A stretch of DNA of 64,000 bases from an uncultured Bacteroidota bacterium (GCA_963790965.1 CAWBQO010000004.1:1512-65511), one strand, 5' to 3'; shown: positions 1 through 64,000, numbered from the stretch's first letter. The notes: generated by a model not told the origin, from the letters alone. Made by a program: numbers and translations.

Positions 1-47
1 GCGTTCATGATGGTTCGATGTTTATCGTTGGGTGAGTTCGGGTGCCG

Positions 48-308
48 TCACGCTTGCACCTCTTCGAGGCGGCAGACGCAGACGAGCGGGATGCCGAGGT
101 CGCGGATGCGGCTGAGCATTCCGTGAAGCTGCGCCTGATCGGCCACAAGGCCCGTGAGGACGGTAACCGTCTGCCCCGAGGGTAGCCGATCGTAGCGCGC
201 GTCCATGTTGTCGAAGTTCGCGGTCCACGAAGCGTCCAGTCGGCCGGCTACGGAGATCCGGTAGCGTGCGGCGTCGGTGGATGCGTGATGCGTTTCAGGC
301 TGTGTCAT
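48..308 (-). CDS. small conserved hypothetical protein (ferredoxin/ACT-like fold suspected)
   Basis: 86-aa ORF with YRISVAGRL...W..F and TVLTG.VADQAQLHGML..IRDLG.PL pattern, recalled from small proteins near LuxR/MalT-type regulators; upstream TACTAT -10 candidate. Confidence 0.65.
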   Translation of the reverse strand: MTQPETHHASTDAARYRISVAGRLDASWTANFDNMDARYDRLPSGQTVTVLTGLVADQAQLHGMLSRIRDLGIPLVCVCRLEEVQA

Positions 309-350
309 GGGGTTTGGCTTGGAAAGGCCGTCTCGTTGCGTGACGGTTCA

Positions 351-395
351 ATAGTAGCGACTTCCGCCCCCGCCGCGCCTCCCCCGAACGGGTGA
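351..395 (-). promoter_or_regulatory. putative promoter: -10 TACTAT with imperfect palindrome TCACCCG-TT-CGGGGGA upstream
   Basis: Minus-strand TACTAT at 356-351; palindrome at 380-395, centred about -43. Confidence 0.35.
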
Positions 396-470
396 TTCGA
401 GGGTGAAAGGGCGGGGGAGTTGCGGTCAGGGATGGAGTAGGCGCGGGGCGGGGCGAGATGTAACCCGCCG

Positions 471-484
471 TGTAAGCACTTTCA
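471..484. promoter_or_regulatory. candidate LacI-family operator TGTAAGCACTTTCA
   Basis: Near match to LacI/cre-type TGWAAGCGCTTWCA, about 120 bp upstream of the GH97 start. Confidence 0.45.
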
Positions 485-605
485 TATGCGTTTGCGCCGG
501 TGCATTAGCTTATCTTTCGGACGATTCCACCTCGATCATAGCGGAGGTGCGCCGCGTGCCGGCATTCCTCGTTCCCTATACTGTTTGAATAATTATCGCC
601 GCTCT

Positions 606-2687
606 ATGAAGTCATTCTCTCATCAGCGCAGCATTCTCTTCCTCGCGCTCCTCCTGCTCACCCTTCCCGCTCGGGCCCAGGAGCGCGCCGTTACGTCGCC
701 GGACGGGACGCTCGCGGTCACGTTCAGCCTGCAGGACGGCACGCCATTCTACACGCTCGCGCGCTTCGGGCTGCCGGTCCTGAAGCCCTCCCGCCTTGGG
801 TTCGTTCTCAAGGACGCGCCGCCGCTCGAAGACGGGTTCGCCGTCGTATCGGCTGAGAACAGCGCGGTGGATGAAACGTGGACGCAGCCCTGGGGCGAGA
901 AGAAGAACATCCGCAATCACTACAATGAACTGCGCGTGATGCTCAAGCAGCAGGACGCCGCGGCGCGCACGCTTGCGGTCGTCTTTCGCGTTTATGATGA
1001 TGGCATCGGCTTTCGCTATGAGGTGCCTGCGCAGCCGAACCTCGGCGCGTTCGAGATCATGGACGAACGGTCGGAATTTGCCTTCGCCGGAGATTTATCG
1101 GCGTGGTACATCGACGCCTATCAGCCGAACCGCTATGAATACATTTACGCGAACGCGCCGCTGAGCCGCCTCGACACGGTCCACACGCCGCTCACAATGG
1201 AGTCTAAGGAAGGTCTCTTCTTCAGCATCCACGAAGCGGCGCTCGTCGATTACAGCTCGATGACGCTGGCTCGTACGGACTCCTTCACGCTCGAGGCCGA
1301 CCTCATCCCGTGGTCCGATGGTGTGAAAGTGAAAACGCAGGCTCCGATGAAAACTCCGTGGCGCACGCTGCAGGTGGGCGACACGCCGGGCGAGCTGATC
1401 ACGTCGTCTCTCATCCTTAACCTCAACGACCCCTCCAAAATAGAAGATACTTCGTGGATCAAGCCGGGCAAGTACGTCGGCATCTGGTGGGAAATGCACC
1501 TCGACAAGACGACCTGGAGCTCAGGTGCCAGGCACGGCGCTACGACGGCGAACACGAAGCGCTACATGGATTTCGCGGCCGCCAACGGCTTCGACGGCGT
1601 ACTCGTCGAAGGGTGGAACGAGGGATGGGACGGCGACTGGGTGGCCAACGGCAACAAGTTTAACTTCACCAAGCCGTATCCGGACTTCGACATCGAGGAG
1701 CTGACACGCTACGGCGAGGCGAAGGGCGTTCGCCTCATCGGGCATAATGAAACCGGCGGCGGCGTGCTCAATTATGACCGCCAGCTCGAGGACGCCTATC
1801 GCTACTACGAGGGCCTCGGCGTTCGCGCCGTGAAGACGGGGTACGTCAACTACGGCACCGGCATCAAGCGCCTCGACGAGAACGGGCAGGAGCAGGGCGA
1901 GTGGCACCACGGGCAGTTCATGGTCGAGCACTATCAACGGACGGTCGAAGCGGCGGCGCGGCACCACATCATGCTCGACATCCACGAGCCGATAAAGGAC
2001 ACCGGCCTCCGGCGCACGTGGCCGAACCTGATGACGCGCGAGGGCGCGCGCGGACAGGAGTACAACGCCTGGGGCGAGAATGGCGGCAATCCGCCGGACC
2101 ACACTACCATTCTGCCGTTCACGCGGATGCTCGCCGGCCCGATGGACTATACGCCCGGCATCTTCGATTTGCTTTTTGAGGAGGAGCGGCCGAATAACCG
2201 CATCAACTCCACCCTCGCGCAGCAGCTCGCGCTCTACGTCGTTCTCTACAGTCCGCTGCAGATGGCGGCCGATCTGCCGGAGAATTACGAAGCGCGCCCC
2301 GACGCCTTCCAGTTCATCAAGGACGTGGCCGCGGATTGGGAGGATACGCGCGTGCTCAACGGCAGCATTGGCAACTATGTGACCATTGCCCGGCAGAAAC
2401 GGAACAGCGCAGAGTGGTTCATCGGGAGCATCACGGACGAGAATGGCCGCACGCTCGATGCGCCGCTCTCTTTCCTGCCGTCCGGCCAGACCTACGTGGC
2501 CGAGATCTACGCCGACGGCGACAACGGGGACTGGGTGACGAACCCATACGCCATGAAGATTCGGCATGTCCTCGTCGATGGAGGAACGGTGCTGCCGCTG
2601 CGGCTCGCCCCCGGAGGCGGGCAGGCCGTGAGGCTCCGCCCCGCCACCACGGCAGATCTGGACGCGCTCGACCGCCTCGCGCCCTGA
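606..2687 (+). CDS. GH97 glycoside hydrolase (SusB-like, probably inverting alpha-glucosidase type)
   Basis: ATG 606 with signal peptide ...PARA-Q; motifs WIKPGKYVGIWW, VLVEGWNEGW, HEPIKDTGLRRTWPN, EGARGQEYN, GPMDYTPG. Confidence 0.92.
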   Translation: MKSFSHQRSILFLALLLLTLPARAQERAVTSPDGTLAVTFSLQDGTPFYTLARFGLPVLKPSRLGFVLKDAPPLEDGFAVVSAENSAVDETWTQPWGEKKNIRNHYNELRVMLKQQDAAARTLAVVFRVYDDGIGFRYEVPAQPNLGAFEIMDERSEFAFAGDLSAWYIDAYQPNRYEYIYANAPLSRLDTVHTPLTMESKEGLFFSIHEAALVDYSSMTLARTDSFTLEADLIPWSDGVKVKTQAPMKTPWRTLQVGDTPGELITSSLILNLNDPSKIEDTSWIKPGKYVGIWWEMHLDKTTWSSGARHGATTANTKRYMDFAAANGFDGVLVEGWNEGWDGDWVANGNKFNFTKPYPDFDIEELTRYGEAKGVRLIGHNETGGGVLNYDRQLEDAYRYYEGLGVRAVKTGYVNYGTGIKRLDENGQEQGEWHHGQFMVEHYQRTVEAAARHHIMLDIHEPIKDTGLRRTWPNLMTREGARGQEYNAWGENGGNPPDHTTILPFTRMLAGPMDYTPGIFDLLFEEERPNNRINSTLAQQLALYVVLYSPLQMAADLPENYEARPDAFQFIKDVAADWEDTRVLNGSIGNYVTIARQKRNSAEWFIGSITDENGRTLDAPLSFLPSGQTYVAEIYADGDNGDWVTNPYAMKIRHVLVDGGTVLPLRLAPGGGQAVRLRPATTADLDALDRLAP

Positions 2688-2722
2688 AATAAGGTCGGCG
2701 ACGGACGTAGGGAGTAGCATGG

Positions 2723-2754
2723 GAACGGGGGTGGGCCGCGGCTCGCCTCCGTTC
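2723..2754 (+). terminator. GC-rich stem-loop after GH97
   Basis: GAACGGGGGTGGGC...GCTCGCCTCCGTTC inverted repeat; weak U tract. Confidence 0.4.
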
Positions 2755-2943
2755 TTCATGTATTATTGCCTCCCGCGTGCCGCCTGCGAAGAACTGCGGA
2801 AGAAGGTCGCGCCTTACGAGCCGGCTGTTCGGGCGTACGGGCGCTCCACGACGGGAGAAGCGATAACGGCGGCGGTGTCGTACCTTCCCGCCGCGCGGCG
2901 TTCGCTTCCGACTCGGCTAAATGGCCTCCTGGAGTCAAGTATT

Positions 2944-3822
2944 ATGTGGATCATGCTGGCACTGCTGGCCGCTCTCGGTTCGGCAGGTACATCGCTGGTG
3001 CTCAAGCGCGTCGTGGCGCACGGCGGCATCGTCGTGTCGACGGTTGCGTTCCGCGCGGTTGCGGGCGTGCTGCTGCTGGGCGTCGTCGCCGTCTCCGGCG
3101 CGGTGCCGCACCTCTCGGCGCACTACTGGCGAACGGCGGCGCTCGTGATGGTGCCCGAAGTCGGCGGCATGATCCTGATGGCGCTGGCGCTGAGCCGGGG
3201 CGAGTTGTCCGTGGTGCAGCCGCTCATGGGGCTTCTGCCGCTCTTCGTGATGCTGGGCGGTGCCGTTTTCCTTGGCGAAGTGCCCTCCGCCGGGGCGGTT
3301 TTCGGGATCGTGCTCGTAGGGGCCGGCGTGTACGCGACGGGCATGGAGCGCGGCGGGTCATTGTGGCAACCCTTGCGGGCGCTCGTCTACGCGCCCGCCG
3401 GACGCTACGCCGCCGGAGCCGCGTTCTGCTGGAGTTTCACGGCCGTGCTCCACCGCGTCGGCGTCGCGGCCGTGGGCGCGTTCCCCTGGGCGGTCACGCT
3501 CTGCATCGGCTCGGCGCTGGTGCTCGGCCTCTCCATACCGCTTATGGCCCGCATACGGCCCGTCATCCTGCCCGAGCGCGGCGGACCGTGGGGCAAGCTC
3601 GTCGTTCTCTGCGGAGTTCTCTTTGCCGTGCAGCAGACGGGACTGCAACTCGCCCTCAGCCTCGCCTACGCGAGTCTCGTGATCGCCGTCACGAGCGTGA
3701 GCATTTTCCTTGGCACTTTGCTCGGCGTGCTCGTCCTCCGGGAGCGCACGTCGCTCGGGCAGCGACTTGCGGGAGGATTATTTGTGAGTGTAGGGGCCGC
3801 TCTGGTCGCTTTCTTCGGGTGA
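2944..3822 (+). CDS. EamA/DMT family transporter
   Basis: ATG 2944 (MWIMLALLAALG...); about 10 hydrophobic segments in two repeats; ALSRGELSVVQPL, FLGE, LRER motifs. Confidence 0.8.
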   Translation: MWIMLALLAALGSAGTSLVLKRVVAHGGIVVSTVAFRAVAGVLLLGVVAVSGAVPHLSAHYWRTAALVMVPEVGGMILMALALSRGELSVVQPLMGLLPLFVMLGGAVFLGEVPSAGAVFGIVLVGAGVYATGMERGGSLWQPLRALVYAPAGRYAAGAAFCWSFTAVLHRVGVAAVGAFPWAVTLCIGSALVLGLSIPLMARIRPVILPERGGPWGKLVVLCGVLFAVQQTGLQLALSLAYASLVIAVTSVSIFLGTLLGVLVLRERTSLGQRLAGGLFVSVGAALVAFFG

Positions 3823-3837
3823 GGATGACTTTTGGTC

Positions 3838-3866
3838 TTGACTTTGGAAAAGAAAATGATTAAATA
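3838..3866 (+). promoter_or_regulatory. sigma70-like promoter of the mannan block (TTGACT-17bp-TAAATA)
   Basis: AT-rich island upstream of the TBDT; -35 at 3838-3843, -10 at 3861-3866. Confidence 0.5.
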
Positions 3867-3911
3867 GTAGCCATTCAATAAAATCATTGGAGGAAATCAG
3901 CGGCGCGGCGT

Positions 3912-3992
3912 TGTAAGCGCATCCGCGAAGGCCACGAGGCCGGCTTTTCTCCTGATCCATGTTTTTGTTAATCCTGCCTGAAAGCGCTCCCG
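3912..3992. promoter_or_regulatory. two candidate LacI-type operator sites (TGTAAGCGCATCCG; TGAAAGCGCTCCCG)
   Basis: Sites at 3912-3925 and 3979-3992, both in the leader downstream of the promoter. Confidence 0.45.
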
Positions 3993-4055
3993 TGTCTGTC
4001 GAGCTTTTCGGGAGCTTTTCACGACCCAATCATTTTTTCGCGACGCTCTGAACGC

Positions 4056-7055
4056 ATGTCAAGTATGATACGCACTCTCTGCACCGGACTCCTTCTCCTG
4101 TTTTCAACGCTGGGCCTGGCTTCTTCAGCGGCCGCGCAGGGCAGAATCTCCGGCACCGTTAAAGACGCCGGCACCGGCGAAACGCTCGTCGGCGCAAACG
4201 TGATCATCCAGGGCACCAGCATTGGGGCCGCAACGGACGCGGACGGTCGTTATACCATTACTTCCGCCCCTGTCGGCACTCGGACGCTCGTCGTTAGCTA
4301 CCTCGGCTATGACAATGAGGAGCGAACGGTAACGATCCCGAGTGGCGGGCGGCTCACGGAAAACTTCGAACTCACCTTTGGCGGCGTTGAGGGTGAAGAG
4401 GTGATCGTGACCGCGCAGGCGAGCGGTCAGCTCTCGGCCATTAACCAGCAGCTCCAGTCGAACACAATTTCAAACATCGTCTCGGCCGACCGTATACAGG
4501 AGCTGCCGGACGTAAACGCGGCAGAGTCGATCGGGCGACTCCCGGGTGTCTCTATCCAGCGATCAGGCGGAGAGGCGACCAAGATCGCCATCCGCGGCCT
4601 CTCGCCTAAGTACAGCACCGTGACCGTCAACGGCGTCCGGGTGCCCTCGACCGGCGGCGACGACCGCGACGTCGATCTTTCCCTCATCTCCTCCAACATG
4701 CTCGGCGGCATCGAAGTCAAGAAGGCCATCACGCCGGACATGGACGCCGACGCCGTGGCCGGCTCGGTGGACCTCAAGCTCCGCAACGCGCCCGCAGGCT
4801 TTCTCGTGGATGTGCTCGCGCAGGGCGGCTATAACCAGCTTCAGGACTACTACGGCAATTACAAGGTCGCCGGAACGCTCAGCAACCGCTTCGTCGGCAA
4901 TCGGCTGGGCGTGATTGCAACCGCCAACATCGACCGGTATGATCGCAGCGCCGACAAGTTCAACGCCGGGTATCGCCGCGTCACGAACCTGGAAGGGGAC
5001 GCGCAGATGGTGATCAACTCGCTCAACCTTCGGGAGGAGGTCGTCGAGCGAGGCCGTACCGGAGCGAGCTTCCTGTTCGACTACAAGATCCCGCTGGGGA
5101 CGATCACCGGCAACACGTTCTACAACCAGCTGTCGAGCAACGGCACCTACCGTGTCAACCGGCTCAGCGTCGAGAACAACCGGCACTTCTACGATCTGAA
5201 CGCCACCGAGGGCAAGACGTCCATACTCACCGGCGCGCTCTCCGCCTCGCAGGATTTTGGGTGGGTGCAGTACGATGCGACCGTTTCGCGCTCGGCTTCG
5301 CGTAACAAGAACCCCCGCGACTACACTTGGAACTTCGTTCAGGAGACGAGCGCCTTTAACTTCGGCTCCTACCTCGTGAGCGACTCGACGCGGCCCACTG
5401 AGCTGCTGAATTATGCGACGCTCGACTCCGCCAGCACCGGCCTTGCCGACGTCTACTACGACCGCGTGCGCCTCGAGGAGAACCAGACGGGTCTTCAGAT
5501 GAACCTCACGTTCCCGTTCCGTCTCGGCAACCATTTCGATGGATATCTTAAAACCGGCGGCAAGCTGCGCTGGCTGGACCGCGCCAACAACCGCGAGCGC
5601 ACCGGGCGCAATGGTCTCCAGTATGGGACGACCGGGGGTCGGATAAATCAGTATCTGCTCTGCGCCAATTCGATGATCACTAACGGGTTCAACGGGTACG
5701 ACATTCAGCAGACCACTGCCGCAGACAACGTGCTGCCGATCTACGTCTTTAACGACGGATACACGCGCGACAACTTCCTCGATGGCGACTACGAGCTGGG
5801 CTATACCGTCAATCCGGAATACGCGAAGCAGTTTTCGCAGGCGCTTGACCAGTGCGGCTACTTCAAGGAGTATCCGAACGAGAGTCGCGGCAGCGACTAC
5901 AGCGGCGACGAGCGCTACCATGCGGGCTACGTCATGGCCGAGATCAACCTGGGCCGGTACGTGACGCTCATCCCCGGCGTGCGCTACGAGGCGGACTGGT
6001 CGAAGTACCAGGGTCAGCGCTTCCGCGAAGTGGTCCTGAACAACGAGCAGCGGGAACCGACCGACCTCGACACGCTGACCGTGGAACGCGATTTCTCGTT
6101 CTGGCTGCCGATGCTCCACCTGCAGATCGACCCGGCACCGTGGCTCAAGATTCGCCTCGCCCGGACGAAGACGCTCCAGCGGCCCGGTTACCAGCAGTAC
6201 GCGCCGATTTCGCGCATTGACGCGCAGCAGCAGTACGCCTATGCGGGGAACAGCCTGCTCAAGCCGGCGCAGTCGACCAACTATGATGCGGCCGTTTCGA
6301 TCTACCAGAACTACGTGGGTCTCTTTACGGCCGCGGCGTTCCACAAGAGCGTCCAGGACCACATTATCTGGGTGCGGTACTTCAGCTCTCCCGCGCGTCC
6401 GCTGCTCCCCGGCTTAAACGTGCCGGACGAGTGGATCGTGGACCCGAAGACGGGCAAGCCGAACAACCCGAAGGTTGACACCTACATCAACAACCGGAAC
6501 GACGCCGTCTACTACGGCGCTGAGTTCGACTGGCAGACCAACTTCTGGTATTTGCCCTCCTTCCTGAAGGGGCTGGTCCTGAACGTCAACTACACGCGCA
6601 TTTTCTCCGACACGAAGTATGACGCCTTCACGACGGAATCCGTGTGCGTGGCCAATTGTGGAACCCGGCGCGAGGTAACGCAGACGGTCACCATCGACAC
6701 GTCGCGGGTAGGCCGCATGGTCGATCAGCCGGCGAACGTAGCCAACGTGACGCTCGGGTACGACATCAAGGGCTTCTCCGCCCGCCTGTCATACCTCTAC
6801 CAGGACGACCGCGCCGCCTCTATTGCGGCGCAGGTTCCCGCCGAGGATACGTTCTCCGGCGCGTATTCCCGCGTTGATCTGACGCTCCGCCAGAAACTCA
6901 GCGGGCGCTTCAACGGGCTCGAGTTCTTTGCCAATTTCAACAATCTCAACAACCGGGAGGACCGCAACTTCATCACCTCGCCGACCAGCGGCGACCCGAC
7001 GTACGTCGAGTACTATGGTTTCACCATGGATCTCGGCGCTCGGTACCGGTTCTGA
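4056..7055 (+). CDS. TonB-dependent transporter with N-terminal carboxypeptidase-regulatory-like domain (non-SusC type)
   Basis: Signal peptide; GRISGTVKDAGTGETLVGANV; plug motifs NAAESIGRLPGVS and IEVKKAITPDMDADAVAGSVDL; C-terminal LGARYRF. Confidence 0.92.
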   Translation: MSSMIRTLCTGLLLLFSTLGLASSAAAQGRISGTVKDAGTGETLVGANVIIQGTSIGAATDADGRYTITSAPVGTRTLVVSYLGYDNEERTVTIPSGGRLTENFELTFGGVEGEEVIVTAQASGQLSAINQQLQSNTISNIVSADRIQELPDVNAAESIGRLPGVSIQRSGGEATKIAIRGLSPKYSTVTVNGVRVPSTGGDDRDVDLSLISSNMLGGIEVKKAITPDMDADAVAGSVDLKLRNAPAGFLVDVLAQGGYNQLQDYYGNYKVAGTLSNRFVGNRLGVIATANIDRYDRSADKFNAGYRRVTNLEGDAQMVINSLNLREEVVERGRTGASFLFDYKIPLGTITGNTFYNQLSSNGTYRVNRLSVENNRHFYDLNATEGKTSILTGALSASQDFGWVQYDATVSRSASRNKNPRDYTWNFVQETSAFNFGSYLVSDSTRPTELLNYATLDSASTGLADVYYDRVRLEENQTGLQMNLTFPFRLGNHFDGYLKTGGKLRWLDRANNRERTGRNGLQYGTTGGRINQYLLCANSMITNGFNGYDIQQTTAADNVLPIYVFNDGYTRDNFLDGDYELGYTVNPEYAKQFSQALDQCGYFKEYPNESRGSDYSGDERYHAGYVMAEINLGRYVTLIPGVRYEADWSKYQGQRFREVVLNNEQREPTDLDTLTVERDFSFWLPMLHLQIDPAPWLKIRLARTKTLQRPGYQQYAPISRIDAQQQYAYAGNSLLKPAQSTNYDAAVSIYQNYVGLFTAAAFHKSVQDHIIWVRYFSSPARPLLPGLNVPDEWIVDPKTGKPNNPKVDTYINNRNDAVYYGAEFDWQTNFWYLPSFLKGLVLNVNYTRIFSDTKYDAFTTESVCVANCGTRREVTQTVTIDTSRVGRMVDQPANVANVTLGYDIKGFSARLSYLYQDDRAASIAAQVPAEDTFSGAYSRVDLTLRQKLSGRFNGLEFFANFNNLNNREDRNFITSPTSGDPTYVEYYGFTMDLGARYRF

Positions 7056-7142
7056 ACCAGTGTTCCCGCTGTGCGGCCCCTCGTGGACGCACAGCGGAAC
7101 GATGCAACACCACCAACCATCCACTCTACTCAGAGGATGAAC

Positions 7143-9725
7143 ATGAAACTCAGGTATCAGTTTGTGCTGACGGCGCTCATCGCTGCAGCGTTCCTATGGC
7201 CGGCAGCGGTACAGGCGCAGGACGCCCCTGCCTTCACCTCTTGCCTGGACACGCAGGACGAATGCCTCGTCGACTACTACTTCAACGGCGGTATCGTCAA
7301 CAACGCGCTTCGCAACACGATCATAGATGACATTGACAACGGCGGCGTGCCTGCCGGCCGTGTCTACAAGCTGCTTCGGGGCGGCCTGTACTACAACGAA
7401 GATCGTATCGAAAATGCAGGCTTCCACCTGCGCATCGTCGGTCAGACGAAGGAAGAAGCCGGCCCGGATGCCTTCGCCTGCGGCGACTCTGGTGATCAGG
7501 ACTGCGGTCCGGCCGTTATTCAAATGGTCACCCGCGCTGACGGCAGCATCGATCAGCGGATGATCACGGGCCAGGATGATATCACGCTCAGGAATCTTTG
7601 GATCACGGGCCAGGACGACGCCGGCCTTACGAACGCTTACACGCCGATCCAGATCGACGCTTCGAACCACCGCTACGTGTTCGACAACATCATCTTCGAG
7701 CGCAGCAACTTCGCCCTCGTCCAGTTCACCGGGCAGGACAACGACGTGAAGGTGATGAACTCCAAGTTCCGCAACTTCGTCAACTCGGCGCAGCAGTGGG
7801 AGGGACGCGGGATGCAGTTCTCCGCCGGCGCGGACTCGGTCTGGTTCGAGAACAACACGTTCTTCCAGGTCGGCTTCACCGTCGTTCAGAGCGAGGCCCG
7901 CCCGATCAACTACATCCTGTTCAACCACAACACGATGGTGAACATCGGCCGCCAGATCAACACGGGCGGCATCTGGAAGTCGGCGTTCTTCACGAACAAC
8001 CTCCTCGTCAACGGCTTCTGGCATGGCGAGGGCTATGCGGATATTAACACGCCCGGTCGCGACACCGAGACGGCGGGCCTCTTCAGCATCGCCGAGTTGC
8101 CCGCGCAGTACGGCACGAACCTCGAGCGCCGCATCGTCTTTGCCAACACCTCGACCTGGCGCGATCCCAAGTTCGCGGCCTACTACGCGGACTCAATTCG
8201 CGCGCAACCGCTCTTCAACGAAGTGACGGCCGAGTTCTTCGCCGACTACGACAATATGCAGGCGGTGGACAACCTGGAAGGTGTTGATCCGGGTCTGAAG
8301 GTGTACCCGCAGCTCACGAGCGCGGGCGTCATCGAGAACATGATCCAGAACATGAAGGATCTGCGCGCCGGCGTTACGCCCGCACAGACCTGGCTCTGGG
8401 ATCCCGGTCGCGATGCGACCAACTTCCTCGGCGTCGGCTTCGTATGGCCGCTGCCGGAGGATCTCTCCTACACCAACGCGACGCTTATGACCGCGGGTAC
8501 GGACAACCTGCCGCTCGGCGACCTGAACTGGTTCCCGACGGCCAAGGAAACGTACACGAACAATCGGATGCAGTACATCCACGCGATTGAGAACATGGCG
8601 GTCGCGCCGGAAGTCAACATCGTGGCTACGGTCGAGGCCGAAGCGGGCAGCCTACAGGATCAGGCGAGCGTCGCGACGGTTGCCGGGGCAACGTTCCTCA
8701 AGATCACCCCCGGCTCGTCGTTCTCCTGGACGTTTGAGATCCCGGAATCGAAGGAGTACGCGCTGGATTACCACTTGAACATGGCCGGCCGCGCCACGAG
8801 CGGCGTGGACATGGTTCTGAACGGCACGAACATCTTTGATCTCCGCGGTTGGGGACAGTTCGTTGTGCCGCCGGAAAACTCCGGGGTTGCGCTCAATGAT
8901 TGGGTGACGCTGCGTTACACACAGGCGGACCTCCACACCAACTCCGCTGGTGCGCTTACGCTTCCCGCTGGAACGAACACGCTCAAGATCGGGCAGCAGT
9001 GGGCGGACAACACGATGTGGAGTGGCGTCGACGTAGTCGACCCGGGCACCGGCAACATCGTTGCGTCGCTTACTGCGCCGGAAGCGATGGTCGAGGGCGC
9101 TGCGCCTGGTTGCGTAGATCCGAACGAATACTGCCCAAGCGGTTTCAAATCGGTCAACATCGAGAATGGCAGCGTGACCTGGACGATCGACGTGCCGAGT
9201 GCCGGACAGTATTTCGCCCGCGTGTTTTATAACGCGCCCGATGGCGGAACCGGCACGATCAGCATCGACGGAGCGCCGGCCGTTCCCGTTGTAACGTTCG
9301 ACGCCGCCAACGGCAACGTGCTCACGAGCGAGTTCACGATCGCGACGACCGGCTCCAAGACGGTCACGCTTACGGCCAACGGTGGCGTGATGGTGGACCG
9401 GATTCAGCTGCTCAACGTCCGCGCCGTCACCTCCAGCGAGAAGCAGGAGCTTCCGGAGGGCTACGCGCTCGATCAGAACTACCCGAACCCGTTCAGCGTC
9501 TCGACGACGATTGCCTACACGATGAAGGCGGCCGGATCGGTTCGCCTGGAAGTGTATGACCTCCTCGGCCGTAGCGTTGCTACGCTCGTCGACGCGCAGG
9601 TAGGTGCTGGAGCGCATACCGTCACCTTCGACGGCAGCGCGCTGAACCTGCCCAGCGGCCTCTACCTGTATCGCCTGCAGACGCCTGTCGGCAACCAGGT
9701 TCGCAAGATGATGCTCGTTCAGTAA
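7143..9725 (+). CDS. T9SS-secreted protein: beta-helix-like N-domain, two CBM6/35-like modules, type A CTD
   Basis: Signal peptide ...VQA-Q; Asn-ladder repeats (FDNIIFE, FENNTF, FNHNTM, FTNNLL); LPLGDLNWFP; VEAEAG; CTD LDQNYPNPF...VYDLLGR...LPSGLYLYRL...KMMLVQ. Confidence 0.8.
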   Translation: MKLRYQFVLTALIAAAFLWPAAVQAQDAPAFTSCLDTQDECLVDYYFNGGIVNNALRNTIIDDIDNGGVPAGRVYKLLRGGLYYNEDRIENAGFHLRIVGQTKEEAGPDAFACGDSGDQDCGPAVIQMVTRADGSIDQRMITGQDDITLRNLWITGQDDAGLTNAYTPIQIDASNHRYVFDNIIFERSNFALVQFTGQDNDVKVMNSKFRNFVNSAQQWEGRGMQFSAGADSVWFENNTFFQVGFTVVQSEARPINYILFNHNTMVNIGRQINTGGIWKSAFFTNNLLVNGFWHGEGYADINTPGRDTETAGLFSIAELPAQYGTNLERRIVFANTSTWRDPKFAAYYADSIRAQPLFNEVTAEFFADYDNMQAVDNLEGVDPGLKVYPQLTSAGVIENMIQNMKDLRAGVTPAQTWLWDPGRDATNFLGVGFVWPLPEDLSYTNATLMTAGTDNLPLGDLNWFPTAKETYTNNRMQYIHAIENMAVAPEVNIVATVEAEAGSLQDQASVATVAGATFLKITPGSSFSWTFEIPESKEYALDYHLNMAGRATSGVDMVLNGTNIFDLRGWGQFVVPPENSGVALNDWVTLRYTQADLHTNSAGALTLPAGTNTLKIGQQWADNTMWSGVDVVDPGTGNIVASLTAPEAMVEGAAPGCVDPNEYCPSGFKSVNIENGSVTWTIDVPSAGQYFARVFYNAPDGGTGTISIDGAPAVPVVTFDAANGNVLTSEFTIATTGSKTVTLTANGGVMVDRIQLLNVRAVTSSEKQELPEGYALDQNYPNPFSVSTTIAYTMKAAGSVRLEVYDLLGRSVATLVDAQVGAGAHTVTFDGSALNLPSGLYLYRLQTPVGNQVRKMMLVQ

Positions 9726-9770
9726 CGGCATCCGCTCGCACGGGCGCGCAGACGCGCGCCACGCTTACCC

Positions 9771-9810
9771 GCGCCGGGGGACCGGGGGCCTTGTGCCCCC
9801 TCCCCCGCGC
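9771..9810 (+). terminator. GC-rich intergenic stem-loop (terminator or RNA stability element)
   Basis: GCGCCGGGGGACCGGGGGC CTTGT GCCCCCTCCCCCGCGC; no clear U tract. Confidence 0.4.
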
Positions 9811-9996
9811 CCGTGGGCGGGAAGCCGCATTCTTCGAAAGGCGCATCCATCCGAGGCCTCTTTCGAAGGGTATCGTTTCCACACCTTCTGTGGCCTGAAT
9901 CCGGCACCCGGCACCCGGCACCATGACCTCCTCTCTGCAGGAAGACCGGCCGCATAGGCGCGGCACGTCTGTTCGCAACGCCCCCGAACGCTCTCT

Positions 9997-11928
9997 ATGA
10001 ACCTTCATATCATCGACGTGCTCATTATTGGAGCCTACGTCGCAGCTACCATTCTGATCGGCTTCTGGATCTCGCGGCGAGCTTCCCGGAGCATGGAGAA
10101 TTACTTTCTCGGGGGTAACACGATTCCCTGGTACGCGCTCGGCCTCTCGAACGCATCCGGCATGTTCGATATCAGCGGGACGATGTGGCTGGTCACGTTG
10201 CTGTTCGTCTACGGCCTGAAGAGCATCTGGATACCGTGGCTGTGGCCGGTATTCAACCAGATCTTCCTGATGATCTTCCTCTCGGTCTGGCTGCGCCGCT
10301 CCGGGGTTATGACCGGTGCCGAGTGGATTCGCTTCCGGTTCGGAGACGGGCGCGGCGCGCAGCTGGCGCACATCGTCGTCGTCATATTCGCGTTAATTAA
10401 CGTCGTTGGCTTCCTCGCGTACGGCTTCATCGGCATCGGTAAGTTCGCGGCGATCTTCCTGCCGTGGCAGCTTTCCGCCGATCCGGCCACGAACGTGAAC
10501 CTCTATGGCCTAATCGTTACGGCCATCACGACCGTGTATGTGGTCAAGGGCGGCATGTTCAGCGTCGTCTTTACGGAGGTGCTGCAGTTTGTCATCATGA
10601 CGATTGCCTGCATCTGGGTCGGCATCATTGCCATACAGACGGTTTCGCCCGACAGCTGGCTGCAGTGGTGCCGGCGGGATGGGAGCAGGTCTTTTTCGGT
10701 TGGAAACTCGACCTGAACTGGTCCGGCTTGATGGATGCCGCTAACACGAAGATCCACCACGGACGGCTTCGGCATCTTCGGTGCCTTCTTCATGATGATG
10801 GTGTTTAAGGGCGTCTTGACGAGTGGCGCGGGGCCGGCACCCAACTACGACATGCAGCGCATCCTCTCGGCGAAGACGCCGCGCGAAGCGGCGAAGATGA
10901 GCGGACTCGTGAGCCTCGTCTTGATGGTCCCCCGGTATATGCTCATCGCAGGTCTGGCGGTGCTCGCGCTCGCGTTCTTCAGCGACCAGCTCAACGCCAT
11001 GGGCGCAGCGGTGGACTTCGAGCTGGTGCTGCCGTTCGCGATGCGGGAGTTCATCCCGACGGGCCTTCTCGGGCTTCTGATTGCGGCGCTCCTTGCGGCC
11101 TTCATGTCCACCTTCGCCGCCACGGTCAATGCCGCGCCCGCCTACATCGTCAACGACATTTACAAGCGCTACATCAACCCGCACGCCTCGGAGAAGCGGT
11201 ACGTATGGATGAGCTATGCGGCCTCGGTTGCCGTCGTGATCGTGGGCACGGGCTTTGGCTTTGTCATTCCGGATCTCAACAGCATCGTGCTCTGGATCGT
11301 GGCGTGCGCTTTATGGCGGCTATACGGCTGCAAACGTGCTGAAGTGGTACTGGTGGCGCTTTAATGCCTATGGCTACTTCTGGGGGATGGTGGCCGGCAT
11401 CGCGGCGGCGGGCATCGTCTCGCAGTCGATGACGTGGATCTTCGGCGCGGGCGCGTTCGGAGAGGCGGCCCCGGTATACGGCTTCCCGTTCATCCTCGGG
11501 ATCTCGCTCGTCGGTTGCATCGCAGGAAGCCTTCTCACGCCGCCGGACGACCGGGCCGTGCTGAAGAAGTTCTACTATACCGTCCGCCCATGGGGTTTCT
11601 GGAGGCCGATCCACGACGAGCTGCTGCAGGAGCACCCAAACCTCATGGCGAACAAGGACTTCGGACGCGACATGTTCAACGTCCTGGTGGGCATCGCCTG
11701 GCAGACGGCGCTCGTCGCGGCGGGTATCTACATCGTGGTGCAGAACTGGACGGCGCTCGCTATCTGCGCCGGCCATCATCCTTCTGACCATGGCAGTGCT
11801 CAAGTTCAACTGGCTGCGACAAGCTGGAGGATAATCCGGCCGACCTCGTCGCGGAACGTTGGTCTGTGGCTCAGGACCGCGCCATGACCGTCGACAAGCC
11901 CATGCGGCCGGTAAATGCAGATAGATAA
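9997..11928 (+). pseudogene. sodium:solute symporter (mannan-PUL type), frameshifted; probably intact in vivo
   Basis: SNASGMFDISGTMW, IWIPWLWP, GPAPNYDMQR, ANVLKWYWWRFN motifs spread over several frames; indels near 10653(-1), 10754(+1), 11303(+1), 11774(+1), 11816(+1); repaired frame ends at TAA 11926-11928. Confidence 0.85.
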
Positions 11929-11937
11929 CAGATAGAA

Positions 11938-13157
11938 ATGGATCAGGCAAATCCGGGTCTCCTTTGGCCCGCCGACGATTTCGACACGCGCCACGAACGG
12001 CTCGAAAGCGAGCATGAAGCGCTGCTTGGGCGGCCCAATGAAAGGGTTGCCGACACGAACGGCGTCATCGTCCGTTACGCCTATCCCGTACTCACGGCGC
12101 CTCATACGCCGCTTTTCTGGCGCTACGACCTGAATCCGGCACCAATCCCTTTCTGATGGAGCGCATCGGCATCAACGCCGCCTTCAACGCGGGCGCCATC
12201 CAGCTGAACGGCAGATATCTGCTCGTGGTGCGCGTGGAAGGCGTGGACCGCAAGTCCTTCTTCGCCGTGGCGGAAAGCCCGAACGGCGTAGACAAGTTCC
12301 GCTTCTGGGACCGCCCGGTGCTGCTTCCGGAAACGGAAGAACCCGGACACGAACGTCTATGACATGCGCCTGACCGCGCACGAGGACGGCTGGATCTACG
12401 GCATCTTCTGCACCGAGCGCAAAGACCCTGATGCCCCTCCGGGCGACCATTCGGCGCCGTCGCGCAGTGCGGCATCGTGCGGACGCAGCGATCTCGGGAC
12501 CTGGGAGCGGCTGCCCGACCTCCAGAACGCACTCCGCCCAGCAGCGCAACGTGGTCCTGCACCCCGAGTTTGTCGACGGCAGGTATGCCTTCTACACCCG
12601 CCCGCAGGACGGCTTCATCGACACCGGCTCCGGCGGCGGCATCGGCTGGGGCCTGTGCGAGAGCATGGAGCAGGCCGAGGTCGGCGAGGAGACGCATCAT
12701 CGATCCGCGAGTCTACCACACGATCAACGAGGTGAAGAACGGGCAGGGGCCGCCGCCGCTCCAGACCGAGGAAGGCTGGCTGCATCTGGCCCACGGCGTG
12801 CGCAACACCGCTGCCGGGCTGCGCTACGTGCTCTACCTGTTCCTGACCGATCTTGACGAACCCTGGCGAGTCACCCACAGCCCGGCCGGCTACTTCATTG
12901 CGCCCGAGGGACAAGAGCGCGTGGGCGACGTTTCCAACGTGGTCTTCTCCAACGGCTGGGTTCGCAAGGACAACGACGAAGTGCTGATTTACTACGCCTC
13001 GTCAGACACCCGAACGCATGTGGCGGTCTCCTCTGTGCCCCGCCTGCTCGACTACGTCAAGCATACACCGCCGGACGCGCTTACCTCCGCGGCGGTGGTT
13101 CATGACCGCATGCAGCTCATTCGCCGAAATCTTGAACGGCTAAGACGCGATGACTGA
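11938..13157 (+). pseudogene. GH130 4-O-beta-D-mannosyl-D-glucose phosphorylase, frameshifted; probably intact in vivo
   Basis: [85 protein letters not shown]; about 6 indels near 12140, 12343, 12455, 12488, 12522, 12694. Confidence 0.88.
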
Positions 13158-14406
13158 ACTAACCGAACTGGCCGCCCTTCGTGCCGCCACTTTGAAGGAC
13201 CTGACCGAAAACATCCTTCCCTTCTGGATGCGGAAGGCCGCCGACCACCGCTACGGCGGGTTTGTCGGGCGGATAACCGAGGCGGGAGCGGTCGTTCCCG
13301 AAGCGGCGAAGGGCGTGGTGCTGAACGCGCGCATCTTATGGACTTTCTCCTCCGCGACGCGGCAGCTGCCCCATCCGGATTACCGGCGGACTGCGGACCG
13401 GGCGTACGAGTACCTCCGCGATCACTTTATCGACAAAGAGTTTGGCGGCGTCTACTGGAGCGTGAACTACCTTGGCGAGCCGCTGGACCGGCGCAAACAG
13501 ATCTACGCGCAAGCTTTCGCCATTTACGGGCTGGCCGCCTACTATCTCGCCTCCGGCGACGAGGCGGCGCGCCGGAGCGCCTTTGATCTCTTCGACCTTG
13601 TTGAGCAGTACGGTTATGACAGCGTCGGCGGGGGTTATTTCGAGGCGTTTGCGCAGGACTGGTCGCTGGTGGAAGATGTACGCTTGAGCGAGAAAGACCT
13701 GAACGCGCCCAAGAGCATGAACACGCTCTTGCACGTCATGGAAGCTTACGCCGCGCTGCACCGCATCTCACCCACCGAGGCGTTGCGGGAACGCCTTGCC
13801 GAGCTTGTAGCCCTGTTTATCGACACCGTCCGGGACCCGGAGACCGGCCATATGCGGACGTTCTTTTCGGAAGGCTTCGACTCGGTCTCGCCTCGCTACT
13901 CCTTCGGGCACGACATTGAAGCCGCATGGCTGGTCTACGATGCCGCGGAAGCCGTCGGGGACGAAGCGCTGCTCGAGCGCGCCCGCGCGTTCGCCCTCGA
14001 GACGGCCGACCTCACGATCCGGGAAGGTCTGGACGAAGACGGCGGTTTGCTCAACGAAGCGGACGCTTCCGGCTGGATCGACACCGACAAACACTGGTGG
14101 CCGCAGGCGGAGGCAATGGTCGGTTTCCTGAATGCGTACGAGCTATCGGGCAGCGAAAGCTACGTGCGGGCCGCCACGCAGTCATGGGACTTCATCGCCC
14201 GCCACGTCATCAACCGGGAACAGGGCGAGTGGCGCAACCGGCTCCACCGCGACGGAACGCCGTACGAAGGCGAGGACCGCCTGGGCCTCTGGAAATGTCC
14301 TTATCACAACAGCCGGGCGTGCCTCGAAATCATGCGCCGCGTGCCCGCGCCCCTTTCAAAAGCAGAACGAATCGTGCGCGGGCGCGGAGTTGCTGCGCGC
14401 TACTAA
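13150..14406 (+). CDS. cellobiose/mannobiose 2-epimerase (AGE family)
   Basis: [59 protein letters not shown]; overlaps the GH130 stop. Confidence 0.92.
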
Positions 14407-14412
14407 TGGCTC

Positions 14413-15567
14413 ATGAGCTTCCGCAAACTCCTCTTCGTCGCTACCCGAATGCTGGCAGCTGCGGTGCTCGTTTCGAGCGCCGTTTCCGGCTGCGCGCCGT
14501 CCGCAAAGATGGCCGGTGGCAGCTCCCTGCTTGCTGACCCGGCGGCGACACCCGAGACGCGCGCGCTGTTCCTCAACCTGCAGCGGCTTGCGCCGGACCA
14601 TGTGCTCCTCGGGCACCACGACGACACGTCCTACGGCGTCGGCTGGCATGATGAAGCCGGGCGCTCGGACGTAAAGGAGTCCTCCGGCTCCTACCCGGCG
14701 CTCTATGGGTGGGACGTCATGGCCCTCTACAACCACGGGCAGTACGACCCGGCGCGCGCGCAGCGCCTTAGAGAGCGTATGCTCCAGGCCTACGAACGCG
14801 GCGGTGTTAACGCTTTAGCCTGGCACATGGACAATCCCGTGAGCGGCGGAAACGCATGGGATACGACGCGGGCCGTGGCGGCGGTGCTGCCGGGCGGTTC
14901 GGCTCATGCCCTCTATGTCGCGAAGCTCGACAGCGTGGCTGCGTTCATGAAGAGCCTGAGGGCGTCCGACGGAACGCTCGCGCCGGTGATCTTCCGCCCC
15001 TTTCATGAGCACACCGGAAGCTGGTTCTGGTGGGGCCGCCGGCACAGCAGCATTGACGAGTTCAAGCGGCTCTGGCAGTTTACCGTGACCTACCTGCGCG
15101 ACCAGAAGCACGTTCACAACCTGCTCTATTCCTATTCGTCCGATGTGTTTGCGACAAAGGAAGCGTACCTGGAACGCTACCCCGGCGACGCTTTCATCGA
15201 CGTGCTCGGGCTGGACGATTACCAGAGCATCAAGACTGTGGAGACAGGGGATGTTTTCGTTGGCCGTTTGCGGATGCTGGTCGAGATGGCGGAGAGCCGG
15301 GGCAAACTCGCCGCGGTAACCGAAACGGGAGTCGAAGGCGTTCCGGACGCGAACTGGTGGACCGGCGTGCTGCTTCCCGCGTTGCAGGCGGACCCGGTGG
15401 CAACAAGAATCTCCTTCCTCATGCTCTGGCGCAATGCCTTTGACATCCCCGGCCACCACTACGCCCCCTATGCCGGCCATCCGAGCGCGCCCGACTTTGT
15501 GCGCTTCCGTGACTCCAACTTGATGCTCTTCGAAGACGAACTTCCGCCGCTCTACAAGCTGCCATAA
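14413..15567 (+). CDS. GH26 beta-mannanase/mannobiohydrolase, lipoprotein
   Basis: Lipobox VSGC; WHMDNP, IFRPFHEHTGSWFWWG, YPGD..IDVLGLDDY, AVTETG, LWRN. Confidence 0.9.
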   Translation: MSFRKLLFVATRMLAAAVLVSSAVSGCAPSAKMAGGSSLLADPAATPETRALFLNLQRLAPDHVLLGHHDDTSYGVGWHDEAGRSDVKESSGSYPALYGWDVMALYNHGQYDPARAQRLRERMLQAYERGGVNALAWHMDNPVSGGNAWDTTRAVAAVLPGGSAHALYVAKLDSVAAFMKSLRASDGTLAPVIFRPFHEHTGSWFWWGRRHSSIDEFKRLWQFTVTYLRDQKHVHNLLYSYSSDVFATKEAYLERYPGDAFIDVLGLDDYQSIKTVETGDVFVGRLRMLVEMAESRGKLAAVTETGVEGVPDANWWTGVLLPALQADPVATRISFLMLWRNAFDIPGHHYAPYAGHPSAPDFVRFRDSNLMLFEDELPPLYKLP

Positions 15568-15594
15568 GGTTGTTCGAATACCACGCAGTCTCCT

Positions 15595-16602
15595 ATGCCT
15601 GAATCTTTCTCCGAGAACCGTTACGACACCATGCCCTATGCCCGGTGCGGGCGCAGCGGACTCCTTCTGCCTCGGCTCTCGCTCGGCCTCTGGCACAACT
15701 TCGGTGGCGTGGATCGCTATGAAAACGCCCGTGCGCTCACGCGGCGCGCGTTTGACCTCGGGATCACGCACTTCGACCTCGCCAACAACTACGGTCCGCC
15801 GCCCGGATCGGCCGAGGAGACCTTCGGGCGGATCCTGAAGGATGACCTCGCGCCCTACCGCGATGAACTGATCATTTCCTCCAAGGCGGGCTATCGGATG
15901 CAGCCTGGGCCGTACGGCGACGGCGGCTCCCGGAAGTACCTTCTGGCCTCGTTGGATGCGAGCTTGCGCCGCATGGGCCTCGACTACGTCGACATCTTCT
16001 ATCATCACCGGCCCGACAACGATACGCCGCTCGAAGAGACGATGGGCGCGCTCGATCAGGCGGTGCGCAGCGGCCGGGCGCTCTACGTAGGCGTCTCTAA
16101 TTACGGCCCGGAGGCAACCCGTGAGGCCGCCCGTTTGCTGCGGTCGATGGGAACGCCGTTCATCATCCATCAGCCGAAGTACAGCATGTACGAACGCAGT
16201 CCCGAGCACGGCCTGTTCAGCGCCCTCCGCGACGAAGGTCTCGGAGCGATTGTGTTCTCGCCGCTTGCGCAGGGGCTGTTGACCGGACGCTACCTCGACG
16301 GCATCCCGGAAGACTCACGCGCGGGCGGTTCGAGCGTGTTTCTTGGTCCGGAGCAGATTACTGAAGAACGGCTGCGGCAACTGCATCGCCTGAATGAGGT
16401 GGCCCGGGGACGCGGGCAGTCGCTGGCGCAGATGGCGCTTGCATGGGTACTGCGGCGGCCGGAAGTCACGACGGCGCTCATCGGAGCCAGCCGCGTCTCA
16501 CAACTCGAGGAAAACGTTGCGGCTCTGCAGAACCTGTCCTTCTCCGATGACGAACTCCACCGGATCGATGCGATCCTCAATAATGACGAGAGTGCATCCT
16601 AA
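15595..16602 (+). CDS. mgrA: aldo/keto reductase, L-glyceraldehyde 3-phosphate reductase (YghZ/MgrA) type
   Basis: RYDTMPY.RCGRSGL.LP.LSLGLWHNFG, THFDLANNYGPPPGSAE, LIISSKAGY, FSPLAQGLLT. Confidence 0.9.
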   Translation: MPESFSENRYDTMPYARCGRSGLLLPRLSLGLWHNFGGVDRYENARALTRRAFDLGITHFDLANNYGPPPGSAEETFGRILKDDLAPYRDELIISSKAGYRMQPGPYGDGGSRKYLLASLDASLRRMGLDYVDIFYHHRPDNDTPLEETMGALDQAVRSGRALYVGVSNYGPEATREAARLLRSMGTPFIIHQPKYSMYERSPEHGLFSALRDEGLGAIVFSPLAQGLLTGRYLDGIPEDSRAGGSSVFLGPEQITEERLRQLHRLNEVARGRGQSLAQMALAWVLRRPEVTTALIGASRVSQLEENVAALQNLSFSDDELHRIDAILNNDESAS

Positions 16603-19351
16603 GCGCACGGCTTCTTTGTTGACGGCCATCCTCCTCGTCGCCGGTTTCGGTTTTGCCGGCCCGGGCGCGGCGCAGGAGATGAACCGGGTCGAGTTCAACG
16701 GACAGCCGCTCTGGCTCAGCGGCGGCAACGTCGCTTGGGTGAACTTCGCGCGTGACATCGGACCCGGCACGACGGACTTTGCCGCGTTCGAGCGCATTTT
16801 TAAGCAAGTTCACGAAAATGGCGGCAACAGCATGAGGCTGTGGCTGCACACGACCGGCGAGAACACGCCTGCGTGGAACGGAAACGCCGTGAGCGGTCCC
16901 GGTGCCGGGGCCATCTCCGACCTTCGCCGAATCGTCGATCTTGCCTGGGAGAACGAAGTTGGGCTGATACTCTGCCTCTGGTCGTTCGACATGATGGTTA
17001 CGGGCCGCGGAACCACCGTTTTGAACCGGTCTCGCGCAATCCTCACGGAGGACGCGGCCATGCAGACGTACATCGACAACGCACTCATTCCGATGGTGGA
17101 TTCGCTCGAGGGGAACCCGGGCGTGATTGCGTGGGAGATCTTCAACGAGGCCGAGGGAATGAGCAACGAGTTCGGCTGGAGCCATACGACGCACGTGCCG
17201 ATGAGCGCCATACAGCGATTCGTCAACCGCACGGCCGGGGCCATTCACCGCGCCGATCTCGCCGCAAAAGTCACGACGGGTGCATGGGCGTTTCAGGCGC
17301 TTACGGATGTGCCGATCTCCGGTGTATCCGGTACGAACAATCGCAACTACTACCGGGATGACCGGCTCGTTGCGGCCGGCGGAGACGCCGACGGAACGCT
17401 CGACTTTTACACCGTCCATTATTACGAGTGGGCGGGCACGGCGCAGTCTCCCTTCCACCATGACTACTCGACCTGGGGCCTTACTAAGCCGCTCGTAGTT
17501 GCCGAGTTTTTCATGGGTGGCGGAGACGACGGCAATCCAAACGCGACGTATTCCGTCCCGCAGGCGGACCTGTACACCACCCTGTACGACCGCGGCTATG
17601 CGGGTGCGATGGCCTGGCAGTGGTACAATTACCCCAACTCCGGCGAAGGCGTGATCAACTGGCCGCGCGCGCTTGCCGGCATGAAGTCGGTGCTGCTTGC
17701 GCATCCGGAAGCCGTCGATGTTGTTCCCGGCGTGCGAATCCTCGCGTTCACTGCCCGTCCGCCCGACATCGAGACAGGCGGCTCAAGCGTGCTCACGTGG
17801 CGGGTGAGTGGCGCAACCACCACGACCCTCGACGTTGAGCCGGTCGATTCGATCGGCACGCGCACCGTCTCGCCGGAGACGACGACGACCTACACGCTCC
17901 GCGCGAAGGACGAAGCCGGCGGCGGAGATACGCTTGCCGTGACCGTCCGCGTGCTCGATCCGTCGGAGATTAACTGCTCGCTCAACCAGCCGGTCCGCTC
18001 GTCCACAACGGAGCAGTGCTGCGGCAATGATGCCCGCGCCGTCAATGCTGTGGATGGGGATCTTGCCACGCGGTGGAGCAGTGCCTGGGAAGTCGGCGAC
18101 GCCGACGACGATCCGGCCGATGAATGGATCGACGTGGACCTTGGGAGGGCGTACAGCCTCGATCGCGTGGTTCTGCGCTGGGAAGCAGCTTACGGAGCGG
18201 CTTACGGCATCGACGTGTCGTATGACGGACGACTGTGGACGCGCGTCTTTACCGAAACGAACGGGAACGGCGGCGTGGATGAGATCGCGTTTCTGACGCC
18301 CGTCGATGCCCGTTACGTGCGGATGACGGGGGAGCGGCGTGGCGGATCGTGGGGATACTCGCTCTGGGAGATGGAGACGTACGGCCTCCCGGCCGAGAAT
18401 CAGCCACCGGAGGTTGCAATAGCGACGCCGATGCAGGGCGCGCTCTTTGCCCCGGGCGATCCGGTAACGCTTACAGCAACGGCAACGGATGACGGGTCGA
18501 TTGCGGACGTTACGTTCGTCGCAGATGGGGAAGAGCTTGGGACCGTCTCGACCGCGCCCTATACCTTAATCTGGGACGCGCCGCCGGGCGACCACACCGT
18601 CATGGCGGTAGCACGCGATGATGAGGGCGCGCGCGTCTCCTCGACACCCTTTCCGCTATTCGTCGCCGAACAGGGTGCCGCGCAGCGGTACGAATGGGAG
18701 AGCGCGGCATATACGGGAGACGTAACCCGGGTGCAGCGGCTTGCCGGAGCGAGTGCGAGTCAGGTCCTCGACATGAAGGACAGCGGCACCATTACGCTGG
18801 ACGGTTTGCAAGCTGAAGCCCCCGGCGAATACCTCCTCGTGCTCGGCTACCGGCTTGCTTATGACACGCCGAAGGGGCAACTGCTCTACGTGAATGGCGA
18901 TTCGCTGGGCGAAGTCCTGTTTGCCGGGGAGCGCAATGCGTGGCTGCGGCGCGGCGTCGTGGTGCCGCTCAACGCCGGCTCCAACTCCGTCGAGATTCGA
19001 AAGGGCTGGGGCTGGATGCAGTTTGATTATATCGACCTCGTGCCAACGGCGCTGCGGGTCGGACGCGGCGAAGCGGAAACACTGCCGGCGCTCGCCGAAC
19101 TCCTTCCGAGCTTTCCGAACCCTTTTCGGGAGCGCGCGACCATTCCCTTCACGCTCGGCAAGGCCGCAGACGTTCGCCTTGAAGTCTTCGACGCCGCCGG
19201 TCGGCGCGTGGCCGTGATCGCGGAGGGCTTCCGCGCTGCGGGCCGCTACGAGGCGACACTCTCATCGGCAGGACTCGCCGCCGGGGTGTATTTCTGCCGC
19301 CTACAGGCGGGCGCTTCCTCCGACACGCAACCGCTGGTGATCGTACAATAA
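16583..19351 (+). CDS. GH5 (subfamily 10-like) beta-mannanase with Ig-like, CBM32, Big, CBM35-like domains and T9SS CTD
   Basis: LSGGNVAWVNFARD, GGNSMRLWLH, WEIFNEAEG, LDFYTVHYY, KPLVVAEF; AVDGD..TRWSS (F5/8C); CTD FPNPF...FDAAGRRV...AGVYFCRL. Confidence 0.87.
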   Translation: MTRVHPKRTASLLTAILLVAGFGFAGPGAAQEMNRVEFNGQPLWLSGGNVAWVNFARDIGPGTTDFAAFERIFKQVHENGGNSMRLWLHTTGENTPAWNGNAVSGPGAGAISDLRRIVDLAWENEVGLILCLWSFDMMVTGRGTTVLNRSRAILTEDAAMQTYIDNALIPMVDSLEGNPGVIAWEIFNEAEGMSNEFGWSHTTHVPMSAIQRFVNRTAGAIHRADLAAKVTTGAWAFQALTDVPISGVSGTNNRNYYRDDRLVAAGGDADGTLDFYTVHYYEWAGTAQSPFHHDYSTWGLTKPLVVAEFFMGGGDDGNPNATYSVPQADLYTTLYDRGYAGAMAWQWYNYPNSGEGVINWPRALAGMKSVLLAHPEAVDVVPGVRILAFTARPPDIETGGSSVLTWRVSGATTTTLDVEPVDSIGTRTVSPETTTTYTLRAKDEAGGGDTLAVTVRVLDPSEINCSLNQPVRSSTTEQCCGNDARAVNAVDGDLATRWSSAWEVGDADDDPADEWIDVDLGRAYSLDRVVLRWEAAYGAAYGIDVSYDGRLWTRVFTETNGNGGVDEIAFLTPVDARYVRMTGERRGGSWGYSLWEMETYGLPAENQPPEVAIATPMQGALFAPGDPVTLTATATDDGSIADVTFVADGEELGTVSTAPYTLIWDAPPGDHTVMAVARDDEGARVSSTPFPLFVAEQGAAQRYEWESAAYTGDVTRVQRLAGASASQVLDMKDSGTITLDGLQAEAPGEYLLVLGYRLAYDTPKGQLLYVNGDSLGEVLFAGERNAWLRRGVVVPLNAGSNSVEIRKGWGWMQFDYIDLVPTALRVGRGEAETLPALAELLPSFPNPFRERATIPFTLGKAADVRLEVFDAAGRRVAVIAEGFRAAGRYEATLSSAGLAAGVYFCRLQAGASSDTQPLVIVQ

Positions 19352-19548
19352 CGTCCCATATGCCTGTCGGAATATCATGAACCTCGGCCGAACATCAAAG
19401 CTTACTGGCTTTTGCGCCGACGCCACGTTCGCCCAAAGACGATAAGCAGGGGGTGTTTGGCAGTGTTCCAGCCACGTGCATCGCCCCCGTAAATCCGCGA
19501 CGTACCTCAACTGTGATAGATGAACAGCCTCTTAACGGTAAACTCTCA

Positions 19549-20691
19549 ATGATGTCAAAGAACCTATTTCTGACCGCGGCGGCGCTGCTGCTTTTGCTGG
19601 GCGGCTGCCGTAGTGCCAAAGAAGCTGCGGTGGACAATGGCGGCCCGGTAGACCGGCAGGCGACCGCCGAAACGCGCGCGCTGCTTAAAAACCTAAAAGC
19701 CCTCGCCCCGGATCATATCCTGTTCGGCCATCAGGACGACCTTGCCTACGGCACTACATGGTGGGCCGAAGCCGGTCGCTCAGACGTCAAAGAGGTCTCC
19801 GGCTCCTATCCGGCGGTCTACGGCTGGGATCTCGGCGGGATCGAGTTGGGAAACGCCCTGAACCTCGACAGCGTCCGTTTCTCCGATATGCGGCAGTGGA
19901 TTCAGGAAAGCTACCGCCGGGGTGGGGTGAACACTCTCTCATGGCATCTCGCCAATCCTGTTACCGGCGGAGGTGCGTGGGACACGACGCTTGCCGTCTC
20001 CCGCGTCCTTCCCGGCGGCGATGCCAACGACACGTACCGCCATTACATGGACCGGCTTGCGGCGTTCGTCGCGAGCCTGAAGGACGACAGCGGCAGGCCC
20101 ATTCCCGTCATCTTCCGTCCCTACCATGAGCAAACGGGCTTCTGGTTCTGGTGGGGCATTCGGCACCGTTCCATCGAGGAATACCAGCAGCTTTACCGCT
20201 ACACCGTCGCGTACCTTCGCGACGAAAAGGGCCTGCACAACCTGCTCTATGCCTACGCGCCCAATGCAGCTGATAACCCCAATTACGGTGCCTACATGGA
20301 CGGCTATCCGGGCGACGATTTCATCGACATCTTTGGCTACGACGACTATTACACGCTGCGCACGAAAACCCCGGAGGCACTGACGGAGAAGCTCGCATGG
20401 ATAGCGGGGGAGGCGGAGAAGCGCGGCAAGGTGGCGGCCTTTACAGAGACAGGCCACGAGGGCTTGCCTGATGCCAACTATTGGACCTCCCGTCTGCTTG
20501 CTGCCATCGAAGCTGACCCGATGGCGCGGCGGATGGCCTATGTGCTCGTTTGGCGCAACGCTCCTTCCTCAACCCACGCCGGCCACTTCTATGCGCCGTA
20601 TCCGGGGCAGGCCAGTGCGGCAGACTTCATCCGCTTCCGCAACAGCGATTTCGTGCTGTTCGAGGACGAGATGCCGAACATGTACCGGTAA
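19549..20691 (+). CDS. GH26 beta-mannanase, lipoprotein
   Basis: Lipobox LGGC; FGHQDD, SWHLANP, IFRPYHE, WFWWG, AFTETG, VWRN. Confidence 0.9.
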   Translation: MMSKNLFLTAAALLLLLGGCRSAKEAAVDNGGPVDRQATAETRALLKNLKALAPDHILFGHQDDLAYGTTWWAEAGRSDVKEVSGSYPAVYGWDLGGIELGNALNLDSVRFSDMRQWIQESYRRGGVNTLSWHLANPVTGGGAWDTTLAVSRVLPGGDANDTYRHYMDRLAAFVASLKDDSGRPIPVIFRPYHEQTGFWFWWGIRHRSIEEYQQLYRYTVAYLRDEKGLHNLLYAYAPNAADNPNYGAYMDGYPGDDFIDIFGYDDYYTLRTKTPEALTEKLAWIAGEAEKRGKVAAFTETGHEGLPDANYWTSRLLAAIEADPMARRMAYVLVWRNAPSSTHAGHFYAPYPGQASAADFIRFRNSDFVLFEDEMPNMYR

Positions 20692-20777
20692 ACCGCCCTC
20701 CGCCCCTTCGACACGCCGTACCCGACGAGGCGCAGGTTGTGCCTCGTGGACTTTGCTCGACTCAATAGATCCTTGTT

Positions 20778-22094
20778 GTGAATACAAAAATACTTGCCGC
20801 TTTCCTCGCCTGCCTCTCGTTCCTTCCCGCCGGCGCGCGCGCGCAATCCGCTGACTTCGTGGAGGTACGCGACGGAAAGTTCTTCATCGGCGACAGCGTC
20901 TACTATTACACCGGCGCAAACCTCTGGTACGGCATGAACCTCGGCTCGGAAGGGGAGGGGGGCGACCGCGAGCGGCTCGTGCGAGAGCTCGACCGGCTGC
21001 AGGCGCTCGGCCTCACCAACCTACGCGTCATGGCTTCGAGTGAAGGCCCTGCCACGGAACCGATGCGCGTCCACCCGGCTGTGCAGAACGAACCGGGCGT
21101 CTATGATGAAACCTTGCTGAAAGGCCTCGACTTTCTACTCGCAGAGATGGGCAAGCGCGACATGAAGGCGGTCATGGTGATGAACAACTTCTTCATGTGG
21201 TCCGGCGGCATGGCGCAGTATGTCAAGTGGGTGCAGGGGACGAACATCCCGTACCCCGGAATGGCGCAGGGCGGCGGCTCCTGGGATGATTTCCAGAGGT
21301 ACTCCGCGCGCTTTTACACGGACGAACGTGCGCAAAGGCTCTTCCTCGACTACCTCGATGCGGTGATCCACCGCGAAAATACGATAACGGGAACGCTCTA
21401 CCGCGATGACCCGACGATCATGGCGTGGCAACTCGCCAACGAGCCGCGGGGCTACGGCCAGAACGAAAGCTACCTCCGCTGGGTGGACAGCGCCGCCGGG
21501 TTCATTCAGATGATGGACCCCAACCATCTCGTGTCGCTCGGCGGAGAGGGCAAGATCTCGCCGTGGGGCGGGACGGAGTTTGAGCGCGTGAGCCGCTCGC
21601 CCAACCTCGACTACCTCACCATGCACCTCTGGGTGGAGAACTGGAATTGGTTCGAGCCTGAACTTCGGGAGGAGACCTTCGACGTGGCGATGGGAAAGGG
21701 TGTGGGCTACCTCGGCGATCACGTCAGCATCGCGAACGAGGTCGGCAAGCCGCTGGTGCTGGAGGAGTACGGGATGTCGCGCGACGGGGGTGCCTTCGGG
21801 GCGGAGGCAACGACGGCGCTTCGCGATCGCTACTACACGATCTTGCTCGAAGCAATCTTAAAACTCGCGCAAGAAGGCAATGTGATGGCCGGAAGCAACG
21901 TCTGGTCGTGGTCCGGCGAGGGCCTCCCGCGCGACCCGGGGCAAGCGTGGCAGGACGGAGACGATTTCACCGGCGATCCGCCGCACGAAAGCCAGGGCTG
22001 GTACTCGATCTACCAGGGCGACACGAGCACGCAGTCCCTACTCAGCCACTACGCGAAGGCGATGCGCGAAGTTGGCTGGGGCACGGCTGAATAA
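20778..22094 (+). CDS. GH5 (subfamily 7-like) beta-mannanase/exo-mannosidase
   Basis: GTG start, signal ...ARA-Q; GANLWYG, WSGGMAQY, YRDDPTIMAWQLANEPR, KPLVLEEYG, GDPPHE.QGWYS. Confidence 0.88.
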   Translation: MNTKILAAFLACLSFLPAGARAQSADFVEVRDGKFFIGDSVYYYTGANLWYGMNLGSEGEGGDRERLVRELDRLQALGLTNLRVMASSEGPATEPMRVHPAVQNEPGVYDETLLKGLDFLLAEMGKRDMKAVMVMNNFFMWSGGMAQYVKWVQGTNIPYPGMAQGGGSWDDFQRYSARFYTDERAQRLFLDYLDAVIHRENTITGTLYRDDPTIMAWQLANEPRGYGQNESYLRWVDSAAGFIQMMDPNHLVSLGGEGKISPWGGTEFERVSRSPNLDYLTMHLWVENWNWFEPELREETFDVAMGKGVGYLGDHVSIANEVGKPLVLEEYGMSRDGGAFGAEATTALRDRYYTILLEAILKLAQEGNVMAGSNVWSWSGEGLPRDPGQAWQDGDDFTGDPPHESQGWYSIYQGDTSTQSLLSHYAKAMREVGWGTAE

Positions 22095-22152
22095 CTTGCG
22101 GCGAGAATGCCGCCGGCCCATCGCGTGCCGACATATGAAACCTGAGACTCAA

Positions 22153-23907
22153 ATGATGAAGACGACGCTCCCCCTGCTGCTTCTGCTTTTCGTCGCAGCG
22201 TGTTCCACTTCCAGGCCCGACCCCGACACCCTCCAGGAGGGGGCCATTCACCTGAACCAGATCGGGTTTTATCCCGACGGGCCGAAGCAGGCCGTCGTGC
22301 AGGGCGCGGCCGAAGGTACGTTCGAGGTTATCGCCGAAAATGGAGAGCGCCGCTTTACAGGTCAACTCTCGTCAGAGGAAGCCTGGGAAATGTCGGGTGA
22401 ACGCGTTCGCGTGGCTGATTTTTCGGACCTGGATGTCCCGGGCGTCTACCGCCTCCGGGTGCCCGGCGTGGGCGATTCGGATCCGTTCGAGATCAAAAGG
22501 GCCGTCCTTTCGGACCTGACGAAAGGCATCTTGAAGGGCTTCTATTATCAGCGCGCATCGAGCGCGCTTCCGGAGGCATATGCGGGGCGGTGGGCACGCG
22601 CGGCCGGGCACCCCGACGACAAGGTCATGGTTCACCCGTCGGCGGCTTCTCCCGGCCGGCCGGCCGGCACGATCCTCTCGATGCCGAAAGGCTGGTACGA
22701 TGCGGGCGATTACAACAAGTACATTGTAAACTCGGGCATCACGACCGGCACGTTGCTGGCGCTTTACGAGCAGTTCCCTGCGTTCTTCGATTCGTTTAGC
22801 CTGAACATTCCGGAATCCGGCGGCGCAATGCCGGACTTGCTCGACGAAGCGCTCTGGAATCTGCGGTGGATGATGGCCATGCAGGACCCGGCCGATGGGG
22901 GCGTTTATCACAAACTCACGACCGCGAACTTCGAGGGCATGGTTCGGCCGGATCAGGCGCGCGCGCAGCGCTATGTGGTGCAGAAGAGCACGGCCGCTGC
23001 GCTCGACTTCGCAGCCGTGATGGCTCGGGCGGCGCGGGTTTATCGGGGCCGTGCAGGCGTGCCGGGCCTCGCGGACTCCATGCTTACTGCCGCGGCATCT
23101 GCCTGGGACTGGGCCGCCGCGAACCCGTCGGTGCCTTACCGGCAGAACGAGATGAATAGTCGGTTTGACCCGGACGTTGCGACCGGGGCCTACGACGACG
23201 AGCAGTTCGAGGACGAGTTCGCCTGGGCAGCCGCCGAGCTGTACGCGACGACCAAAGACGCCCGTTACCTCGACGGACACGACCCGCGCCAGATATCCCG
23301 GACCAGCGTTCCCTCCTGGGGCAACGTGCAGGCAATGGCCTTGATGGCGCTGCTCGACAATCGCGACGCCGTAGATGCCGGTTCGGCCGGTGCGGCAATC
23401 ACCTCCCTCGCCGACGAGCTTGTCCAAGCGCAGCGCGCATCCGCCTACCGAATGCCCTTTGGAGCCGGCCGCAGCGATTTCGCCTGGGGAAGCACGGCTG
23501 TCGCAGCGAACCAGGGTTTGATCTTGTTGCAAGCCTATCGTCTCACCGGCGACCAACGCTATTTTGATGCGGCGGTGGCAAATCTGGACTACCTGTTGGG
23601 TCGCAATCCCCTGAACCTGACGTTCGTGACGGGCTTCGGAGACCGCAGCCCCATGCACCCCCATCATCGCCCTTCCGTTTCAGACGGCATCGACGATCCC
23701 GTACCGGGTATGCTCGTCGGCGGCCCCAATCCGGGGATGCAGGACGCCGCGAATTGTTCGACCGCGTATCCGTCCAAGCTGCCCGCGCTGGCCTATCTCG
23801 ACAACGACTGCAGCTACGCATCGAACGAGATCGCCATCAACTGGCAGGCGTCGATCGCCTACCTCGCGGGCGCAATAGAAGCGCTGGAAGCAGGCGAGGG
23901 TATGTAG
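22153..23907 (+). CDS. GH9 endoglucanase with N-terminal Ig domain, lipoprotein
   Basis: Lipobox VAAC; NQIGF, GWYDAGDYNKY, YLLGRNP, HPHHR, SYASNEIAINW. Confidence 0.92.
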   Translation: MMKTTLPLLLLLFVAACSTSRPDPDTLQEGAIHLNQIGFYPDGPKQAVVQGAAEGTFEVIAENGERRFTGQLSSEEAWEMSGERVRVADFSDLDVPGVYRLRVPGVGDSDPFEIKRAVLSDLTKGILKGFYYQRASSALPEAYAGRWARAAGHPDDKVMVHPSAASPGRPAGTILSMPKGWYDAGDYNKYIVNSGITTGTLLALYEQFPAFFDSFSLNIPESGGAMPDLLDEALWNLRWMMAMQDPADGGVYHKLTTANFEGMVRPDQARAQRYVVQKSTAAALDFAAVMARAARVYRGRAGVPGLADSMLTAAASAWDWAAANPSVPYRQNEMNSRFDPDVATGAYDDEQFEDEFAWAAAELYATTKDARYLDGHDPRQISRTSVPSWGNVQAMALMALLDNRDAVDAGSAGAAITSLADELVQAQRASAYRMPFGAGRSDFAWGSTAVAANQGLILLQAYRLTGDQRYFDAAVANLDYLLGRNPLNLTFVTGFGDRSPMHPHHRPSVSDGIDDPVPGMLVGGPNPGMQDAANCSTAYPSKLPALAYLDNDCSYASNEIAINWQASIAYLAGAIEALEAGEGM

Positions 23908-24072
23908 GCTCGCCTGCTGGTCGATTCCACAAAGCCTCTGCGGCGGAAAAAGCCTCCGCACCGGCGGCAGAATAGAACAATCAAGTTGATTTGCTGTTTT
24001 AGCCGCCTGCCGATCATGCCCACGCGCTCTCCGGTACCCACCTCATGCTGCTCAGTTCACGCTAAATAGGCC

Positions 24073-26577
24073 ATGACCGACCAATACGCAGACGGTTCTT
24101 ACGGCCACTTCGATGATGACGCGCGCGAGTACGTCATCTCGCGCCCGGATACCCCATGGCCGTGGCTCAACTACATCGGACAAGAAGACCTGTTCGGTCT
24201 CTGCTCCAATACCGCGGGCGGGTACACGTTCTGGCGTGACGCGCGCATGCGCCGCCTGACCCGCTACCGGTACAACAACGTCCCCATAGACACCGGCGGC
24301 CGTTACCTTTACGTGCGGCATAACGGCAGCGTGTGGAACCCCGGATGGAAGCCCGTCAAGACGACGCTGGATCGGTACGAATGTCGCCACGGGCTTGGAT
24401 ACACGCGCATCGTGGGTGAGAAGGACGGCATCGAAGTGGAAGTGTACTTCTTCGTGCCGCTCGGAGAAACGACGGAAGTCTGGAAGGTGTCGGTGCGCAA
24501 TAAGACCGGCCAGCGGCAGGACGTTCAGCTATTCTCCTTTGCCGAGTTCTGCCTCTTCGACGCGCAGAATGACGCCACGAACTACCAGCGCACCTATTCT
24601 ATCGGTGAGGTGGAGGTTGAAGGCGGCGCGATCTATCATAAATCAGAGTTTCGCGAGCGGCGCAACCACTACACGCTCTTCGCCTGCACGCGCGCGGTAG
24701 AAGGATTCGATACCGACCGCGACGCTTTTATCGGGCTGCACAACGGCTTCCATGAGGCGCAGGTGCCGATGGAGGGCCGGTCGCGAAACAGCATCGCGCA
24801 CGGGTGGAATCCGGTTGGATCCCACGGCGTCGATCTCTCACTCGCGCCGGGCGAAACGTCGTCGTTCTCGTTCCTGCTCGCTTACGTCGACCAGGGCGAC
24901 GAGCCGACGTTCGAAGCACTGGGCGTGCTGAACAAAACGAAAGGCCGCGCGCTCGTCGCGCGTTTTTCCGAAGAAGGCGCGGTGGAACGAGCGTTCGCGG
25001 ACCTGCAGTCGTACTGGGACGGTCTTCTGGGCGGATTTCAGGCGCAGACGCCGAGCACGGACGCGAACCGGATGGCGAACATCTGGAACCAGTACCAGTG
25101 CATGGCGACCTTCAATCTCTCTCGTTCCGCCAGCTTCTTTGAAAGCGGGATCGGGCGGGGCATGGGCTACCGCGACAGCAATCAGGACCTGCTCGGGTTC
25201 GTCCACATGATCCCGGACCGCGCGCGCGGCCGTCTGCTCGACATCGCAGGGACGCAGCTTTCGAGCGGGGCATGCTTCCACCAGTATCAGCCGCTTACGC
25301 GCCAGGGCAACGCCGAGATCGGCGGAGACTTCTATGACGATCATCTCTGGCTTATCCTGAGCACGTGCGCTTATCTAAAAGAAACGGGCGACACGTCGAT
25401 CCTGGAGGAGCCGGTGGGTTACGCGGACACGCCCGGAAGCGGCGAGACGCTCTTGCACCACCTCGAGACCAGCATCGCGTACACGCTTTCACACCGGGGG
25501 CCGCATGGTCTGCCGCTGATTGGCCACGCCGACTGGAACGATTGTCTCAACCTGAACTGTTTCTCCACAGAGCCGAACGAGAGTTTCCAGACGGCAGGAG
25601 ACGTAGAGGGATCCTCAGCAGAGTCGGTGATGATTGCGGGGCTTTTCCTCTACGCTGCGCGTGAGATGAAGGGCCTTTACGAGTGGCTGGGCCGCGAGGC
25701 CGATGCCGGACGCATGGCCTCCCATTATGAGGGCATGCTACAAACCGTCGAGCGGGAGGCGTGGGACGGGGCGTGGTACCGCCGCGCGTATGATGCCGAG
25801 GGGCGGCCCGTCGGTTCCGCCGAAAATGAGGAGGGCAAGATCTTTATCGAGAGCCAAGGCTGGTGCGTGCTCGGAGGCGCAGGAGCGGACAACGGCCGCG
25901 CGCGGCAAGCGCTCGAAAGCGTTCACGAGCACCTCTTCACGCCCGACGGCATTCTGCTGCAGACACCGCCCTACCGCACCTACCATCCCGAACTCGGGGA
26001 GATTTCCAGTTATCCGCCGGGCTATAAAGAGAACGCCGGCATCTTCTGCCACAACAACACCTGGATCCATCTCGGGCTGTGCCTGCAAGGCATGGGCGAC
26101 CGCGCGTTCGAGTATTACTTGAGCATCTGCCCCTCTGCCCAGGACGACCCCGACACCTATCGCTGCGAGCCGTACGTGTACGCTCAGATGATCGCCGGGC
26201 GCGACGCCGCGACGCCGGGAGAGGCCAAGAACTCGTGGCTGACGGGCACCGCGGCATGGACGTTCGTTACCCTGTCGCAGGGCATCCTTGGCGTTCAGCC
26301 GCAGTACGAGGGACTCCGAATCGATCCGTGTATCCCCTCAGGGTGGGGCGGATTTACCGTGACGCGGCGGTTTAGAGGAACGGACTACCGAATCCGGGTG
26401 CGCAATCCCGACGGCGTCAGCAAAGGCGTTGCGCGGCTGTTGGTAGATGGAAAGGAGATGCGCGGGAATGAGATTCCTCTTTCGTCCAGCGAGTCAGTTG
26501 ATGTGGAAGTCGTCCTCGGAGCATCCACGCCGACGGTGCCGGAGCAGGATCAAATGGCCGACGTTCGCTTCGAATAG
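24073..26577 (+). CDS. GH94 cellobiose phosphorylase
   Basis: FDD..REYVI..P.TP.PW.NY, RRLTRYRYNNVP, GRGMGYRDSNQD, ADWNDCLNLNCFS..P.ESFQT, KENAGIFCHNN, KNSWLTGTAAW; no signal peptide. Confidence 0.9.
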   Translation: MTDQYADGSYGHFDDDAREYVISRPDTPWPWLNYIGQEDLFGLCSNTAGGYTFWRDARMRRLTRYRYNNVPIDTGGRYLYVRHNGSVWNPGWKPVKTTLDRYECRHGLGYTRIVGEKDGIEVEVYFFVPLGETTEVWKVSVRNKTGQRQDVQLFSFAEFCLFDAQNDATNYQRTYSIGEVEVEGGAIYHKSEFRERRNHYTLFACTRAVEGFDTDRDAFIGLHNGFHEAQVPMEGRSRNSIAHGWNPVGSHGVDLSLAPGETSSFSFLLAYVDQGDEPTFEALGVLNKTKGRALVARFSEEGAVERAFADLQSYWDGLLGGFQAQTPSTDANRMANIWNQYQCMATFNLSRSASFFESGIGRGMGYRDSNQDLLGFVHMIPDRARGRLLDIAGTQLSSGACFHQYQPLTRQGNAEIGGDFYDDHLWLILSTCAYLKETGDTSILEEPVGYADTPGSGETLLHHLETSIAYTLSHRGPHGLPLIGHADWNDCLNLNCFSTEPNESFQTAGDVEGSSAESVMIAGLFLYAAREMKGLYEWLGREADAGRMASHYEGMLQTVEREAWDGAWYRRAYDAEGRPVGSAENEEGKIFIESQGWCVLGGAGADNGRARQALESVHEHLFTPDGILLQTPPYRTYHPELGEISSYPPGYKENAGIFCHNNTWIHLGLCLQGMGDRAFEYYLSICPSAQDDPDTYRCEPYVYAQMIAGRDAATPGEAKNSWLTGTAAWTFVTLSQGILGVQPQYEGLRIDPCIPSGWGGFTVTRRFRGTDYRIRVRNPDGVSKGVARLLVDGKEMRGNEIPLSSSESVDVEVVLGASTPTVPEQDQMADVRFE

Positions 26578-26604
26578 GAATACCTGGGACAACCAATCGG
26601 ATCA

Positions 26605-28284
26605 ATGCACAGCCTCCTCACGCTCTTGCTTCTGGCCACGGCCGCTTCGGACAGCCTCTTTCTGGAGGCGGAATCGGCGCGGCTTGTCGGCACCGAAATC
26701 TCTACCGAGCGCCAGGGGTATTTTGGCGAAGGCTATGTGACCGGGTTCGATGCCCCCGAGGACAGCGTCGTCTTTTCAGCGACCGTTGACGCGGGCATCT
26801 ACGTGCTGTGGGCGCGGGTCTCGGCGACCGGGCGGTTCACGCCGCTGACGTTCAACGTCGATGGAGCCGAGTCCACGAGCTACATGCTCGGCACGGGCGC
26901 TGTATTTGCCTACCGCAAACACGCCGAGCAATTCCTGTCGGCGGGAATGCACCGAATAGCGGTAACGGGGACGATGGACCTCGACCGGCTGCTGCTCGTC
27001 CGCCTTCGGTATGCACCCCCTGAACCTCCGGCGTCGATGCTCGCAGATTCTGCGGCCACGGCCTCCGCGCGCGCCTTGTACGCTTTCATGCGGAGTGTTT
27101 ATGGAGAGAAGATCATTGCCGGGCAGCAGGATCTGACGGAAGTGCAGTATATCCGGCAAGTCACGGGCCGGGAGCCTGCCATCGGCGCTTTCGACCTCAT
27201 CGACTACTCGCCCTCCCGGGTGGCTTGCGGCACGCGCCCCGGTCGCTCCGTTGAAAACTGGATCGACTGGGCGGATCAGGACGGCATCGTCTCCCTCTCC
27301 TGGCACTGGAACGCGCCCACCGACCTGAAGGACGACGACTGCAACACGAGCAACAATGCGTCCGGCGAAGAATGGTGGAGCGGCTTCTACACCCGCGCCA
27401 CCACGTTCGACTTTGCCGCCGCACTCGCCGACACGACTTCGGAGCGCTACGACTTGATCCTGCGAGACATTGATGCCATTGCGGAGCAGCTAAAGAAGTT
27501 CGACAGGGCCGACGTTCCCGTACTCTGGCGGCCGCTCCACGAAGCGGCGGGCGGTTGGTTCTGGTGGGGAGCCCGAGGGTCGGAGGCGTACGTCAAGCTC
27601 TGGCGACTGCTCTACGACCGGCTCGTTCATCACCACGGATTGCACAACCTGATCTGGGTGTACACGCACGAGCCGAACGCCGCTGCCTGGTATCCCGGCG
27701 ATGACTATGTGGACATCGTTTCCCGCGACGTTTACGCATCGAGCCAGGCGGCCACCATGATAAGCGACTGGGATGACCTGCAAACGCTCTACGGCGATCG
27801 TAAGCTCATAGCGCTCTCGGAGTCCGGCACGTTGCCTGATCCAGAGGTCGTTACCGCCTATGGCATCTACTGGAATTACATGGCCGTTTGGAGCGGAAGC
27901 TTCATCCGCAACATCGACCGCGATTACCTGACGCGGGTGTTCAATAGTCCACTGGTCATCACGCGGGACGAGTTGCCGGCGTGGCGCTCTTTCGTTCTCT
28001 CAAGCGAAAGCCCGACGGGTGCCGAGGCGCTCAAGATCGAGATTTACCCGAACCCCGCCTCGTCGCGGGCGACGCTATTGGTCGCGCTCGACACGCCTCT
28101 TGCCGAGAATGCGACGGTGGAGATGTTCGACCTCTTGGGGAGGCGCGTCGAGCGCTTCACCATCGGCCCACAACCGGCCGGTGTGCTGCGGCTCACGGTT
28201 GACGTAAGCGCCCTTTCCTCCGGAGTGTATCTGCTGCGCTTGCAGCCCGGCGGCCGGACGGCTTCCCTCGTCATTGCGCGCTAA
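26605..28284 (+). CDS. CBM35-GH26 endo-beta-mannanase with T9SS CTD
   Basis: LEAESA.L...GYVTGF; SWHWNAP, LWRPLHEAAGGWFWWG, WYPGDDYVD, ALSESG; CTD IYPNP...FDLLGR...LSSGVYLLRL. Confidence 0.9.
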   Translation: MHSLLTLLLLATAASDSLFLEAESARLVGTEISTERQGYFGEGYVTGFDAPEDSVVFSATVDAGIYVLWARVSATGRFTPLTFNVDGAESTSYMLGTGAVFAYRKHAEQFLSAGMHRIAVTGTMDLDRLLLVRLRYAPPEPPASMLADSAATASARALYAFMRSVYGEKIIAGQQDLTEVQYIRQVTGREPAIGAFDLIDYSPSRVACGTRPGRSVENWIDWADQDGIVSLSWHWNAPTDLKDDDCNTSNNASGEEWWSGFYTRATTFDFAAALADTTSERYDLILRDIDAIAEQLKKFDRADVPVLWRPLHEAAGGWFWWGARGSEAYVKLWRLLYDRLVHHHGLHNLIWVYTHEPNAAAWYPGDDYVDIVSRDVYASSQAATMISDWDDLQTLYGDRKLIALSESGTLPDPEVVTAYGIYWNYMAVWSGSFIRNIDRDYLTRVFNSPLVITRDELPAWRSFVLSSESPTGAEALKIEIYPNPASSRATLLVALDTPLAENATVEMFDLLGRRVERFTIGPQPAGVLRLTVDVSALSSGVYLLRLQPGGRTASLVIAR

Positions 28285-28316
28285 AAAGGCCTGCTTGAAC
28301 GTCCGGTATCGCTTTC

Positions 28317-30458
28317 TCACTTCGCGTCGATGGTGGTCTCCAGGCGAATGTCCGCGGAGGACGCTCCGATGAGGAGGCGCACCGGACCGGCCTCGAATTG
28401 CCACCGGTCTCGGTCGGCGTCCCAGTAAGCCAGACCAGAGGCGCGGAGCGGCAGGACGATCTCTCGTGTCTCGCCCGGCTGGAGGCTAATCCGTTTGAAG
28501 CCGACGAGCGCTTTCTGTGGACGCGCGACCGCCGAATGCGGGAAGGAGGCGTAGAGCTGGACGACCTCGTCTCCTGCGCGGGTGCCGGTGTTGGTCAGGC
28601 GAACCTGAACCTGAAGGGTGTCCGACGCCCGCAGCGTACCCCTGTCCGTCGTGAGGTGTTCGTAGCGGAAGGTGGTGTAGGACAGGCCGAAGCCGAACGG
28701 GTAGAGTGGATCGCCGGCGTAGTAGCGATACGTGCGCCCGTCGAGGCTGTAGTCAAGACGGGGCGGCAGCTCGTCTTCGGACGTGACCCACGTATGGACG
28801 AGTCTTCCCGCAGGGTTGTAATCGCCGAAGAGCACGTCGGCCAGGGCGCTGCCCATCTCCTGACTGCTTTGCGCCATGTGAACGATGGCCGGAATGTTGT
28901 TCTGCGTCCAATTGATGGCAAACGGGAAGGAAGCGGCCAAAACAACCACCGTCTTCGGCTGCGCCCGTCGCACGGCCTTGATGAGCGACTCCTCGGGAAG
29001 CTGCAGGCTCTGCCGGTCGCGCGCCTCGCGTCCCCATGTCGGCTCGTCGCACTCAGCCCAGCCGGGATCAAAGCACGTCGGGTGGTTTCCCGCGACGACT
29101 ATGGCCAGATCGGACGCGCGGGCGAGCGCGACGGCAGCGGCCGTGTCGGCACCGGCGGCAAAGTCCACGCGCCCACGCCGTCCGGCCCGGGCGCGGATAC
29201 CTTCGAGCGGGGTGACGGCGTAAAGCGTGTCGCCGCTGTACCAGTCGAGCAGAACGTCGTCCGCAAAGGGGCCGATGACGGCGATGGAGCGCACGTCTGC
29301 GGCGAGGGGCAGGAGGCCGTCATTCTTGAGCAGCACGATGCTCTCCTGCGTTACGCGGCGGGCGGCATCGCGGTGGGCGGGGAGCGTCCATGGCTCAGGC
29401 TCCTCCCCGACACCGATGGAGCGGTAAGGCACCCGGTCAAGCGGATCGAGTTGTCCGAGCCGGATCATGACGCGGTAGACGCCCCGCAGCGTGCTATCGA
29501 TGTCGGCCTCCGTGAGCAGTCCTTCGTCGAGGGCCTGCTGGACTGGCTCCCGGTACTCGTCGAGGAACTGGTTGATGCCTGCCTTGATGCCCTCCGCCGC
29601 TCCCCAGGCCACGTCGGGGTAGAAGTCGTGATCTGAAACGAGCAACCGGAGTGCTCCGCCGTCGGTGCAGATGATGCCGTCGAGGCCCCACCTCTCCATC
29701 GTCAACTCGCGAAGGAGCGGGTGGACCATCATTGGCACGCCGTTGACGGCGTTGTAAGCGGCCATGTAGGCGTTCGCGCCACCCTCGAGGACGCCCATGC
29801 GGAAAGGCACCGCATAATACTCGTGCAGCGCGCGCTCGCTCAGGTTGGAGGAGCCGAACGTGCGCTCGTCCTCGTTGCTATTGGCGAGGAAATGCTTCAT
29901 CAAGGAGGCGGTGCGCCAGTAGCGCGGGTCGTCGCCCTGGAGGCCGCGCGTGAAAGCGGCTGTGAGGGTGCCCGCCAGGAACGGGTCTTCGCCGTAGCTC
30001 TCCTCGGTGCGGCCCCAGCGGGGATCCCGGGCGAGATCAGCGTTGGGGGCGCGGACGACCAGTCCCGCCCGCTGATAGCCGCTTTGAAAAAGATAGCGGG
30101 CTTCGTAGCTCTCCACCTCGGCGGCAAGGCGGACGGCGTCGGGATTCCACGTCATTCCGAGGCCGACGGCCTGGGGAAACTGGGTGGTTGGCACCGGATT
30201 CCGGCGACCCCAGTTGCTCGGGCCGCCCTGTGCCAGCCCGTGCAGCCCTTCCACATGCGGACTCCCGACGATGCCGAGTCTTGGAACACTCGGATTCGTG
30301 CCGAGCGCTTCAATCTTCTCGTCAAGCGTCATGCGCCCGAGCAGGTCGTCGATGCGCTGCTCCACGGGCACATCAGGGTTGCGGAAAGGCAGCGGCTGCG
30401 CCTGCGCGCTTGCGGCAAAGACGACGATCAGCAAAGAGAAGAGGGAAGAGCGCTGCAT
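28317..30458 (-). CDS. GH3 beta-glucosidase/beta-xylosidase with fibronectin III domain
   Basis: EGLHG, RDPRWGRTEESYGEDP, MKHF, ICTDGG, SIVLLKN, YPFGFGLSY, GDEVVQLY. Confidence 0.9.
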   Translation of the reverse strand: MQRSSLFSLLIVVFAASAQAQPLPFRNPDVPVEQRIDDLLGRMTLDEKIEALGTNPSVPRLGIVGSPHVEGLHGLAQGGPSNWGRRNPVPTTQFPQAVGLGMTWNPDAVRLAAEVESYEARYLFQSGYQRAGLVVRAPNADLARDPRWGRTEESYGEDPFLAGTLTAAFTRGLQGDDPRYWRTASLMKHFLANSNEDERTFGSSNLSERALHEYYAVPFRMGVLEGGANAYMAAYNAVNGVPMMVHPLLRELTMERWGLDGIICTDGGALRLLVSDHDFYPDVAWGAAEGIKAGINQFLDEYREPVQQALDEGLLTEADIDSTLRGVYRVMIRLGQLDPLDRVPYRSIGVGEEPEPWTLPAHRDAARRVTQESIVLLKNDGLLPLAADVRSIAVIGPFADDVLLDWYSGDTLYAVTPLEGIRARAGRRGRVDFAAGADTAAAVALARASDLAIVVAGNHPTCFDPGWAECDEPTWGREARDRQSLQLPEESLIKAVRRAQPKTVVVLAASFPFAINWTQNNIPAIVHMAQSSQEMGSALADVLFGDYNPAGRLVHTWVTSEDELPPRLDYSLDGRTYRYYAGDPLYPFGFGLSYTTFRYEHLTTDRGTLRASDTLQVQVRLTNTGTRAGDEVVQLYASFPHSAVARPQKALVGFKRISLQPGETREIVLPLRASGLAYWDADRDRWQFEAGPVRLLIGASSADIRLETTIDAK

Positions 30459-30476
30459 ATCCGGTGGGGCTTTTGC

Positions 30477-31982
30477 TCAGCGGCGAACGGTGAGGATGCG
30501 GAAGGCGACGGCCGGCGCGTCAGGCTCCGTATCGGGCATCGCGAGGATGAGGCCGGCGGCATCCTGAGACCAGCGGACCGGGAGGCCCGACGCGACGTGC
30601 TCCGCGCCCCTTATGACGGTGCCCTCCGGCATGTAGGCCGGCGCGAAGGCGGTGAGGAGGACATTCGTGCCGGGTGCCGGCCGTCCCAGCGCGACGGCGT
30701 AGACCGTGTCGCCGCGCGTCGTGTAGCGATAGTCCGCCGCCGTGTAGTCGATGTGGGGAAGGAAGTGGCCCGCCGTCTCCTGCCGCGTCGGCCCTTCGCC
30801 GAAGGTGTACCAGGGGCGCGTCCCGTAGATCGCCTCGCCATTCTGCGCAAGCCAGGCGCCGATGGCGCGGAGCACGAGTTGCTGATCGTCCGGAATCACG
30901 CCGTCGGCCCGGGGCGAGACGTTGAGCATCAAGGTCCCGTTCTTGCTGACCGCGTCGATGAGGACGTGCAGAATGTCCGCCGCAGACTTGAGTTCCAGGC
31001 CCTCTGTGTAGCTCCAGCTTCCCGTCGAAATGGTCTCGTCCGTCAGCCAGGGGCGCTCGGTTATTCTGTCGGTGCGGCCCTTTTCGTAGTCCGGCAGGGA
31101 GACTTCTTCGGGCAGTTCGCCATTCTTGTGCGTCACGACGACTGGCTTGCCGCGTTCTGCAGACTGATTCAGGTAATGGGCGAGGAACGCCTTCCGGTAA
31201 TCCTCCGGAATCTTGCCGAGCAGTCCGTCGAAGTAGATGAGGTCCGGGTGGTATGCGTCGACGACCTCCTCCAGCTTTGCGAGCCAGTTACGGAAGAACG
31301 TGTCCGGTGGGACGTTGCCGTAGAGCATTCGCAGGAGCGGGTCGGCGGAGGCTGTGGCGGTGCCGGGCAAGTAGGGGAAGTAACTCGAGTCCGTCTGCGC
31401 CTCGACCGGCCGATCAGCGTAGATCTGGAGATTGCGCGCCATATGAAAGGTCGCGACGAAGGGCATCCCCCGGCCGTGAACGGCCCGCTCGAAGTCTCCG
31501 AGTACATCCCGGTGCGGACCCATGTCGGCAGCGTTCCAGGGATTCACGTCGCTGTTCCACATGGAGAACCCGTCGTGATGCTCCGCAACCATGCCGGCGA
31601 AGCGCGCTCCGGATGCCTGGAATAGATCAGCCCATGCTTCCGGGTCGTAACGTTCGGCCCTGAACATCGGAACGAAGTCGTGGTAGCCGAACGCGGAGAG
31701 CGGCCCGTACATGGCGACCTGATGCTCGTACTCGCGCCCACCTTCAAGGTGCATCGCGCGCGGGTACCAGTCGTGCGCGAAGGCGGGCACCGAGAGGACG
31801 CCCCAGTGCAGATAAATGCCGAACTTTGCGTCTCGGAACCACGCGGGTGCCTCGTCATAGCGGGCGAGCGAGACCCACGTCGGTTCGTACTCGGCCGGGG
31901 CATTCCGCGCGGACCCTCCGGTGCCGGAGCACCCGGATAGGATGAGCAAAAGGAGAGCGAGGCTGAAGAGGGCGCGGGCCAT
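30477..31982 (-). CDS. GH29 alpha-L-fucosidase, lipoprotein
   Basis: Lipobox LSGC; WFRDAKFGIYLHWG, AEHHDGFSMW, LIYFD, VSKNG.LMLN; alternative GTG at 32003 overlaps the upstream stop. Confidence 0.88.
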   Translation of the reverse strand: MARALFSLALLLLILSGCSGTGGSARNAPAEYEPTWVSLARYDEAPAWFRDAKFGIYLHWGVLSVPAFAHDWYPRAMHLEGGREYEHQVAMYGPLSAFGYHDFVPMFRAERYDPEAWADLFQASGARFAGMVAEHHDGFSMWNSDVNPWNAADMGPHRDVLGDFERAVHGRGMPFVATFHMARNLQIYADRPVEAQTDSSYFPYLPGTATASADPLLRMLYGNVPPDTFFRNWLAKLEEVVDAYHPDLIYFDGLLGKIPEDYRKAFLAHYLNQSAERGKPVVVTHKNGELPEEVSLPDYEKGRTDRITERPWLTDETISTGSWSYTEGLELKSAADILHVLIDAVSKNGTLMLNVSPRADGVIPDDQQLVLRAIGAWLAQNGEAIYGTRPWYTFGEGPTRQETAGHFLPHIDYTAADYRYTTRGDTVYAVALGRPAPGTNVLLTAFAPAYMPEGTVIRGAEHVASGLPVRWSQDAAGLILAMPDTEPDAPAVAFRILTVRR

Positions 31983-32002
31983 AGATCGCGAACGAGACGG
32001 CA

Positions 32003-34405
32003 CTACTGCGGACGGTACGTTGTAGACGGTGTGACGGCGAAGCGCACCCGGCCACCGAAAGGATCGCCATCAATTTGCCACGACCCGCCGCTTCGGCGCA
32101 GGTGTACTTCGCGCAGTTGCGCCTCGGGCGGCAGTGCCACAAGGCTGGTCGCCGCGTCCGGTGCGTCGCCATAGACGACAAGCGTGATCCGCGACCAGTC
32201 CATTGAGGCGGTTGACTGCGCCAGCGCCAGGTGCGGCACGACGGCACCGGCGCGAACGAGGAGCACGACAGGGATTTCACCTGCGCTGATGGTGTGCCAG
32301 CCGCCCTCGTAAGAAGAACCTGTCTGATAGTCGATCCAGCCGCCCGGCGGCAGGTAGACGGCCCGCTCGCCGGCTTCTTCGAAGAGTGGAGCCACGAGCA
32401 GGTCTTGCCCGAAGAGGTACTCGTCCTCGATCGGCCAGGAGCCGGGGTCGTCCGGGTACTCCACAAAGAGGGCGCGGACCATGGGCAGGCCTTTTGATGC
32501 GCTCTGCCGCGCTTGTGCGTAGACATAGGGCATCAGTCGGTACTTCAGCTCGTCCGCCCGCCGGTAGTCGTTCAGGAACGAGCGGCTAAAGAGCCAGGGT
32601 TCTTTGGGCGGTGTCCCGTGGCTGCGCGTGTGCGAGGTCAGAAAACCGAAGGGTGCCCAGCGGCGATAAAGGCTCTCCGGCGTCTGCGCCGTAAAACCGC
32701 CGATGTCGTGGCTCCAGAAGGTGAATCCCGAAAGGCCGAGCGACAGCCCTCCGTGCAGCGTCGCCTCCATGCCGATGTCGGTGTTGGCCGCGTCGCCGCC
32801 CCAGTGGACGGGATAGCGCTGCGAACCTGCCCAGGCGCTGCGCGCCCACATAATTGAATCGCCGGTCACGCGACGAGTCACTTCAGCCACTGCGCGGTTG
32901 TAGCGAAGCGGATAAAGGTTATGCTCGTACCAGCCCGTGCGCCCGGAGTGATAGAGGCCGGAAAGCGGTGCGGCCTCGCCGAAGTCCACCTTGATCGCTC
33001 CGACACCCATTTCGAGCAGCCCTGCAAGCTGGTTCTGATACCAGGAGACGGTCTCCGGGTTCGAGAAATCGAGCATGGCGTCTTCGTAGGGCAGGTTGCC
33101 GGAGGCGTCGCGCACGTACAATCCCTTCGTCACAATCTCAGGGAAGAGCCGGTTCTTTGGGACGAAGTAGGGCAGTTGCCACAGGCTGATGTGCAGGCCC
33201 ATCTCCGCGAGGTCGTCGATCATTCCCTGCGGATTGTTGAAGCGGGAGGGGGCAAACCGGTAGTCCGTCCGCCAGTCCGTTTCGAACCATCCCGTGTCGA
33301 GGTGGATAACGTCGGACGGAATGCGGTTACTGCGAAGGCTATCCGCTACGGCGCGCACTTCGTCCTCAGAAAAGTAGGTGATACGACTCATCCAGAGGCC
33401 GAAGCTCCATAGCGGCGGCATGGAGGCCTTTCCCGTCAGATCGGTGTAGGCATCGAGCACTTCTTTCGGCCCGCCGAAGAAGAAGAACAGGTCCAGGTCG
33501 TCGTCTCCCACCAAGAGCGTGCTCCCGCCGAGATAGTCCACGCCGAAGTCGAACGTCATAGGAACGCTCTCGTGGAGGAACATGCCGTAACCTCGGCTGC
33601 TGAGGAAGAAGGGAATAGGCTTGTACATGGCCATGTTCTCCGCTCCGTTTGCATCGTCGGCGAAGAGGATCACCTTCTGCCCGCGTTTGTCCAGACCGGT
33701 GAAGCTCTCCCCGGTGCCGAAGATTTTCTCGCCGGGGGAAAGGGAGAAAGTGGCCGCAAACTCCTGCTTATAGTCCGAGGCCCTCTTTACGTAGGAGAAC
33801 GGCAGGACGGGCGTGAGGGTAGGGGCGTTGTCGGCCTGGTGGTTCGTCCCGGTCAGCACCCGCCCGGCGGCGTCGCGGAAGACGACGTGCCACGGGTAAG
33901 TCGTCACGGTGACGGACCCATACGGCCCCGTATAGCGGTGTCCTTCCGGGACGCGCTTGTAGGTCCAAGCGTCGGGCGCGCTCGGCGCGCTCCCACCGAC
34001 GAGCATCAGCGACGGCTCCTCCGGCCGCAACTGCGGCTTCGTATGCACCCGCAGCCGGACCGTCCGATCCGATACGAACTCAAGCTCAAACGGCTGCTCC
34101 GGCACCGCCGCATACTCGCCGCCGGGGAAAACGACTTCTTCGCGCGGCTGGAGTACGGCAAGCATGTTGTTGAACGCCGTGCGCGTCACATATTCGTGCC
34201 GCCGATACTGAATGGTGCCGGAGGCCGTCGCCGGATCGAAAGAGGCGAGGCTGTCGGCGAGAAAGTACCCGTTGCCGAAGTCGTGGAAGTCCTGGCTGAC
34301 GTCCACGACCTGGTTCACCAGATTCGGCGCGTACGGCGTCTGCGCGAGCGCGGGCGCGCCAACGAGCACGGTGAGCAGCGCGGCAAGAGCAGCAGTGATT
34401 CGCAT
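32003..34405 (-). CDS. GH31 alpha-xylosidase-like (paralog 1)
   Basis: YKPIPFF, PPLWSFGLWMSRITY, IHLDTGW, IKVDFGE, HWGGD, WSHDIGGF. Confidence 0.88.
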   Translation of the reverse strand: MRITAALAALLTVLVGAPALAQTPYAPNLVNQVVDVSQDFHDFGNGYFLADSLASFDPATASGTIQYRRHEYVTRTAFNNMLAVLQPREEVVFPGGEYAAVPEQPFELEFVSDRTVRLRVHTKPQLRPEEPSLMLVGGSAPSAPDAWTYKRVPEGHRYTGPYGSVTVTTYPWHVVFRDAAGRVLTGTNHQADNAPTLTPVLPFSYVKRASDYKQEFAATFSLSPGEKIFGTGESFTGLDKRGQKVILFADDANGAENMAMYKPIPFFLSSRGYGMFLHESVPMTFDFGVDYLGGSTLLVGDDDLDLFFFFGGPKEVLDAYTDLTGKASMPPLWSFGLWMSRITYFSEDEVRAVADSLRSNRIPSDVIHLDTGWFETDWRTDYRFAPSRFNNPQGMIDDLAEMGLHISLWQLPYFVPKNRLFPEIVTKGLYVRDASGNLPYEDAMLDFSNPETVSWYQNQLAGLLEMGVGAIKVDFGEAAPLSGLYHSGRTGWYEHNLYPLRYNRAVAEVTRRVTGDSIMWARSAWAGSQRYPVHWGGDAANTDIGMEATLHGGLSLGLSGFTFWSHDIGGFTAQTPESLYRRWAPFGFLTSHTRSHGTPPKEPWLFSRSFLNDYRRADELKYRLMPYVYAQARQSASKGLPMVRALFVEYPDDPGSWPIEDEYLFGQDLLVAPLFEEAGERAVYLPPGGWIDYQTGSSYEGGWHTISAGEIPVVLLVRAGAVVPHLALAQSTASMDWSRITLVVYGDAPDAATSLVALPPEAQLREVHLRRSGGSWQIDGDPFGGRVRFAVTPSTTYRPQ

Positions 34406-34429
34406 GGTGGTCTGCGGGGTCGAAGCCTC

Positions 34430-36373
34430 CTATTGTACAACCGTGATCTTGCGGGTCACGGACACGCCACCCGGCAGCCGGATTTCACACAAGTAAAGTC
34501 CGGCCGGGAGGTCTTCTACCGACAAGTTGAAGGTATGCGCGCCCGGCGCAACGAAGCCTGGATCTTTCTGCTGAACGACGCGCCCGGTGAGATCGAAAAG
34601 GCGGATGCGCACTGCGCCGGCTTCCGTCGCAGCAAGGTCGATCATTACCGCTCCGCGTGCAGGATTCGGATAGACCGCGACTCGCGCCTCGTCGGCCGTG
34701 GGCGAATCGTCTTCCCTGCTTACGACGCCGGCCTGAGCTTCCAGGACAACGTAGAAACTGCCGAAACGCGGCGCGGCGAACACGATCTCGCCGTCTCCGC
34801 CGATGGTCCCGGTGAACGCCGGTACGCTCTCGTACGCTTCGGGTCCGCCGCCGTCCTGCGTCCCCGTCTGGCCGTTTGTGTAGATCTTGCGGCTGTTGGG
34901 GTCGTTCGTCTGGACTTCGTAGAGATAGTAGCGGTCGCCGACCTTTGCATTCCGCACCTGCAGTTTCACCACCTGATCGAAAGCGGTCGGGTTCACGACG
35001 ACGGTGCCGATCTCGCCGGAGTGAAACCGCGACGCAAATGCCTGAATGCCACTCGACTCGCCGGAGGAGGCTACCATCACATCGCCGAAGAAGCGCGTGA
35101 AGTAGTAGTACGTGTAGAAGGACCCGTGGGGGGTGTCCGGACGGACGCCAGGCTCGTCCGAGTTGGCGAGCAGGCCGTGGTCACTGCCGCCGGCCCAGCC
35201 GTTCTCGAGGTCCCACGCGGTCGCGAGCGCAAACTCGTTCTTGATGAGTTTCCCGAAGGCAAGGGCGAACAGAACGGAATTGAGCTGCCCGACGGCGTAA
35301 GTGCAGTTGACGTTGGCCGTACACCTGTAGTCGGACTGCATGTTGAACTCCGTCATCGCCAGCGGAATCGGCTCCTTGCCGGTCACGGACCGCCACTGAT
35401 TGCGCACATAGGGGGCAATCTGATCGACCCAGTTTGCGGCAGCGATAATGGGACCGGGAGAAACCTGCGGCGGCTGGAAGGGGCCGAAGTAGGCATGGAC
35501 ACTGAGGAAGTCGGCGCAGTCCGCTATGTGCGGAAACATGCGCTGGTTCCACTGATTGTAGTTGTTATTGTAACCCACCGGCATCTCGACGGTCACCGCT
35601 CCCACTTTGATGGACGGATCGACCGCGCGCATGGCGTTCGCAAAAACGCAGAAGTCGCGCCCGTACTCGTCGCCTGTTATGGTGCCCTTGCCGGGCACGT
35701 TGTAGCCGGACTGCCACGGGCCGTAGTTCTCGTTGCCGACTTCCCAGTACTTGATATTGCGGCCGCGGGTTATGTTGGCGTCGCGCACCCACGCGGCGGC
35801 GTAATCGGCGGCGCGCTGCACCGGATCGGCGCTCGTGCCATAGCGCGCGTACGAATAGTTGACGGAAATAATGCCCTCCGCGCCAACAGAATCGAGCAGC
35901 GTGTAATAGTCGGCGGGCGTCATCTTCCAGTATTCATAATTGGCCTGCGCGCTCTTGGCGGGAACGGTGTCTCCGCTGTTCATGATGCCGATGTCCTTTG
36001 GCAGGTCGGATTTCATACTTGCATCCCAGAAGTATTCGTTGCTGAGATTGCCTCCCGGAAAACGGAGCACCGACAGGTTCGCGTTGCGGTAGTGGCGCAC
36101 GCGCTCCTTGACGCCGTGGCTGGCCTGCTGCCATGAAACGGCATTGTTGCCGAAGATAGAAGGCGGCACGATAGCGACCGTGTCGGCGGCATATACCGTG
36201 ATGATCACCGTTGCGGGGAGCGTAGGAACGGCGTGCGGTTCGGTCGAGGGCACGCCGTCGAAGGTCTTTGCCTCCCACGGAGATCCAAAGTAGTATTCTT
36301 GCGCCTGGACCTGCCGCGCTCCCGCGATCAGAACGAAAAGCAGGAGGGCGGTGCGGTAAGCGTACTTCATCAT
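34430..36373 (-). CDS. secreted clan GH-A glycoside hydrolase (GH51/GH44-like) with T9SS CTD
   Basis: LRFPGGNLSN.Y.W, YWEVGNE, DFLSVHAY, LAMTEFN; CTD VYPNP...FDLTGR...LPAGLY. Confidence 0.75.
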   Translation of the reverse strand: MMKYAYRTALLLFVLIAGARQVQAQEYYFGSPWEAKTFDGVPSTEPHAVPTLPATVIITVYAADTVAIVPPSIFGNNAVSWQQASHGVKERVRHYRNANLSVLRFPGGNLSNEYFWDASMKSDLPKDIGIMNSGDTVPAKSAQANYEYWKMTPADYYTLLDSVGAEGIISVNYSYARYGTSADPVQRAADYAAAWVRDANITRGRNIKYWEVGNENYGPWQSGYNVPGKGTITGDEYGRDFCVFANAMRAVDPSIKVGAVTVEMPVGYNNNYNQWNQRMFPHIADCADFLSVHAYFGPFQPPQVSPGPIIAAANWVDQIAPYVRNQWRSVTGKEPIPLAMTEFNMQSDYRCTANVNCTYAVGQLNSVLFALAFGKLIKNEFALATAWDLENGWAGGSDHGLLANSDEPGVRPDTPHGSFYTYYYFTRFFGDVMVASSGESSGIQAFASRFHSGEIGTVVVNPTAFDQVVKLQVRNAKVGDRYYLYEVQTNDPNSRKIYTNGQTGTQDGGGPEAYESVPAFTGTIGGDGEIVFAAPRFGSFYVVLEAQAGVVSREDDSPTADEARVAVYPNPARGAVMIDLAATEAGAVRIRLFDLTGRVVQQKDPGFVAPGAHTFNLSVEDLPAGLYLCEIRLPGGVSVTRKITVVQ

Positions 36374-36414
36374 TAACGCGGCTTTGCTGATAGATTACGT
36401 TGAACGGTGGCGTC

Positions 36415-39300
36415 TCAGTATTCGGTGTATCCCTGTCGCGGGCGATCCGGATCGTCTTCGTTGAGCTGCCGGCCGGTGCCGTATAGAAGGTCCAGCAGCG
36501 CGGCGGGCGTGATCGAGGTCGCGGGCGCGAAGTCGCTGGAGGCGGCGTAGCGGAGCAGGGCGGCGTAGAGGGCGCGCGCCTCCGGGGACTGCTGCAGCGA
36601 CGGCAGATCGGTCGAGGCGACGAGAAGCCGCCCCTCACCGACACGAAACTCAAAGATGAGACCGAGTTTGTGGTTACGGTTGACGTTGTCGATCGTCTGC
36701 ACGAGCGGCCGATAGGCTGCGTCCGTAGCATCAAGAATGACCGGGCGGCTCGCCTTCACAATGGACCACCACTGCCAGTCGGAGTGAAACTCCGTCGGAA
36801 ACGTTTTGAAGATCGGATGCGCGGGGTCCATGAGGAGGCCCATCGTTCCGGGGGAAACGTCCGGAGCGCCGTCGCCATACTGAAACGCGAGCTGCCGAAA
36901 CATACCGTAGTTCCAGAACTCAGGAATGAACTGGCCGCCGACGGCATTGCTGTCCACGCTGCCCGGCTCCGGCAACAGCAGCATGCGCGCGCCGCCTTCG
37001 AGCGACTGCATAGCCTCTCTGTCCAGATGCCGCACCACCTTCACCCCGGGCGGAATCGCAGTGGAAGGTTCGGCCGGGTAGACCCAGACGGGATATTCCG
37101 TCTGCACCTCGGTTCCTTCCAGGGTGAGACGCATCGTCAGTCGTTCGGCTCCGCGACCGCTGGAAAGGTCGGCACTAATGGATCCGAGCGTTTGAAGAGC
37201 GCCCTGCGCGACCATCTTTCCGTCGACTACGCCGGATGCAACGGGGCCGTCGCCGGAGAGCAGTTCCCAGCGAACACCGGCGTCTGGGAGCGCAGCCGGT
37301 CCGTAGTTGGCGATCTGAATGTCCGCCTGAAACAGCTCGTCGCGCGTCCATGTGTAGCGATCCATGAGCAGCAGCAGGACGACGGGGCCGTTGAACTGCC
37401 GGAAGTCCTCCGGCTCGATCAGCCCTTTGCTGTCCATAAAAGCATCCAAAATGCCGACGAGCGCCGTGCCCTGGCCGGGATAATCCTGCAGATCGAGCAG
37501 CTGAAAGCCGCCAAAGCCAGGGGTGCGAAGTGCGCCTTCGATCTCTGCGCGGTAGGAGAGAACCGCCAGCGCTCCGGAGGCGCGGAAGAAGCGGTCCGCC
37601 TCGTCGAGCATTCCTTTCCTTGCAAGCGCGCTCCGGAACGTCGCGAAGTTCCACGGCTGGAGCACGCCGGTGTACTTCGTCATCTCGCCGAAATTCGGGT
37701 AAATACTGTACTCGCCGATCTCGTGCCCGACGACCGGCACGGGCGAGCGGCGGATGGCATCGGCGTAGTTCCACCGCGTAGATGGATAGCGGGTGTTCAG
37801 GATGCCGCCCTCCTCAGAGTCGAGATGAGAGATCGAGGCGCGCACGTCCGTGGAGAAATCCGGCTGCTCGCTGCCGGTGCGGAACGTCACCCAGAAGTCG
37901 TCGCCCTCCGCATAAGAGGCGTCCCAGAGGCGATTGTTTGATCCTTGGGCGTAGAGCGGCCTCGGGTCGTGTGCGCGAAACCGGTCGACCGTTCCTTTGA
38001 GCAGCGCGCGCTCCTGGCTGATCTCGTTGCCGAGCGCGAACATGACGAAGGAGGCATGATTGCCGTAGCTGTCGAGTATCTGCGTCCCCTCGTCCATCAT
38101 GAACTGCATCTGGTCAGGGTCATCGGCCTTGAAGCCGTACCAGATGGGCAGCTCGGGCTGCAGGTAGATGCCGGCTACGTCGGCGGCGAGGAAGGCCGCC
38201 TCCGGCGGCGTCCACGAGTGGAAGCGATAGTGATTGATGCCGTAGGACCGAGCGATGCGGAAGACGCGGCCCCAGGAGGCGGTGTCCATGGGCGGGTAGC
38301 CGGTCAGCGGGAAAACGGCCGCGTCATGCTTGCCGCGCAGGAAAGTGGTCTCTCCGTTGATGGTGAACTGCGTCCCGCTCGTGGCGAAGCGGCGCAGGCC
38401 GAAAGTCGTCTCCTGCTGGTCCAGCAACTCGTTTCCGTCGAGCAAGGCCACGCTGAGCCTGAATAGCGCCGGGTCGAACTCGCTCCACAACGGGGCGTCC
38501 TGTCCGAGGTCGTACAAGACGGAGAAAGGCGCGTCCGCCGCGCCGGGGGTGACGCCCACCGAAAGCTCCCCCGCATGGTACGCCTTGTCGGTGTTCCACG
38601 ATGAAGCCGAGATCTTCAAGCGAAGGGGCCGCGCGCGCTGCTCGCCGCCGGCGATCTGCACCTCTATCCGTGCCGAACGGGCTGCAAGATCCGGAAAGAC
38701 GCGCACCCGCTCCAATCTTGTCGGGGAAGAGGCGATAAGCTGCATCTTTCCGATAATGCCGTTCCAGTTCGTCTGCGTGTTCTCCGAGTAGGCGTGAGAG
38801 CCTTCGACAGGTACGAGCGCGGGATCGTTGTCCACCACCACCGTGATCGTGTGCGTGCCCGGACGCGCGAGGCCGGTAAGGTCGTAGAGTTGGGGCGTGA
38901 AGAGGTTCTGCCGCGATCCGATCTCCTTTCCATCGAGCCAAAGGCGGGTGACCTTCGTCCGCTCGAGGAGGAGTTCGACGTGCTTTCCCGCCCACCGTTC
39001 AGGTACCGTGATGGTGCGGCGATACCATGCCGGGCCGGTGTACTCGTAGAGCCGGTTCAAGCGCTGATCCGTCGTGTCCCGGTTGGCGAAGCCCTTCCCG
39101 TTCTCGTCGAGGGTGCCCGGCAGATGAACGGTGTCCGTAAACACCTCTCCGGCGCGACTCTGCGTACGGAGCGTCGAGGTGGTGTCCAGCAGCAGCTGCC
39201 ACGTGCCCGCAAGAGAGAGCGTGTCGCTGGCCGGCGGAGGCGGCGCGGCAAAGGTGGGCAGCAGCGAGGCGCAGAGAAGGGGGACCAGCAGGATGTTCAT
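36415..39300 (-). CDS. GH2 glycoside hydrolase (beta-galactosidase/glucuronidase-like)
   Basis: ATG 39300 with signal peptide; LSLAGTW, GPAWYRR, FGLRRF, FLRGKHD, NHYRFHSW, NHASFVMFALGNE, HEIG. Confidence 0.87.
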   Translation of the reverse strand: MNILLVPLLCASLLPTFAAPPPPASDTLSLAGTWQLLLDTTSTLRTQSRAGEVFTDTVHLPGTLDENGKGFANRDTTDQRLNRLYEYTGPAWYRRTITVPERWAGKHVELLLERTKVTRLWLDGKEIGSRQNLFTPQLYDLTGLARPGTHTITVVVDNDPALVPVEGSHAYSENTQTNWNGIIGKMQLIASSPTRLERVRVFPDLAARSARIEVQIAGGEQRARPLRLKISASSWNTDKAYHAGELSVGVTPGAADAPFSVLYDLGQDAPLWSEFDPALFRLSVALLDGNELLDQQETTFGLRRFATSGTQFTINGETTFLRGKHDAAVFPLTGYPPMDTASWGRVFRIARSYGINHYRFHSWTPPEAAFLAADVAGIYLQPELPIWYGFKADDPDQMQFMMDEGTQILDSYGNHASFVMFALGNEISQERALLKGTVDRFRAHDPRPLYAQGSNNRLWDASYAEGDDFWVTFRTGSEQPDFSTDVRASISHLDSEEGGILNTRYPSTRWNYADAIRRSPVPVVGHEIGEYSIYPNFGEMTKYTGVLQPWNFATFRSALARKGMLDEADRFFRASGALAVLSYRAEIEGALRTPGFGGFQLLDLQDYPGQGTALVGILDAFMDSKGLIEPEDFRQFNGPVVLLLLMDRYTWTRDELFQADIQIANYGPAALPDAGVRWELLSGDGPVASGVVDGKMVAQGALQTLGSISADLSSGRGAERLTMRLTLEGTEVQTEYPVWVYPAEPSTAIPPGVKVVRHLDREAMQSLEGGARMLLLPEPGSVDSNAVGGQFIPEFWNYGMFRQLAFQYGDGAPDVSPGTMGLLMDPAHPIFKTFPTEFHSDWQWWSIVKASRPVILDATDAAYRPLVQTIDNVNRNHKLGLIFEFRVGEGRLLVASTDLPSLQQSPEARALYAALLRYAASSDFAPATSITPAALLDLLYGTGRQLNEDDPDRPRQGYTEY

Positions 39301-39386
39301 GACCACACGACCGTAGTAACTGCTCCGATGCCCACTCTCCTGCAACTCATAATTATCAGCCCGCTTTTCTCGTGTTCGGCACCGGA

Positions 39387-39419
39387 GCGGGCGGAAGGGC
39401 CGACCCCTTCGCGCCCGCT
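39387..39419. terminator. intergenic stem-loop between GH3 and GH2
   Basis: AGCGGGCG GAAGGG CCGAC CCCTTC GCGCCCGCT inverted repeat. Confidence 0.4.
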
Positions 39420-39445
39420 GCCGTAGCCGCTATTCCTATGCGCTC

Positions 39446-41323
39446 TTAATACGTCAGGCCAAAGCCGAACGGGAAGAGCGGGTCGTAGGGCGAGTCGCCC
39501 ACGTTGATCGGAAGCTGCGCCATGGATCGGGGCCACGTATAGGAGAGCTTGCCCGTGGGGGCGTAGCTTCCGAGCAGCACGTCCGCAACGCCCTGACCTT
39601 CGGTGCCGGGCAGCCACGCCGCTACAAAGGCGTCGGCCTCGCCGAGCACGTCGTTGACGATCAGCGGACGACCCGAGAGCAGCACAACGACCACCGGCAT
39701 CCCGGCTGCCTTCATGTTGCGAACGGCCGTCATGTCCTCGTCGGAGAGCGTCAAGTCCAGCCGGTCGCCCTCCATTTCGGCGTAAGGCTCTTCGCCGATC
39801 ACGACGACGCCCACGTCCGCGCCCGCCGCGCCGGTGCCGTCCAGCGAATACGTCACCTCGGTGCCGCTACCGACCTCCTGCCGAATGCCTTCCAGAATGG
39901 TCGTTCCGCCGGTTGTCACCGCGCCCATTTCGCCCTGCCAGGAGATGGTCCAGCCGCCCGTTTGCATGCCGATATTATCGGCACCGCGCCCGGCGACGTG
40001 TATGCGCGCCGCATCCTTCTTAATGGGAAGGGCATCGTTCTCATTCTTCAGCAGCACGAGCGATTCGCGAACCGCCTGCCGGGCTGCCTGCCGGTGCTCG
40101 TCCGTCCCGAACTGCGACCAGAGGCTCCGGTCAGCCATTAGCGAGGCTCCTTCGTCCATCAGGCCCATGGCAAACTTGACGCGAAGAATGCGCCGCACGG
40201 CGTCGTCGATCCGCTCCATCGGCACGCGGCCTTCTTCCACAAGCTCGGTCAGGACGCGAATGAACTCGGGATAGCGGTCCGGCACCATCACCATGTCCAT
40301 TCCGGCGTTGATCGAAGTCTCAACGGAGCGCTTGTAGTCGTCTGGGAAGATCTGATCGAGCGCGCGGTAGTCGGAGATCAGGAAGCCTTCGAAGCCAAGC
40401 TCGCCCTTGAGCACGTCCGTGAGCAGATACTTGTTGCCGGACATCTTGACGCCGTTCCACGACGAGTACGACGGCATGATCGTGGCCACGCCCGCATCTA
40501 CGGCCGCGTAGTAGGGGAAGAGGTGGACGCTACGGACCGTAGCGGTGTCCATCCGCATATCGCCCTGATCGAGGCCGGCACCTTCGAGGCCGATGCCGGA
40601 GCCGGGCACCGTCCCGCCGTCGCCGAGGAAGTGCTTGGCGGTGGCTGCTACGGCAAGGGGACCGGAGAGGTCCTGCGTCTGCAGGCCGCGAATGGCGGCT
40701 ACGCCGAGTTCACTGACGAGATTCGGGTCTTCGGAGAAGCCCTCGTAGGTGCGTCCCCAGCGCTCGTCCTGCGGCACGGTCACGGCCGGGGCGAACGTCC
40801 AGTGGGCACCGGTGGCGCGCATCTCAATGGCCGTGATGCGGGCGAGCTTCTCGACAAGCTCGGGGTTGCGCGTCGCGCCGAGACCGATGTTGTGCGGCAT
40901 CACGACGGCTCCAAGCACGTTGTTATGCCCGTGAACGGCGTCGACGCCAAAGATGAGCGGAATGCCCAGCCGGGTGCTTAGCGCCTGCTGCTGGTAGGCG
41001 TCGTACATATCCGTCCAGGCTTCGAGGCTGTTGCCGGCCTTCGGATCGGAATTGCCACCGGCAAGCACGGAGCCGAGGTTGTACTTGGCAATATCCGCCG
41101 GATCGGCGATGTACTCCTGATCAGGCTGTGTCATCTGCCCGATCTTCTCGGCCAGCGTCATCTGCGAAAGGAGGGCCTCGACGGCCTCGTCGTTGGCGTG
41201 GTAATCGAGCGCCGCCGCCGGCTCGGTCGTATCGGTGCTCTTGCACGAGACCGAAAGCAAGGTCGCGCCGGCAAGGATGACCACCGGGAGGAGCCGGTTG
41301 AGAATGGAATTAGGAGAGCGCAT
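39446..41323 (-). CDS. GH3 beta-glucosidase/exo-beta-glucanase, lipoprotein
   Basis: Lipobox SVSC; [57 protein letters not shown]. Confidence 0.9.
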
Positions 41324-41465
41324 CTTAAAGGTTCGGATCGTTGGTTGAAGAGGCAGCCGGCCCGGCGTACTGGTTATCTCGCCGGACCGTTGTAAGATCG
41401 ACTGAAGCTACTGAAAATAGTTCAACCGAATCTGCCGGGGAAACCCGGCTGCCTTGGCCGTCCGC

Positions 41466-43871
41466 TTAACGATTCCCGAAGCGAGTAACATTCCACTTGA
41501 TCTTCCCGGAAGACGGATCATTGGCCAGCCGGTAACTGCCGCCTCTCCGCTGGAGCTGGAGCGTTTGCACCTGCCCTTCGGGAAGGGCAAAGAGTCCCGT
41601 CGCCGTTCCGCCAGGTTCGCCGAAAACCCGCAGTTCGACGTTCGACCAGTCGATCTCGGAGGTGCTTTGCGCAACGGCGACCTCCGGAATGACCGCCCCG
41701 CTGCGAACAAGGAGCACAATAGGAATCTCTCCGGCCGTGATCTCGTGCCACTGCGCGCCTTCATACGAGCGGCCCGTCTGATAGTCGATCCACGTTCCCG
41801 GCGGGAGGTAGACGCGGCGCGTGTCCGTCTCTTCGAAGAGCGGAGCCACCAGCATCTCTTTACCGAACAGGTACTCGTCCTCGATGAGCCACGAGGTCGG
41901 GTCTTCCGGATACTCGAAGAAGAGCGCCCGCATGACGGGGTGGCCCTTGGACGAGGCATCAACGGACTGCGCGTAGATGTACGGCATGAGCGAATACTTC
42001 AGCTCCATGGCCCGGCGAAAATCGTCGGCGAGGGCTTCGTCGTATTCCCAAGGCTCACGCGGAGGCGCGCCGTGGGTTCGGGTGTGAGAGGTCAGCGCGC
42101 CGAACGGCGTCCACCGGCGGTAAAGCGCGCGCGGCGACCGGTTGACGAATCCGCCGATGTCGTGACTCCAGTAAGTAAAGCCGGAAAGCCCAAAAGAAAG
42201 CCCGGCACGCAACGAGGCCGCCATAGCGGAGTTCGTGTTCTCGGCGTCGCCGCCCCAGTGCAGCGGGTAGCGCTGCGAGCCTGCCCAGGCGCTGCGGCCC
42301 CAGATAATGCCGCCGCCGGTGACGTCCTTCGTCACGTTGTAGACCGCCTTGTTGTAGCGCACCGGGTACAGGTTGTGCTCGTACCAGCCCGTCCGACCGG
42401 AATGGTAGAGTCCGTAGAGCGGCGCGTCCTCGCCAAAGTCAGCCTTGATGACGCTCACGCCCATGTTAAGCAGGCCGCGGAGCTTGCCCTGATACCAGGC
42501 CACGGCCTCCGGATTGCTGAAGTCCAGGATGGCGTCTTCATAAGGCAAGATGCCGCCTTCGTTGCGGACGTTGTAGCCATTCTGAACGATCTCGTCCCAG
42601 AGGCGGTTTTTGCTCGTGAAGTAGGTAAGCTGCCACAGGCTGACGTGGAAGCCCATGCCTTTCAGATCCTGGATCATTCCCTGTGGATCGTCGAAGCGGG
42701 AGGCGGCAAAGCGGTAGTCATTGCGCCAATCGGTTTCGAACCAGCCCGTGTCGAGGTGGAGCACGTCGGTCGGGATGCGGTAGTCGCGGAGCTGCTGCGC
42801 CACGCGGCGGACCTGGGCTTCGTTGTCGTACGTGATCCGGCTCATCCAGAGGCCAAAGGACCATAGCGGGGGCACGGGGCTGCGGCCCGTGAGGGCGGTG
42901 TACTCGGACAGCACCTCCTTCGGTTCGCCCAAAAAGACGAAGAGGTCCATCACCTCGTCCCCGGTGTAGACGGTCGTGTGGGCTTCGTAGTCGTGGCCGA
43001 AGTCGAGCGTCACCGGCGTGCTCGTATGAGCAAACATGCCATAGCCGTTGCTGCTCATGAAGAAAGGCACGGCCTTGTACTGATGCGTGTTCTGCGCGCC
43101 CATTGCGTCGCGAAGATAGAGGAGCATCTTCTGCCCGCGCTTGTCGAGGCGGGTGAAGGACTCGCCGCCGCCGTAGAGGTGTTCGTCCTGCTGCAACTCG
43201 AACGTGGCTGCCGTGCTTCGGCCGAAATCGCGCGCCCGCCTTACGAAGGAGAAAGGCACGTACGGAGCGAAGGAAGCTGGCTGCCCGAGCGTCTGCGTCT
43301 GCGTTAGAAGCTTACCGTCGGCGTCATAGAAGGCGATGCCGAAGGGCCGCTGGGAAATTCGCACTTGCCCGGCGCTGCTCGTGTAAACGACGACGCTGTC
43401 CTCGGTCGATACCGTCCACGCGCTGCGGCCATCCAGCACCGGGCCGTCGAGCATAACCGAAGGCTCGGCGGTCATCATTTCGAGCGGCACATGCCGGGTG
43501 TTGAACCGCAGCCGCACGGCTCGAGGAGAAGCAAAGTCGATCTGGAAAGGAAGCTCCGGGTCGCGGTCATACTCCGTTGCCGGAAACTCGTTGGATTCCG
43601 CCCGCTCGAAGGGAAGGTCGATCTTGTTGAAAGAAGTCGTCGGACCCCGCTCGTAGCGGTTCCACCGAAGCGTTCCGGACCCTGTGGCGGGGTCGAACTG
43701 AACTACTTGTGCGCCCACGAAATACGTCGAGGCAAGATCCTTGAACTGCTCGCTGATGTCGACCCGGTCGCCGAGTATGTCTTGGGCGCGAACCGCGGGT
43801 GCCGTCACGAAGAGCACGGGTAAAAGAAGGAGGCCGAGCTGGAGGGCTGCGCGCCGCAAGGAGTTAACCAT
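41466..43871 (-). CDS. GH31 alpha-xylosidase-like (paralog 2)
   Basis: ATG 43871, signal ...VRA-Q; PPLWSFGLWMSRITY, LHLDTGWFE, IKADFGE, HWGGD, WSHDIGGF. Confidence 0.88.
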   Translation of the reverse strand: MVNSLRRAALQLGLLLLPVLFVTAPAVRAQDILGDRVDISEQFKDLASTYFVGAQVVQFDPATGSGTLRWNRYERGPTTSFNKIDLPFERAESNEFPATEYDRDPELPFQIDFASPRAVRLRFNTRHVPLEMMTAEPSVMLDGPVLDGRSAWTVSTEDSVVVYTSSAGQVRISQRPFGIAFYDADGKLLTQTQTLGQPASFAPYVPFSFVRRARDFGRSTAATFELQQDEHLYGGGESFTRLDKRGQKMLLYLRDAMGAQNTHQYKAVPFFMSSNGYGMFAHTSTPVTLDFGHDYEAHTTVYTGDEVMDLFVFLGEPKEVLSEYTALTGRSPVPPLWSFGLWMSRITYDNEAQVRRVAQQLRDYRIPTDVLHLDTGWFETDWRNDYRFAASRFDDPQGMIQDLKGMGFHVSLWQLTYFTSKNRLWDEIVQNGYNVRNEGGILPYEDAILDFSNPEAVAWYQGKLRGLLNMGVSVIKADFGEDAPLYGLYHSGRTGWYEHNLYPVRYNKAVYNVTKDVTGGGIIWGRSAWAGSQRYPLHWGGDAENTNSAMAASLRAGLSFGLSGFTYWSHDIGGFVNRSPRALYRRWTPFGALTSHTRTHGAPPREPWEYDEALADDFRRAMELKYSLMPYIYAQSVDASSKGHPVMRALFFEYPEDPTSWLIEDEYLFGKEMLVAPLFEETDTRRVYLPPGTWIDYQTGRSYEGAQWHEITAGEIPIVLLVRSGAVIPEVAVAQSTSEIDWSNVELRVFGEPGGTATGLFALPEGQVQTLQLQRRGGSYRLANDPSSGKIKWNVTRFGNR

Positions 43872-44137
43872 AGCAGGGGAAATGTAGAGGTGACTATGTG
43901 TCGGAGGACGCCGGAGACCATTCACCGTGAGTTTACCTGTAGACGACCGTTGCGCGAGGTACCACGACAGCCGGGATGTATTAGAGCGCCTTTTCGCGGC
44001 GGCGCTTGGCGGGGCACGGGTAAGATCGCCCTTTTCCTTTTATACAACAAATGGTTTTATCAATCAACGGCATTTTGTATTTTGGTGTGGACCTCGCTCC
44101 TTCTGTCGAGGCTTTGCGGCCAAAATCAGTGTCTGCT

Positions 44138-47100
44138 ATGAAACGTACCCTCTCGCTCTACATCAGTCTTCTGATAGCGCTTTTCGCTCCGTCGATGGCC
44201 CAGGCGCAAGTAGTTCTCGATGCCATCTACGCCAACGGCATGGTGCTGCAGCGTGAGACGCCCGTCCTGCTGCGCGGAACCGCAAACGCCGGTGCAGTCG
44301 TTAGCGCGCATTTCAATGAACTGCCGGCGGTAGAGGGCCTTGCCGACGCAAAGGGGCGCTGGAGCCTCAGCCTCCCGGCGATGGATGCCGGCGGACCGCA
44401 CACCCTCCGCGTTACGAGCGGCAACACAACGCGCACCCTGACCGACGTTTACATCGGTGACGTGTGGCTCGCCTCCGGGCAGTCGAACATGGAGATGGCG
44501 CTTTCTCAGGTGCAGGTCGGTACGTCGGTTAACGAGCCGCTGATCCGCCAGTTCAAAGTGCAAAAGGGCCTCGCCAACGAACCCTCAGCCGTCCTGCCTT
44601 CGAGCGCCTGGACGAAAGCGACCTCGTCCGCGGCCGGTGCCTTCTCCGCCGTGGCCTTCTACTTCGCGCGCGATTTGAGAGCGCACGTCGATGTGCCCAT
44701 CGGCATTCTGAACATTTCCTACGGCGGCAGCCGCATCGAGACGTGGATGAGCGACGAGATGCTGGGCTACGATGAGACGGACCGGGTCCTCGCAAACGGC
44801 GAACCCGAGCGCCAGCCCACCCTCGCCTTTAACAAGATGATCAACCCGGTCATCGGGTTTCCCATCAAAGGCTTCCTCTGGTACCAGGGCGAATCGAATG
44901 CGGACAACATGGAGGACGCGCTCGCCTACGGCGCACTCTTTCGCACGATGATCCAGAGCTGGCGCACGCTCTGGGGCCAGGGCGACCTGCCCTTCCTATG
45001 GGTGCAGCTCCCCGGCTACGGCACGCCCGCCGGAGACCAGCCCTCCACCTGGGACGCCTGGCCGCGCCTGCGCGTAGGCCAATCGAGCGCGCTCGCGCTC
45101 CCGAACACCGGCGAGGCAATCACGATCGATGTGGGTGACACGGACATTCACCCCAAGAACAAGCTGCCCGTCGGCGTGCGCCTGTCGACGGTGGCTCGGC
45201 ACGTCGCCTATGGAGAGGACATTGTCTATTCCGGTCCCCGTTACGTTAGCAATGTACTTGAGGAAAACGGCCGCGTGCGCGTCCGCTTCACCCACACGGG
45301 CGGCGGCCTCGTTGCAGAGGGATCGGACGCCGGAGTGCTCTCTTCTTTCGCTCTCGGCGATGATAGCGGCCGGTTCGTCTGGGCGAATGCAGAGGTCGAC
45401 GGCGAGGAGGTTGTCCTGTGGAGCGACGCCGTCCCCGAGCCGGCCGAGGTGCGCTATGCCTGGGAGTACAATCCCGCCGACGCGAACCTTTACAATGCCG
45501 AAGGGCTGCCGGCAGCGCCGTTCCGCGCGCTGGTTAATCCCGGGTTTGGAATTGCCGCTTTTTCGGCAGACCGCATGCTCATCGAGACGGGGCAGAGCAC
45601 GACCTTGACATGGATGGTCTACGGAGCCGAAACGGTGACGCTCAATGGCGCTCCTGTCGATACGTCGGGGACGCTTGTCATTCAGCCTGCCGAAACGACC
45701 ACCTACACGCTCCTCGCGACGAAGCGCGGCGAGCCGGACGTTACGGAAACCGCGTCGCTGAAAGTGGAAGTCATGGATGCCGGCGACATCAACCGCGCGC
45801 TCAACCGACCCGCTACCGCCTCTTCCTACGAATCCTGCTGCGGCCCGGCGCGCCTGCCTGCCTTCGCCGTCGATGGCGTAGACACAACGCGCTGGACGAG
45901 CGCCTGGAGCAACGGCGAGAACGGCACCACGCTCGACCCGAACTTCGACGGCGATCCCAGTGATGAGTGGCTGGCCGTCGACCTCGGCTCGGTGATCGAC
46001 ATCAGCCGCGTCGTCATCGCCTGGGAAGCGGCCTACGCGACCGAGTACGACCTGGAGGTGTCATACGACGGCTACCGCTACGAGCGTGTCTACCGGGAGC
46101 GGCAGGGGAATGGAGGTCAGGACGTGATCGCCTTTGAGACACCCGTCTCCGGCCGGTTCCTGCGCCTTCATGCGCTTCAGCGCGGCACGCAGTGGGGCTA
46201 CTCTGTCTGGGAGATGGCGGCGTACGGCACCGTATCTGAAAAGCAGCCTCCCACGGTTCAGATCGGCGCTTCGGGTGGAAACATCGGGAACGTCGGGGCT
46301 ACGGTGGCGCTCTCGGTGACAGCGACGGACGCCGACGGCACGGTCGCGAAGGTTGCCTTCTATGCAGATGGGCAGCTGATCAGCGAAGACGAATCGGCAC
46401 CTTACACCGCGTCCTGGGTGGCGGGGGCGCTGGGTGAAAGCAAGATCACGGCGGTCGCGACGGACAACGACGGCCTGTCCGTTCAGTCGCCGCCGCTGCT
46501 CTTCTACGTGGTGGGAACCGCCATGGCCACGCGGTATGAAGCTGAGAACGCGGTCCTTACCGGCGGGGCGGCCGTTATTGCAAGTGCGGCAACCAGCGGC
46601 GGCAAGTTCGTCGAGGGCCGGGATGCCTGGACGCTGACGTTTCCTGATGTTCAGGCAGCCACGGGTGGGGACTATCTGCTAGTTCTCGGCTACCAGCTCA
46701 CCTTCGAGTCGCCCAAGGCGCAGTACCTCGTCGTTGACGGAGACACGGTCGAGACGGTGGAGTTTACCGCGCCGTCGGCGACTCAGTGGATGAAGCGAGG
46801 CGTGCGCGTGTCGCTTGGAACGGGTTCGCATGAAGTGGCGATCCACGGCTTCTGGAACTGGATGAGCTTCGATTACCTCGATCTCATCCCGCTCTCCCTG
46901 TTGGCGCCGGTAGAGCCTTCCGCGCCGGGAGGGACGGATGGACTCGGCCTCTTCGTGTTGCCGAACCCTTTCAGCCACACCGCCACGCTTCAGTACAGCC
47001 TGTCCGCCCCCGGCCCGGTGCGGCTCGACGTGTTTGACCTCGCCGGTCGCCGGGTCGCAACCCTCGTGGAAGGCGTACAGGCCGCCGGAACCCACACCGC

Positions 47101-47197
47101 CCTTTTTGAGGGCACGGCACTGGCAAGCGGCGTATACCTATACCGCATCGAGGCCTCCGGCGAGAGCGTCACCGGGAGGATGACGCTGGTGAGATAG
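44138..47197 (+). CDS. SGNH carbohydrate acetylesterase (sialate O-acetylesterase-like) with Ig-like, CBM32, Big, CBM35-like domains and T9SS CTD
   Basis: MVLQR, GDVWLASGQSNM, GGSRIETW, WYQGESNA, DIHPKNK, NLYN.EGLPA.PFR; AVDG..TRWTS; CTD LPNPF...FDLAGRRV...LASGVYLYR. Confidence 0.87.
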   Translation: MKRTLSLYISLLIALFAPSMAQAQVVLDAIYANGMVLQRETPVLLRGTANAGAVVSAHFNELPAVEGLADAKGRWSLSLPAMDAGGPHTLRVTSGNTTRTLTDVYIGDVWLASGQSNMEMALSQVQVGTSVNEPLIRQFKVQKGLANEPSAVLPSSAWTKATSSAAGAFSAVAFYFARDLRAHVDVPIGILNISYGGSRIETWMSDEMLGYDETDRVLANGEPERQPTLAFNKMINPVIGFPIKGFLWYQGESNADNMEDALAYGALFRTMIQSWRTLWGQGDLPFLWVQLPGYGTPAGDQPSTWDAWPRLRVGQSSALALPNTGEAITIDVGDTDIHPKNKLPVGVRLSTVARHVAYGEDIVYSGPRYVSNVLEENGRVRVRFTHTGGGLVAEGSDAGVLSSFALGDDSGRFVWANAEVDGEEVVLWSDAVPEPAEVRYAWEYNPADANLYNAEGLPAAPFRALVNPGFGIAAFSADRMLIETGQSTTLTWMVYGAETVTLNGAPVDTSGTLVIQPAETTTYTLLATKRGEPDVTETASLKVEVMDAGDINRALNRPATASSYESCCGPARLPAFAVDGVDTTRWTSAWSNGENGTTLDPNFDGDPSDEWLAVDLGSVIDISRVVIAWEAAYATEYDLEVSYDGYRYERVYRERQGNGGQDVIAFETPVSGRFLRLHALQRGTQWGYSVWEMAAYGTVSEKQPPTVQIGASGGNIGNVGATVALSVTATDADGTVAKVAFYADGQLISEDESAPYTASWVAGALGESKITAVATDNDGLSVQSPPLLFYVVGTAMATRYEAENAVLTGGAAVIASAATSGGKFVEGRDAWTLTFPDVQAATGGDYLLVLGYQLTFESPKAQYLVVDGDTVETVEFTAPSATQWMKRGVRVSLGTGSHEVAIHGFWNWMSFDYLDLIPLSLLAPVEPSAPGGTDGLGLFVLPNPFSHTATLQYSLSAPGPVRLDVFDLAGRRVATLVEGVQAAGTHTALFEGTALASGVYLYRIEASGESVTGRMTLVR

Positions 47198-47349
47198 TTG
47201 TGGGCGCTTTAGGCTGTGAATATCCGCTGCACACGTTATTGTGAGGGAGCGCGGTGCATCGTGCACTTGTAGCGCATCTCACGTAAACGCCTTCTTGCGT
47301 AAGCCGACGGTTGCTCCGGCAGCCTGGTATATCCAGGGTAAACAGCTTC

Positions 47350-48396
47350 TCAGTTCACCGCGCGGGTGGATTCGCGGACGACCAGCTCGGCCTGCAACAC
47401 CACTTGCTCCACGGGTGCCCGCCCGCCTGTTTCGATTGCCCGCAGCAGCAGCTCCGCGGCCGTCGTGCCGATCTCGCGCTTGGGCACATGGACCGTCGTA
47501 AGCGGCACGCTACCATAGGCGGCAAACGGGATGTCGTCGAAGCCGACGACGGATACGTCTCCCGGCACGTGAATGCCAAGCTCCGTGAGCGCGCGAACGA
47601 CGCCGAGCGCCACCATGTCATTGTAGCACGCGACGCCCGTCGGATGATCCGATCGGTGCTCGCGAAAGTAGGAGAGGGCCGCGTCGTAGCCGTCGCGCAG
47701 GTGGGCCCCTGTGGGCACGATCACGTCATCGCTGAAACGCAGGTGAGACTGGCTGAACGCCTTCTCCAGGCCGAGCACCCGGTCGATGCTGTGCTGCGAG
47801 TAGATCGGACCTGCAAAATGGACGATCCGTTCGTGCCCCGTGTCGAAAAGGTACTGAACGGCTGCCTGGAAGGCGCGCACATTGTCCACGCTAACGACGC
47901 TCGCCTGCAGGCCCGTCACGCGCTCTACAAGCACCAGGGGATATTCGCTCCGCTTGAGCTGGAAGAGCTGCGAAAGGTCGACATTGTCGTGCAGCACCGG
48001 CGCTATGATGATGCCGCTCAAAAACCGGTTGCGCATGGCCGAAACGAGCGTCCGTTCGTTTTCCGAATCTCCTTCCGAGGCGGTGATGAAAGAGAGGAAC
48101 TTGCTATCGACCATGCGCTTCTGCACGGCACCGGCAACTTCGGAGAAGTAGGGATTCTCCATCTCCTTGATAACCACGCCAATCCCCGGCTCGACGGTGT
48201 TGCCGTCGTTGGGGATCCCGGCGAGGTGCCGGGCGGCGGGCGAAGGCTGATAACCGACCTGCTCGACGACGCGAAGCACCCGGCGGCGCGTCTCGTCCCG
48301 GACCGTGCTGCGTTCGTTGATCACCGCCGATACGGTCCCCGTCGAGACGCCCGCACGGCGGGCTATGTCGGATATCGTCAGCTTCTTCTCAGCCAT
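47350..48396 (-). CDS. LacI-family transcriptional regulator
   Basis: TISDIARRAGVSTGTVS HTH; GYQPS..AR.L hinge; NDMVALG, VP.DVSVVGFDD, LTTV, LVVRES. Confidence 0.93.
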   Translation of the reverse strand: MAEKKLTISDIARRAGVSTGTVSAVINERSTVRDETRRRVLRVVEQVGYQPSPAARHLAGIPNDGNTVEPGIGVVIKEMENPYFSEVAGAVQKRMVDSKFLSFITASEGDSENERTLVSAMRNRFLSGIIIAPVLHDNVDLSQLFQLKRSEYPLVLVERVTGLQASVVSVDNVRAFQAAVQYLFDTGHERIVHFAGPIYSQHSIDRVLGLEKAFSQSHLRFSDDVIVPTGAHLRDGYDAALSYFREHRSDHPTGVACYNDMVALGVVRALTELGIHVPGDVSVVGFDDIPFAAYGSVPLTTVHVPKREIGTTAAELLLRAIETGGRAPVEQVVLQAELVVRESTRAVN

Positions 48397-48409
48397 TGCC
48401 GGTAGATTC

Positions 48410-48423
48410 TTAAAGCGCTTCAT
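48410..48423. promoter_or_regulatory. candidate LacI autoregulatory operator TTAAAGCGCTTCAT
   Basis: Palindromic core AAGCGCTT just upstream of the lacI ATG (48396). Confidence 0.5.
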
Positions 48424-48530
48424 TTGGTGCAATGCGGCGTACGCCTGTACGGGGCAAGGGGGTATTGAGATCCACTCAGATCATCCCCTACGCAAAGTAA
48501 GAAGAATTGAAACAGGGATCACGATTGGCC

Positions 48531-48559
48531 TTGCTTTTCGATAAGTATTGCCGTAAATA
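48531..48559 (+). promoter_or_regulatory. sigma70-like promoter (TTGCTT-17bp-TAAATA)
   Basis: AT-rich divergent region; same -10 hexamer and spacing as 3838-3866. Confidence 0.45.
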
Positions 48560-48802
48560 TCAGGTGCCAGGGAAAACGCCGTCGCGATGCGTTCGGATTC
48601 CCACAGGCACGGGTTGTTTGATGCGGTTCAATGAGGGGAGCGGAAGCCGGCAAGCGGCCGGAAGAAAGGCTTGAAACGTAGGTTCAGCCTTGTTTTTTGC
48701 GCTTTTTTCGGTACCGCTTTCGGGCCCCGAGCCGGCCGCCGGCACGGCGTTCATAAAGGAGTCAACTCGGCTCTTCCTATTCACCACAGATCCTTTACAC
48801 CT

Positions 48803-51163
48803 ATGCGAAGTGTGACGATCCTCAGCGCGATGCTCGCGCTGATGCTGGTTGCCCCCGCCGCCATGGCGCAGGTCGAACCAGTTTACCCTTATCCCGCGGA
48901 CCCGGAGACGCCGGTCCTCGGAGATAACTTTATCTTTTTCGTCGATGGCACCAACACGAAGGTGCAGAACGTCATCGGCGGGACCATCATGAACAATCCG
49001 CAGGATGCCAGTGACAAGGTGATCAAGCTCGGCGTTGGCTCTTGGGGTCAGGCGGGCTTCGCTTGGGACGAGACCGGCGTCAACATGGAGCAGAATATTG
49101 ACGACGGCGACTCGCTCTTCCTCGACATCCAGGTTCCGGCTAACACGCAGAAGCTCGTGGCACTTACCATCCGCGACTTTGCAGGAACAGTGAGTTCGGA
49201 TCCCGATTCCGACCTGCCGTTCGGCGTTACGTGGTGGCTGCCGGATTCGCTCTATGACGGCAACTGGCATCACCTCGAAATTCCGCTTCCTTTCAAGACG
49301 AAGGCCATTCAGGATTCGGCGAAGATCGGCAAGTACGCCGACGGAACGGCGATCCCCGCGGAACTCATGCCGAGCCGGGCAAAGCTGAACTGGGGCTACT
49401 TCACGCCCTGGAACGGTTCCGTGAGCGTCGGCCCCGGCCATGAGCAGTGGAAGGACATGACCTGGTACCGCATTCGCCGCGTCGGTATTTCCTTCGAAGG
49501 AGACGGAGGTGCCGGTCCGCTACTCGACAACGTGTACATCGGCAACTCAGGGGTCGACATGTCGGTGGCCACGCAGCCCGCGCAGTCTCCGCTGCCGAAC
49601 CTGAACGTCACCTCCGACGGGGACATGGCGTATATCACATGGACGCACGATCCGACGTCGGATATTGGCGCGTACAACCTGTACACGAGCAGCAAGCCGA
49701 TCACCGGTCCGAACGATCCCGACGCGCGCTGGCTCGCCGGATTTGGCGTCGACGGAGATCTCAGCTACGAGCATCCGGTTTATTCTCCGCACCCGAGCGA
49801 CGCCTCGCAGACGTACTACTATGCGCTCGTTGCGGCCAACACGTTTGGCTACGTCCCGAACGACGCGACCATAGAGACCGCAAGCCTCACCACGGAAGGC
49901 CGCCCGATTCCGTACATCTATGCGCTTACGGACGAGCAGCACGCAACCATCGAGAGCAACCTCATGGCCGGTGTTGCCTCTGCGGACGGATTTAACGGGG
50001 ACGTGATGAAGCCGTTCGTCCTCATGGGCAATACGGCGACCGACTATCCCGGCGAGTATACCGGCGAGATGGACGCTTCGGCGAAGGTCTGGGTGGCATA
50101 TAAAAAGGCTGCCGACTTCACGAGCTTCTATATCTATGCCGAAGTCATGGACGATTCGCCGTACCTGACGACCGTTCGCGCTCCCGAGTACGACGGCGCT
50201 TCGGGATTCAAATCGTGGGCGCACGCCGACATGGGTGACTTCCAGGATCCGACGATCTCGTGGAACGTCTATCTGCGCGATCAGCTGCAGTTTTACTTCG
50301 GCACCTACGATGTGCCGTTTACGGAAGGTTCCAAGGGTGGCCGCAAGCGCGGAGCCACGCCGGATTACTTCCTCTCGTTTACGCCATACGTGACGACGCT
50401 GGCTGAAGAGAACACCGGCAACATCGAGGACGTGCTCGTTCGCTTGTGGGCGGAAAAAGCATTGAAGCTCGACGATACGCAGGGAGATACCACCTACTTC
50501 TACAGTTCGGCAACCGAACTCGTGATTCCGCCCGTGTATGAGAATATCCTGGATGGATCCGGTGCCCGGATCGGATGGAAGATCCTCGCTGCGATTGATG
50601 CTACTGATCTGCTTCAGGCGAAGGATGCCTCCGGCAACCCGGTGGATGCCATTTTCGAGGCACCCGCTGATGACGGCATCAAGTACATCCCCTTCGCCAT
50701 TAATCTGGTCGATAAGGACGATGACTTTAAGCCGAATCACGGCAACTGGTGGGAAATTGCGAGCACGACGCTCGGGTGGTCGACCAAGCCGGACGCGAGC
50801 TTCTACGAGCCGGAGCCGACTGTTAATGACGTAGGTGCCGTGGCGGTGGTCGGCCTTGACCGCATCATCGTGGCCAACGAGACGGCCGACGTGCCCGGCA
50901 CGTTCGAGCTGCTGCAGAACTACCCGAACCCGTTCAACCCGAGCACGACGATTGCTTTCGAGCTTCCGACGGCTTCGGACGTGACGCTGACCGTCTATGA
51001 CGTGCTCGGCCGCCGCGTTGCGACCCTCCTCCAGGGCCAGCAGTTTGCAGCGGGCCGCGTAACCGTCACGATGGACGCGCGCACGCTCACCGCGGGTACG
51101 TACTTCTACCGCGTCGAAGCCGGTGACCATACGGCCACCAGGCAGATGATGCTCGTTAAGTAA
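48803..51163 (+). CDS. T9SS-secreted protein of unknown function (CBM-like jelly-roll, FN3-like, CBM9/DOMON-like, type A CTD)
   Basis: Signal ...AMA-Q; DGNWHHLEIP; YIYAEVMDD...D.LQFYF...IPFAINLVD.D pattern; CTD LLQNYPNPFNPST...VYDVLGRRV...AGTYFYR...MMLVK. Confidence 0.78.
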   Translation: MRSVTILSAMLALMLVAPAAMAQVEPVYPYPADPETPVLGDNFIFFVDGTNTKVQNVIGGTIMNNPQDASDKVIKLGVGSWGQAGFAWDETGVNMEQNIDDGDSLFLDIQVPANTQKLVALTIRDFAGTVSSDPDSDLPFGVTWWLPDSLYDGNWHHLEIPLPFKTKAIQDSAKIGKYADGTAIPAELMPSRAKLNWGYFTPWNGSVSVGPGHEQWKDMTWYRIRRVGISFEGDGGAGPLLDNVYIGNSGVDMSVATQPAQSPLPNLNVTSDGDMAYITWTHDPTSDIGAYNLYTSSKPITGPNDPDARWLAGFGVDGDLSYEHPVYSPHPSDASQTYYYALVAANTFGYVPNDATIETASLTTEGRPIPYIYALTDEQHATIESNLMAGVASADGFNGDVMKPFVLMGNTATDYPGEYTGEMDASAKVWVAYKKAADFTSFYIYAEVMDDSPYLTTVRAPEYDGASGFKSWAHADMGDFQDPTISWNVYLRDQLQFYFGTYDVPFTEGSKGGRKRGATPDYFLSFTPYVTTLAEENTGNIEDVLVRLWAEKALKLDDTQGDTTYFYSSATELVIPPVYENILDGSGARIGWKILAAIDATDLLQAKDASGNPVDAIFEAPADDGIKYIPFAINLVDKDDDFKPNHGNWWEIASTTLGWSTKPDASFYEPEPTVNDVGAVAVVGLDRIIVANETADVPGTFELLQNYPNPFNPSTTIAFELPTASDVTLTVYDVLGRRVATLLQGQQFAAGRVTVTMDARTLTAGTYFYRVEAGDHTATRQMMLVK

Positions 51164-51176
51164 GTATTGCCTGAAC

Positions 51177-51207
51177 GAATAAGGGGGCCGCAAGGCCCCC
51201 TTTATTC
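51177..51207 (+). terminator. strong stem-loop with GCAA tetraloop (terminator or attenuator)
   Basis: GAATAAGGGGGCC GCAA GGCCCCCTTTATTC followed by a pyrimidine tract. Confidence 0.65.
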
Positions 51208-51229
51208 TCCTTTCCCTCGCCCTTTCCCT

Positions 51230-54019
51230 ATGCGGTATCAGCGCCTCTTCCTGCTCCTGCTCCTGAGCGGCTTTGCATTTCCGGCTTCCCTCGTTCATGC
51301 GCAAAGCAAGGGGAAAATCTCAGGTAACGTCATCGACGACTTTGGCGCGCCTCTGCCGGGCGTTCAGGTCGTCATTGAAGGCACCCAGCGCGGCACGGTC
51401 ACGGCCGCCGATGGGTTCTACCAGATCGTTAGCGTAGATCCGGGTACCTACGCCCTGAACTTCCGCTTTATCGGCTTCGCCGACCTGACCGTGACCGGCG
51501 TCCAGGTCGTTCCCGACCAGACGACCACTATCGACGCCACCATGCGCGAGGAAGTCGTGCAGGGCGAAGAGGTCGTCGTTGTGGCGCAGCGGCCTATCGT
51601 GCAGAAGGACCGCACGACGACAACGGCCTACGTGGACGAAGAGCAGATCGAAGCGCTGCCCGTCACGTCCCTTTCAGAAATTATCAACCTCCAGGCGGGC
51701 GTCGTCGACGGGCACTTCCGTGGCGGCCGCACAAACGAGGTTTCCTACGTCGTTAACGGCGTACCGATCAACAATCCGTACACGAACACGGCGGGCTTCG
51801 AGATCGAGCAGAACATGGTGTCCTCGCTCGAAGTCATCACCGGCGTCTTCAATGCCGAGTACGGCCAGGCCACGTCCGGTGTCGTGAACATCGAGACGAA
51901 GGGCGCTCCCTCGAAGTGGTCCGGCTCGGCGCTCGTTTTTGCGCGCGCCCTTGCCAGCGGCCGCAAGATGGACTTTCTGGACCGCACGGCCCCGGCCGGC
52001 TCTGCGCTCGCCTACTCGGATTTCGAGACGAAGTCCTACTCCTTCATGGATCTTGCGGGCGGCCCTACCCGCACCGAGGCAAACGTAAGTCTCGGCGGAC
52101 CGCTCTACCGCAACCGCCTCGGCATCAACGTCAACGCGCGCTACATCGACGACCAGGGCTACTTCTTCGGTCGCGATCTCTTCAAGCCGGGCGACTATTC
52201 CGCGTTCATCATCAACCGGCCGCCGCGAGGCTACGCCGATCCGGAGAATCCGCAAGCTGACTACATCATCGAGTCCACCGGAAGCGGCGACTTTGTAAGC
52301 ATGGCCTCGTCCAAGCGCCTTTCGCTGAATACCGCAGTCGCGCTGGATGTCTCGTCCCGCCTGAAGCTCGATTACAACCTGTTTCTGCAGGACAACGAGT
52401 GGCTCGGCTTCAGCCACGCGCGCAAGTACGCTCCGGACGGGCGCAACAAGAACTACTCGAACAACATGACCCATATCGCCGGCCTGCGGTATGTGGCGAC
52501 CCCGACTACCTTTGTCGATATTTCTTACGCCTATCAGCAGGACGATTACGAGTCCTACCTCTACCAGGACCCGCTCGATGCGCGGCTCGTCCCGGGAACG
52601 TTCGACTCGCAGACGGGGCAGTACGCCTTCATGATCGGCGGCAATGAGCGCTATCAGGCGGCAAACACGACTTCTTCGCACAGCATCGTGGCCAGCGTGT
52701 CGTCGCAGCTCAACCGTATTCACCAGGTCAAGACGGGCGTTCAGGCGCGGTTCTATAGCCTCGACAACGACGCCTTCCCGATCGAGCACACGGTGTCCGA
52801 CATCGATGCCGTAACGTCGCGCCCGCTTGCGTGGGTAACGTCCATCCCGGCCGTGGGCGACTGGCGGCGCAACACGCTGAATGTCAGCCCGCGCGAGTTC
52901 TCGGCCTACATTCAAGATAAGATCGAGCTGCAGCACCTGATCATCAACGCCGGACTGCGCTTCGACCGCTTCGACGCGCGCTACGATGTCCCATTGAACT
53001 GGTCGAATCCCGAACCGCTCTACCTTCCGAGTCTCGATGTGGTGGGGGATTCCGTCTACAACCGCACGCCGGCGAAGGCCAAGTACCAGCTCAGCCCGCG
53101 TATCGGTGTGGCCTTCCCGATCTCGGCCAACGGCGTGATTCGCTTTTCCTACGGCATGTTCTTCCAGGTGCCGAACTACCAGGACATCTTCTCGAATCCG
53201 AACTACATCATCAACCGCGCCTCGTCAACGACCGGCCTCGGCAACCCGGACATCGAACCGCAAAGCACCTCCACGTTTGAAGTGGGCCTGCAGCAGGGCC
53301 TGACGGACGCGCTCGGCGTCGAGCTGACGCTCTACAGCCGCGACGTGCGCGAGCTGCTTTACAACGAGATCGAACAGACCACTACCGGCGACTTCATCGT
53401 CCGCTCGGTCAACAAGAACTACGGCACCGTGCGCGGCTTTACGCTCGCCTTCTTCCAGCGCCAGGCCGGTCCGCTTGCGTGGACGCTCGACTACACGTTG
53501 CAGTTTGCCGACGGATCGTTCGCGCTTTCCGGCGACCAGTTCTTGCGCGTGCGCCGGGGCCTCGACGAGACCTACTCGCTGGCCCGCCTGACGTGGGACC
53601 GCCGCCACGTGGCCAACGCCACCATAACGCTCTCGCCCAACAAGGACCTTCGCGCAACGCTCATCAACCGGTTCCAGACCGGGCAGCCGTACACGAGCGT
53701 GCGTTCGAGCGTCATGTCGAACATCCCGAACAACGTGGACTCTCCGGCCTACTTCACGAGCGACCTGCGCGTCTACTACAAACCGTTCTTCATTCCGTTT
53801 GACGGCGCGCAGCTCTTCCTGCAGGTCGACAACATCTTCGACACGCAGGTGCAACAGGCGGTTTACGCCGACTCCGGCACGGCCACCGAGACGCCGACGA
53901 TGGAGCGCGTGCGCGACACGCCGATTCAGGGCCTGAACACCATCGACGAGTACTTCTGGCAGCAGGGGTTCTTCGGTTCACCACGACAGATTGCCCTCGG
54001 ACTCAACTTCCGCTTTTAG
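51230..54019 (+). CDS. TonB-dependent transporter (non-SusC type)
   Basis: GKISG.V.D..G.PLPGV.V; HFRGGR.NEV.Y.VNG.PI; LEVITGVFNAEYGQATSGVVNI; INAGLRFD; SPRIGVAFPI; C-terminal PRQIALGLNFRF. Confidence 0.92.
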   Translation: MRYQRLFLLLLLSGFAFPASLVHAQSKGKISGNVIDDFGAPLPGVQVVIEGTQRGTVTAADGFYQIVSVDPGTYALNFRFIGFADLTVTGVQVVPDQTTTIDATMREEVVQGEEVVVVAQRPIVQKDRTTTTAYVDEEQIEALPVTSLSEIINLQAGVVDGHFRGGRTNEVSYVVNGVPINNPYTNTAGFEIEQNMVSSLEVITGVFNAEYGQATSGVVNIETKGAPSKWSGSALVFARALASGRKMDFLDRTAPAGSALAYSDFETKSYSFMDLAGGPTRTEANVSLGGPLYRNRLGINVNARYIDDQGYFFGRDLFKPGDYSAFIINRPPRGYADPENPQADYIIESTGSGDFVSMASSKRLSLNTAVALDVSSRLKLDYNLFLQDNEWLGFSHARKYAPDGRNKNYSNNMTHIAGLRYVATPTTFVDISYAYQQDDYESYLYQDPLDARLVPGTFDSQTGQYAFMIGGNERYQAANTTSSHSIVASVSSQLNRIHQVKTGVQARFYSLDNDAFPIEHTVSDIDAVTSRPLAWVTSIPAVGDWRRNTLNVSPREFSAYIQDKIELQHLIINAGLRFDRFDARYDVPLNWSNPEPLYLPSLDVVGDSVYNRTPAKAKYQLSPRIGVAFPISANGVIRFSYGMFFQVPNYQDIFSNPNYIINRASSTTGLGNPDIEPQSTSTFEVGLQQGLTDALGVELTLYSRDVRELLYNEIEQTTTGDFIVRSVNKNYGTVRGFTLAFFQRQAGPLAWTLDYTLQFADGSFALSGDQFLRVRRGLDETYSLARLTWDRRHVANATITLSPNKDLRATLINRFQTGQPYTSVRSSVMSNIPNNVDSPAYFTSDLRVYYKPFFIPFDGAQLFLQVDNIFDTQVQQAVYADSGTATETPTMERVRDTPIQGLNTIDEYFWQQGFFGSPRQIALGLNFRF

Positions 54020-54038
54020 TTAGTACAGCACGCGAGAC

Positions 54039-57000
54039 ATGAACCTACGGCTGAAACTCCTTCTTTTGCTGGTACTCCTGCCGGCCGCTGCGCTCCGCAG
54101 CAACGCCCAGATTGCCAGCATTCCTCCCGAGTACCGGGGCACGATCGACCGCGTGGCCCGAGGGGTTCTCGATGGCAACCTGATCGAAACCAACTTTCGT
54201 AATCATGGCGAGCTTTCCCGCTGGAGCGATTCGCCGTGGGGCGTCTGGCCGCGTGGAACCGGCAACCGCCACATCGACGGCGTGGCGCTCATGGTCGCGG
54301 GGCGCGTTCCGGCCAACCGGCTGGACTATCCGGGGCTGTTCCCGAACGCCCGCACCGATACGACGGTCAACCCGGTCATTTTGAACTACCGCGACAACGG
54401 CAAGACGGTCGGCGCGCGGGACGGCCTTCTCTACGGCTGGCTTCCGCTTCCGGGCTTCCACAATCCCATTCGCCGCGACGCGGTCACGGGCCGCAACGAG
54501 CCGCAGCCGGCGCAAAGCGACGATCCGACCACATGGCCTGCCTTCTGGCCCGACCGCTTAAACTACTCGGACGATCCCGGCTGGGCGGGCAAGTGGAATG
54601 GCCTTTTCGGCAAGGGCGTCTTCAACGCGGACCTCGAAGCGTACTACGTGATGGATGACCATCAAGACTACGAGTACCGCATCGACCCCGAGACCGGGTT
54701 GAACAACAGCCCGTACGGCGTCTTCTATCCCGATCCGCAGGATTCCACCATGGGCGGCCTCGGGCTGCGCGTCGGCGTGCGCCTGTTGCAGTGGGCGAAC
54801 ATCCTGGCCGAGGACGTCATGTTCCTCCTCTATGAAGTGAACAACGACGGACGGGTGAATCACGACTCGCTCTACTTCACCAACCTGATTGACTACGGCT
54901 TCGGCGAGCAGGAAAACGACGGTATCGCCGCCTTCGACCCGCAGCTCGACATCGCTTACGGATGGGACAGGAGTGGCACGGGCGTGAAAACGAACGGTGA
55001 GGTCTACAAGATCGGGTACACCGGGTTTGCGTTCCTCGAAAGCCCCGCCTACCGCGACGACGGGATGGACAATGACGAGGACGGCATCGTCGACGAAGAC
55101 CGGTTCTCGGGGCCTGGAATGCTCATCGAAGGACGAGACGCGATTCTCGCCTACGTGCAGGGCAATTACGACGTGGCGCTTTTCGAGCAGACGTTTGGTC
55201 CCGTTACCGAAACCGCCGCCTATCAACAAGGCTACTGGTGGACGGGCGACGAGAACATGAACTGGCGTGGTTTTCTCGACGAGAACAACAACGGCCGCCA
55301 CGATGAGGGCGAACTGCTCTTCAACGATACCGGGCGCGACGGCCTCGGCCCGAACGACCTCGGGTACGTCGATCCGGACGAAGGCGAAGCCAACGGCCGT
55401 CCCGACGCGGGAGAGCCGAACTTCGACCGGCTGGACATCCCCGAATCGGATCAGATCGGACTCACGGGATTCGACCTCAACACCCGTCCCTTCTACGAAA
55501 ACGGCAATAACCTGAAGACGGACACGTGGCTCTGGGATCGCGTGCTGTTCTCGCAGTTTCCGCTGGGCACCAAACCCGAGCAGCGCATTGCCGACGTGGA
55601 ACCGTTCCTGCTCTTTACCTCCGGGCCGGTTCGCCTTGCGCCGGGGCAGACGGACTTCTTCTCGCTGGCGTGGGTGTTCGGTGCCAACCGGGACGACTTC
55701 TACAAGAATCGGCGGACGGTGCAGAACATCTACGACGCAAACTACAACTTTGCGCAGCCGCCGTTCATCCCGACGCTGACGGCGGTGCCGGGCGACGGGG
55801 AAGTGCTGCTTGGCTGGGACCAGGTCGCGTTGCTGAGCTTCGACCGCTTTACCCAGGAGTTCGATTTCGAGGGCTTCAAGCTTTACAAGGGCACCGACCC
55901 GCTCCTGATGGAATCCCGCATCATCTCCGACGCCAACGGCACCCCGACGTTCAACAAGCCCATCGCTCAGTGGGACCTCAACGACGGCATCCGTGGCACC
56001 ATCCCGGTGCTGGACAATACTTCGGTCTATAATCTCGGCACTGACAACGGTCTCCAGTTCTTCTATGTCGACAAGGACGTGAAGAACGGCGTGCGGTACT
56101 ACTACGCGCTCGTCGCGTACGATCAGGGAGTTATGGACTCGCTCGGTAACGTCATCATCGATCCGCAAGAGAACGTGTTCAACTTCTCCGTGGACGAGTT
56201 CTCGAACTCGCTCGGCAAGTCCAAGAACGCGCAGGTTGTTGTGCCGCAGTTCCGGACGGCCGGGTACGTCAACAGCAGCACGGATCAGGACCTCTCGCGC
56301 GTTACCACGGGCGATGGCACCGGCTCCATCGATGTGCGCGTCGTGATCGACGAGGAGGCGAAGTACGACAACGTCTACGAGATCACGTTCTTCGACTCGA
56401 CGCTGGACGCGCAGACGGGCGAATACCTGACGCGCTCCTACATGGTGACCGATGTTACGGAAGGGACGGTCGTCCTGCCCCGCACGCCGATGTCTGCCTC
56501 AACGCCGCTCGTCGACGGCTTCTTCATCGAGATGTTTAACGATGAGCTTATCGAACCGTTTGCCGACCGGACGGGCTGGGTAAAGGGCCAGGGCACGCCC
56601 GACGTGCAGTATGCGCAGAATGCCGCTGAGCTTAGCGATTACGGGACCGACTGGCGCGTCCAGGTGACGAAGGGGCAGGACGCGGACGTGTGGCTCTACA
56701 CGCCGGACGACTACGAGCTGCGCTTCAGCAACAACAACGTCTACTTCCCGCCGCGCTTCTTTCGTCCGGGTCTAATCCGCGATTCGATCAATGTCGAGGC
56801 GTGGAACGTCTCGAAAAATCGCCGGGCGGAACTGCTGGTTCGCGACATCAACGACAGCAAGGACTTCGACGCGGGCGACGAACTGATCATTGCCGAGCGA
56901 ATCGGCGGCGGTGCCACCGGGACGCTCTACTACCGCTGGGCGGTGCGCTTCCTGGCGCCGAGCGGCGCAGGCGACGCGCCGGGCGCGGGCAACGTGGTCC

Positions 57001-57407
57001 GCATCAGCAATCGCAAGCCGTTCCGCACGGGCGACACGTTCCGGTTCGAACTTGGCTCAGGCTATGTCGATAACGACCTGGCCCGGGCGGAAATGGACCG
57101 CATCGGCGTGGTACCGAACCCGTACATCGCCACGAGTGAACTCGAGCTTAGGACGACCTCACAGGCGCGCGGCGACCGAAAGATCATGTTCATCGGTCTC
57201 CCGCAGCGATGTACTATCCGCATCTATAACCTTCGCGGCGAGCTAATCCGGCAACTCGAACACAATTCCGCCGGCAGTGACGGCATGGAGGAGTGGGACC
57301 TGCGCACGCGCGATAACCAGGATGTGGCTTACGGCGTGTATATCTACCATGTAGAGGCTCCCGACCTCGGCGAAGAAAAAACCGGCAAGCTGGCCCTTAT
57401 CAAGTAG
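54039..57407 (+). CDS. large secreted hypothetical protein with DxDxDG Ca-binding motifs, FN3-like region and variant (FlgD-Ig-like) CTD
   Basis: Signal ...SNA-Q; DGMDNDEDGIVDE, DENNNGRHDEGE, GRPDAGEPNFD; C-terminus VVPNPY...IRIYNLRGELIR...WDL...VAYGVYIYHV...KLALIK. Confidence 0.8.
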   Translation: MNLRLKLLLLLVLLPAAALRSNAQIASIPPEYRGTIDRVARGVLDGNLIETNFRNHGELSRWSDSPWGVWPRGTGNRHIDGVALMVAGRVPANRLDYPGLFPNARTDTTVNPVILNYRDNGKTVGARDGLLYGWLPLPGFHNPIRRDAVTGRNEPQPAQSDDPTTWPAFWPDRLNYSDDPGWAGKWNGLFGKGVFNADLEAYYVMDDHQDYEYRIDPETGLNNSPYGVFYPDPQDSTMGGLGLRVGVRLLQWANILAEDVMFLLYEVNNDGRVNHDSLYFTNLIDYGFGEQENDGIAAFDPQLDIAYGWDRSGTGVKTNGEVYKIGYTGFAFLESPAYRDDGMDNDEDGIVDEDRFSGPGMLIEGRDAILAYVQGNYDVALFEQTFGPVTETAAYQQGYWWTGDENMNWRGFLDENNNGRHDEGELLFNDTGRDGLGPNDLGYVDPDEGEANGRPDAGEPNFDRLDIPESDQIGLTGFDLNTRPFYENGNNLKTDTWLWDRVLFSQFPLGTKPEQRIADVEPFLLFTSGPVRLAPGQTDFFSLAWVFGANRDDFYKNRRTVQNIYDANYNFAQPPFIPTLTAVPGDGEVLLGWDQVALLSFDRFTQEFDFEGFKLYKGTDPLLMESRIISDANGTPTFNKPIAQWDLNDGIRGTIPVLDNTSVYNLGTDNGLQFFYVDKDVKNGVRYYYALVAYDQGVMDSLGNVIIDPQENVFNFSVDEFSNSLGKSKNAQVVVPQFRTAGYVNSSTDQDLSRVTTGDGTGSIDVRVVIDEEAKYDNVYEITFFDSTLDAQTGEYLTRSYMVTDVTEGTVVLPRTPMSASTPLVDGFFIEMFNDELIEPFADRTGWVKGQGTPDVQYAQNAAELSDYGTDWRVQVTKGQDADVWLYTPDDYELRFSNNNVYFPPRFFRPGLIRDSINVEAWNVSKNRRAELLVRDINDSKDFDAGDELIIAERIGGGATGTLYYRWAVRFLAPSGAGDAPGAGNVVRISNRKPFRTGDTFRFELGSGYVDNDLARAEMDRIGVVPNPYIATSELELRTTSQARGDRKIMFIGLPQRCTIRIYNLRGELIRQLEHNSAGSDGMEEWDLRTRDNQDVAYGVYIYHVEAPDLGEEKTGKLALIK

Positions 57408-57418
57408 GTTGTACCCCC

Positions 57419-58465
57419 ATGCAGCATAGATACCTTCCTCTCTGGGCCTTCGCGCTCGCCTGTTTGCTCCTCGTGCCGGACGCTGCGCTCGCGCAGCGCA
57501 AGGTCGGCACAACCGCCGCCCCGTTCCTTTCGCTTGGAACGGGAGCACGCGGCAGCGCCCTCGGCGACGCTTACGTGGCGAGCGCACGCGGCGCGGACGC
57601 GCTCTTCTGGAACCCCGCCGGCATGGCGATTCCCCAGGAGGGCAATCCGTTCGCCTCGCTGTTCTTCACCAACTACCAGTGGGTGGCGGACATCTCGTAC
57701 AACGCCGTCGCGTTTACGCTGCCCGTCATGGCCAACCGCCTGATAGGCGTCTCCTTCGGCGCGGTCGACTACGGCACGATGGACGTGACGAACATCGACA
57801 ACCCGTACGGCACCGGCGAGCGCTTCGGTGCCACGGACATGATGGTGGGCCTATCGTACGCGCAGCCGCTTACCGAACGCTTCTACATCGGCGGCACGGC
57901 CAAGTACATCTCGCAGAAGATCTGGGACATGCGGGCCAGCACCGTTGCGCTCGACATCGGCTTCGTGCTCATCACGCCGTACATCAACGGTCTGCGCCTC
58001 GCGGCTTCCATGCAGAACTTCGGCGGCCGCATGAGCCTCGACGGAATCAACACGGAGATCTTTGTGGACCCCATTCCCGGCAACGCGGGCAGCAGCGAGA
58101 ATATTCCCGTTCGCTACCGCCTCGACACGTGGAGCCTGCCGCTCTCGTTCAAGTTCGGCGTTGCGGTGCCCGTCGTGAACACGAACTTCGTGCGCTGGGA
58201 AGTGATGGCGGAGTCGCAGCAGACGAACGACCAGTATTTGAACGCCGATCTCGGATCGGAGCTGCGGTTCATGCTTGGAAACACATCGTTTAACCTTCGT
58301 GGCGGATACCGCGACTTCCCGCTCGACGAGATTGCCGCGCATGCCTCCTATGGCTTTGGCATCGAGACGGGGCTTGATCCGGTGCGCGTCGGCTTTGACG
58401 TGGCCCGCGTACCGTTTGAGTACCTGGGCAACACGACCCTGATCGACCTGCGGCTGTACTTTTAG
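57419..58465 (+). CDS. PorV/PorQ-family (UPF0164, FadL-like) outer-membrane beta-barrel
   Basis: KVGTTAAPFL.LG.GARG.ALG.A, ALFWNPAG, alternating beta-strand pattern, terminal Phe. Confidence 0.87.
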   Translation: MQHRYLPLWAFALACLLLVPDAALAQRKVGTTAAPFLSLGTGARGSALGDAYVASARGADALFWNPAGMAIPQEGNPFASLFFTNYQWVADISYNAVAFTLPVMANRLIGVSFGAVDYGTMDVTNIDNPYGTGERFGATDMMVGLSYAQPLTERFYIGGTAKYISQKIWDMRASTVALDIGFVLITPYINGLRLAASMQNFGGRMSLDGINTEIFVDPIPGNAGSSENIPVRYRLDTWSLPLSFKFGVAVPVVNTNFVRWEVMAESQQTNDQYLNADLGSELRFMLGNTSFNLRGGYRDFPLDEIAAHASYGFGIETGLDPVRVGFDVARVPFEYLGNTTLIDLRLYF

Positions 58466-58589
58466 CTCTTTGCCGCCTCACGAAACGCCGGAACGGTGGC
58501 GGAGGGAACGGGTAAGCGACGTAAACCTTTGTGTTTACCGGCTATACCGGCTCCTTCTCCCTGTTCTTGTCCCCTCCGGCACCTGACGC

Positions 58590-60272
58590 ATGTTTCGTAT
58601 CTACAGATGTACCTACGCGCTGCGTTTGTTTCTCGCGGCCGTCCTGTTCTCGGTAAGCCTGACGGCCGTGGCAGGCTGCCACAAGCAGCCGGTCTACCCG
58701 TTCGATGAAGGAGCCGTTATTGCAAAGGTTAACGGCTTCGAGATCAGCCGAGAGTTCTACGAGCGCTCGTACGTCCAGCACCTGCTCGCGACGGGTGCCA
58801 ACGACGACTCGCTGCAGCGCTACCTACACCTCGAGAACCTGATCGATCAGGTGTTGCTCGCGCGCGAAGCCGAGCGGCGCGGGTACGAAGACGCGACGTA
58901 CCACCAGTTTGCCCGGATGCAGCAAGACCTTGCACTGAACGACCTCTACTTCTACGCGCACTTCATAGATACGAGCCGCGCGGTGTCGGAGGCCGAATCG
59001 CGGGTTGCCTATGCGCGGACGCAGGAGCAGCGGTACGTCAGTCAGCTTTTCTTCACCTCGAAGGAGGACGCCGACCGCTACTTCAGGCGGCTGCAGGAGG
59101 GCGAGTCGTTTCTTGACCTCGCGAACGAGCGATATGGAATGGCGGCCTACGATTCGTCGGCGGGATCGCTCGGCAAAGTGGAGTATTTCGACCTCGACGA
59201 TGCCTTTGCCGAGGCGGCATGGGCGTTGGAGCCGGGGGCGTACTCGGAGCCGATCCGGACGCGGCAAGGATATAGCATCATTCGTGTGGATCATGTCGCC
59301 CGGAACCCGCTGCTTACTGAGCACGGTTTTGGGCAGAAGAAAGAGAAGGTGACCTACCTTGCCGGGCAGCGCCGGATGAACCTCGAAGGGGACGCCTTCA
59401 TCCGCAGCGAAATGGAGCGGCTGGGAGTCGAGACCCATGCGGCCAGCATCGAGCAGGTCTACTGGGGCCTTGTTGCCCTCGCGCAGAGTCGTTCTCCGGA
59501 GCGCCGCGTGCCGGTGTCGCTCGTGGAAAGTGAGGTGGCTCCGCTTCGTAGCCGCCTTACGCCCGAGACGCCGCTCGTGACCTACAAACTCGACGGCGAG
59601 ACGCGCACCTTTACCGCACAGGATTATCTCGACTGGCTTCCGTACCTGCCGTTCGAAGAAGCGCTCAACCGCACGATTCCGTCTGTAGGGCGCGCCCTTC
59701 GGTACAGCGTGTTTGCTGAATGGGCGCGGCGAGAGGGACTTGGCGCCGAGCCGTGGCTCGTCTTTAACGAGCAGTATGATCGCGTTTTCAATCTTTCGGC
59801 GCGGATGCTCGACAGCTTGAGGACGGGCGCGGTCAACGCGCCGATCCCGGACTCTGTGCGCCGAACCATAGCTGCGTCGTCGGGTGGTCGAACGCTGGCC
59901 AACTTCTGGATCGTGCGCGTAAGCAGCCTTGATCTTGCCAACCAGTACGCCTTTGCCGTGCGCGAGGGACTTAGCAAGCCTTCCGATTACATCAAGTTCA
60001 GCGCGTTTACCGAAACCGATGTTCAGAGCTTACCTGCGTTGGCCGGGCCGCTAAAGGGCGCGGCGCTCGGCGAGGTGGAGGTCGCCGGCACGCCCGATTC
60101 GTGGTACGTGTTTCAGGTGAACGCTCGCCGTACGGTTCCGGAAGACGGCGCTATGTCGGCGGCGGAAACGGCGGCGCGGTACAACACTTTTCGGCTCTTG
60201 AGCGACTTGCGCGCCGAGGCCACGATCTCCGTCGACACCACCGCTTTTAATCAACTGCTGCCGCAGGAGTGA
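58590..60272 (+). CDS. SurA/PpiC-type peptidyl-prolyl isomerase, probable lipoprotein
   Basis: Lipobox VAGC; IAKVNG.EI, LENLIDQVLL, GESF.DLA, FAEAAW.L.PG.YSEPIRT..GY.IIRV. Confidence 0.78.
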   Translation: MFRIYRCTYALRLFLAAVLFSVSLTAVAGCHKQPVYPFDEGAVIAKVNGFEISREFYERSYVQHLLATGANDDSLQRYLHLENLIDQVLLAREAERRGYEDATYHQFARMQQDLALNDLYFYAHFIDTSRAVSEAESRVAYARTQEQRYVSQLFFTSKEDADRYFRRLQEGESFLDLANERYGMAAYDSSAGSLGKVEYFDLDDAFAEAAWALEPGAYSEPIRTRQGYSIIRVDHVARNPLLTEHGFGQKKEKVTYLAGQRRMNLEGDAFIRSEMERLGVETHAASIEQVYWGLVALAQSRSPERRVPVSLVESEVAPLRSRLTPETPLVTYKLDGETRTFTAQDYLDWLPYLPFEEALNRTIPSVGRALRYSVFAEWARREGLGAEPWLVFNEQYDRVFNLSARMLDSLRTGAVNAPIPDSVRRTIAASSGGRTLANFWIVRVSSLDLANQYAFAVREGLSKPSDYIKFSAFTETDVQSLPALAGPLKGAALGEVEVAGTPDSWYVFQVNARRTVPEDGAMSAAETAARYNTFRLLSDLRAEATISVDTTAFNQLLPQE

Positions 60273-60330
60273 CCCGGCGGCTCTGCGATGAGGGGAGATA
60301 GGGACCCATCGCTAAAACAGCAATATCAAC

Positions 60331-61185
60331 ATGCGCCACCTACGCGGCTTCTCCGCCTCATTCGTGCTTATTCTTTCTGCCGCACTCGCGCTCTCTGCAG
60401 CCGGCTGCGACAGCGCCTCACCTGCGGACACCGCCGACGTGCCCGACCTTCCCGGCTGGACGCTCGTCTGGAACGACGAGTTTAACGGCGAGGGTGTGCC
60501 CAACGCGGCTGATTGGACCTACGACACGGGAAACAGCGGTTTCGGCAACAACGAATTGCAGACCTACTACGCCAACAACACCGAGACGGCCCGGATGGAG
60601 GGCGGCAATCTGGTCATCACCACCTCTCTTGTCGAGCGGCCAAACTACAAGGAATACCGTTCAGCGCGGCTAAAGACGGCCGGCAAGCACGCCTGGAAGT
60701 ACGGCAGGATCGAGGTGCGGGCGCAGCTTCCCTCCGGCACCGGCACCTGGCCCGCGATCTGGATGCTTTCGCAGGACGGCGCTTACGGCGGCTGGCCGCG
60801 CAGCGGCGAGATCGACATCATGGAGCACGTGGGCTACGAACCGAACGTCGTCCATGGGACCGTTCACACGCAGTCGTTCAACCATATTCAAGGAACGCAG
60901 AAGGGCGACCAGCTCAGCGTTCCGACCGCCACGACGGGCTTCCACACGTACGCCATCGAGTGGTTTGAGGACCGGATAGACTTCTTCGTGGACGACGAAA
61001 AATACTTCACGTTCAACAATACGGGTAACGGATCCAATGATTGGCCGTTCGACCAGCCGTTCTTCCTCGTGCTGAATACTGCCGTCGGTGGTAATTGGGG
61101 CGGGCAGCGTGGCGTGGATGACAAAGCCTTTCCAACGCAGATGCTCGTAGACTACGTCCGCGTGTACGAAAAGGTGGGAGGCTGA
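60331..61185 (+). CDS. GH16 beta-1,3-glucanase (laminarinase), lipoprotein
   Basis: Lipobox AAGC; LVWNDEF, GNNELQ, YGRIE, WPAIWML, catalytic GEIDIME, PFDQPFFLVLN. Confidence 0.92.
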   Translation: MRHLRGFSASFVLILSAALALSAAGCDSASPADTADVPDLPGWTLVWNDEFNGEGVPNAADWTYDTGNSGFGNNELQTYYANNTETARMEGGNLVITTSLVERPNYKEYRSARLKTAGKHAWKYGRIEVRAQLPSGTGTWPAIWMLSQDGAYGGWPRSGEIDIMEHVGYEPNVVHGTVHTQSFNHIQGTQKGDQLSVPTATTGFHTYAIEWFEDRIDFFVDDEKYFTFNNTGNGSNDWPFDQPFFLVLNTAVGGNWGGQRGVDDKAFPTQMLVDYVRVYEKVGG

Positions 61186-61248
61186 TACGCCCGGTCCTTC
61201 GTGTCCGCGTCGCTTGACTCCTTGCTGTCATACCGCTCAATTACCTGC

Positions 61249-63525
61249 ATGAAACCTTCCTTTGTCCGGCTACTGCTTGGCGCGGCATGCCTGTTCCTCA
61301 CGTTTCCAACCTTGATTCATGCGCAAGCGCAACCCGAACCGACCCGATTGATGGACCCCGCCGTTGAAGCCCGAATTGACGCTCTGATCGAGCGAATGAC
61401 GCTCGACGAAAAGATCGGGCAAATGACGCAGCGCACGAGTTCGTACGCCTACGATCCGGATGGGCAGCTCGCCGCAATCCGGTCCGGCGCGATCGGCTCC
61501 GTGCTGAATGAAGTCGACCCGAACGTTGTCAACGAGATGCAGCGGGTTGCGGTTGAGGAAAGTCGCCTTGGCATTCCGCTCATCAACGGGCGCGACGTGA
61601 TCCACGGCTTCCGTACCGTTTTCCCGATCCCGCTGGGGCAGGCTGCCACTTGGAACGAGGCGCTTGTTGAAGAGGGCGCGCACGTTGCCGCCGTCGAAGC
61701 GGCCTCGCAGGGCGTGGACTGGACGTTCGCACCGATGATCGACGTGAGTCGCGACGCCCGGTGGGGCCGCATTGCCGAGAGCCTCGGCGAAGAGCCGTAC
61801 CTCGCATCCGTGCTCGGCGCGGCCATGGTGCGCGGGTTCCAGGGGAGTGACCTCTCAGAGCCGGGGCGCATCGCGGCTTCGGCCAAGCACTTCGCCGGCT
61901 ACGGCGCGGCCGAAGGAGGACGCGACTACAACACGACCGTGATCGATGAGCCGTCGCTGCGCGGCATTTACCTGGCCCCCTTCAAGGCGGCGGAAGAGGC
62001 TGGTGCGGCGACGTTCATGACGGCATTCAACGAGATCAACGGCATTCCGGCTTCCGGGCACGAACACCTCATCTCGGATATACTGAAAGGCGAATGGGGC
62101 TTTAACGGCTTCGTCGTGAGCGATTGGGGATCGATTACGGAAATGATCGCGCACGGGTATGTCGAGGACGCAAAGCAGGCGGCGGAAGTGGCCGTTAACG
62201 CCGGTATCGATATGGAAATGTCGAGCGCTTCCTACGTCGACCACATGGCCGATCTCGTAGCTTCAGGCGCGGTCTCCCAAGCCCGGATCGACGATGCCGT
62301 GCGGCGTATTCTGCGCGTGAAAATGATGCTCGGGCTTTTCGACGATCCGTACGTCACGCCGGCCGATTTTCCCAAACTCCTTGCTCCCGATCACCTCGAT
62401 GCCGCGCGCAAGACCGCACGGCAGAGCATGGTGCTCCTCAAGAACGACGGCGTCTTGCCACTGCGCTCCGGCGCGGGTACGGTAGCGCTCATCGGCCCAC
62501 TTGCCGACGCGCCGCACGACCAGATGGGCACGTGGGTTTTCGACGGCAAGAAAGAGGATACCGTAACGCCGCTTGCTGCGCTGCGCGAGGAACTCGGATC
62601 GGATCGCGTGCGCTTCGCGCCGGGCCTGGCGCTCTCTCGCACCGAGGATCAGAGCGGCTTCGCCGAGGCCGTTGAAGCGGCGCGTGCCGCCGATGTCGCC
62701 GTTGTTGTCGTGGGAGAGGAATCCATTCTCTCCGGCGAGGCGCATTCGCGGGCGGACATCAGTTTGCCGGGCGCGCAGGACGAACTCGTCGCCGCCATTG
62801 CGGAGACGGGGACGCCGGTAGTGTTCGTGGTCATGGCAGGCAGGCCGCTCGTTATCTCGGAGGCGACCGCACGCTCCGCGGCCGTTCTTTACGCCTGGCA
62901 TCCAGGAACGATGGGCGGCCCCGCGCTCGCGGACCTGCTCTTCGGGCGGGAAGCGCCGTCGGGCAAGCTGCCGATAACATTGCCGAACATGGTCGGACAG
63001 GTGCCGATCTATCTCGCTCAAAAGAACACCGGCCGGCCCGCGCCCGCCGACCCGGTCACGCTGGACAGGATCCCGCCGGAGGCCGACCAGACCTCGCTCG
63101 GCAACTCTTCGTACTATCTCGACGCGGGTTCGCAGCCGCTGTTTCCATTCGGCTTCGGACTTTCGTACACGACGTTTTCGTACAGCAACCTGCGTCTATC
63201 GGCTGAAACCATGCGGCCGGACGGGCAGCTGTCGGCCTCCGTCGACGTGACGAACACGGGCAGCGTTGCCGGCGATGAGGTCGTTCAGCTCTACACCCGC
63301 GATCTCGTGGGTAGCCTCACGCGGCCCGTCAAGGAGCTGAAAGGCTTCGAGCGCATCCGTTTGGAGCCGGGGCAGACCCGCACGGTCACGTTCAACCTCA
63401 AGGGAGATGATCTCGCCTTCTACAACCGCGACCTCGAACGCGTCACGGAGCCGGGTGCCTTCCACGTCTGGATCGGCGGAGATTCGCAGTCGGCGCTCCG
63501 GGCATCCTTCCGAGTCGTCGACTAA
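61249..63525 (+). CDS. bglX: GH3 beta-glucosidase (BglX-like)
   Basis: EKIGQM, SRLGIPL..GRDVIHG, DARWGRIAE, AKHFAGYG, VVSDW, SGEAHSR, FPFGFGLSYT, RPVKELKGF. Confidence 0.9.
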   Translation: MKPSFVRLLLGAACLFLTFPTLIHAQAQPEPTRLMDPAVEARIDALIERMTLDEKIGQMTQRTSSYAYDPDGQLAAIRSGAIGSVLNEVDPNVVNEMQRVAVEESRLGIPLINGRDVIHGFRTVFPIPLGQAATWNEALVEEGAHVAAVEAASQGVDWTFAPMIDVSRDARWGRIAESLGEEPYLASVLGAAMVRGFQGSDLSEPGRIAASAKHFAGYGAAEGGRDYNTTVIDEPSLRGIYLAPFKAAEEAGAATFMTAFNEINGIPASGHEHLISDILKGEWGFNGFVVSDWGSITEMIAHGYVEDAKQAAEVAVNAGIDMEMSSASYVDHMADLVASGAVSQARIDDAVRRILRVKMMLGLFDDPYVTPADFPKLLAPDHLDAARKTARQSMVLLKNDGVLPLRSGAGTVALIGPLADAPHDQMGTWVFDGKKEDTVTPLAALREELGSDRVRFAPGLALSRTEDQSGFAEAVEAARAADVAVVVVGEESILSGEAHSRADISLPGAQDELVAAIAETGTPVVFVVMAGRPLVISEATARSAAVLYAWHPGTMGGPALADLLFGREAPSGKLPITLPNMVGQVPIYLAQKNTGRPAPADPVTLDRIPPEADQTSLGNSSYYLDAGSQPLFPFGFGLSYTTFSYSNLRLSAETMRPDGQLSASVDVTNTGSVAGDEVVQLYTRDLVGSLTRPVKELKGFERIRLEPGQTRTVTFNLKGDDLAFYNRDLERVTEPGAFHVWIGGDSQSALRASFRVVD

Positions 63526-63558
63526 CAACGGGCGTTGTTTTTAACCAACGACGACATC

Positions 63559-64000
63559 ATGACTTTTGTAACCCGGTGCCTCGGCGCTCTCCTTTTAGTA
63601 CAAGTCGCGCTGCTGATCGCCGGACCGGCTTCGGCGCAGAAGCTCGTGTGGTCAGACGAGTTCAACGGGGCGGCGCTCGACCAGTCGAAGTGGAATTATG
63701 AGGTCGGTGCCGGCACGAACGGCGACTGGGGCACCGGGCAGCGGGATGCGGCGACGAGTAGGCCGGAGAACGTGCGGATCGTGCAGGAAGTGGCCGGCGC
63801 GGACGGCGGCGCGCTCGCTATCGTTACCCGAAAGGAGACGTATCAGGTGCCGGGAGTCGGAACGCGGCAGTACACGAGCGGGCGCATCAACACCGCCGGT
63901 AAAGCGGCGTGGGGGCCGGGGCATCAGCTTCGCGCTCGGGTCTGGCCGCGCGACGTGCGATACGAAGGTCAGGGTTTTGCTTTCTGGGCCATGCCGAACG
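63559..64000 (+). CDS. GH16 family glycoside hydrolase, truncated by window end (not in the ORF track)
   Basis: Manual translation MTFVTRCLGALLLVQVALLIAGPASA-QKLVWSDEFNGAALDQSKWNYEVG...YTSGRINT...GFAFWAMP; frame open to 64000. Confidence 0.85.
   Translation, partial: MTFVTRCLGALLLVQVALLIAGPASAQKLVWSDEFNGAALDQSKWNYEVGAGTNGDWGTGQRDAATSRPENVRIVQEVAGADGGALAIVTRKETYQVPGVGTRQYTSGRINTAGKAAWGPGHQLRARVWPRDVRYEGQGFAFWAMPN

Follow-up and report, generated by a model that had tools for sequence, protein, structure and literature searches.

Uptake of complex glycans in Bacteroidota proceeds, in the textbook account, through SusC/SusD, and PUL prediction tools rely on the SusC/SusD pair. Other described systems close to the locus reported here include pairs of the T9SS; according to PMC10202324, the tail of PorZ is kept and bound to PorQ, and the tail of PorU stays on PorV. 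A 2026 review (PMC13543919) mentions neither the T9SS nor PorV in its available portion.

The locus lies in a window of 64,000 nucleotides of DNA from an uncultured Bacteroidota bacterium, and has at its centre a trio of genes encoding a TonB-dependent transporter (TBDT), a large secreted protein (here termed B) and an outer-membrane barrel. The trio is a real module, which recurs across several bacterial phyla and is so far uninterpreted. In the full-text literature (subscription journals aside) no paper was found that interprets a TBDT-cargo-PorV-like module, and the trio came up only in figures of two Rhodothermus marinus loci, its genes marked 'hypothetical'; this cultured organism harbours it in published xylan and alginate loci.

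Gene content of the locus and recurrence of the trio

The five co-directional genes that a sequence-only reading had placed between positions 48803 and 60272 were all present (Table 1), and the LacI gene upstream of this cassette and the GH16 and GH3 genes downstream were likewise borne out. The ATG of A830 at 48803 precedes a good signal peptide, and the Rotamase domains of the parvulin-type protein comprise residues 143-236. In the family-model search the GH16 product was above the cut-off of its family (92.5 bits), and the GH3 product scored 740 bits against the BglX model, for which the cut-off is 666. The terminator-like hairpin follows the stop codon of A830 and precedes the likely start of the TBDT; a promoter/terminator scan found no enrichment of terminator-like sites in the region (13 seen, 14.6 expected).

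Table 1. Features of the cassette and its surroundings (positions counted from the first nucleotide of the window).
Feature	Position	Strand	Remarks
LacI-family regulator	47350..48432	-	divergent from cassette; Pfam LacI, Peripla_BP_1, Peripla_BP_3
A830, secreted, type A T9SS tail	48803..51163	+	ORF 48671-51163
Hairpin, terminator-like, T-rich tail	51181..51202	+	9 pairs, 7 of them G-C
TBDT	51167..54019	+	ORF; likely start ATG 51230
B, 1122-aa secreted protein	54039..57407	+	no known family
PorV/PorQ-family outer-membrane barrel	57419..58465	+	NF033709
Parvulin-type PPIase, 560 aa, lipoprotein signal	58590..60272	+	Rotamase domains; lipobox VAGC
GH16 beta-glucanase, lipoprotein signal	60331..61185	+	PF00722; lipobox AAGC
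GH3 beta-glucosidase, BglX type, Sec signal	61201..63525	+	NF011678

The genome harboured 11 copies of the TBDT-B-barrel trio, to which 11 of its 15 PorV-family genes belong. LacI genes also adjoined four other trios, and a parvulin gene was found in two of the 11. CAZymes encoded near the trios included GH10 (xylan), an alpha-amylase with CBM20, PF10091, the product of a GH42-like gene and heparinase II/III, and were absent near some copies (e.g. C2:236082-243473). The TBDT, B and the barrel diverge in step: over 10 trios the similarity matrices of the three parts agreed with Spearman coefficients of 0.69-0.81, and values as high arose in 0-1 of 5000 permutations.

A search of species genomes yielded 511 relatives of B; of these, the loci of the best 80 were examined. 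Amongst the 79 assessable loci, a TBDT was encoded directly 5' of B in 78 and a barrel directly 3' of B in 76, with non-standard gene order in three. The best 80 loci included those of Rhodothermales, Balneola, Ignavibacteria/Melioribacter, Calditrichia and Neomarinimicrobiota; GH3 was present in 18 and GH16 in 15, and parvulin homologues (at least 127 bits) were encoded after the barrel (in one locus, after B) in 19, the parvulin lipoprotein being a lineage-specific accessory. The triplet on which the sequence-only reading had been built is therefore conserved, both in its in-genome copies and in its order in related loci, and with 11 of the 15 PorV-family genes of the genome in trios, chance falls far short of accounting for the arrangement. 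A single sample of 300 genomes from the phylum included four families (f18, f20, f26 and f30) with B in all 35 of their genomes and SusD in four; in four others (f15, f21, f24 and f25), B was encoded by none of 45 genomes and SusD by 43.

Domains and predicted structures of the encoded proteins

The TBDT carries CarboxypepD_reg, Plug and TonB_dep_Rec_b-barrel domains. It had been described as lacking SusC motifs, and against the SusC model TIGR04056 it scored 81 bits, below the cut-off of 368.25, with only the N-terminal model positions 2-205 of 981 aligned; the SusC-like N-terminal domain order was, however, kept. Judged by sequence similarity, the TBDT family is distinct from SusC, and in phmmer searches of the genome the other 10 trio TBDTs scored 143-854 bits against that of the window, whereas TBDTs encoded beside SusD genes scored just 40-51 bits. 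SusD domains (PF07980, PF14322) were absent from B and A830 at E <= 0.01, the signal peptide of B has no Cys, so no lipobox, and no gene of the cassette gave a SusD match. The same model detects true SusD genes elsewhere in the genome. Six SusD genes are carried by the genome, and one SusC/SusD pair directly adjoins a trio. As such pairs coexist with it, the trio is no simple replacement here, and the earlier wording, 'replacing SusC/SusD', was too strong for the source organism.

The only family match of A830 was to the type A tail model TIGR04183 (42.7 bits, cut-off 23). Its alignment was built from locus ORFs, because a word-based homologue search gave just six proteins, and the AF2 model had a pLDDT of 76.1. 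A VIA fold search, which covered parts of the protein scarcely, likened residues 40-249 to the CBM30 structure 2c24 (Z 11.8) and residues 369-684 to the CBM9 structure 1i82 (Z 15.4, rmsd 2.7, 177 aligned). With a predicted CBM-like jelly roll, FN3 domain, CBM9-like domain and type A T9SS tail, A830 is a probable non-catalytic surface glycan-binding protein.

Pfam gave no above-threshold domain for B, nor did any enzyme family of Pfam or NCBIfam match it, and the family of B comprises at least 4519 clusters at 50% identity in a protein atlas, all annotated 'hypothetical'. B has a signal peptide, and its AF2 model, of moderate quality (pLDDT 72.7, pTM 0.48), suggested a supersandwich with Asp-rich loops (approximately residues 30-573), a beta-rich stalk (approximately 580-1010), where coverage by the fold search was scarce, and a tail (approximately 1023-1122). 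Two D-x-[DN]-x-[DN]-G motifs were located at residues 344 and 414. Whole-model Foldseek against the PDB yielded weak strings of FN3 domains, with PorZ top at low TM, and it was VIA-align that revealed the N-terminal fold. This region is predicted to be a galactose-mutarotase-like supersandwich, similar to the N-terminal domain of GH94, GH15 and GH65-type enzymes (9ju0, Z 16.3, rmsd 3.5, 245 aligned; 6ggy, Z 16.2; approximately 245-258 residues aligned for the two), with Z scores of 10-11 against aldose 1-epimerases; the typical background best Z was 7-8. The proposal that the cargos are ordinary hydrolases was rejected for want of a catalytic family match, and the description of A830 and B as non-catalytic held, neither family models nor fold search having found a catalytic domain in either.

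Both secreted proteins flanking the TBDT had been credited with T9SS C-terminal domains, which proved correct for the type A tail of A830; the tail of B gave no TIGR04183 match at E <= 0.01. Its closest folds in VIA were the tails of PorZ (5m11, Z 12.0, rmsd 2.4, 92 aligned) and PorU (6za2, Z 9.8, rmsd 2.7, 87 aligned). By sequence, the match to the tail part of the PorZ model was weak (E 2.2e-5, 23 bits, cut-off 260), a PDB profile search returned only the tails of PorU (E 0.027) and PorZ (E 0.41), and the score against the type B sorting domain CHU_C (PF13585) was below the cut-off (17.7 bits, E 0.0041, cut-off 27). Tail matches to the PorZ model occurred in 11 proteins of the genome, every one from a locus that encodes a PorV-family barrel, namely nine of the 11 B paralogues, PorU and one BNR protein. 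The 70 matches of the type A model in the genome included low-ranking ones to just three of the 11 B paralogues, and none to the B of the window. Amongst 26 diverse members of the B family, a PorZ tail was matched in 13, a PorU tail in 10 and the type A model in four, half of the 26 being without a PorZ or PorU tail match. The tail of B thus appears closest to those of PorZ and PorU, which are not cleaved, with weak matches by sequence, and by analogy would itself be retained uncleaved.

The barrel matched the PorV/PorQ family model NF033709 over model positions 1-322 of 326 (155.4 bits, cut-off 90), and fell below the cut-offs for PorV proper (NF033710, 61.5 bits, cut-off 250) and PorQ proper (NF033711, 90.2 bits, cut-off 220); no PorP/SprF match was obtained at E <= 0.01. 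A housekeeping PorV (294.9 bits) adjoins PorU in this genome, and PorQ (261.4 bits) and PorZ (364.9 bits) are encoded elsewhere. The candidate role of sole PorV of the genome was accordingly rejected, and the barrel is, as had been supposed, distinct from the housekeeping copy. A complex model of barrel residues 25-348 with B residues 985-1122 gave an ipSAE of 0.88 in three of three runs, compared to 0.00 for the best of three controls, none of which was an ordinary type A tail. The runs had at least 92% of contacts in common with a partner pLDDT of at least 72, and the mark of the tool is one that 58 of 80 solved complexes attain, against two of 110 mismatched pairs. A confident interface, as anticipated for B and its barrel, is hence predicted for the tail, and the barrel is predicted to be its anchor. 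Similarity to PorV-tail complexes of known structure may underlie this score; one such chain (8glj_D) was encountered.

Proposed function and alternative explanations

We consider it probable that this is a beta-glucan locus (laminarin/lichenan type) in which the TBDT and B, the latter docked by an uncleaved tail on a PorQ-like barrel, have a SusC/SusD-like role. Sec would carry B over the inner membrane and the T9SS over the outer one, and the divergent C-terminal domain of B, left uncleaved, would dock on the co-encoded barrel in the manner of PorZ on PorQ and PorU on PorV, tethering B at the surface beside the TBDT. The supersandwich, stiffened by Ca-binding-type loops, could then capture the glucan fragments that the GH16 lipoprotein releases and pass these to the TBDT. 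A830, with its CBM-like folds and ordinary type A tail, would serve as an extra surface glycan binder, GH3 would complete degradation in the periplasm, LacI would control the locus, and the parvulin lipoprotein may help outer-membrane parts to fold. Sugar binding by B and any contact between B and the TBDT are steps that we infer.

A more far-reaching proposal, which we put forward only tentatively, is that the TBDT, B and the barrel form one stable machine, with the barrel beside the TBDT and B a hinged lid held by its uncleaved tail, and that such a T9SS-dependent utilisome is the main glycan importer of SusD-less FCB lineages, as an independent or older solution.

It is unlikely, though by no means negligible, that the barrel instead acts as an export shuttle for B and perhaps other cargo, with B processed by PorU and then released or lipid-linked, to serve as a free or surface-bound binder of glycans outside any lasting complex with the TBDT. 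PMC10202324 describes a shuttle role for PorV, and the complex model would suit transient binding equally. The barrel tree also does not split these barrels from PorV; drawn from 16 of the 80 related loci, with two over-extended ORF translations trimmed at the N-terminus, it did not place TBDT-linked barrels in a clade apart from PorV/PorQ, its base being unsettled, with long branches, three label changes and 14 of its 28 inner forks left open. Against a shuttle, the tail of B is nearer the retained PorZ and PorU tails than the cleaved type A class, the housekeeping PorV already serves the approximately 65 ordinary type A cargos of the genome, and one barrel per TBDT-B pair with in-step divergence is more than a shuttle seems to need.

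Since the supersandwich also occurs in enzymes such as the aldose 1-epimerases, B could have a catalytic role, for instance a glycan-modifying or mutarotase-like one, the trio then linking surface catalysis to import. We regard this as improbable. The best fold matches are indeed to domains from glycoside phosphorylases, glycoside hydrolases and aldose 1-epimerases, and Asp, Glu, Trp and His are invariant at many positions of B; however, B has neither a catalytic (alpha/alpha)6 or TIM domain nor an enzyme family match, in the matched enzymes this domain is a non-catalytic N-terminal module, and the B family accompanies loci for chemically different glycans. It is very improbable that the barrel works independently of the tail of B, whether as a structural partner of the TBDT barrel or as a channel of the FadL type through which small hydrophobic or oligosaccharide products pass. 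PorV-family proteins are FadL homologues, one paralogous barrel has weak Toluene_X matches, and BamA of the Bacteroidota BAM complex has a FadL-like barrel, BamG, packed against it (PMC12578637); yet the barrel-tail interface is confidently predicted with controls at zero, and PorZ-like tails occur in this genome only on proteins from loci with such barrels.

If the trio is the working equivalent of SusC/SusD in Rhodothermales, Balneolales, Ignavibacteria, Calditrichia and Marinimicrobia-type lineages, glycan-use potential has been overlooked in abundant marine, sediment and hot-spring groups, and the large 'hypothetical' family of B would gain a role. The T9SS would likewise have a second general function, the building of nutrient-uptake machines via dedicated PorQ-like anchors.

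Comparison with described systems

The locus resembles SusC/SusD utilisomes in that directly after a CarboxypepD_reg-type TBDT gene comes one encoding a large surface protein, within CAZyme loci that have a regulator and extra binding proteins and occur as many paralogous copies for different glycans. It differs in the TBDT, which is below the SusC model (81 vs 368 bits), in the partner, an approximately 1100-aa T9SS cargo with a predicted supersandwich rather than a TPR-type SusD lipoprotein, and in having a third gene, for the barrel. The CUT loci of Xanthomonas (Gammaproteobacteria) similarly import glycans by a TBDT without SusD; they are not known to have an obligatory surface partner or a T9SS component.

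Type B T9SS cargos with PorP/SprF-like barrels, for example SprB-SprF, share the encoding of a dedicated barrel beside its own cargo for anchorage. In the trio, however, the tail is type A-like/PorZ-like and the barrel is of the PorV/PorQ family, and nothing in the SprB-SprF type corresponds to the link with a TBDT. PorZ-PorQ and PorU-PorV differ from the trio in their role, which is cargo processing and not the nutrient capture beside a TBDT proposed here, and the trio is present in 11 copies per genome, with a barrel below the PorV and PorQ equivalog cut-offs. Nonetheless, PorZ and PorU are the closest to the tail of B by sequence and fold, their C-terminal domains dock on a PorV/PorQ-family barrel as is predicted for B, and the adjacent PorU and PorV genes of this genome have the same cargo-then-barrel order as B and its barrel.

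Organisation of the cassette and conservation of the trio

The five-gene cassette, the neighbouring LacI gene and the downstream GH16 and GH3 genes described in the sequence-only reading were recovered by ORF listing and family scans, as was the absence of SusD, which no gene of the cassette matched in the family scans. Intergenic distances in the cassette range from 3 to 124 bases. Inspection of the N-termini revealed lipoprotein signals in the parvulin protein and GH16, and ordinary signal peptides in B (the 1122-aa secreted protein), A830 (the first secreted protein of the cassette), the barrel and GH3. The TonB-dependent transporter (TBDT) had been considered unlike SusC, which holds for its score (81 bits against a SusC cut-off of 368.25) but not for its domain order of CarboxypepD_reg, Plug and barrel, as found in SusC-like transporters.

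Features of the cassette, of A830 and of PorZ (window nucleotides unless residues or a contig are given)
Feature	Position	Strand	Basis or remark
LacI gene	47350-48432	minus	ORF listing, family scan
A830, TBDT, B (1122 aa), PorV/PorQ-family barrel, parvulin protein (560 aa)	48803-60272	plus	ORF listing, family scans
A830	48803-51163	plus
Strong hairpin with T-rich tail	51181-51202		between A830 stop and likely TBDT start (ATG 51230)
B	54039-57407	plus
Barrel	57419-58465	plus
GH16	60331-61185		downstream of the five genes; family scan
GH3	61201-63525		after GH16; BglX model 740 bits, cut-off 666
A830 jelly roll, CBM-like	residues 40-249		CBM30 2c24, Z 11.8
A830 FN3 domain			structural search
A830 CBM9-like domain	residues 369-684		1i82, Z 15.4, rmsd 2.7, 177/189 aligned
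A830 tail			ordinary type A
PorZ	C3:542899-545259		364.9 bits

The remainder of the window includes a dense CAZyme island (486-43925) encoding GH97, a GH130 piece, a GlcNAc-2-epimerase-like protein, two GH26, GH9, GH94, two more GH3, GH29, GH2, GH31 and an SSF symporter piece, and frameshifts or miscalls may account for the short ORFs of SSF and GH130. In a two-gene variant of the TBDT and T9SS-protein theme (4056-9725), a second TBDT (4056-7055; CarboxypepD_reg, Plug) immediately precedes a protein of 884 aa (7071-9725) whose T9SS tail is of the ordinary type A, and no PorV-like barrel comes after that protein. Just upstream of LacI, a 1048-aa secreted protein (44051-47197) carries a SASA-type carbohydrate esterase, F5/8 type C, Big_7, CBM35 and a type A tail; it has paralogues elsewhere in the genome, including that at 16394-19351.

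The family scan found no Pfam domain in B, whose relatives were labelled 'hypothetical' or were nameless throughout the best 120 of at least 1176 matches. At E <= 0.001, an exhaustive search with B retrieved 4519 cluster representatives, 491 of which passed E <= 1e-30, and 511 relatives were found in the scanned species genomes. In a neighbourhood survey of the best 80 of these 511 loci, conducted with HMMs built from the source genome's own paralogues, a TBDT lay directly 5' of B in 78 of the 79 loci that could be assessed and a PorV-like barrel directly 3' in 76 of 79, with L058 (which ends in B) and L064 (which starts in B) each scored on one side only. The order was TBDT, barrel, B in L047, one extra gene separated the barrel from B in L082, and L104 had no barrel within 8 kb downstream. 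Taxa named for these loci include Rhodothermales, Balneola, Ignavibacteria and Melioribacter, Calditrichia, Neomarinimicrobiota and others. The conserved trio of TBDT, B and barrel, as the earlier proposal expected, is real and widespread. A strong A830 homologue (>190 bits) was present in 14 loci (L034-L036, L038-L040, L042-L045, L049, L050, L083 and L107), with the full five-gene order in all except L050, which had no parvulin match, and GH3 and GH16 occurred in 18 and 15 of the best 80 loci, respectively.

Por genes, trios and SusD

The source genome encodes 15 PorV/PorQ-family genes. The window barrel passed the PorV/PorQ family model (155.4 bits, cut-off 90) and scored below the equivalog cut-offs of PorV (61.5 against 250) and PorQ (90.2 against 220). 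It is distinct from the housekeeping copy, in that PorV (294.9 bits on the PorV model) is preceded by a 1347-aa Peptidase_C25 protein, PorU, and that PorQ (a separate gene, 261.4 bits on the PorQ model) and PorZ are encoded elsewhere in the genome. In the barrel tree, the window barrel grouped with its xylan-locus paralogue and its Rhodothermales and Balneola orthologues (support 100/100), and TBDT-linked barrels were not resolved from PorV and PorQ.

Eleven TBDT-B-barrel trios take in 11 of the 13 barrels other than PorV and PorQ, the window barrel counted; the order TBDT, B, barrel is kept in 10, and in the rearranged one a B-like gene lies a few genes upstream. Pairwise similarity matrices of the three parts were concordant across 10 trios (Spearman 0.69-0.81, with 0-1 of 5000 permutations reaching the observed value), and the three genes were therefore duplicated together and have diverged in concert. 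Neighbouring genes comprise two GH10 genes, LacI, an A830-like protein and a second parvulin gene at one locus, an alpha-amylase and a CBM20 protein at another, and two PF10091 proteins, a GH42-like gene or a heparinase II/III-like gene at others, whilst some trios have no CAZyme nearby. At the heparinase II/III-type locus, the barrel is followed by a FadL/Toluene_X-like gene of 464 aa (L024 12078-13472). A cargo-barrel pair outside any uptake locus, with no TBDT, lies at G000:C3:232105-234755 (L032 7105-9755), where a BNR/Asp-box protein of 531 aa, whose tail is PorZ-like, precedes a PorV-family barrel.

The suggestion that the module replaces SusC/SusD did not hold in the source genome, which harbours both, with six SusD genes. 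One trio has a genuine SusC/SusD pair immediately 5' of it (L026 7956-18955; G000:C1:197956-208955), with DUF4832/DUF4874 proteins present; as pair and trio share this locus, both may serve one substrate. One 300-genome sample of the phylum was searched for B and for SusD, which turned up in 136 and 155 of 301 genomes, respectively; families f18, f20, f26 and f30 had B in 35/35 genomes and SusD in 4/35, families f15, f21, f24 and f25 had B in 0/45 and SusD in 43/45, and the window's own class mostly had both, a distribution that, given the kinship among the sampled genomes, describes a pattern without amounting to a test. Neither B nor SusD was found in any of the 63 sampled genomes of family f19, five named genomes of which are small (1.8-2.6 Mb).

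Predicted folds and proposed anchoring of B

The AF2 model of B (59-row alignment, pLDDT 72.7, pTM 0.48) is confident mainly from residue 580 on. In a structural search with this model, residues ~30-573 resembled the N-terminal beta-supersandwich of glycoside phosphorylases and glucoamylase-type enzymes (9ju0, Z 16.3, rmsd 3.5, 245 aligned; 6ggy, Z 16.2), with Z 10-11 for aldose 1-epimerases. This region is predicted to be a galactose-mutarotase-like fold, a carbohydrate-associated module in such enzymes. The section of B between this domain and the tail is predicted to be rich in beta structure. The Asp-rich motifs DNDEDG (344) and DENNNG (414) sit within long insertions of the supersandwich domain, as do more invariant Asp/Gly clusters at residues 430-475, and we infer that these loops bind calcium. 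For A830 (pLDDT 76.1), structural search distinguished four parts, which at the level of fold supports its proposed role as a binding protein.

By fold, the tail of B matched PorZ (5m11, Z 12.0, rmsd 2.4, 92 aligned, 27% identity) and PorU (6za2, Z 9.8). A genome search with the PorZ model retrieved, in the tail region, 11 proteins other than PorZ, every one encoded at a PorV-family-barrel locus: nine of the 11 B paralogues, PorU and the 531-aa BNR protein preceding another PorV-like barrel. None of the other type A cargos of the source genome was among these matches. Conversely, the 70 tails retrieved by the type A model included only three of 11 B paralogues, low-ranking at 23-28 bits, and not the window's B. 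Among 26 diverse members of the B family, the PorZ tail was matched by 13, the PorU tail by 10 and the type A model by four. All of these tail matches by sequence are weak. According to a review, PorZ and PorU are the two known tail-keeping cargos, bound to PorQ and PorV respectively, and cognate PorV-like barrels might protect tails from cleavage (PMC10202324). Of all the results, the tail class speaks most tellingly for the proposed anchoring of B.

A complex was modelled from barrel residues 25-348 (56-row alignment) and the B tail (985-1122, 59 rows). Each of three runs scored 0.88, and none of the three controls exceeded 0.00; a confident interface, as envisaged earlier, was obtained as a prediction. 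The runs had at least 92% of contacts in common, with a partner pLDDT of at least 72, and the predicted contacts involve B residues 1023-1031, 1061-1070, 1090-1106 and the last ten. Of 80 solved complexes, 58 attained the mark applied to this score, as against 2 of 110 mismatched pairs; with custom alignments these counts are approximate. Because PorV-tail complexes have been solved, the score may mirror likeness to these rather than specific pairing. The mechanism with the best support is that B is anchored by its own PorQ-like barrel; a lid or hand-over role of B at the TBDT would be plausible.

Relation to described loci

The terms T9SS, type IX, PorV, Rhodotherm- and Ignavibacteri- were all absent from a review of the glycoside transporters of bacteria published in 2026 (PMC13543919), and no interpretation of the trio was found in the main texts of the openly available full-text literature. 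The trio is drawn, uninterpreted, in two papers on the cultured species Rhodothermus marinus, one on a xylan locus (PMC6987092) and one on an alginate locus (PMC9530828). In the table of the xylan locus, Rmar_1070 is entered as a TBDT and the next two genes as 'hypothetical proteins' (PMC6987092), and the alginate locus is given as tonB, hypA, hypB and hypC (PMC9530828). This alginate locus has the same layout as the heparinase-type trio of the source genome, including the extra FadL-like gene.
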